Shown here piece after piece: positions 1 through 32,000 of a DNA stretch of 32,000 bases. The notes under the pieces are model-generated. The model had not been told where the DNA came from. It did not search any database and worked only from the letters and a program-made list of their open reading frames with translations. Source of the stretch: Salinispora tropica CNB-440 (GTDB lineage Bacteria > Actinomycetota > Actinomycetes > Mycobacteriales > Micromonosporaceae); assembly GCF_000016425.1 (NCBI RefSeq), contig NC_009380.1:1150144-1182143 (forward strand). The letters are read 5' to 3'. The position numbers were made by a program, and so were the translations under genes. Positions within the stretch are counted from its first letter, which is position 1, and each line of letters starts with the position of its first letter.

Positions 1-1145
1 TCCCGCAGAGCGATCAGCAGCTCCGAGATCTCCACCTTGGCAAGGTAGGAACCGATGCAGTAGTGAGGCCCGTGCCCAAACGAGAGGTGCCGGTTGGGTG
101 TACGGCCCAGGTCGAACACCTCCGGCCGATGGAAGACCCGCTCATCGCGGTTGCCGGAGGCATGCCAGAGGGTAACTATGTCGTCCGCCCGGATCCGCAC
201 TCCATGAAGAATGGTGTCCCGCGCTGCCACCCGTCCGAAGTGCATCGAGGGTGAGGCCCAGCGCAGTACCTCGTCCACGGCCTTGTCGATCTCGCATTGA
301 CCATCTTTGAGTCGCCTCCACTGCTGGGGGTGTGCAGCCAGCGTATTCACGCTATCGATCATGGTTAGCCGACTCGTTTCGTCGCCGCCGATGATCAGGC
401 TGTAGCAGTTGAGCACTATGTCGTCGTCCGAAAGGGGCGCTCCGTCGATGCTGCTGTTCACCAGCATGCTCACGACATCCTCGCCGGGGTGGTCGCGCCG
501 GAACTCCATGAGGTCTTGGAAGTAGAGCAGGATCTCGTTGCGTGCCATCGCGGACTCGGTCTCGCTGATGCTTTCGTCGTCGGCGCTCAGCGCCGTCTTC
601 GTCAGACTCAGCAGGAAGGCACGGTCCGCGTCGGGGACCCCCAGCAGGTTGGAGATCGTCATCATCGGAATGCGGCTGGCGATGTCGGACGCGAAGTCGC
701 ACTCACCCTTGGTGACTGCCTCGCGGATCATCTGCCGGGTGTTGGTCCGCACCGCGGCGCAGACTGGCGCGAGTACGCGCGGCCCCAATGCCCGCAACAG
801 CAGCTTGCGCAACTCCGCGTGACGCGGCCCGTCGGTGACCGCCAGCATCCGGCCAGCGCCCGCGTCACCGCCCGCCAGCAACGTCACGAGCACATTCCCG
901 CGCTCTGAGGTGAAGGTGACGTCGTCGCGGTAGACGTCGAGAATGTCTGCGTATCGCGACACCACCCAGAAGCCTCGACGTCCGGCTGTCGGGGGATTCC
1001 AGTGGATCGGCTCCTCGTCGCGCAGCTGTTGCCAGAAACCGGTCAGGTCGTGATTGGCGAAGGTGGCGGGGTCGGCTAGGTCGACGGTGTGGGCCGGCGT
1101 TTGGCTTTCGCCTGAACCCACGCGACCTGTGTCCGCGGCGGTCAC
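1..1145 (-). CDS. salD: Cytochrome P450 monooxygenase; its 3' end lies beyond the left window edge
   Basis: Absent from the ORF track because it runs off the edge. Manual minus-strand translation from GTG 1145 (GTGA overlap with the salC stop) or GTG 1121 gives VGSGESQTPAHTVDLADPATFANHDLTGFWQQLRDEEPIHWNPP... The same frame at about nt 60-150 reads RHLSFGHGPHYCIGSYLAKVEISELL, the haem-thiolate loop FGxGxHxCxG. Confidence 0.9.
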   Translation of the reverse strand, partial: MTAADTGRVGSGESQTPAHTVDLADPATFANHDLTGFWQQLRDEEPIHWNPPTAGRRGFWVVSRYADILDVYRDDVTFTSERGNVLVTLLAGGDAGAGRMLAVTDGPRHAELRKLLLRALGPRVLAPVCAAVRTNTRQMIREAVTKGECDFASDIASRIPMMTISNLLGVPDADRAFLLSLTKTALSADDESISETESAMARNEILLYFQDLMEFRRDHPGEDVVSMLVNSSIDGAPLSDDDIVLNCYSLIIGGDETSRLTMIDSVNTLAAHPQQWRRLKDGQCEIDKAVDEVLRWASPSMHFGRVAARDTILHGVRIRADDIVTLWHASGNRDERVFHRPEVFDLGRTPNRHLSFGHGPHYCIGSYLAKVEISELLIALR

Positions 1146-2931
1146 CAGTCGGTGCGCCAGAACCGTCGGCGCGCGAACGGATAGTTGGGCAACGAAATGC
1201 GGTGGCTGCGTTCGTCGGCGTGCAACACCTCGAAGTTCACGCGTTCCCCCTGCACCCATGCTGCGGCGAGCTCGGTCAGCGCCTGAACGTCGCGCATCTC
1301 GTCCCCGCTGCCGAGAGCGAGTCCGTCTTCGGTGCGCCGAAAACGCGCCAGGTCGGCGCGGCGCTCTTGGCCGAAGCGAGACACCCGACCGCTCTTGCCG
1401 TCGCCCGACAGCACCTCGAGCAGTTCGTCGCGGGTGCTGATGACGGCCGCCCATCGGGATGGCAGCGCCTTACGCCCGAGGTTGAGGCTATAGGCGATGT
1501 CGTCGAGCCGAGCATCGGAATGCTCAGCGAGCCAGGAGGACAGGGCCGCGCGTTGGCGGGAGACCGCGGCGTCGTCGAGCGCCGACAGCGTGACGATCCG
1601 GGGCCGGCGGTTCTCGGGCTCCCGTTCGACCGGACGCGGCGGCTCCTCGAGGACCAGGTGCGCGTTGTACCCGCCGCCGCCGAGCGCGGTGATGCCGGCC
1701 CGTCTGATGCCGCACTCCGGCTGCCAGGCGGCGGGCTCCAGTTGCGGGACGAACGGAGTACGCGGGAAGTCGATTTCTTCGTTGAGCTCGGTCAGGTTGA
1801 TGGTGGGCGGGAGACTGCGGTGGTACAGCGCGAACGCCGCCTTGACCGCGCCGGAGCCACCGGCAACCACGCCGGCGTGCCCGATATTGCCCTTGACCGC
1901 CCCAATCGAGCAGGTGCCGGACTGCTTCCCGAACGCCAGATGGGCGGCGTGCACCTCGAGCGAGTCCGTGATGGGCATGCCGAACCCATTGGCCTCGTAC
2001 ATGGACACCGTTTCGGGCGCCACATCGCCGGCCTGCATCGCACCGGCGATGCAGGCGCTGAGCCGTTCAGGCTGCGCGAGGCCGTACGCCATGGCACTGA
2101 TGCCGTTGTTGTTGATGGCCGTTCCCTTGACCGTTGCATAGATGTGGTCGCGGTCGGCGACGGCCTGTGGCAGTGGCTTGAGTAGGACCACCGCGACTCC
2201 GCTGGCCAGTACCGATCCGGTGCCGTTCGCGTCAAAGGGGCGGCAGTGGCCGTCGCGGGACAGAATTCGACCCTCCTCCCACAGATAGCCGCGGCGCTGG
2301 GGCAGCCGAACCATGACGCCGCCCGCGATCGCCATATCAGTCTGGCCTAGGAGAAGTGACTGGCACGCGAGGTGCACCGCATAGTGAAAGCCCGAGCACA
2401 CGGCGGTCACGGTGACCGCCTCACCGGTCAGGCCGAGGTAGTACAAGACGTTGGAGGTGATCGTGTCCGGTAGCCATGCGTTACTGCGGTCCATCACCTC
2501 CGGGCCGGCCGATACCCAGTCCGGTGGTGAGCTGTAGAGGGCCGCGCTCTGCGGGTTGGTCGAGGCGTAGACGCCCACCTCGCCGCGGACCCGCTCGGGG
2601 TCGTAGCTGGCGTCCTCCATCACCTCCCAGGATGCCTCCAGGAAGACCCGGTGCTCGGGAGTCATCGCCGCCGCCATTCGATCGCTAACACCGAACACGG
2701 CGGGATCGAACTCGTCGTATCCGTCCAGTGCTCCGGTGGCCCGCACGTACGCCGGACTGTTGATGAGCGTCTCGTCCACCTCGATCTCGTCCTTGGCGTA
2801 AAAGGTCACGCCCTCGCGCCCATGGAGAAGGTTGTCCCAGTACTGTTCCTTGTTTCGTGCGCCAGGGAATCTGCACGAGGCGCCGATGATGGCGACGTCT
2901 CCCGGATCGTAGTTCCGCTCAACGGCTTCGC

Positions 2932-2935
<4 letters not shown>
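1142..2935 (-). CDS. salC: Free-standing ketosynthase with a non-canonical active site (SalC-type bicyclising/off-loading KS)
   Basis: 597-aa ORF with a PKS-type KS fold (IIGASCRFPG, TAVCSGFHYAVHLACQSL, GNIGHAGVVAG, GGGGYNAHLVLEE). The first catalytic His motif reads YEANGFGMP instead of EAHGTGT. ATGA overlap with the salB stop at 2932-2935. Confidence 0.95.
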
Positions 2936-4826
<1,891 letters not shown>

Positions 4827-4830
<4 letters not shown>

Positions 4831-7800
4831 GAGACCGCCTGCTTCACCGAGGTCTCCAGCACGAGGTCACTCAGCGGCACATCCGGCCGGTCGATCGCCT
4901 GCAACAGCACGCGGTGGAAGTACTCCAGCAGTGTCGTCACGGTTTCTCTTTCCAGGAACGCGGGTTTGAACTGCACTTGACCGACCACCTCGTCGGCGAC
5001 GTCGCCCATCGTGATTTCGAGATCGAACTTTGCGATGTGCCGCCGGAGAGGCAGCGGGACCAGTGGTAGGGGGCCGGCAGGCCACGCCGCCACGCCAGCA
5101 CCGTGGAACAATGTGTTCGCATAGGTGAACGCGTCACCGGAGAGCCAGTTGACAGCGATGTCGAACAACGGCGTGCGGCCCTGCCGCCGCGGCGGTTTGA
5201 GCGCCGAGACAAGCAGGTCCAGTGGATAGTTCATGTGTTCCAACATCCCGAGCGCGAAGTCGTGGACTTCACGCAGCAACGCGTCGAAGGTGATGTCCGG
5301 ACGGGGCCGGGCGCGGACTGGGATGGTGTTGAGGTAGTACCCCACCGCGGACTCGCGCCCCGCATCACTGCGCTGGGCGACCGCCGTGCCCAGGACGATG
5401 TCCCTCGCCCCGGTTGCCCGGCCCAGGGTGGCCACGAAGCCTGCCATGACAAGGGTGCTGACCGAGACGCCGGCGCGCACGGCGAAGTCCTTCAGTAGGC
5501 GGGTATCGGCAGCGTCCCACCGGAAGCTGGCATCCTCCCCCGCGTAGCTCACCACACCGTCCCGCTCTTTGGCTGGTCGCTTGTCGGCGGTCGCGTCGGG
5601 CGCTGACAGGCGTGGAAGGTCGAGGTGCGCCGGGGGCTGCGCCAACTGTTGCGACCACCAGTGCAGCGCCGCCTCGGCCGCCGGGCTGCCGAGCCATTCG
5701 CGTTCCCATTCGACGAACTCGGTGTACGGTGTCTCGGGTGCCTGGGTGAGCAGCGTTCCGCGCTGTGCCTCGCCGTAGAACTCGCGCAGGTCCCGGACGA
5801 CGATGTCCACCGACGCCGCGTCAGCTGCCACATGGTGGATGACCAGCAGCAGGCAGTTGTCTGCCGCACCGCGGTTGACCAACACCAACCGCAATAGCGG
5901 ACCCTGATCGAGATCGAAGGGCCGGTGGCCGTGCTCGGCGAGGAGGTCGGTCAGTGCCGCGTCATCGAGCCCCGTACCGTCGACCGTGTCGAATTCGTAA
6001 CCGGGATCCGCCTTTATCACCTGGTAGGGGTGGCCGCCGGCTTCGACGAAGACGGTGCGCAGCGCGGGATGTCGCTCCACCACCGCGGCTGCGGCCCGGC
6101 GCAGGGCCGACTCGTCGATCTTATCGGGCACCCGAGCGCCGAACATGAGGTTGTAGGCTGCGCCGTCGAGCGACAGCTGCTGCATGAACCAAATGGCGGC
6201 CTGACCGTGCGCCACCGGCGCAAGCGCAAAGGATTGGGTGCGTTCTAGCGCCGCCCGCAGCTCTTCGCGTGGTTGCGCCGCGGGCGCCTCCGGGGAAACC
6301 GGCTCCAGCAGCCCACGATCGGTCAGTTCCGCGAGCAACTCCTCGGCGTCGGCGTCGGACAGATTGTCCGCAACAGCCGTATTCCGCAGCCGCGGCGGCG
6401 CGTTGTCCTCGCCGCCGGTGGACGCGCGCGCACCGACGAGCTCGGCGATGCGCGCGGTGAGTTCGCCAACCGTCCGGTCCGTGAAGAACTCAAACAGCGA
6501 GACACGATGGCCGAACAGGGTCTGGATTCTGCTGCCCAGCCGCATGGCGAGCATGGAGTCGAGCCCGAAGTCCCGCAGCCGCGTGCCCTCGGCGAGCTCC
6601 TCGACCGGCATGCCCAGAACGTGCGCGATCTCGCCGGTGATGGTGGCTTCCGCTGTCGGGGTGGTGGCGTTCTCATTGTGGAAGCTGGTGGTCGGGCCGG
6701 CGACGGATGCCGCAGCGGGCGTGCGTGGTTGGCGGACGGGCGCGGCGTCCAGCCAGTAGGGGTGCCTCTGCCAGCTCACGAGCGGAGTCTCGACAACCTG
6801 CGCGTCGGACGAGAACAGCGTCTCGAGCGACAGGGGCACGCCATGTACGAACAGCGATGCAGCCGCGTTGAGGAAGCAGCGATTGTCGTCTTCCCCGCGG
6901 CGGATCGAGTCGGCCACGACAACAGAGGCTCCCTGAGCCTGAGCGATCTCCTCGATCGCGCCGCGTAGGGTGCCATGCGGGCTGATCTCAACAAACGTGT
7001 CAATGCCCGCGTCGGCCAGAGCCGCCACCGTCGGCGCGAAGCGCACCTGGTTGCGCAGGTTGTGCGCCCAGTAGTCTGCGTTGACCACGGGATCGACCGC
7101 GCCGTCGAGCGCCGTCGAGTGGAATCTGGCCCAAAATGCACGAGGTTCAATGTTGGTGAGCGCTTCACGCAGCGGTGACAGCAGCGGATCCATACCAGGG
7201 CTGTGACCGGGGCGATCAACGCGTACGGCTCGGCTCGAGATGCCGGCTCGATTTAGTGCGACCTCCAGGGCGCGAATCTCCTCGGGCGGGCCGGAAACCG
7301 CGGAGCTGGTTGGGCTATTGAGCGCCGCGATGGCGACGCGCCCGCCGTACGGGGCGAGGAACGGGATGATCTCTTCGTCTCCGGCTTGGACGGCGATCAT
7401 GGCGGCCTTCGCGGCGCGGTGCTGGATAAGGTGGGAGCGGGCGATGGTGACCCGGGCAGCGTCACGCACCGACAGCCCGCCCGCCACACAGACGGCGGCG
7501 ACCTCGCCGATGCTGTGTCCGACGAATGCCTCCGGCTCGATGCCAAGCTCCATCCAGAGACGGGCCAGTGAGACCTGCAGGGTGAACAGCACCGGCTGCT
7601 GGATATCGGTCGCGTCCAGCCGGGACCGCTCCGCCGGCAGGCTGAGCTCGTCGACTACCGACCATCCGATCAGCTCCCGGAACACCGCGTCGCACTCGTG
7701 CATCGATGCCCGGAAGCCCGCGTGCCAGCCCATCAAGGCACGTCCCATGCCGGCCCAGTGCGTGCCTCCGCCGGAGAACACCAGTGCTACGCGCCGGGCG

Positions 7801-10800
7801 CCGCCGCCAGCGACGGTGCCCTTGACGGCGCCGGGGTACGACCTGCCAGCGGAAATATGCGCCAGGCCGTCGAGTAGATCGTCGCGATCACGCACCACGA
7901 AAGCGATCCGGTGTGGAAGTGGGGTGCGCCGGGTCGCCAGGGTGTACGCCAGGTCCGGCAGCCATGGTGCGGCATTTCGCTCGACATGGTTGGACAGCTC
8001 TCGGCAGGTGTCCCGTAGCGCGTCAGCGGAATGGGCGGTTACGGGCAGCAGGGAAAGGGGCGTCTCCTCGGCCCGCGCCGTCGCGGAACCGATGGCCGCC
8101 TGGGGCTCGGTATGACGCCCGCGTGGTGCGCACAGGAAGGATCCGGCGGCGACCGGTTGACCCACGGTATGCAGTTCACCCAGCGAGGCGAGTAGGCTCC
8201 ACGCCTCGTCCGTCCCTCGTTGAAGCGACGCCAGGCACATGACGGGGCGCCTCGTCGCGCCCTCCCGTTCGCTGTCGAGGCTTGCCCGTACGCCCTTGAG
8301 TAGGACCGGGTGCGGACTGAGCTCCAGTACGACGTCGATGTCGTGCGCCGCCATGGTGTCCAGGGCGGCCGTGAGCCGGCTCTCCTGGCGGACGTTGTCC
8401 GGCCAATAGTCCGGGCCCAGGGATTCGCCGTCGATTTCTTTCCCGGTGACCGTCGAGATCATCGGCAGCTGAGCCGGGCGCGCGACGATGCCGTTGATCT
8501 CCGACCGCAGGGGTGTGAGCACGGGGTCCATCAGCGGCGAGTGGGATGCGTAACCCATGCGTACCCGGTGGGCTGCGATGTCCGCTGCCGCGAACCGGTC
8601 GGTCAGCGCCCGGATCGCGGTGGTATCCCCTGAGACCAGCGTAGAGGCCGGGCCGAGGCGTCCAGCTAGCGTGGGTCGCTCCTCGACCGCTGCTAGGTGC
8701 CCGGCGACAACTTCGGGGACGGCCGCGACGACCAGGCTATCGCCGCGACCCACGGCTAGGCGTTGCACGAGCCGTGCGTGCGTGGCCGCTACCAAGGCCG
8801 CGTCGTCGAGGCTGAGCGCACCCGTGAGGTGGGCGGCTGCGATTTCGCCGACACTCTGGCCGATTACCAGATCGGGCTCCACACCGAGCGAACGCCAGGC
8901 GTCGGCCAGGGCGACCTGGACGCAGAACAGCATCGGCTGGACGATCTCCATGTCGTCGAGCCGGGCGTGCGACTCGTCGTCGAAGAGCCGGTCGAGCACT
9001 GAGAAGCCGAGGATTCGTTCTATCCGCTCAGCCGCCCGCACCAGCGATCGCCGGAACGCGGGCATGCCAGCAACCAGCTGTCGGCACATGCCGAACCACT
9101 GGGAGCCGGTTCCGGAGCAGAGAAACGCGACGCGGGGTCGACGAAGAGCTGTCTCCGCAGTGGACAGGCCGGGTAGGGGCCGGCCCTCGGCGTACGCGTC
9201 CAGCTGCGCCCGCAGCTCGGCTGTGGTACGCGCGGCTGCCGACAGCCGGAAACGGCCGGTGCCCAGCGTGTCGAGCGCCTGCCGGCAGGCCGCAGCCAGG
9301 TCGACTCGGTCCTCCGCGAGAGCGGAGCGCAGCGCAGCCACCTGGTTGGTGAGCTCCTGCGTGGAATCCGCCGCTAGCAGCAATAGGGCGGCCTCAGGCT
9401 GCGCCAGTTCCTCTGTCACCAGGTGGCAGTTCGTCCCGCCGAAGCCAAAGGCGCTGATTCCCGCGCGCCGTAGATCTGACCGGCGATGCCACGTGGTTGT
9501 CGCATCCTGGACGCGCAGGTGACCTTCGGCGAAGGGAACCTGAGGGTTGGGGCGGCTGTAGTGCAGGCTGGCGGGCAGGATGCCGTTACGCATCGCCAGG
9601 GCGACCTTGGCGAGACCGGCGACGCCGGCCGCCGGCTCCAGGTGGCCGATGTTCGTCTTCACCGAACCGATGCGGAGCTCGTTACCTGGTTCGCGATCGC
9701 GACCGAGCACCGTACCGAGGGCCTTGGCCTCGATGGGGTCACCCAGCGGTGTGCCTGTGCCGTGGCACTCCACATAGTCCACGAGCCATGGTGCCAAGCC
9801 GGCCCGGCGGTACGCGGTACGTAGTAGGGTCTCCTGAGCACGTGGGTTCGGGGCGGTGAGCCCGTTGCTCAGGCCATCGTTGTTGACGGCGCTGCCGCGG
9901 ATCAGGCAGTAGACGGGCAGCCCGCGTTCCAGCGCCACGCGCAGGGGCGTCACGACGACGACGGCGGCTCCTTCGCCCCGTACGGTGCCGTCGGCACGGG
10001 CGTCGAAGGTCTTGCACCGGCCGTCCGGCGAGAGAGCGCCTGTCTCGTTCATGGCCAGGTAGTGTGGCCCAAAGATATTGAGAGTGACGCCGCCGGCGAG
10101 GGCGAGCTCGCTCTCGCCCGACCACAATGACTGGCACGCGAGATGGACCGCGACCAGCGAGGATGAGCACGCGGTGTCGATCGCCATGCTGGGGCCCTGC
10201 AGGGCGAGGGCGTATGAGACCCGGTTGGCGATGATGCTGTCGTGCATTCCGGTCGCCGCGTGCGGTCCGATTTCGAACTGCGCTGCCGCCTCGTGCGCCA
10301 GGGCCGAGTAGTCGCACCAGCTGGTGCCCACGAAGACCCCGGTGTCGGTCCCGGCGAGGTTGCCGGGCGCTATGCCGGCATCCTCCAGCGCCTCCCAGGC
10401 GAGCTCCAGCATCAACCGCTGCTGCGGGTCCATCACACGGGCTTCGCGCGGTGAGATCCCGAAGAAGAGAGGGTCGAACAGGTCGATGTCGTCGAGGAAG
10501 CCGCCCCAGCGGAAGGACGTATCGTCGATGTCCGCGTTGCCGAGCAGGTCACGCCGGCGCTGCGGGACCGGCCGTATGGCGTCGTGCCTGTTGACGAGCA
10601 AGCGCCAGAAGGCCGACGGGTCCGCCGCCCCCGGTAGCCGGCAGCCGATCCCCACGAGTGCGAGCGGTTCGGGTGGGGCACCGTCTTCCGGCCGGTGTCG
10701 TGTGGCCGTGCCGCCGGCGGATTCCTCGACTCGTCGTCCGCGCGCCAGTGCGACGGACAGGCCTTCCAGTGTGGGGTGATCCCAGAGGAACGTGATCGGT

Positions 10801-10988
10801 ACGGGCCGGGCGAGAAACTCGGACAGGGCGGCGACGAGTGCCGTCGACTTCAGCGAGTCCAGGCCATACCGATGCAGGGGGGCCCACCGATCCACGGAAT
10901 CCCGGGGGACACCGAGCAGATCCACAAGCCAGGTGAGCAGGAATTCCCTGATCGCGTGGACACCGTGCTCAGCTTGCTCACCAGACAT
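4827..10988 (-). CDS. salA: Hybrid PKS-NRPS megasynthase, domain order ACP-KS-AT-AT-ACP-C
   Basis: 2053-aa ORF. Domains by hand count (approximate). ACP_L nt 10734-10961 (GLDSLKS). KS 9405-10670 (DTACSSS, ECHGTGT, NIGH). AT_L 8274-9137 (GQSVGE, GYASHS). AT1 6939-7796 (GHSIGE, RPGHS). ACP 6429-6656 (GLDSML). C domain 4869-6236 (HHVAAD). No TE domain. GAGGGA sits 5 nt upstream of ATG 10988. Confidence 0.97.
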
Positions 10989-11102
10989 GTGAATCCCTCA
11001 TCGGTGAGAGCCGGCTGGAAGCGTGCTCAGCCGGTCAAGAGGATAGTGGGAACGCTGCTCCGGCTCCCGAAGCTCGACGTGTACCTACTATTCGGCACCC
11101 TC

Positions 11103-11132
11103 GCATCAACAACAAACCCAATTTGTTGATGC
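11103..11132. promoter_or_regulatory. Perfect 10-bp inverted repeat GCATCAACAA-N10-TTGTTGATGC in the salA upstream region; candidate operator
   Basis: Read directly from the sequence. Arms are 11103-11112 and 11123-11132. It lies 115-145 nt upstream of the salA start, inside the most AT-rich stretch of the 382-bp divergent intergenic region. Confidence 0.35.
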
Positions 11133-11370
11133 AATACAGCGCTGAATCTGATGGCAAAGCCGGTCGGCGGCAAGCTCGGCCTGCGGCGGACACTCACCGA
11201 TCGACTGTGAACGTTCAACCACCCGCGGCCTAGAGAACCAGGCTGCATAACCGAGCCCTCCACGATTCCAGGGGATTGACACGACAGTGGGCCGTGAGGG
11301 TTGAATCCTCAATACGGACGCGATGGGGGCGCGTGTTCCGACGATGGACGACGACCGGCAGGAGCTTGAC

Positions 11371-12216
11371 ATGTCTCGTGAAATGTGGCTACGGTTCGAG
11401 ATATACCATGATGTGGTATATGCGCCGGAGGCGAGCCTAGTGGCTAAAGAGCTGGGCTGCCGCGGCGGCTGGATGGGCTACTTCGGAACCCGGTCGGCCC
11501 CGCTTGGTGCGGCGTCACCCGAGGTGGTGACCGCGGCGTTCTTCAATTTCCACCCGCAGATGGTTGCCAAGGCGGTTCCGCAAGTCTGGTCCGTGGCCTC
11601 GCCAGAGCGTTTTCTACAGGCGCGGCTGGAGATCGTCGACGCTGCGCTGCGCCGCATGCTTGGCGCTGATGTGGCCGGGCTCGAGGAGATGGTCACGCTT
11701 GCCGCGTCCGCCGCCGCGGGCGTGTCTCCCGGCGGCCGCGTACTGGGTGCTGCCAACCAGGCGCTTCCACCGCCGGTCGAGCCGCATCTCGCGCTCTGGC
11801 AGTCCTGCTCGACGCTGCGAGAATCGCGTGGTGACGGCCATGTGGCGGCGCTCGTGGCCGCGGGCCTGGCACCGTGCGAGGCGCTGGTCTTGTTCACGGC
11901 CGACAAGGGCCTCGACCCGGCATACATGCGCCGGATGCGCGGATGGTCCGAACAGGAGTGGAAGGAGGCCGAAGCCGCGCTCGTCGATCGTCGTCTGCTC
12001 ACCGGCGGCGGCCTCACCGTAGCCGGGCGGGAGCTTCGTGCGGAAGTCGAACGGTGGACGGACATGGCAGCGGCGGCCCCGTGGCAGGCTCTGGGAGCCG
12101 GTCCCACCGCCAGGCTCCGCGACCTCATGACGCCGGTGGTGCAGCGCCTCAGCGAGCTGAACGAGTCCATGAAGGTAAACCCCATGGCGCTGAATCCGGC
12201 GGAGATTGTGGCGTAG
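11371..12216 (+). CDS. Conserved actinobacterial hypothetical protein of unknown function, with a possible C-terminal HTH-like region
   Basis: The longest ORF starts at 11323. I prefer ATG 11371 (MSREMWLRFEIYHDVVY...) because AGGAG lies 6 nt upstream. Coding-like composition. Motifs GYFGTRSAPLG and LRESRGDGHVAAL recall a family of uncharacterised Streptomyces-type proteins. By the cluster's alphabetical lettering it may be salK, but I am not certain. Confidence 0.7.
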   Translation: MSREMWLRFEIYHDVVYAPEASLVAKELGCRGGWMGYFGTRSAPLGAASPEVVTAAFFNFHPQMVAKAVPQVWSVASPERFLQARLEIVDAALRRMLGADVAGLEEMVTLAASAAAGVSPGGRVLGAANQALPPPVEPHLALWQSCSTLRESRGDGHVAALVAAGLAPCEALVLFTADKGLDPAYMRRMRGWSEQEWKEAEAALVDRRLLTGGGLTVAGRELRAEVERWTDMAAAAPWQALGAGPTARLRDLMTPVVQRLSELNESMKVNPMALNPAEIVA

Positions 12217-12282
12217 GTCGTCCTACGACGTGGTGCCCGATTGATGTCTGGTCGGGCTTGTCTCGCGGATCGCGGGCAGGGT

Positions 12283-12322
12283 GGCCCAGGTCGGGCTGCA
12301 ACGGCCCAGGTCGGGCTGCAAC
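12283..12322 (+). repeat. Perfect 20-bp tandem duplication (GGCCCAGGTCGGGCTGCAAC x2)
   Basis: Read directly: 12283-12302 is identical to 12303-12322. It lies inside the reverse-transcriptase relic, and 20 nt is not a multiple of 3, so it shifts the frame. Confidence 0.9.
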
Positions 12323-12445
12323 TGCACCCGACCAAGGCCCGGATCGGCCACTGTTCGCGGCTGGATCCGGTACTACGGGCCGGTACGCCGCTCGGCGTGG
12401 CCGTCCACTTCTTGCCCACGTCTACGCCTACCTGGCGCGGCAGAG
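12283..12445 (+). pseudogene. Decayed relic of a group-II-intron-like reverse transcriptase (C-terminal region only; frameshifted and internally deleted)
   Basis: Three frames together give AQVGLQLHPTKARIGHC, RGWIRYYG and RYAARRGRPLLAHVYAYLAR. These match the remembered pattern of bacterial RT/maturase ORFs (GLxLHPxKTRIV ... RGWxNYYG ... LLxRINAYLxRW). No intact ORF, no RT domains 1-5. Confidence 0.5.
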
Positions 12446-12477
12446 CCGGGTGACGGGAGAGACGCCCAGATCGGCGA

Positions 12478-12504
12478 GAGCCGGGAGGTGAAATTCCTCC
12501 CGGC
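12478..12504. terminator. GC-rich hairpin H1 (10-bp stem AGCCGGGAGG/CCTCCCGGCT, loop TGAAATT) about 50 nt downstream of the salL stop; one of two related copies
   Basis: Read directly from the sequence. No clear U-tract follows. A near-identical structure with compensatory stem changes occurs at 20937-20969. Confidence 0.4.
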
Positions 12505-12556
12505 TACTCGACCTAGGGACAGGAGCTACCCAGCAGCATGCCGCCCCCTGGGTCAG

Positions 12557-13408
12557 CTACCCGAGCACCGGGCCCAGGTTACTATCGGGCACCCTTGGGG
12601 AGACGGTGATGCTGTCACCGGGTACGACAGGCCACTTCTCGATGAAGTTGGACTGGTTGAGCCCGAGGGCAAGCCGGCCCCGACTGTTGAGGTACAGCAG
12701 TGGCTGCCCCTCGTCGACCTCGCCGAAGGTTTTGCAGAAGGGCAGCTCGAGCACCGTGTCGCTGAGGGCTTCGATCTTGACTTCCAGTCGCTCCCCGTCC
12801 TGCAGCATCGAGCCAATCAAGTGGGTGGGTATGTTGGTCCATACGTTGCCGAAAGCCCGGTCGATGCGTACCACCTCCCCGCGGATCCCGCCCTCCACCT
12901 CGCTGGCGGAGGCATAGGGCAGCCGAACGATCTGCTTCGGGTCGATCCGGGGGCCGACGGCGGCAAGGTCGGTGCCGGCAGCGAGGTGGGCGGCGCAGGC
13001 AGCGACGATGTCCTTGCCGTACCAGGTTGGCGTCACCGGCTGGTTCATGACATCGGGGGAGAGGACCTCGTGACACTCGACCGCAGGGGAGGCGTCGAGT
13101 GCGAAGCTCAGCAGCCCATTGTTGGGTCCGACGAGCAGTTGACCCTTCTCATTGCGCACTGCAATGGTGTGGGTCGCCGTGCCGGTCTCGGGATAGACGT
13201 ATGCGCAGATGACCGTATGAGCCGGGAAGGAGTGCGGGACATCAGCGAGAAACAGTGCGCCTTCCCGGACATCAAAGGGCGCGACGTCATGGGTTATGTC
13301 CACGATCGTCGCTGCCGGCGCGACGCCGTACATGACTCCCTTGCAGAGTGCGTGGGCTTCGTCGGCGGACCCGACGTCGGAGAGGAAGGCAATGAGATTG
13401 TGCTGCAT
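12557..13408 (-). CDS. salL: S-adenosyl-L-methionine:chloride adenosyltransferase (5'-chloro-5'-deoxyadenosine synthase; fluorinase-family chlorinase)
   Basis: The track ORF (317 aa) starts too early. ATG 13408 has GGAGG 8 nt upstream and gives a 283-aa protein, [25 protein letters not shown]...DSNLGPVLG. To my memory this is the SalL sequence. Tyr70 (ICAYVYPE) and Gly131 (TWYGKD) fall at the published numbering. Confidence 0.97.
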
Positions 13409-13510
13409 GGTGAGTGACCTCCGTTTTATCGGTCGGAAACCGACCTCAGGATTGGTTGTTGTGCAGACCACGAACCGCAGGCTTCTCCGTCGGAAGCGAG
13501 ACAGGAACAT

Positions 13511-13538
13511 CGTCGGACCATCTATGCGATGGTCGACG
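13511..13538 (-). terminator. Bulged 11-bp hairpin 9 nt after the salM stop, in the 139-nt salM-salL spacer; possible attenuator or partial terminator
   Basis: CGTCG-G-ACCATC / TATGC / GATGGT-CGACG, read directly. On the minus-strand RNA it is followed by the moderately U-rich AUGUUCCUGUCU. Confidence 0.3.
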
Positions 13539-13547
13539 GCGCTCGTG

Positions 13548-14315
13548 TCACTGCGCGAGGTAACCTCCGTCGACGGGAAGTACTACACCCGTGATGAACG
13601 AGGCCTCGTCGGAGGCCAGGAATCCGATCGCGGCTGCCACCTCCGACGGCTCGCCCAGGCGTCCGGCTGGATGGAGCCGGACGATGTCCTCCAGGTACTC
13701 CGGACCGCCCGGTTCTTCTTCGAGCCGGCGGACCCGGTTGGTGCGGATAGTCCCGGGAGCGACCGCGTTGACCCGGATGCAGTGTCGTGCGCATTCGACG
13801 GCCAAGTGCTTGGTGAGCCCGGAAGCCACGAACTTGGCCGGGCCGTACGTGCTCTGCCCCCGCTGGCCAGCGACGCCGGAGATAGATGAAAGGCACACGA
13901 TCGAGCCGCCCGTGGCCAGCATGGCGTCAATGCCGTACTTGCACGTGAGGAACATGCCCTTGCCATCGACGGCCATGACCTCATCCCAGTCCTGCTCGGT
14001 CGCCTCGGTGATCTCGTGCAGAGGGATCACGCCAGCGTTGGCGACCACGACGTCCAGCCGGTTGTAGACATCGACGGCCGTCTGAACCATGCGGTGTGCC
14101 TGGGTGGCGTCTGAGACGTCGGCGATCACCGTCGTCACCTCGGCTCCGGACTCGGCCAGTTCGGCGTGGCACTTCTCCAGTGCGGCACCGTCCACGTCGC
14201 TGACCACCAGCCGGGCTCCCTCGCGGGCGAACCACACAGCCGTGGCATGGCCTATGCCATGCGCGGCGCCGGTGATCAGACTTACTTTTCCCGATAGGCG
14301 CCCACCGTTCGTCAT
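13548..14315 (-). CDS. salM: Short-chain dehydrogenase/reductase (5-chloro-5-deoxyribose dehydrogenase type)
   Basis: SDR motifs [16 protein letters not shown] and YGPAKFV (YxxxK). ATG 14315 has AGGAGG 6 nt upstream. The track start at 14318 is a TTG one codon earlier. Confidence 0.93.
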
Positions 14316-14552
14316 CAACCACCTCCTGACCTGTTCGGCAGCCCTTCACCACTCTGCAACGACCTCGTCCGACGGCTGCCCTGGCCGGCCGATCGCTAGC
14401 CCACGCTATGAGATCGTTTCGGGCGCCGCGACAGACCAAAGTTGTAGGCGAACTGTGACCTTCAGCAGATGCCGCCGGCGAGGAAGACCGAGACTCTGGG
14501 CTGCATCGCCGGGCGTCGGCGAGAAAGCCGCCCCCCAGGGAGGTACACGACC

Positions 14553-15332
14553 GTGTTTGTACTGTTCATCGGCGACATCGTGGGGGACGAGGGGACACGG
14601 TACCTGGTAGACCGGCTGCCCGAACTGCGTGCCCGCCACACGGTGGACCTCGTTGTGGCGAATGCCGAGAACTCGGCGGCCGACGGCTTGGGGATGGGTC
14701 GTGTGCAGGTGGAGCAACTGCTGTCCGGAGGGGTTGACGTCATCACCGGCGGAAACCACTCCTGGGACAGCCCAGAGTCGGTCGGGATGCTCAATCTGCC
14801 GCAAGTGGTTCGGCCCGCCAACGTGGACCCCGAGGTACCCGGTCGGGGCTTTGTCCATGTCCCGGTCGGCGAGGAGATGGTCACCGTACTGAACCTGGCT
14901 GATGGCTGCGCCATGGCGTCGACCAAGGCGACTGCGGGACGGGTGGGTCCCGCCTACTCGGCATGGGAGGCGGCCGACCGGCGCGGCATCACGATCGTCG
15001 ACTACCACGGCGATCACGTGCTGGAAAAGCAGATCTTCGCCCACACCGTCGACGGCACCGCCGCCGCGGTCGTCGGCACGCACACCCACGAAGCCACCGA
15101 CCTGCCACGGCTGCTGCCGAACGGCACGGCGTTCGTCACAGAGGTGGGCATGACGGGACCGGACGGCGGCGTGCAGGGTTTCGCTCCCGCAAACCTGGTG
15201 AACAACCTGCGGACCACCGGCAACCCGTTCGACGGGCCGATGCCCACGGTGCATCGAGCCCCGATGGTGCTCGGCGCGGTCCTGATCGAGATCGTCGGCG
15301 GTCTTGCCGCCGGCATCCAGCGGGTGCGGTGA
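14553..15332 (+). CDS. salN: YmdB-like calcineurin-type metallophosphoesterase (proposed 5-chlororibose-1-phosphate phosphatase)
   Basis: Family motifs LFIGDIVGDEG, VANAENSA, GGNHSWD and GTHTHE. GTG 14553 is preferred because GGGAGG lies 9 nt upstream and homologues start at xxVLFIGD. The track ORF begins at 14469. Confidence 0.85.
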   Translation: MFVLFIGDIVGDEGTRYLVDRLPELRARHTVDLVVANAENSAADGLGMGRVQVEQLLSGGVDVITGGNHSWDSPESVGMLNLPQVVRPANVDPEVPGRGFVHVPVGEEMVTVLNLADGCAMASTKATAGRVGPAYSAWEAADRRGITIVDYHGDHVLEKQIFAHTVDGTAAAVVGTHTHEATDLPRLLPNGTAFVTEVGMTGPDGGVQGFAPANLVNNLRTTGNPFDGPMPTVHRAPMVLGAVLIEIVGGLAAGIQRVR

Positions 15333-15336
15333 TCGT

Positions 15337-16170
15337 ATGTTGGACGGCAGCGCCGTACACGGCCAATCGGCGGTCCCCGCCGGCTACCAGGTGGTTGACC
15401 TTTCGGTGACCATCGCCGAGGACTTGCCATGCTACTGGGAGGGGCATCAACCCTTCCAGCACAAGACCTGGAACTGGTTTGCCGACCATCGCAACGCGAT
15501 GGCCTCCGTCTACAGCCGCGGCGGCCCGTACGCGACCCGTTGGATGGCCATCGACGAGCACACCGGAACCCACTTTGATGCTCCTCTGCACTTCATCCCA
15601 CCTCCGGACTCCGGCCTGCCGGGAGCGGGTCCGGCGGGTGCCATCTCGGCTGACCAGGTCGGGCTGGCGAGCCTCATGGGAGCCGCCGCGGTAATTGACG
15701 TGGCATCTCCCGGTGGAGGCGAAGGCGGGATGAGCCCGCTGATCCACCCGTCGGCGATCGTGGCATGGGAGGCCGCCAACGGCATGCTGAACCCCGGTGA
15801 GATCGTGCTGCTGCGCACCGGCTGGGACCGGCGCTACCGACGCGGTGCCGCCGGGGGCGGATATCTTCGTGACGTCCTCGCCGGGCGGAGCCCCGGATGG
15901 CCGGCGCCGACAGAGCCCACAGTGGAGCTACTGCTGACTCGGGGGGTGCAATGCCTTGGCATTGACGCGCCGTCGATCGGCCCGGCGCACGATCCGGTGG
16001 GCGTGCATGTGCGGGGCCTGGGACAGGGAATGGTCTACGTCGAGTGTCTCGCCGCGCTCGACGCGCTGCCCCCTCGCGGCGCGTGGTTTTGTTTCCTTCC
16101 CATCAAGGTGGAGGGCAGCACTGGGGCTCCTGGCCGGGCGATCGCCCTGATGCCGGCCACGGAGTCGTGA
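15337..16170 (+). CDS. salO: Putative cyclase / kynurenine-formamidase-like metal hydrolase; role unknown
   Basis: Cyclase-family signature HTGTHFDAPLHF plus GIDAPSIGP. ATG 15337 lies 4 nt after the salN stop. The longer track ORF from 15304 overlaps salN. Confidence 0.8.
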   Translation: MLDGSAVHGQSAVPAGYQVVDLSVTIAEDLPCYWEGHQPFQHKTWNWFADHRNAMASVYSRGGPYATRWMAIDEHTGTHFDAPLHFIPPPDSGLPGAGPAGAISADQVGLASLMGAAAVIDVASPGGGEGGMSPLIHPSAIVAWEAANGMLNPGEIVLLRTGWDRRYRRGAAGGGYLRDVLAGRSPGWPAPTEPTVELLLTRGVQCLGIDAPSIGPAHDPVGVHVRGLGQGMVYVECLAALDALPPRGAWFCFLPIKVEGSTGAPGRAIALMPATES

Positions 16171-16201
16171 GGTCCTCGTCCGCAGGCCGCGGCGACGACG
16201 G

Positions 16202-16879
16202 TCAGGCCACCAGGCTGCTCGTCTCCAGCATCGCGTTCGGGCCGATCAAACCCATCGCCGCGAGCCTGTTGACGGCGGCCACTCGTGAGCGCACATCGAG
16301 CTTGTCGTACGTGTTGGTGAGGTGGCGCTTGACCGTGCCCTCGGAGATGGAGAGGCGGCCGGCGATCTGGGCGTTGCTCAGGCCCGCCGCGACCAGCTCG
16401 ATCACCTCGAACTCCCGGCCCGACAGTGACCGCGTGCCGACCCCGGTCAGATGTTGCAGCATGCTCTTCTGCACGGAAAGCACGGCGCTGTCGCGGTTGC
16501 GGCTCACGATCCGTACGACGCTCAGCAGTTCCTCACGCGTCGAGTTCCGCGAGACGTACGCCCACGTACCCATGGCGAGGTACCGGCGCGCCAGGCGCAC
16601 GTTCTCGTGCATCGCCAGGATTACCAGCCGGGGCTGGCAGGTCGCGGCCAGGATCTGGCCGACCAGCCGCATGATCCCTTGGTCAGACGGGCCGACGCTC
16701 AGCAGTACCACGTCTGGCGCCGTCCGTCGAACCAGGGCCGCCGCCATGGGCCCCGCCGCCGCCTGCCCGACCACCCGCAGGTCGGGCTCGCGATCGCAGA
16801 TCTCGGCCATCGCCTCTCGAAAAATAGTGCTGTCGCCAAGGAGTAGAATCCGTTTCGGACTAGATTCTATGCTGGTCAT
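16202..16879 (-). CDS. salR2: LuxR/NarL-family response-regulator-like transcription factor with a degenerate receiver domain
   Basis: C-terminal HTH: [43 protein letters not shown]. The N-terminal REC fold ([12 protein letters not shown]...[12 protein letters not shown]) lacks the acidic pocket. Convergent with salO, 31-bp gap. Confidence 0.9.
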
Positions 16880-17261
16880 TAGTCGACTCGATCCGCAATC
16901 GGAGTGGCTCTGGTCGAAGCGGCTTCAAGAATGTTTGACACGCCGCCGAAGGTAGTTGGGTGCACCTATGTTCGCCTTTCGCTTAAGGCTTGAGCGATCT
17001 GGTGGACTCTGGCCACTTGGCAAGTAGCAGCACTTTATCATCCTGTTGGCCGGCCTGCCCAACGTGCGTCATCGGCATGATTAATCCACATCATCGAACT
17101 TATGCAATTGATTGATTGCTGCCGCAGCGGGAAGATTGGCCCGAATAAGTCGACTAGTGGGCGGGCTGTGGATTTCTCGTCCAGGCATTCCGCTCCGGAC
17201 GGTAATTCGCGTGGGCTACCTCACCATGATCGGTTCAGACGAATTGCCGAGAAGGAGTCGC

Positions 17262-20200
17262 ATGTCCCCCGGCTTGCAGCCAAGCGAATTCACGTTGGAC
17301 CAGCGCTATCTGTGCCAGGACGGCACCGCCTACCTCACCGGCGTGCAGGCGCTGGTGCGTCTCCTGCTTGACCGTGTCCGCCACGACCGGCGTGCCGGAA
17401 ACGACGCGGCGGTCTTCGTCTCCGGCTACGAAGGGTCGCCCCTGGCGGGCTACGACTTGGAGCTCGCCCGCCGGGGCCGACTGCTGGCCGAGCACGGCGT
17501 GGTGCATCGGCCCGCACTGAACGAGGAGCTTGCGGCGACGGCCGTGCTCGGCAGCCAGCTCGCTGCGGGCGTCGGCAGACAGCGCCCCGACGGTGTCGTT
17601 GGTGTCTGGTACGGCAAGGCGCCGGGTCTCGACCGCGCGGGCGACGCGTTGCGCCACGCGAACTTCGCGGGCACCGACCCGCGGGGCGGTGCCATCGCGC
17701 TCGTCGGGGACGATCCAGCGGCGAAGTCGTCGACTGTGCCGAGCGCGTCGGAGTTCGCCCTGGCGGACCTCTCAATGCCGGTCCTCGTGCCAGCAGACGC
17801 CGCCGACCTGCTCCGCTACGGCCTGCACGCCATCGAGATGTCCCGGGCGTCCGGCCTATGGTCAGCGCTCAAGATCGTGACCAACGTCGCCGACGCGGCG
17901 AGCACGGTGCCGGTCACCCCGTCCTGGCGCTTCCCGACAGTGGCTGGTGGATATCGCCACCGGCCCACGTCCCGGCTGCTCGGCGCGGAACTCGCCGCCT
18001 TGGAGGAGAGCCTTCACCGGGTCCGCCTCCCCTTGGCGGTGGAGTATCTGCGCGCCGCCGGCCTGAACGAGCTGTACGGGCACGCGGATGACCGGATCGG
18101 GATCGTGGCCGCCGGCAAGTCATATCTGGACGTCCGCCAAGCGCTGCGGACGCTTGGCATGGACGAGGAAGCTCTGCGCCGCTATCGCGTACGGCTACTC
18201 AAGCTGGCGGCGGTCTACCCCCTTGAGTCAGCCGTGGTGCGGGAGTTCGCCGCGGGGCTGGACGAGATAGTGGTGGTGGAGGAGAAACGGGGTTTCATCG
18301 AATCCGCCGTCAAGGATCTGCTCTATGGCAGCGGCGACGCGCCGGTGGTCTGCGGGAAGACGGATCCGGCGGGGCGGTCGCTGTTCCGCCCCACGGGTGA
18401 GCTGAATCCCGACGTGATCGCGGCTGGCCTCGCCCGGCGACTGTCGGCGACCGGCCGCTGCGAACCCGTGGAAGCGTGGCAGGGACGTCGGCGCCGTGAC
18501 CGCATCGACCTGCCGGTGGTGGCGCGAACCCCATACTTCTGCTCCGGCTGCCCGCACAACTCGTCGACGAAGGCGCCTCCCGGTACCCTGACCGCCGGCG
18601 GCACCGGATGTTCCACCATGACCTTCTTCATGGATCCGAAGCGGGTCGGCGACATCATCGGCGTCACGCAGATGGGCGGCGAGGGTGCCCAGTGGATCGG
18701 GATGGCACCCTTCGTCGACATCGATCACTTCGTGCAGAACGTAGGCGACGGCACCTTTCACCACTCGGCCAGCCTCGCGCTGCGAGCCGCAGTGGCGGCC
18801 GGCGTCAACATTACGTACAAGGTGCTGTACAACTCTGCCGTGGCCATGACCGGTGGTCAGGACGCCGTGGGTGCCTTGCCGGTGCATCGGCTGGCCGCTC
18901 TGCTTCTGGCCGAGGGCGCGACCAAGGTGATCGTCACCTCGGAGGATCCAAAGCGGCTCGGCCGGCATCCCATGCCGGCCGGCGTCGAGGTACGCCACCG
19001 CGACGATCTGCCGCGCAGCCAGGCGGAACTCGCCGTGACTCCCGGCGTCACCGTGCTCATCCACGACCAGGAGTGCGCGGCGGTACAACGGCGTAAGCGG
19101 CGCCGCGGCCTGCGGCCGCAGCCCGCCTACAAAGTGCTGATCAACGAACGGTTGTGCGAGGGATGCGGCGACTGCGGGGCGCAGTCGAACTGCCTGTCGG
19201 TCCAGCCGGTAGAAAGCGACTTTGGCCGCAAGACACGTATTCACCAGTCCTCGTGTAACGCCGACTACGCATGCCTACAGGGCCGGTGCCCATCATTCTT
19301 GACCATTGTCCCCGGCCGATCCCCGCACCGCGAGCTGGCCTCGGTGCCCACGGCTAAACCATCGATGCCGCGGCAGCGCGTTGTCGGCGACTTCTCAGTG
19401 CGGATCACCGGCATCGGCGGCAGCGGCGTGGTAACCCTGGCTCAGATCATCGCCACAGCCGCAGTGCTCGACGGCAGGCACGTGCGGACGCTCGACCAGA
19501 CCGGGCTGGCCCAGAAGGGCGGTGCGGTCGTCTCCGATGTCCGCGTCACCGAGCGTGCCGTCGAGTCTGCCGCACGGCTAGCGGACGGTGAATGCGATCT
19601 CTACCTAGCCACCGACCTGCTCGTCGCGGCTCAGCCCGCCAACCTCGCTGCAGCCGACACCGCCCGGACCGTCGTCGTGGCATCGACCTCGCCGGTGCCC
19701 ACCGGTCAGATGGTTACCGAGGTGTCGGGCCCACGGCCCGACGTAGACGAACTGTGCTCGGCTCTCGATCGATCGAGTGCGCGCGCCACCTTCTTCGACG
19801 CCCGATCCCTCGCCTTGCGCCTGCTGGGTGACGACCAGTTCGCCAATATTCTGCAACTAGGCGCCGCCTACCAGGAGGGCGCCATCCCGCTAGAAGCGGC
19901 CAGCATCGAACAGGCGATCCGGCTCAACGGCGTCGGCGTGGAGCGCAACCTCAGCGCCTTCTGCCTCGGCCGCCTGGTGGTTGACGACCCTCAGACGGTG
20001 TCGCCGGCAGCTCCCGTAGCCCAGGAGCAACGACCGTTGCAGGGCGATGCAGCATCGTTGCGGGCGACAATCGATGCCGGCGAGGACACCCCACTCGCGC
20101 GCCGGCTGGATGCGCTCGTGGCAGATCTCGTCGCCTACCAGGATCTGGCCTATGCCCGCGAGTTTGTGGAGTTCGTGGAACACGTACGCCGGGTGGAGGG

Positions 20201-20711
20201 ACGGGCGGGGCCGCTCACCGCAGCCGTGGCGGGCAATCTATACAAACTTATGGCCTACAAGGATGAGTACGAGGTGGCCCGGCTCTCGCTCGATGAACGC
20301 CTGACCCACGACATAGCCGCGCAGTTCGGAGCTGGGGCGCGATACCACTACCTATTGCAGCCACCGGTTCTGAGGAAGCTCGTGCGCCGCAAGATTCGCC
20401 TCGGGCAGTGGTTCCGAGTCGTGCTCCGGCTGCTGTACGCACTGCGCAGACTGCGAGGGAGCAGGCTCGATGTCTTCGGCTACACACGCGTGCGCCGGAT
20501 CGAACGGAGGCTTGTGGCGAACTATCGCAGGACGATCCTCGCCGCGTTGTCGGCGGCCAACCCCGACGACCCGGCGCTGGTAGAGCTGGCGTCTCTGCCA
20601 GACATGGTGCGTGGCTTCGACGAGGTCAAGCTCGCCAATGTGACCGAGTACCACCGGCGCCAGGAGCAGTTGCTGCAGTCGCTGCCCCACCCCGTCCAGC
20701 AGGTCGGGTAG
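17262..20711 (+). CDS. salQ: Fused indolepyruvate/2-oxoacid:ferredoxin oxidoreductase-family enzyme (oxidative decarboxylation to an acyl-CoA)
   Basis: About 1150 aa. TPP-binding region VGDGTFHHS...NSAVAMTGGQ. Ferredoxin-type cluster motif CEGCGDCGAQSNC. Gamma-like domain ITGIGGSGVVT. ATG 17262 (MSPGLQPSEFTLDQRY) follows AAGGAG. The track ORF from 17112 begins in AT-rich intergenic DNA. Confidence 0.9.
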   Translation: MSPGLQPSEFTLDQRYLCQDGTAYLTGVQALVRLLLDRVRHDRRAGNDAAVFVSGYEGSPLAGYDLELARRGRLLAEHGVVHRPALNEELAATAVLGSQLAAGVGRQRPDGVVGVWYGKAPGLDRAGDALRHANFAGTDPRGGAIALVGDDPAAKSSTVPSASEFALADLSMPVLVPADAADLLRYGLHAIEMSRASGLWSALKIVTNVADAASTVPVTPSWRFPTVAGGYRHRPTSRLLGAELAALEESLHRVRLPLAVEYLRAAGLNELYGHADDRIGIVAAGKSYLDVRQALRTLGMDEEALRRYRVRLLKLAAVYPLESAVVREFAAGLDEIVVVEEKRGFIESAVKDLLYGSGDAPVVCGKTDPAGRSLFRPTGELNPDVIAAGLARRLSATGRCEPVEAWQGRRRRDRIDLPVVARTPYFCSGCPHNSSTKAPPGTLTAGGTGCSTMTFFMDPKRVGDIIGVTQMGGEGAQWIGMAPFVDIDHFVQNVGDGTFHHSASLALRAAVAAGVNITYKVLYNSAVAMTGGQDAVGALPVHRLAALLLAEGATKVIVTSEDPKRLGRHPMPAGVEVRHRDDLPRSQAELAVTPGVTVLIHDQECAAVQRRKRRRGLRPQPAYKVLINERLCEGCGDCGAQSNCLSVQPVESDFGRKTRIHQSSCNADYACLQGRCPSFLTIVPGRSPHRELASVPTAKPSMPRQRVVGDFSVRITGIGGSGVVTLAQIIATAAVLDGRHVRTLDQTGLAQKGGAVVSDVRVTERAVESAARLADGECDLYLATDLLVAAQPANLAAADTARTVVVASTSPVPTGQMVTEVSGPRPDVDELCSALDRSSARATFFDARSLALRLLGDDQFANILQLGAAYQEGAIPLEAASIEQAIRLNGVGVERNLSAFCLGRLVVDDPQTVSPAAPVAQEQRPLQGDAASLRATIDAGEDTPLARRLDALVADLVAYQDLAYAREFVEFVEHVRRVEGRAGPLTAAVAGNLYKLMAYKDEYEVARLSLDERLTHDIAAQFGAGARYHYLLQPPVLRKLVRRKIRLGQWFRVVLRLLYALRRLRGSRLDVFGYTRVRRIERRLVANYRRTILAALSAANPDDPALVELASLPDMVRGFDEVKLANVTEYHRRQEQLLQSLPHPVQQVG

Positions 20712-20936
20712 GGTAGCCCGACTCTCTCGTTACTGGGCTGGTCCTTCGATACAGGGTGGGCGGCGACCGAGGGACCGGGTTCCGCAGTTCGTAGACATCT
20801 TAGACATCCGCGCTTGAACCGCTTCTGTGCTGGTCAATGGACTCTGAGGCGACCGGGATCTGGCTTGGGGCCGTCGGAAGAGACCTGACCACAGGTGCCT
20901 CGTCGGCGGCCTACCCAACGTCACGCCGGGACCTGT

Positions 20937-20969
20937 GGTAGCCGGAGGGTGAAATGCCCTCCGGCTACC
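20937..20969. terminator. GC-rich hairpin H2 (13-bp stem, loop TGAAATG), the second copy of the H1-type element, 226 nt downstream of the salQ stop
   Basis: GGTAGCCGGAGGG-TGAAATG-CCCTCCGGCTACC, read directly. The core AGCCGG..GG TGAAAT ..CC..CCGGCTAC.CGACC is shared with 12478-12512. Confidence 0.4.
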
Positions 20970-21194
20970 CGACCCCGGCTCCGGCCGCCTCGTCCGACAC
21001 CGTCTCAAGCGAGGCGGAGATCGCATCCTCAACCCCGAGTTCGACAGTTGATGGGGATGCGGTGAGTGCCAGCGGTGGATCCGTGTAGGTGGGAGGCCGG
21101 GCGTCCGACTGAAGCGTTCGGATCGCGTGGGCAAGCGAAGGCGCGAAGGCTCCTACCGCGCCGATCAGGCCCTCGTGTTCTGCGCCGGGGAATT

Positions 21195-21289
21195 CGCCTA
21201 CGGAGTCGGGCGAGTGAGTCGAGGATTTCTTCAGCGGTCATGGTCCAGACGAACGGGCGTGGGTTGCTGTTCCAGTCGCCGATCATCAT
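21195..21289 (-). pseudogene. IS630-family transposase relic (only the last 30 or so codons)
   Basis: The minus-strand frame reads IGDWNSNPRPFVWTMTAEEILDSLARLRRRI. This matches the remembered conserved C-terminus of IS630 transposases (WN.N.KPFVWTKTADEIL....AR.C.RI). No DDE core is present. Confidence 0.55.
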
Positions 21290-21447
21290 GCCGTCGTCGG
21301 CTGCATCGACGTACGCCGCGCATCCAGCAGCAGACCCCGCAGATACGTCCCACTCTTCACCCGCTGATCCGGCCGCATCAGTGGGGTGAACACATCCGCG
21401 GCGAACGCCTCAAGCCGTTGCCGCGCAACGGAAAGCCCCGTCAGGGG
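21289..21447 (-). pseudogene. IS701-family (DDE) transposase relic (N-terminal 50 or so codons), abutting the IS630 relic
   Basis: The minus-strand frame reads ARQRLEAFAADVFTPLMRPDQRVKSGTYLRGLLLDARRTSMQP. This matches the remembered IS701-type N-terminus (LEAFA..VF.PL.R.DQR...E.YLRGLLLDGRRKSMQPMA). The frame ends in TGATGA at the junction. Confidence 0.55.
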
Positions 21448-21516
21448 TCACCCCACCATCGAACTACCCCGAACCACTCAGACGACACAACGACACGTCG
21501 ACCTGACACAGCACTG

Positions 21517-22539
21517 CTAGGTCGACCAGGCGGGTGCGGCGGGGTCCGTAGCAAAAGAGGCTCCATGATCGAAGATATCAGTGCTGCCAGGGGAACTCAC
21601 CCCGTCGTCCGCCGTCGTGCAGTAGACGCTCCGGACAGCGTCATCGAGCAGGGAAACGAATAGCTCCGCACGGCTGCTGAGAGCCAGGCCGGGTATGGTC
21701 GCCACACCAAGCCAGGATGCGCACGGGCGTTCGGAGACGATGTCGATCCAGGCGAGTTCCTGTCGGTAGCACTGGCTGGCTGCGGTCCGGTATAGCAGGG
21801 CGAAGCCCTCGCCGACCCCGACGAGGCCAAGCATCGTGGCGATGCTCGATGTCAGCACCACCTCTGGCGTGGGGGTGCCGGCGTCGGCGAACAGCCGTGT
21901 CCGGGTGTCCAGGCCGACTTGGCGATCAACGTCCAGGTCGGCCACGAGGAGACGCCGGGTGGCCAACTGTCGAAGCGTTGCGCGCCCCACGGGCGCCAGC
22001 GGATCGGACCATGCAACGACCGCTGCCATGAGCACCTTCGCCAGCCGGGCGAACGACAGAGCCTGACCTGGCAGCTCCGGGACTACGGCGAGTTCACACG
22101 TGCCCGTGCGCAGCAGTTCGAGAACATCGTCCATGGTTCCCTCGTGGACGGTGACCGCCAGCCCAGGGCGCATCTTCTTTACTCGGCTCATCACAGCCGG
22201 CACCAGATCGGGCGCGACTGAGCGGAGAACGGCCACATTGAGCATTCCGCAGGTCTCGCCCTGCCACTCGCGGCTGTGGGCGAGCATCTCCTGCGCCTGG
22301 GCCAGCAACGACTTCGCGGGGTCGAGCAGGACGCGGCCGCTGGGAGTCAGGCTGACTCCTTTGGTGCGGTGCCGGAAGAACAGCTTGGTGTCCAGTTGTT
22401 TCTCCAGGCGCTGGATCGCCATCGAGACGGCCGACTGCGAAGCATGTAATTGCTGTGCCGCGCCGGATATGTTTCCCATCTCGGCGGAAGTTACGAAGTA
22501 CCGGAGTTGAGCCAGGCTGAAGTCCGCGTGATCGGCCAC
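21517..22539 (-). CDS. salR3: LysR-family transcriptional regulator
   Basis: N-terminal wHTH: FSLAQLRYFVTSAEMGNISGAAQQLHASQSAVSMAIQRLEKQL. LTTR effector domain follows. GTG 22539 has GGGAGG 7 nt upstream. At 340 aa it is about 35 aa longer than typical LTTRs, with a low-complexity tail next to the IS relic. Confidence 0.9.
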   Translation of the reverse strand: MADHADFSLAQLRYFVTSAEMGNISGAAQQLHASQSAVSMAIQRLEKQLDTKLFFRHRTKGVSLTPSGRVLLDPAKSLLAQAQEMLAHSREWQGETCGMLNVAVLRSVAPDLVPAVMSRVKKMRPGLAVTVHEGTMDDVLELLRTGTCELAVVPELPGQALSFARLAKVLMAAVVAWSDPLAPVGRATLRQLATRRLLVADLDVDRQVGLDTRTRLFADAGTPTPEVVLTSSIATMLGLVGVGEGFALLYRTAASQCYRQELAWIDIVSERPCASWLGVATIPGLALSSRAELFVSLLDDAVRSVYCTTADDGVSSPGSTDIFDHGASFATDPAAPAWST

Positions 22540-22690
22540 TGCAACGCCTCCCTTCTTAGATGACGGTGCTGTAGTCGCGTTCCCAGGTCAGGGGGTTCGC
22601 AGCTATCCTCGGTTTCGCTTCGTCTAGAACAACGAGGGGTCGGTCTTTTCTTTGGGTTCGGCCGACTCCGTGGTAACCGCAGGCGTCATT

Positions 22691-22719
22691 ACGGTAATCA
22701 CTATTGTCGTGATTACCGT
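22691..22719. promoter_or_regulatory. Perfect 11-bp inverted repeat ACGGTAATCAC-N7-GTGATTACCGT about 150 nt upstream of the LysR gene; candidate operator
   Basis: Read directly: arms 22691-22701 and 22709-22719. A G9 run follows at 22753-22761, then an AT-rich tract at about 22800-22900. Confidence 0.3.
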
Positions 22720-22989
22720 GAGCTGATGCCACACGGATGGTCCGTTCGTTGAGGGGGGGGGTGGGTCAACTCCCTTGCAGTGCGACACGAATGTGTACTG
22801 AAAGTGAACCGATCTAATATACGTCTATTCTAAATCGACTTCCGCGATATGTGTCAAGTCCACTACGCAAAGAACCTACTGTAATTGTCTGACTACTCAG
22901 TGATATCGGGCGAGGTTGGTGTCGGTCGGGTAGCGATCGCTGGGTGCGGTGGGTGATCTGGACGCCGCCCGTGGTGGCTGCTTGCGGGA

Positions 22990-23345
22990 TGGTGTGCAGG
23001 TGATCCTGTGGTATCCCCGGACCCGGCAGAACAAGGAATCGGGGAACTGCTGACCGTCTACGACGCACTCATCGACCACGCCGTGACCGCCGCGGTCGAC
23101 CTCAGCATCGATCCCGACGAGATCTCCTACCGCCGCTTTGCACACGGCCCGCGACCAACCTGATCGCTTCCACACCCGGCCGGGCCTGCGGGCCACCACA
23201 GCGACTCCGTAGACCTACAAGCGATGATCAACGTTACTCTCAGAGAACGCAGAGGCCGGACCCGGACCGGTCCACGAACGAAAACATGAGAAACTCAGCA
23301 CACCCGCGACGTCGGCTACACGATCATCATCACAGAATCAAATCT
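22990..23345 (+). pseudogene. IS4-family transposase 3' relic (frameshifted)
   Basis: The frame ending at TGA 23161-23163 reads SPDPAEQGIGELLTVYDALIDHAVTAAVDLSIDPDEISYRRFAHGPRPT. This resembles the IS4-type C-terminal region (..PD.V.QEIWG.LL.Y.AL......AA...IDPDRISF...). Downstream frames look like a degraded tail (VGYTIIITES). Low-GC flanks. Confidence 0.45.
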
Positions 23346-23645
23346 GCCTCAACAACCTAACCGCCACCATGCGTGGTGCACCTGGTCGCGAATGAGGCCG
23401 TTCATCACTTCGCCCGCGGTGTTGCTGGGGAAGTCGGCGTCGTCCCAGCGTAGGGGCGAGAAGCTCGATCGGCTGACCGGACTTTCACCCATCAGACGGG
23501 GTCGGACTCGTCGCCGCGCGCATCAGATTCTGCTACGCCGAGCTGGTCGGCTTCGGAAAGAGGCAATGACCACCGGCCCGTACCCAGCCTCGAGCCCGAG
23601 GGCCGCGGTGTGGCTGCCCGCGATCGGTCTGCTGGTGGCGAGCGA

Positions 23646-24101
23646 TCAGCCCAGGAAGCGAAAGACGGGTTCGGCGACACAGACGGGCTTGTCGTCGCCC
23701 TGTCGTTCAACCGAGGCGGCGGCCGTCACCTGCAGTCCGCCCCTAACCGGTTCGATATCGACGAGGGTGGCGGACAGGCGTAGCTTGGCACCGACCGGAA
23801 CAGCAGCAGGGAAGCGGACCCTGTTGAGCCCGTAGTTCACCACCATGCCGGCATCCGAGACGGTGAGAATCTCGCTCCACATTGGGATCATCAACGACAG
23901 GGTCAGGAAGCCGTGGCCGATCGGACCGCCGAAGGGGCTCTCTCTCACCGCCCGATCGGCATCGACGTGGATCCACTGGTGGTCGTCGGTGGCGTCGGCG
24001 AAGGTGCCGACGCGCTCCTGCGTAATCTCACTCCAGGAGCTTGGGCCGAGCACACATCCCTTCAGCGAGGGCAGTCCGGCCAGGGTGGTCGTAGTGGTCA
24101 T
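23646..24101 (-). CDS. salS: MaoC-like (R)-specific enoyl-CoA hydratase/dehydratase
   Basis: 151-aa hot-dog fold protein with the MaoC signature FADATDDHQWIHVDADRA...GGPIGHGFLTLS. GGAGGA sits 5 nt upstream of ATG 24101. Confidence 0.9.
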   Translation of the reverse strand: MTTTTTLAGLPSLKGCVLGPSSWSEITQERVGTFADATDDHQWIHVDADRAVRESPFGGPIGHGFLTLSLMIPMWSEILTVSDAGMVVNYGLNRVRFPAAVPVGAKLRLSATLVDIEPVRGGLQVTAAASVERQGDDKPVCVAEPVFRFLG

Positions 24102-24306
24102 TCACTTCCTCCGTTGATAGTGGGTAGCGGTCGGCGCCCAACGGCCTCGGGCTGCCCGGAGGCGGGGATGGTACTGGTGGCTGCCGCAGCCGCCGTTCGC
24201 CGCTTCCCACGGCGAACGCTGACAGCGCAACCATCTCCAGAACGAGCGGGAATATCGCCATTGCCGTGAAGCCATAACGGCACCTCGTCAACTGGGGAGC
24301 AGCCGC

Positions 24307-25110
24307 TCAACCGGCGTCGAGGTCCACGGGAACGGCGAAGGCGCGCGAGCAGGGACAGGTGCGTTCCACCGGTAGCGCAGCGACGGCATCGAAGAGTACG
24401 CGTCGCAGGACGGTCACGTTCTTCGCAAAGGCCCGCAGCACCTCGTCGTGGGTCACGCCCTGGCTGCCTTCCACGCCGGCGTCGAGGTCGGTTACCAAAG
24501 CGATGCTGGTGTAGCAGAGTGCGAGCTCGCGGGCGAGCGCGGCCTCGGGCTGGCCGGTCATGTTGATGATGGTGCCGCCGGCGGCCGCGTGCCACCGTGA
24601 CTCGGCACGGGTCGAGAACCGTGGCCCGTCGATTACGACCATGGTGCCGCCGTCGACGCGGTTTACCCGTTCCGCCGCGGCCAACGCGGCGCGGCGCCCG
24701 TCCGGGCAATACGGCTCTGCGAAGGTCGTATGCACTGCGCCGGTGTCGCAGAAGGTCTGCTCCCGCCCACTCGTGCGGTCGATCAGCTGATCCGGCACGA
24801 CGAACGTGCCGGCAATGAAGTCCGGCCGAAGGCCGCCCACTGCGCACGGTGCAAGGATCTGCCGCACACCCAGCGAACGCAGCGCCCAGATGTTGGCCCG
24901 GTACGGGATTCTGTGCGGCGGGAAACGGTGGTCCCGCCCGTGCCGCGGTAGGAAGGCGACCTGGCGGCTGTTCAACTCTGCCACCGTGATCAGATCCGAC
25001 GGCGCGCCATACGGCGTGGAGATTTTCACCTCTTCGGTCTCGCCCAGCAACTCGTACAGACCCGTGCCGCCGATGACGCCGATGTCCGCGTTCAGATTCG
25101 GAGCGCTCAT
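24307..25110 (-). CDS. salT: MTAP-family purine nucleoside phosphorylase (5'-chloro-5'-deoxyadenosine phosphorylase type)
   Basis: MTAP motifs IGVIGGTGLYEL, FLPRHGRDHRFPPHRIPYRANIWALRSLGV and INMTGQPEAALARELALCYTSIALVTDLD. ATG 25110 (MSAPNLNADIGVIGG) is preferred. The track start at 25290 adds 60 Arg/Pro-rich codons and overlaps salU. Confidence 0.9.
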   Translation of the reverse strand: MSAPNLNADIGVIGGTGLYELLGETEEVKISTPYGAPSDLITVAELNSRQVAFLPRHGRDHRFPPHRIPYRANIWALRSLGVRQILAPCAVGGLRPDFIAGTFVVPDQLIDRTSGREQTFCDTGAVHTTFAEPYCPDGRRAALAAAERVNRVDGGTMVVIDGPRFSTRAESRWHAAAGGTIINMTGQPEAALARELALCYTSIALVTDLDAGVEGSQGVTHDEVLRAFAKNVTVLRRVLFDAVAALPVERTCPCSRAFAVPVDLDAG

Positions 25111-25157
25111 TCTTTCCCCCTGCGGATGCCGATGTGCCTTGGGATGTGTCGAAGGGA

Positions 25158-26594
25158 TCAGCCGCGTAGAATCTCGGCGACCAGCAACGCGAGTTCTAAG
25201 CTCTGCCGCATGTTCAGCCGCGGGTCGCAGGCAGTCTCGTAGCGATCCGGTAGGTGTTGGTCCTCGACGCCACGTATCCCGTCGAGGCACTCGGTGACGT
25301 TCTCACCGGTGAGCTCGACGTGGACGCCTCCCGGATGGGTGCCCAGACTGCGGTGCACGTCGAAGTAGCCCAGCAACTCGTCAACGACCCGGTCGAGGCG
25401 CCGGGTCTTGAAGCCGTGTGAGGACTGCTCGGTGTTGCCGTGCATCGGATCGCACTGCCAAACGACCTTGGCGCCCGCGGCCGTGACCTTGTCGACGATC
25501 GCCGGAAACACGTCACGTACCTGGCGGTTGCCCATGCGGCTGATCAGGGTGAGCCGCCCGGGCAGGTTCTCGGGGTTGAGCCGCTCGCACAGCTCGATCG
25601 CAGCATGCGGGCTGGCGGCCGGGCCGAGCTTCACGCCGATTGGGTTGGCGATACGCGCGACAAAGTCGACGTGCGCGTGGTCAAGCTGGCGGGTGCGTTC
25701 GCCGACCCACAGAAAGTGACCCGACAACGCGTATGCCCGGCCGTCGTTGATTCGGGTCAGCGCCCGGTCGTACTCGAGCACCAGCGCCTCGTGCGAGCAG
25801 TACACCTTTGATTCCCGCAACGCGTGGCGCTCGCTCGGCCCCCACGCGCGGACGAAGCCGCGCGCCCGGTCGATCTCGCCGGAGATGACCTGGTACCGGG
25901 CTCCGGCCGGGGAAGCGCGGATGAGGTCGTAGGTATCGTCGTACAGCTCTTCGAGGTCGGTCAGATCGTCCGGCGGATAGGCGCGGATGAGGTTCATCGC
26001 GACCGCGGAATTCGCGTACGCATCGATCATGCGCTGCGGATCGGCGGCCCGCGCCGACTCGGCCGGGTGCCGCGCATTGATAATATCGCCACGGTACGCG
26101 GGCAACCCCAGGGAATCGGTCGCCGAGGATCGGGGCTTCCCGTACTGGCCGGCGAGGCGCGCCACCTTCACCACCGGAACGGAACCGCCGTACGTTATCG
26201 CCATCGCCATCTGCAGCAGCGTCCGCGTGGTGCCCAGCAGGTGGCTCTCAGTGTTTCCGGTGAACGTCTCGGCGCAGTCGCCGCCCTGTAACAGGAAGGC
26301 GCGTCCTTCGCATACCTCGGCCAGGCGGTGACGCAGTTCATCGACCTCGTAGGGTGTGACGATCGGCGGCATTTTGCCGAGTGTCGCGCACACTGCTGCC
26401 ACCTCGGCGGGATCGGGCCAGGGTGGCACCTGCCGCCGGGGTAGCTCGCGCCACCGGTCTAGGCAGAGTTCTCTGTCGCCATCGTTCGTCGCTGGTGGCG
26501 AATGGCGGATCGACCGCTCCACGCCGGGTCGCATGCGCGTTCCATACACACCAAAATCGCCTCTCGTATGGGGCAGGAGTTGATTCGTTGCCAT
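25158..26594 (-). CDS. salU: Class II (plant/AroAII-type) 3-deoxy-D-arabino-heptulosonate-7-phosphate synthase
   Basis: Motifs LLQGGDCAETF, GQYGKPRSS, YRGDIIN, HFLWVGERTRQ and NPIGVKLGP. Start uncertain: ATG 26594 is the longest, but ATG 26534 gives an N-terminus closer in length to known class II enzymes. Confidence 0.9.
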   Translation of the reverse strand: MATNQLLPHTRGDFGVYGTRMRPGVERSIRHSPPATNDGDRELCLDRWRELPRRQVPPWPDPAEVAAVCATLGKMPPIVTPYEVDELRHRLAEVCEGRAFLLQGGDCAETFTGNTESHLLGTTRTLLQMAMAITYGGSVPVVKVARLAGQYGKPRSSATDSLGLPAYRGDIINARHPAESARAADPQRMIDAYANSAVAMNLIRAYPPDDLTDLEELYDDTYDLIRASPAGARYQVISGEIDRARGFVRAWGPSERHALRESKVYCSHEALVLEYDRALTRINDGRAYALSGHFLWVGERTRQLDHAHVDFVARIANPIGVKLGPAASPHAAIELCERLNPENLPGRLTLISRMGNRQVRDVFPAIVDKVTAAGAKVVWQCDPMHGNTEQSSHGFKTRRLDRVVDELLGYFDVHRSLGTHPGGVHVELTGENVTECLDGIRGVEDQHLPDRYETACDPRLNMRQSLELALLVAEILRG

Positions 26595-26825
26595 TCCTTG
26601 TCGGCCATGGATGACAGGCTGGAAACAGCCGAGCCAATCATATCACCGGAGTTTAATGAATATGAGCATCCTTTATCATCAGTTCAATCGATAGAGGATA
26701 TCAAGAAACTTCCATTGAACGGGCTGCGGGGCATCGGACAGACTCGGCCCTGGAGATTCCCGGCTAGGGTCAGTAGCGCATGTTCAGCCCGTTCTTCAGG
26801 TATGGCTGATTTCGGGAAGGGCTAA

Positions 26826-27125
26826 ATGATCACGCATATCGTACTCTTCAAGCTCAAGGATGGCGTAGACCGCGACGCCCGGCAGGTCACCGAGGCGGTG
26901 GAGCTCGCCCGTGAGGTCGGCCGCCACGTACCGGAACTCGTCGACTGGCGCACCGGCTGGAACACGGTCGACCGGGACATCGCCTACGACTTCGCCGCCA
27001 TTGGCGTGCTGGCTGATCTGGTGGCACTGCAGCGCTACCAGGAAAATGCATTCCACCGAGCCGCCATCGAGAAGTGGAGACTGATATCCGACTGGGTCGT
27101 GGCCGACCTGGCTGACCCTGATTGA
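26826..27125 (+). CDS. Dabb (stress-responsive dimeric alpha/beta-barrel) domain protein; function unknown
   Basis: 99-aa ORF, MITHIVLFKLKDG...YDFAAIGVLADLVALQRYQENAFHRAA, a typical Dabb pattern. GGGAAGGG lies upstream. First gene of the plus-strand operon. Confidence 0.85.
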   Translation: MITHIVLFKLKDGVDRDARQVTEAVELAREVGRHVPELVDWRTGWNTVDRDIAYDFAAIGVLADLVALQRYQENAFHRAAIEKWRLISDWVVADLADPD

Positions 27126-27157
27126 CCTGCGCGACCATACCGTCGAATCGCCCTAAC

Positions 27158-28588
27158 ATGTGGGGGCTCGGAATGTTCACACAGTACTATCCGGAAGACG
27201 CCGCTCTCACAGTCGAGCTGCGTAATCAGGTTGAGGCGTTCATTGCCGGCAAGTGGGACGCGGCGATGCTGGCAGCGCACCAGACCCGCAAGCTGCGTGA
27301 GGTCGTTGCTTTTGCCCGCGACAACTCGCCGTTTTACGGGGAGCGCCTGGTCGGGGTGACCGACGAGGTGATCGCGGCCCTGCACCCCGGTAACCTGCGC
27401 GACCTCCCGTTCACGACGAAGGATGACCTGCGGCGGGCGCAGTTCGACATGTTGTCGCGGCCGCTCTCCGACGCGTGGATCTTCTACGAAACCACGGGCA
27501 CCACTGGTGTTGCGACACCGTGTCCACGTACCAATGTGGACTCTTTACACAACAACACCATTCTCACGGCGTACTACCGCGACATTTTCGGCGCGCGTGG
27601 CAGCGGCCAGGTCATCGGTATCTCGGGCCCGAGTGAGCTGCACTCTACCGGCGACACCTTCGGCGACGTTTGCCGCAGCCTGGGCCACGCGGTCGCCAAG
27701 ATGTGGCCACACTCGCCGATGGTCGGCTTCGACCGGGCCCTGGAACTGATGCGTCGGCTACCCGTGACCGGCCTGTTCTGCACGCCCGGCATGGCCATGC
27801 ACCTGGCACAGCGAGCCATCGACGCCGGGCTGCGGCCGCGGCTGGACTTCTCCCTCGATCTGCTGCTGCTCACCGGCGAGCTGCTCTCGCCTAGTCTGCT
27901 GACCAACATCGGCCTGCTCTGGGACGCCGAGGTGCACAACGTGCTCTACGCCTCACAGGAGGCCTCCGTGCTAGCGGCGGCGACTTCGGACGGTCGGCTG
28001 CGAACCGCCCCGCTGATCAACCTCTACGAGGTCATCGATCCCGACAGCGGGGAACCGGTCGATTCCGACGGTGCCGGCCAGTGCTACGGCGAGCTCGTGG
28101 TCACCAACCTCTACTTGGGCGCCAAGCCTCTCATCAGATACCGCACCGGAGACCTGGTCCGGATGACCGAGTCTGGCGTGTCTGCCGCCGTGCCCGCACC
28201 CTCGGTCGAGGTCCTCGGCCGGGCACACGATCGGTTGACGCTCAACGGACACCTCATCAGCGGATATGACTTCGAGAATCTTTTGCTCGGCCAGTTCCGT
28301 GGCTTCTGTGACTACCAGGTCACAATCAAGCGCGACGATGCTGGCGTCGATCGAGTCGCTCTGACGCTGCGGTCCGATCCCACCATCGGCTTTCCGAGCG
28401 TCGAGGGTGCCGTGCAGCAGTGCCTCGACGAGCTCGACACGCCGCTGACCGTACGGTTCGGCACTCCCGGCGCGATCACCGGGACTGGCGCGATGGTGAG
28501 CTGGAAGGCTGCCCGCGTGATCGACCAGCGGACCGGCCAGTCGGACGAGGTCGAAGCGGCCGAGAACATCGCGGCGTCGAGGTCCTGA
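27158..28588 (+). CDS. PaaK / coenzyme-F390-synthetase-like adenylate-forming enzyme (ANL superfamily); substrate unknown
   Basis: Motifs LRDLPFTTKDDLR, YETTGTTGVATP (P-loop equivalent of SSGTTGKPT), GELVVTNLYLGAKPLIRYRTGD and a C-terminal SWKAARVIDQR lysine. The track start at 27122 is TTG. ATG 27158 or 27173 is more plausible. Possibly salV by cluster lettering. Confidence 0.85.
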   Translation: MWGLGMFTQYYPEDAALTVELRNQVEAFIAGKWDAAMLAAHQTRKLREVVAFARDNSPFYGERLVGVTDEVIAALHPGNLRDLPFTTKDDLRRAQFDMLSRPLSDAWIFYETTGTTGVATPCPRTNVDSLHNNTILTAYYRDIFGARGSGQVIGISGPSELHSTGDTFGDVCRSLGHAVAKMWPHSPMVGFDRALELMRRLPVTGLFCTPGMAMHLAQRAIDAGLRPRLDFSLDLLLLTGELLSPSLLTNIGLLWDAEVHNVLYASQEASVLAAATSDGRLRTAPLINLYEVIDPDSGEPVDSDGAGQCYGELVVTNLYLGAKPLIRYRTGDLVRMTESGVSAAVPAPSVEVLGRAHDRLTLNGHLISGYDFENLLLGQFRGFCDYQVTIKRDDAGVDRVALTLRSDPTIGFPSVEGAVQQCLDELDTPLTVRFGTPGAITGTGAMVSWKAARVIDQRTGQSDEVEAAENIAASRS

Positions 28589-29550
28589 TGGCGGGCTTGG
28601 ACCGGGCAGCGTCGCCCGGACTGCGGCTCGGACGCTGGGCCTACCACCGCGGCGAGTTCGTGCCGGCGTCTGATCCGCAGTTGCCGCTCAGCACGCAGGC
28701 TTTGCACTATGGGATCGGTGTATTCGAGGGGATTCGGGCGTACCGCAGCGCTGACGGCCTGTTTCTGTTCCGTGCGTACGACCACTACGAGCGCATGCTG
28801 CGTGGCTGCCGAACGCTGAGGATTCCGCTGCCGGGGAAGCCCGGCGATCTGGTCGACATCACCGTCGAGCTGCTGCGGCGCAATGCTCACGATGAAGACG
28901 TGTACGTGCGGCCGGTGGCCTACAAGCTCTCGTTGCTGCCCGGCATGCCACCTGGCGTATTCCTGAGCGGGCTGTCGGACGCCATGTCGATCATCAGCTA
29001 CAGCCTGCCGGTTGAGCGGCTCGGCCAGGGCGTGCGGTGTGGCATCAGCTCCTGGCGGCGCCCGCCACGCGACACACTGCCCGCCCAGGCGAAGATCACC
29101 GGAGGCTATGTGACGAGCGCTTTCGCTACCGACGAGGCACGAGCAGGCGGGCAGGACGACGCCATCCTGCTTGACCGCTCGGGCAACGTGGCCGAGGCGA
29201 CAACCGCCAACGTCTTCACGGTCCGCGACGGTTGCCTGGTCACCCCCCCGACAACCGGAGACCTGCTGCCCGGCATTACCAGGGACACGCTCCTCACGCT
29301 CATCCGCGAGGTGGGCCTGCCCGTCGCTGAGCGGTCGGTCAGCCCCGCCGAGCTGTTCTCCGCAGACGAGGTTTTCCTCTGTTCCACCGGCAAAGGTGTG
29401 GTGCCGGTCATCGCCGTGGCAGGCCGTGACGTCGGCACCGGTGCGATCGGCCCAGTTACCGCCAAGGTCCGTGCGCTCTACGCGGCCGCGACGACCATGC
29501 CGGGCGGTATTCACGCGGACTGGCTTACTCCCGTCATGGAGACACCGTGA
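28588..29550 (+). CDS. salW: Class IV (branched-chain / D-amino-acid type) PLP aminotransferase
   Basis: ALHYGIGVFEGIRAY and the catalytic-Lys region PAQAKITGGYVTS. ATG 28588 overlaps the upstream stop (TGATG). The track ORF from 28420 adds an Arg-rich extension inside the preceding gene. Confidence 0.9.
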   Translation: MAGLDRAASPGLRLGRWAYHRGEFVPASDPQLPLSTQALHYGIGVFEGIRAYRSADGLFLFRAYDHYERMLRGCRTLRIPLPGKPGDLVDITVELLRRNAHDEDVYVRPVAYKLSLLPGMPPGVFLSGLSDAMSIISYSLPVERLGQGVRCGISSWRRPPRDTLPAQAKITGGYVTSAFATDEARAGGQDDAILLDRSGNVAEATTANVFTVRDGCLVTPPTTGDLLPGITRDTLLTLIREVGLPVAERSVSPAELFSADEVFLCSTGKGVVPVIAVAGRDVGTGAIGPVTAKVRALYAAATTMPGGIHADWLTPVMETP

Positions 29551-30200
29551 CCAAAGCAACGACGTCGTTACCCTGTTTCGTCACCCTCACACCCGCCGCT
29601 GCGGGTGGGACGCCGACCGTGGGCACGCTGGGTCCGCCCGGCACGAGCAGCGAGCTGGCCGCGACACTGCTCGCTGGCCGGCTCGGAGCGGCCGATCCCG
29701 GGACGGTCGAGGGCGGGCCGACCAGAGTGCGGCTCTTCGATACCTATGAGAGAGCCGGGAGCGCACTGCGCGCGCGCTTGGTGACGCACGTGGTCGTGGC
29801 CAACGCCTACAAGGCCGTGCACGAGTTCTACATGGACCCGGATTTCGAGCTGGCCGTGGTGTTCGTTCTGGACACCCCGATGTACGGCATCGCCAAGCGG
29901 CGTGGTGCCGGTGCCTCGCCGCCTTCACCCACCATCGCGAGCCACCCGTCACCCGTACCCATCATCGGGCAGTTGCTGAACGGGTCCGGCGCCCACGTGG
30001 TGATGCACGCCGACTCGACCAGCTCGGCCGCACTCGCCGCCGCGGAGGGTCGGGTCGACCTGGCGCTCACCACGGCACCCGCCGCGCAGCTGTACGACCT
30101 GGAGTTCATCACGCGCACAAGATGCATTCGTATGGTCTGGTCTGCTTTTGTCCTATCGGATCCAGCTCAGGCCACTACGGAGTCAGACGGAGTCGCCTGA
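29547..30200 (+). CDS. salX: Prephenate dehydratase-fold protein (BacA/AerD/SalX-type non-aromatising prephenate decarboxylase)
   Basis: PDT-domain N-terminus VGTLGPPGTSSELAA, and a short 217-aa protein with no ACT domain. GTGA overlap with the aminotransferase stop. An alternative in-frame start is GTG 29619. Confidence 0.85.
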   Translation: MTKATTSLPCFVTLTPAAAGGTPTVGTLGPPGTSSELAATLLAGRLGAADPGTVEGGPTRVRLFDTYERAGSALRARLVTHVVVANAYKAVHEFYMDPDFELAVVFVLDTPMYGIAKRRGAGASPPSPTIASHPSPVPIIGQLLNGSGAHVVMHADSTSSAALAAAEGRVDLALTTAPAAQLYDLEFITRTRCIRMVWSAFVLSDPAQATTESDGVA

Positions 30201-30213
30201 AGGGAGCGAGCCA

Positions 30214-31203
30214 ATGCTGCTGTTGAGCGGTAAGCAAGTGCTGGAGCTGTATTCGCCGGCCGACGCGTACCAGGTCATCGCGGACGTCATGCGTCGTTAC
30301 AGCGGCGGCGGCGTCGTGCAGCCGGTGCGTACGGTGCTCAGCTCCGACCGTGACGCGTCACTCTTCGCGTCCATGCCCTGTCATGTTTCCGGCGAGGTCG
30401 ACTCGGGTTTCGGACTCAAGGCCGTACTTCACGTGCCCGGCAACGCCGAGCGCGGCCTCGTGTCGCATGTGGGTGCCATCCTCGTCTTCCACCCTGACAC
30501 CGGGCAACCGCTGGCCGTCATCGACGCCGCAGCGGTCACGAGTCTGCGTACGGCCGCAGCTTCGGCCGTAGCAACCGACGCATTGGCCCGCGCGGATGCC
30601 GGGGACCTAGCCCTGCTGGGCGCCGGAGTGCAGGCCCGCAGTCACCTGGTGGCCATGAACCGGATCCGGACCCTGCGCCGGGTTCGCGTGTGGAACCGCA
30701 CTCCCGCCCACGCCGAGCAGTTTCGGGCCTGGGCCCGCTCCCTGGTAGAGGTCGACGTCGAGCTGATGCCGACGCCGGCCGCTGCGCTGCGCGGCGCCGA
30801 CGTGGTATGCACCACGCTGGGCAGCAGCGATCCGGTGGTCTCCGCAGCCGACATCGCCCCAGGTTGCCACGTTAACGCGGTCGGGGCATCGGTGCCCAGC
30901 AAGCGGGAGCTCGACTCGGAGGCGGTCGCGTCGTGTTCTGTCTTCGTCGACAGCCGCGAGGCGGCCATGCGCGAGTCCTCCGAGATCACCATGCCGCTCG
31001 CGGAGCGACTCATCCCAGGTGACTGGTACTTCCCCGAGATCGGCGAGGTACTCCTCGGCCGGCACCCGGGCCGCACAGACCGCGACGAACGAACCCTCTA
31101 CAAGTCGCTGGGCATGGCGGCGCAGGATGTCGCGTCGGGCTTTGCCATCGTACGAGCTGCCCAGCGACTCGGCGTCGGCACGGTGACCGACATCTTCAGC
31201 TGA
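30214..31203 (+). CDS. Ornithine cyclodeaminase / mu-crystallin-family NAD(P)-dependent enzyme; role unassigned
   Basis: OCD-family pattern (MLLLSGKQVLEL..., AAVTSLRTAAASAVAT, Rossmann LLGAGVQARSHL, NAVGA). ATG 30214 has GGGAG 7 nt upstream. The track ORF starts at 30148. Possibly salY by cluster lettering. Confidence 0.85.
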   Translation: MLLLSGKQVLELYSPADAYQVIADVMRRYSGGGVVQPVRTVLSSDRDASLFASMPCHVSGEVDSGFGLKAVLHVPGNAERGLVSHVGAILVFHPDTGQPLAVIDAAAVTSLRTAAASAVATDALARADAGDLALLGAGVQARSHLVAMNRIRTLRRVRVWNRTPAHAEQFRAWARSLVEVDVELMPTPAAALRGADVVCTTLGSSDPVVSAADIAPGCHVNAVGASVPSKRELDSEAVASCSVFVDSREAAMRESSEITMPLAERLIPGDWYFPEIGEVLLGRHPGRTDRDERTLYKSLGMAAQDVASGFAIVRAAQRLGVGTVTDIFS

Positions 31204-31249
31204 GCCCGCTCGTCCTGTCATCACCACGAACGAGAACGGAGTCATCACC

Positions 31250-31543
31250 ATGGCGGCGCTTCTGATCGGCAACGTGGGTACGCTCGGTGACCCGGAGGCC
31301 ATGGCCGAGTACCGGGCAAAGGTGGGTTCGACGCTCGCCCTGCACGGTGGCGGGTTTGTCATCCGCAACGGCACGTTCGAGGTGCTGGAGGGAATCTGGC
31401 GGCCGGACCACCTCTCGGTGATGGGCTTCCCCTCGGCCGAGCAAGCCCACCGGTGGTACCGCTCGCCCGAGTACCGCGAGATCGTGCCGCTCCGCGCCGG
31501 TACACACATGGACCTGATCCTCGTCGAGGGCCAAGCAGTCTAG
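31250..31543 (+). CDS. DUF1330-family small alpha/beta-barrel protein
   Basis: 97-aa ORF with the DUF1330-like pattern (EAMAEYRAKVGSTLALHGGGFVIRNG...FPSAEQAHRWYRSPEY). ACGGAG lies 8 nt upstream. Confidence 0.8.
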   Translation: MAALLIGNVGTLGDPEAMAEYRAKVGSTLALHGGGFVIRNGTFEVLEGIWRPDHLSVMGFPSAEQAHRWYRSPEYREIVPLRAGTHMDLILVEGQAV

Positions 31544-31576
31544 GCACCCAGAACCGTACCGGGAGGGAACGCCACT

Positions 31577-32000
31577 ATGGCCGGATTGCGGCGGCGGCGC
31601 TTCGCACAGGTGGACGTCTTCGCCGAGGAGGCATACCTCGGCAACCCGGTCGCGGTGGTGCTCGACGGCGACGGAATTACCGAGCGGGACATGGCGCAGT
31701 TCGCGAGGTGGACGAATCTGTCCGAGACGACCTACGTTCTCCCGTCGGCCGTGGCCGACTACCGCTTACGGATCTTCACACCCGGTGGTGAGATCCCCTT
31801 TGCGGGACACCCGACGCTGGGCTCGGCACACGCGTGGCTGGAGGCGGGTGGTATCCCACACTCCGACGTGCTCGTTCAGGAGTGCGACCTAGGATTGGTG
31901 ACGGTCCGCCGCGCCGTCACCGGCCTGAGCTTTGCCGCTCCGCCCCTACGGCGCGATGGCCCCCTGGCCTCCGATCACCTCGCCCGCATCGTGCGGGCTC
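31577..32000 (+). CDS. PhzF-family isomerase-like protein; 3' end beyond the right window edge
   Basis: Not in the track because it runs off the edge. Manual translation from ATG 31577 (GGGAGGGA 8 nt upstream) gives MAGLRRRRFAQVDVFAEEAYLGNPVAVVLDGDGITERDMAQFARWTNLSETTYVL...RIFTPGGEIPFAGHPTLGSAHAW, the PhzF-family signature. Confidence 0.85.
   Translation, partial: MAGLRRRRFAQVDVFAEEAYLGNPVAVVLDGDGITERDMAQFARWTNLSETTYVLPSAVADYRLRIFTPGGEIPFAGHPTLGSAHAWLEAGGIPHSDVLVQECDLGLVTVRRAVTGLSFAAPPLRRDGPLASDHLARIVRA

Follow-up and report, generated by a model that had tools for sequence, protein, structure and literature searches.

A possible two-module organisation of the cyclohexenylalanine supply operon of Salinispora tropica CNB-440

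The stretch of DNA analysed here (the window, 32,000 nucleotides) holds at positions 26826–32000 the operon that supplies cyclohexenylalanine (CHA) within the salinosporamide cluster of Salinispora tropica CNB-440; its gene set is already published. Salinosporamide is an anticancer compound that carries a cyclohexenyl amino acid. Comparing 80 genome loci that encode SalX homologues, we find the balance tipping modestly towards an operon of two modules: a five-gene core of the type associated with 2,5-dihydrophenylalanine (DHP), and an add-on of a DUF1330 and a PhzF-like protein. The specific chemistry that we assign to the ligase and the OCD-like enzyme of the core is put forward tentatively and is open to considerable doubt. 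The locus is known; the reactions given here for most of its genes are putative.

Operon layout and flanks

Six of the encoded proteins were identical to S. tropica ABP53511–ABP53516, the seventh gene (PhzF-like), truncated in the window, matched its S. tropica gene, and SalA/B/C-type domain architectures were also encoded in the window; we therefore recognise the known CHA sub-cluster. The order, all on the + strand, is Dabb, PaaK-like ligase, class IV aminotransferase, SalX, OCD-like, DUF1330 and PhzF-like, and Pfam and NCBIfam profiles upheld these family labels, which the original prediction had already given. Its description of tight, co-directional packing also held, with successive gaps of 47, −1, −4, 13, 46 and 33 nt. 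Both overlaps that it quoted are real: GTGA (29547–29550) joins aminotransferase and SalX, and TGATG, at the ligase/aminotransferase junction, begins at 28586 and ends at 28590, the position 28588 given for it being that of the A common to the stop and start codons. GC3 was 0.79–0.87 across all seven frames, and a purine-rich stretch resembling a ribosome-binding site precedes five of the seven genes. That the seven genes would act as one unit is supported at the level of sequence. The operon closes the cluster; the next called ORF (102 aa; locus L001, 11734–12042) lies about 570 nt further on and on the other strand; a tRNA-Lys lies 537 nt 3' of the PhzF stop.

On the upstream side, a salU-type class II DAHP synthase (25158–26534, − strand; Pfam DAHP_synth_2 587 bits, TIGR01358 597 bits), called as 458 aa on S. 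tropica contigs, is transcribed divergently from the operon and probably feeds shikimate-pathway precursor to it. Only 5 of the 80 loci have such a gene beside their SalX homologue: in Salinispora fenicalii (L009) it lies upstream and is transcribed divergently, and in the remaining four it lies downstream. The intergenic region that forms the operon leader (26535–26825) is AT-richer than its surroundings (GC 0.515, and 0.374 at 26630–26720, against about 0.66 for the window) and holds a perfect 10-nt inverted repeat (26717–26726/26785–26794). Rfam gave no match in this leader, and a promoter scan of it returned a single consensus match, no better than chance.

The five-gene cassette and its DHP link

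SalX (29547–30200, + strand; 217 aa, GTG start) is an exact match to ABP53514, and one member of its cluster is labelled Strop_1040. Its homologues, sought among 1.84 billion proteins at E ≤ 1e-3, formed 633 representative clusters; the TLGPxGTSSE motif is invariant across the family, and the weak match to PDT (E 1.5e-3) is expected for a family so divergent. In the accessible literature salX is the only gene of the operon with a reported disruption, which abolishes CHA supply (PMC2866466). For the prephenate decarboxylases of bacilysin, salinosporamide A and aeruginoside biosynthesis, PMC10157211 cites Mahlstedt 2010. The original prediction had most of the enzymes without an assigned reaction, and in the accessible literature SalX alone indeed has one; a literature search for a published reconstitution of the CHA pathway returned none.

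Beside the SalX homologue, the 80 loci encode a Dabb protein (77 loci), a ligase together with a class IV aminotransferase (67, the two never apart) and an OCD-like enzyme (62, all among the 67 with a ligase). The order Dabb–ligase–aminotransferase–decarboxylase–OCD is kept in 62 of the 80. Pantoea eucalypti plasmid pEuc1 and a P. aeruginosa plasmid carry the series Dabb–(DUF2000)–ligase–BCAT–decarboxylase–(CMD)–OCD–LysE, and the sal proteins share 46, 42, 42, 37 and 32% identity with these cassettes (E 9e-120 to 4e-14; for Pantoea, ligase 46% and transaminase 42%). DHP production by these Pantoea and Pseudomonas loci is putative.

A 2026 preprint names three genes as the core for the antibiotic DHP, plu3041 (paaK), plu3042 (ilvE) and plu3043 (prephenate decarboxylase), and counts the cluster in about 720 genomes (bioRxiv 10.1101/2025.04.26.650784). 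For Streptomyces sp. PG2 it reports five homologous genes, with DHP lost on knockout and restored on complementation; its abstract also has DHP made by S. coelicolor expressing the cluster. The statement that only decarboxylation and transamination were established overlooks this trio. As part of the favoured two-module reading, the sal five-gene core appears orthologous to the DHP cassette of the literature (Photorhabdus, Erwinia, Pseudomonas, Streptomyces). Because the ligase and the OCD-like enzyme both belong to a cassette present in DHP-type clusters, they probably act at a step that DHP and CHA formation share. S. tropica itself is not, to our knowledge, a recognised DHP producer.

The first gene of the cassette, that for the Dabb-family small alpha+beta barrel protein (26826–27125, + strand; ABP53511, 99 aa; Pfam Dabb 55.8 bits), is also found beside the SalX homologue in 11 loci that have no ligase, class IV aminotransferase or OCD-like gene. 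The ligase- and OCD-free locus L089, for example, runs EamA, class I/II aminotransferase, Dabb, decarboxylase. H4, R50, D55, Y71 and H77 of Dabb are invariant in 82 sequences, and its PDB relatives are exclusively proteins of unknown function.

The DUF1330 and PhzF-like genes

The DUF1330 protein (31250–31543, + strand; ABP53516, 97 aa; Pfam 96 bits) has the PDB relatives 3lo3 and 2fiu, both of unknown function; Y21, R22, R39, E47, H54 and R82 are invariant. The PhzF-family putative isomerase is encoded by the last gene (31577 to the window end at 32000, + strand), of which the window covers the N-terminal 141 of 278 codons (Pfam PhzC-PhzF 115 bits on this half) and which ends about 413 nt past its edge; its full-length sequence was taken from L001:10328–11164. 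It scores over the cut-off of TIGR00654 (113 bits), its PDB relatives are YHI9 (5e-35) and PhzF (3e-24), and the residues E50, H78 and D215, invariant in 32 homologues, align with the PhzF motifs SE(S/T)TF, FAGHP and EDxxTGS.

These two genes are the variable part of the operon. DUF1330 occurs in 33 of the 80 loci and a close PhzF orthologue (66–88%) in 17; another 13 carry a distant PhzF. They do not form a fixed pair, as DUF1330 stands without PhzF in 7 loci and a distant PhzF without DUF1330 in 4. The 27 loci with DUF2000 and the 37 with DUF1330 or PhzF do not overlap (Fisher p 2e-10, uncorrected for phylogeny), so DUF1330 never occurs with DUF2000. In a neighbour-joining tree for which the ligase, aminotransferase, SalX and OCD sequences were concatenated, with the proteobacterial cassettes as root and drawn without support values, the DUF2000-type loci were basal and the sal-type seven-gene loci formed one derived clade. 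Seven-gene synteny extended to Salinispora fenicalii, several Streptomyces and one Nocardia, all with close SalB homologues and four of them also with SalC. The proposed co-occurrence check thus bears out a shared gene set in several genera, but a set that splits into a five-gene core and a variable DUF1330/PhzF part. Of the five unassigned genes taken to be cyclohexenyl-specific catalysts, DUF1330 and PhzF alone are lineage-specific; Dabb, ligase and OCD sit, with the aminotransferase and SalX, in the core also found in DHP-type clusters of Proteobacteria and Streptomyces.

Some of the seven genes could instead lie outside the pathway, Dabb being for example a stress protein and DUF1330 and PhzF regulatory, resistance or unrelated genes. 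The functions of these three are putative, structural relatives of known function are lacking for Dabb and DUF1330, and one or other gene is missing from some loci. We nevertheless regard this as very improbable: order, orientation and tight spacing are kept in Salinispora, Streptomyces, Nocardia, Kitasatospora, Nonomuraea and others, and the association of Dabb with SalX is nearly constant. Judged by their motif and active-site-like residues, invariant in PhzF, OCD, ligase, Dabb and DUF1330, the enzymes look active.

Chemistry and comparison with known pathways

The pathway would open with the step shown in the literature, the non-aromatising decarboxylation of prephenate to dihydro-4-hydroxyphenylpyruvate by SalX. 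Under the two-module reading, the shared step of ligase and OCD-like enzyme, perhaps with Dabb, is most likely a reductive loss of the 4-hydroxyl from the ring that draws on ATP and NAD(P)H; in the route that we prefer, the allylic hydroxyl is first activated, as an ester or adenylate, and hydride then displaces it to give a cyclohexadienyl keto acid. If hydride attacked the endocyclic diene at C6 and the activated 4-OH departed, the outcome would be exactly the 1,4-diene of DHP. DUF1330 and PhzF, two cofactor-free proteins that stand in place of the DUF2000 of DHP-type cassettes, are most likely double-bond isomerases added in the CHA lineage, relocating the ring double bonds by PhzF-type prototropic shifts. 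Reaching the single cyclohex-2-enyl double bond would then take one more two-electron reduction, for which the candidates are a second turn of the OCD-like enzyme, a PMP-dependent aminotransferase step and a reductase encoded elsewhere. The amine would be installed by the IlvE-like aminotransferase (28588–29550, + strand; ABP53513, 320 aa; Pfam Aminotran_4 163 bits), which is translationally coupled to ligase and SalX, scores 269 bits against NF005146 (cut-off 279) and 247.6 against TIGR01122 (cut-off 245.55), and has as homologue the described DHP transaminase Plu3042.

Two points weigh against this chemistry. By formula, H2HPP (C9H10O4) should reach dihydrophenylpyruvate (C9H10O3) by one reduction and loss of water, whereas the CHA keto acid (C9H12O3) should require two two-electron reductions, a demand that the original prediction did not raise; the OCD/mu-crystallin-family enzyme (30214–31203, + strand; ABP53515, 329 aa; Pfam OCD_Mu_crystall 227 bits) is the sole obvious nicotinamide enzyme of the seven. 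Moreover, its carboxylate-binding triad R39, K69 and R112, invariant in 66 homologues, is that of enzymes acting on C-alpha=N, and imine reduction fits it better than hydride transfer to a ring carbon. Its best PDB relatives are ketimine reductase CRYM (1e-50), Delta1-pyrroline-2-carboxylate reductase (7e-48) and an archaeal alanine dehydrogenase (3e-42).

The bacilysin pathway suggests another order of events. Tetrahydrotyrosine, from that pathway, already has its cyclohex-2-enyl double bond correctly placed, so that deoxygenation alone would remain. Dabb, DUF1330 or PhzF would, like BacB, shift the double bond so that it is conjugated with the 2-keto group, and the persistence of the Dabb–SalX pair in loci free of ligase and OCD suits such an isomerase acting on the SalX product. 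The OCD-like enzyme would then act as BacG, giving 3-(4-hydroxycyclohex-2-enyl)pyruvate, the ligase would activate the 4-hydroxyl so that a second reduction could displace it directly, and transamination would come last, making CHA a 4'-deoxy-tetrahydrotyrosine formed through tetrahydro-4-hydroxyphenylpyruvate and no DHP-type 1,4-diene. However, two hydride donors would still be required, Pfam found neither a cupin (BacB/AerE type) nor an SDR (BacG type) in the operon, and this order gives no reason for the sharing of ligase, OCD and Dabb with DHP-type cassettes, in whose product two double bonds are kept. We consider this order unlikely.

The PaaK-like ligase (27173–28588, + strand; ABP53512) starts at the NCBI start, ATG 27173, with GGGGG 8 nt upstream, giving 471 aa. 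Its E values against NCBIfam models of PaaK type ran from 1e-18 to 3e-29, with every score far under the equivalog cut-off, and it fell under the Pfam AMP-binding cut-off. The P-loop T107–G112 and the C-terminal catalytic lysine K445 are invariant in 71 homologues. The best PDB relatives were AjiA1 (1e-20), NatL2 (2e-18) and PaaK (6e-15), the first two being CoA-independent, ester-forming ligases (PMC7204872). Because the C-terminus is of canonical PaaK type, and the features of NatL2 that block CoA, a Zn-binding pair of Cys residues and a conserved extension at the C-terminus, are both absent, the protein could be a plain CoA ligase. It would then form a CoA thioester or acyl-AMP of a pathway acid, with ring reduction and dehydration to follow by analogy with cyclohexanecarboxyl-CoA formation from shikimate. 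This analogy, drawn in the original prediction, gained no positive support: thioesterase, acyl-CoA dehydratase, enoyl-CoA reductase and carrier protein were absent near the cassette in the 80 loci and the proteobacterial versions. The carboxylate, three carbons off the ring, would as a thioester not acidify ring protons as in the CHC-CoA pathway, and the OCD-like enzyme retains residues that bind a free alpha-carboxylate. A salX mutant is reported to incorporate fed free amino acid precursors (PMC2866466), which makes the end product a free acid. We rate CoA activation as decidedly unlikely.

Since the PaaK–IlvE–decarboxylase trio is the described core of the DHP cluster, the puzzle of the ATP-dependent ligase is not confined to CHA.

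The operon and its place in the salinosporamide cluster

The operon (window 26826-32000) consists of seven genes, all on the + strand, encoding in order a Dabb protein, a PaaK-like ligase, a class IV aminotransferase, SalX, an OCD-like protein, a DUF1330 protein and a PhzF-like protein, with intergenic gaps of 47, -1, -4, 13, 46 and 33 nt. The original prediction described it correctly: Pfam and NCBIfam confirmed its family labels for all seven genes, and the two overlaps that it quoted are real (TGATG, 28586-28590; GTGA, 29547-29550). GC3 lies between 0.79 and 0.87 in every reading frame of the operon, and a purine-rich stretch precedes the start codon in five of the seven genes. For the ligase, ATG 27173 is the most likely start codon, which leaves its gene clear of the Dabb gene. 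The PhzF-like gene, of which the window holds just the N-terminal half, is the final gene of the operon in the S. tropica contigs, where its full length is 278 codons.

Six operon proteins match S. tropica CNB-440 entries exactly (ABP53511-ABP53516), as does the upstream MTA phosphorylase (ABP53509), and one member of the decarboxylase (SalX) protein cluster carries the label Strop_1040. Domain architecture in the same window identifies a SalC-type stand-alone KS (1142-2935), a SalB-type A-PCP protein (2932-4830) and a SalA-type KS-AT-AT-ACP-C protein of 2053 aa (4827-10988). The exact matches and these three proteins therefore place the operon in the published salinosporamide cluster, where the seven genes form the cyclohexenylalanine (CHA) sub-cluster. 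The locus itself is already known and published. The operon is the source of the P1 cyclohexenyl group of salinosporamide A (marizomib), a clinical-stage proteasome inhibitor. The pathway product is L-3-cyclohex-2'-enylalanine, and disruption of salX, "the prephenate dehydratase homologue", stops its supply and enables mutasynthesis (review, PMC2866466). A comparison of 118 Salinispora genomes found the CHA-encoding region retained in all sal-bearing strains, at a variable position (PMC8609351). No published reconstitution of the CHA pathway was found in a full-text literature search whose reach ended at subscription journals.

Several features surround the operon. A tRNA-Lys gene (anticodon TTT) lies at 11701-11775 of the S. 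tropica contig L001, 537 nt 3' of the PhzF stop codon and about 950 nt past the window end; it probably marks the edge of the sal cluster and is a possible integration site. The leader 5' of the Dabb gene (window 26630-26794) contains a 91-nt stretch at 37% GC, against 66% for the window, and a perfect 10-nt inverted repeat (GAACGGGCTG / CAGCCCGTTC) whose arms are 58 nt apart and which ends 31 nt before the start codon. The leader gave no Rfam match, and promoter and terminator scans returned no more than chance level. An antisense ORF of 415 codons (window 28312-29559, - strand) lies opposite the ligase and aminotransferase genes and is most likely a high-GC artifact, given the exact agreement of the + strand genes with deposited proteins. 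ORFs of 280-380 codons at window 12281-13417, 14406-15254 and 16044-16955 gave no Pfam match (E<=1e-5) in the frames submitted; overlapping ORFs lie opposite them, so the true genes may be on the other strand.

A shared core cassette and a lineage-specific add-on

To compare gene content, homologues of the sal proteins were sought within 10 kb of the SalX homologue in 80 genome loci. A Dabb gene was present in 77 of them and a ligase gene in 67; the class IV aminotransferase also occurred in 67, without exception together with the ligase, and the OCD-like gene in 62. DUF1330 (33 loci) and PhzF (30 loci, 17 of them with close orthologues) were less widespread. Dabb, ligase, aminotransferase, SalX and OCD thus form a conserved core, and the last two genes of the operon occur in a subset only. 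The original prediction had spread the unassigned chemistry over five genes; its interpretation stands in part, but comparative genomics sorts these genes into the shared core and a lineage-specific add-on.

When annotated plasmids were searched, Pantoea megaplasmids and one Pseudomonas aeruginosa plasmid proved to carry this core, in the order Lrp | Dabb-DUF2000-ligase-BCAT-decarboxylase-CMD-OCD-LysE, with 46, 42, 42, 37 and 32% identity to the sal proteins. A word-based search with SalX returned homologues from actinomycetes and one myxobacterium only, and the best 120 matches of the ligase search were all actinomycete. An exhaustive SalX profile search yielded 633 representatives; ten low-GC representatives were examined and included BacA-like, Legionella and Kocuria sequences.

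This core resembles a cluster for 2,5-dihydro-L-phenylalanine (DHP). In Photorhabdus and Erwinia the DHP cluster comprises plu3041 (paaK), plu3042 (ilvE) and plu3043 (prephenate decarboxylase), five homologous genes occur in Streptomyces sp. PG2, and the cluster is present in about 720 genomes (2026 preprint, 10.1101/2025.04.26.650784). Knockout abolished DHP and complementation restored it; according to the preprint's abstract, heterologous expression in S. coelicolor also led to DHP (10.1101/2025.04.26.650784). The Pantoea and Pseudomonas plasmid copies, used here as proteobacterial cassettes in place of the Photorhabdus locus, match the plu3041-plu3043 trio in gene order, as known by description, and, like the sal operon, carry Dabb on the upstream side and OCD on the downstream side. 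Evidently, the sal core and the DHP core are one and the same cassette.

The accessory genes divide the loci. In the proteobacterial cassettes DUF2000 separates Dabb from the ligase, as it does in most of the actinobacterial loci that have it (27 in all), whereas a DUF1330 and/or PhzF-family gene occurs in 37 loci; the two sets show zero overlap (Fisher p 2e-10, for loci that are not independent). A neighbor-joining tree without support values was computed from the concatenated sequences of ligase, aminotransferase, decarboxylase and OCD, with the root placed at the proteobacterial cassettes. In it, DUF2000-type loci are basal and the seven-gene sal-type loci, S. tropica among them, form one derived clade. 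Its sister clade has DUF1330 and a more distant PhzF, and another DUF1330/PhzF group branches elsewhere. Read most simply, a DHP-type cassette became the CHA operon when it lost DUF2000 and acquired DUF1330 and PhzF; given that second group and a tree without support values, such gains or losses probably happened more than once.

Other arrangements were also seen. A third variant is seen in loci of Sphaerisporangium, Nonomuraea and Kitasatospora (L023:11561-13876, L029, L039, L056 and L024): between OCD and DUF1330 lies a different, distant gene of the PhzF family (Pfam 198 bits; about 30% identity to the sal PhzF), and in L023 a cytochrome P450 gene comes next. Dabb and the SalX homologue stand alone as a pair in eleven loci (listed as L089:7222-11302 with eleven further handles, L025, L028, L031-L033, L036, L038, L049, L051, L065 and L085), including one in Cystobacter fuscus. 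The pair-only locus examined in detail, L089, encodes an EamA exporter, a class I/II aminotransferase, Dabb, the decarboxylase and MarR; the product of such loci presumably keeps the ring hydroxyl. In two Amycolatopsis loci (L072, L081), DUF2000 precedes the SalX homologue by about 3 kb and a class II DAHP synthase follows it by about 2 kb, and Dabb, ligase, aminotransferase and OCD are all missing.

Complete syntenic seven-gene sets, with 59-70% identity to sal, also lie inside multi-module NRPS clusters (L090:1-20627, L011 and L013-L018), in which no homologues of SalA or SalC were found. L090 encodes NRPSs of 2983 aa and 1270 aa, thioesterases and a B12-radical SAM enzyme. The A-domain codes of these clusters (DMTQIGMTW, DIFHVAAYA, DVQFNAHMV) differ from that of SalB (DLLSVGGVF), and no SalB-like code was seen in the non-sal NRPS clusters bearing the seven-gene set. 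These cassettes may encode undescribed peptides using CHA or a related amino acid. An A domain is likewise found near DHP-type Streptomyces cassettes with DUF2000 (L046:5876-16282, L045, L054, L058-L060, L077, L079 and L041), whose conserved code is DAIVLGGTL or differs from it by one or two residues. In L046, examined in detail, the neighbors of the cassette also include an MqnA-like (VitK2_biosynth) gene, one for a class I/II aminotransferase and one for a 550-aa protein without Pfam match. In such strains, a larger molecule may incorporate the cassette product, which would then not be released.

Candidate roles of the enzymes in ring deoxygenation

SalX (217 aa) gives only a weak PDT match in Pfam. 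It has the features of the BacA/AerD/SalX family, namely a PDT-like catalytic domain of about 200 aa, no ACT domain, and the TLGPxGTSSE motif, which shows no variation in sets of 31 and 85 homologues; PGAP names the proteobacterial homologues BacA. Mahlstedt et al. 2010 reportedly found that SalX turns prephenate into dihydro-4-hydroxyphenylpyruvate without aromatization. PMC10157211, citing Mahlstedt 2010, places the bacilysin, aeruginoside and salinosporamide decarboxylases in one family.

The ligase conserves among its homologues a P-loop and a C-terminal catalytic Lys (K445), and scores far under all NCBIfam equivalog cut-offs (TIGR02155, 67 bits vs 646; NF041878, 87 vs 700). The protein is a PaaK-family member and, on these scores, probably no equivalog of the phenylacetate-CoA ligases. 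Its top-scoring solved relatives are AjiA1 and NatL2, though the similarity is low, with 77 bits across some 370 residues; NatL2 is a PaaK-family enzyme able to acylate a hydroxyl instead of CoA (PMC7204872). From the sequence, CoA ligation and ester formation may both be compatible with the ligase. An analogy with CoA-dependent cyclohexanecarboxylate biosynthesis, raised in the original prediction, fails on gene content: the ligase alone is found, with no acyl-CoA dehydratase, isomerase or enoyl-CoA reductase partners in the operon or traveling with the cassette in the 80 loci and the proteobacterial versions.

The OCD-like protein (Pfam 227 bits) combines a Rossmann NAD(P) domain with the Arg/Lys/Arg triad of its family: R39, K69 and R112, which do not vary among the homologues, line up with the residues that hold the substrate α-carboxylate in CRYM. 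Its closest solved relatives are ketimine reductase, pyrroline-2-carboxylate reductase and archaeal alanine dehydrogenase (1e-50 to 3e-42). Gene context implies a prephenate-derived substrate; the active site looks suited to Cα=N chemistry, which is a weak point of the mechanism proposed below.

The PhzF-like protein exceeds the TIGR00654 cut-off (113 bits vs 76). E50, H78 and D215 are invariant in 32 homologues and align with the PhzF motifs SE(S/T)TF, FAGHP and EDxxTGS; we take them to correspond to the PhzF catalytic Glu45/His74/Asp208. With these residues conserved, the protein looks like an active proton-shuffling isomerase. Dabb and DUF1330 have structural-genomics relatives only, and each carries an invariant set of His, Arg, Asp or Glu, and Tyr across genera. 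Both are presumably dimeric α/β barrels, going by Pfam clan; hhalign of the two subfamily alignments detected no similarity (probability 3.6%), and AlphaFold without an alignment gave no usable model of the Dabb protein (pLDDT 51.5).

By atom bookkeeping, the SalX product would be C9H10O4, the keto acid of DHP (C9H10O3) would be one reduction and one water loss away from it, and the keto acid of CHA (C9H12O3) would be reached by two reductions. The ligase and OCD are common to the DHP and CHA cassettes and missing from the eleven loci with only Dabb and the decarboxylase, and we therefore assign them to the step common to both products. This step would be the reductive loss of the ring hydroxyl. 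The allylic hydroxyl has to be activated before it can leave, and this would account for the need for ATP. If hydride then attacked C6 of the endocyclic diene as the leaving group departed, exactly the 1,4-diene of DHP would result, and the aminotransferase would supply the amine. PhzF and DUF1330 would then shift the double bonds, and one more reduction would lead to the cyclohex-2-enyl ring.

A further weak point is that the set encodes a single nicotinamide enzyme against the two reductions needed. The missing electrons could come from the OCD-like enzyme acting twice, from PMP-dependent deoxygenation by the aminotransferase, a reaction that occurs in deoxysugar pathways, or from a reductase encoded elsewhere. 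Several routes without net redox change, among them internal NAD cycling of the OCD type and a carbinol-to-ketone shift of the PhzF type, were rejected as complete explanations because, by atom count, going from the SalX product to CHA takes a net reduction by four electrons.

We propose, tentatively and as a rather unlikely conjunction of steps, that the ligase turns the 4-hydroxyl on the ring, either in dihydro-hydroxyphenylpyruvate or in the amino acid, into a leaving group (ester or adenylate), that the imine-reductase-family enzyme passes hydride to a ring carbon, and that the PhzF-like protein and DUF1330 redirect the dienyl product to cyclohexenyl. The ligase-OCD pair of this proposal, whose pairing is conserved across several hundred genomes, may represent an as yet undescribed reductive allylic deoxygenation that depends on ATP and NAD(P)H. 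If true, hydride delivery to the ring would be new for the OCD family, and DUF1330, DUF2000 and this Dabb subfamily would receive their first functions.

Comparison with known systems

Bacilysin/anticapsin (BacA, BacB, BacG/YwfH, BacF) and the aeruginoside Choi moiety (AerD, AerE, AerF) are made by pathways that each open with a prephenate decarboxylase of the BacA/AerD/SalX family and continue with double-bond isomerization, reduction and transamination. A bacilysin-like order of steps through tetrahydro-hydroxyphenylpyruvate is a possible alternative for CHA. The sal operon has only the first enzyme in common with these pathways: it has no cupin isomerase and no SDR reductase, whose jobs would fall to the Dabb, DUF1330, PhzF and OCD folds. 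Both pathways also retain the ring oxygen and use no ATP-dependent ligase in their amino-acid-forming steps.

At the level of single enzymes, the ligase shares its adenylate-forming fold family with PaaK and with NatL2/AjiA1 of the benzoxazole pathway. AjiA1 and NatL2 acylate a hydroxyl and do not use CoA (PMC7204872), but the sal ligase is without the Zn-binding Cys pair and locking C-terminal extension of NatL2: ESGVSAAVPAP aligns at NatL2 DPCGCGW, the tail (455-471) is not conserved, and the C-terminal motif matches PaaK itself. Compared with ketimine reductase/mu-crystallin, Δ1-pyrroline-2-carboxylate reductase and archaeal alanine dehydrogenase, the OCD-like protein falls below every NCBIfam equivalog cut-off. 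PhzF, the trans-2,3-dihydro-3-hydroxyanthranilate isomerase of phenazine biosynthesis, belongs to the same family as the sal PhzF-like protein, but the match is only 3e-24, and yeast YHI9, a protein of unknown function, is nearer. A cyclohexadiene with an allylic heteroatom is a plausible substrate class; whereas PhzF acts on DHHA, the sal protein would act on a prephenate-derived acid, and no other phz genes are present.

The DHP cassette, plu3041-plu3043 in Photorhabdus luminescens with counterparts in Erwinia, Pseudomonas and Streptomyces sp. PG2, offers a closer match. A PaaK-like ligase, an IlvE-type aminotransferase and a non-aromatizing prephenate decarboxylase occur in identical order (sal window 27173-30200), and both DHP and CHA are without the ring hydroxyl of prephenate. 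Gene content thus agrees in the core and differs in the accessory genes: the sal operon has DUF1330 and PhzF, and no homologues of DUF2000 or of the proteobacterial CMD-family and LysE genes were found in the window or L001. CHA has one ring double bond and is consumed by the NRPS SalB, whereas DHP has two and is described as a released antifungal, the proteobacterial cassettes carrying a LysE exporter gene. Because the sal product is L-3-cyclohex-2'-enylalanine and not DHP, the operon is a relative of the DHP cassette and not a member by product. Crawford et al. 2011 may have connected the sal and DHP clusters before.

With a common five-gene core and a two-gene add-on setting the pathways apart, two puzzles become one: the shared genes should account for removal of the ring oxygen, and the add-on for the change from a dienyl to a cyclohexenyl ring. 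DHP is an old antibiotic and antifungal, and the literature consulted offers no explanation of its hydroxyl removal either. The enzymology of ATP- and NAD(P)H-dependent hydroxyl loss, common to several hundred DHP-type clusters, is a fair target. We conclude that the sal operon is a derivative of the DHP cassette, which is its closest relative as a system.
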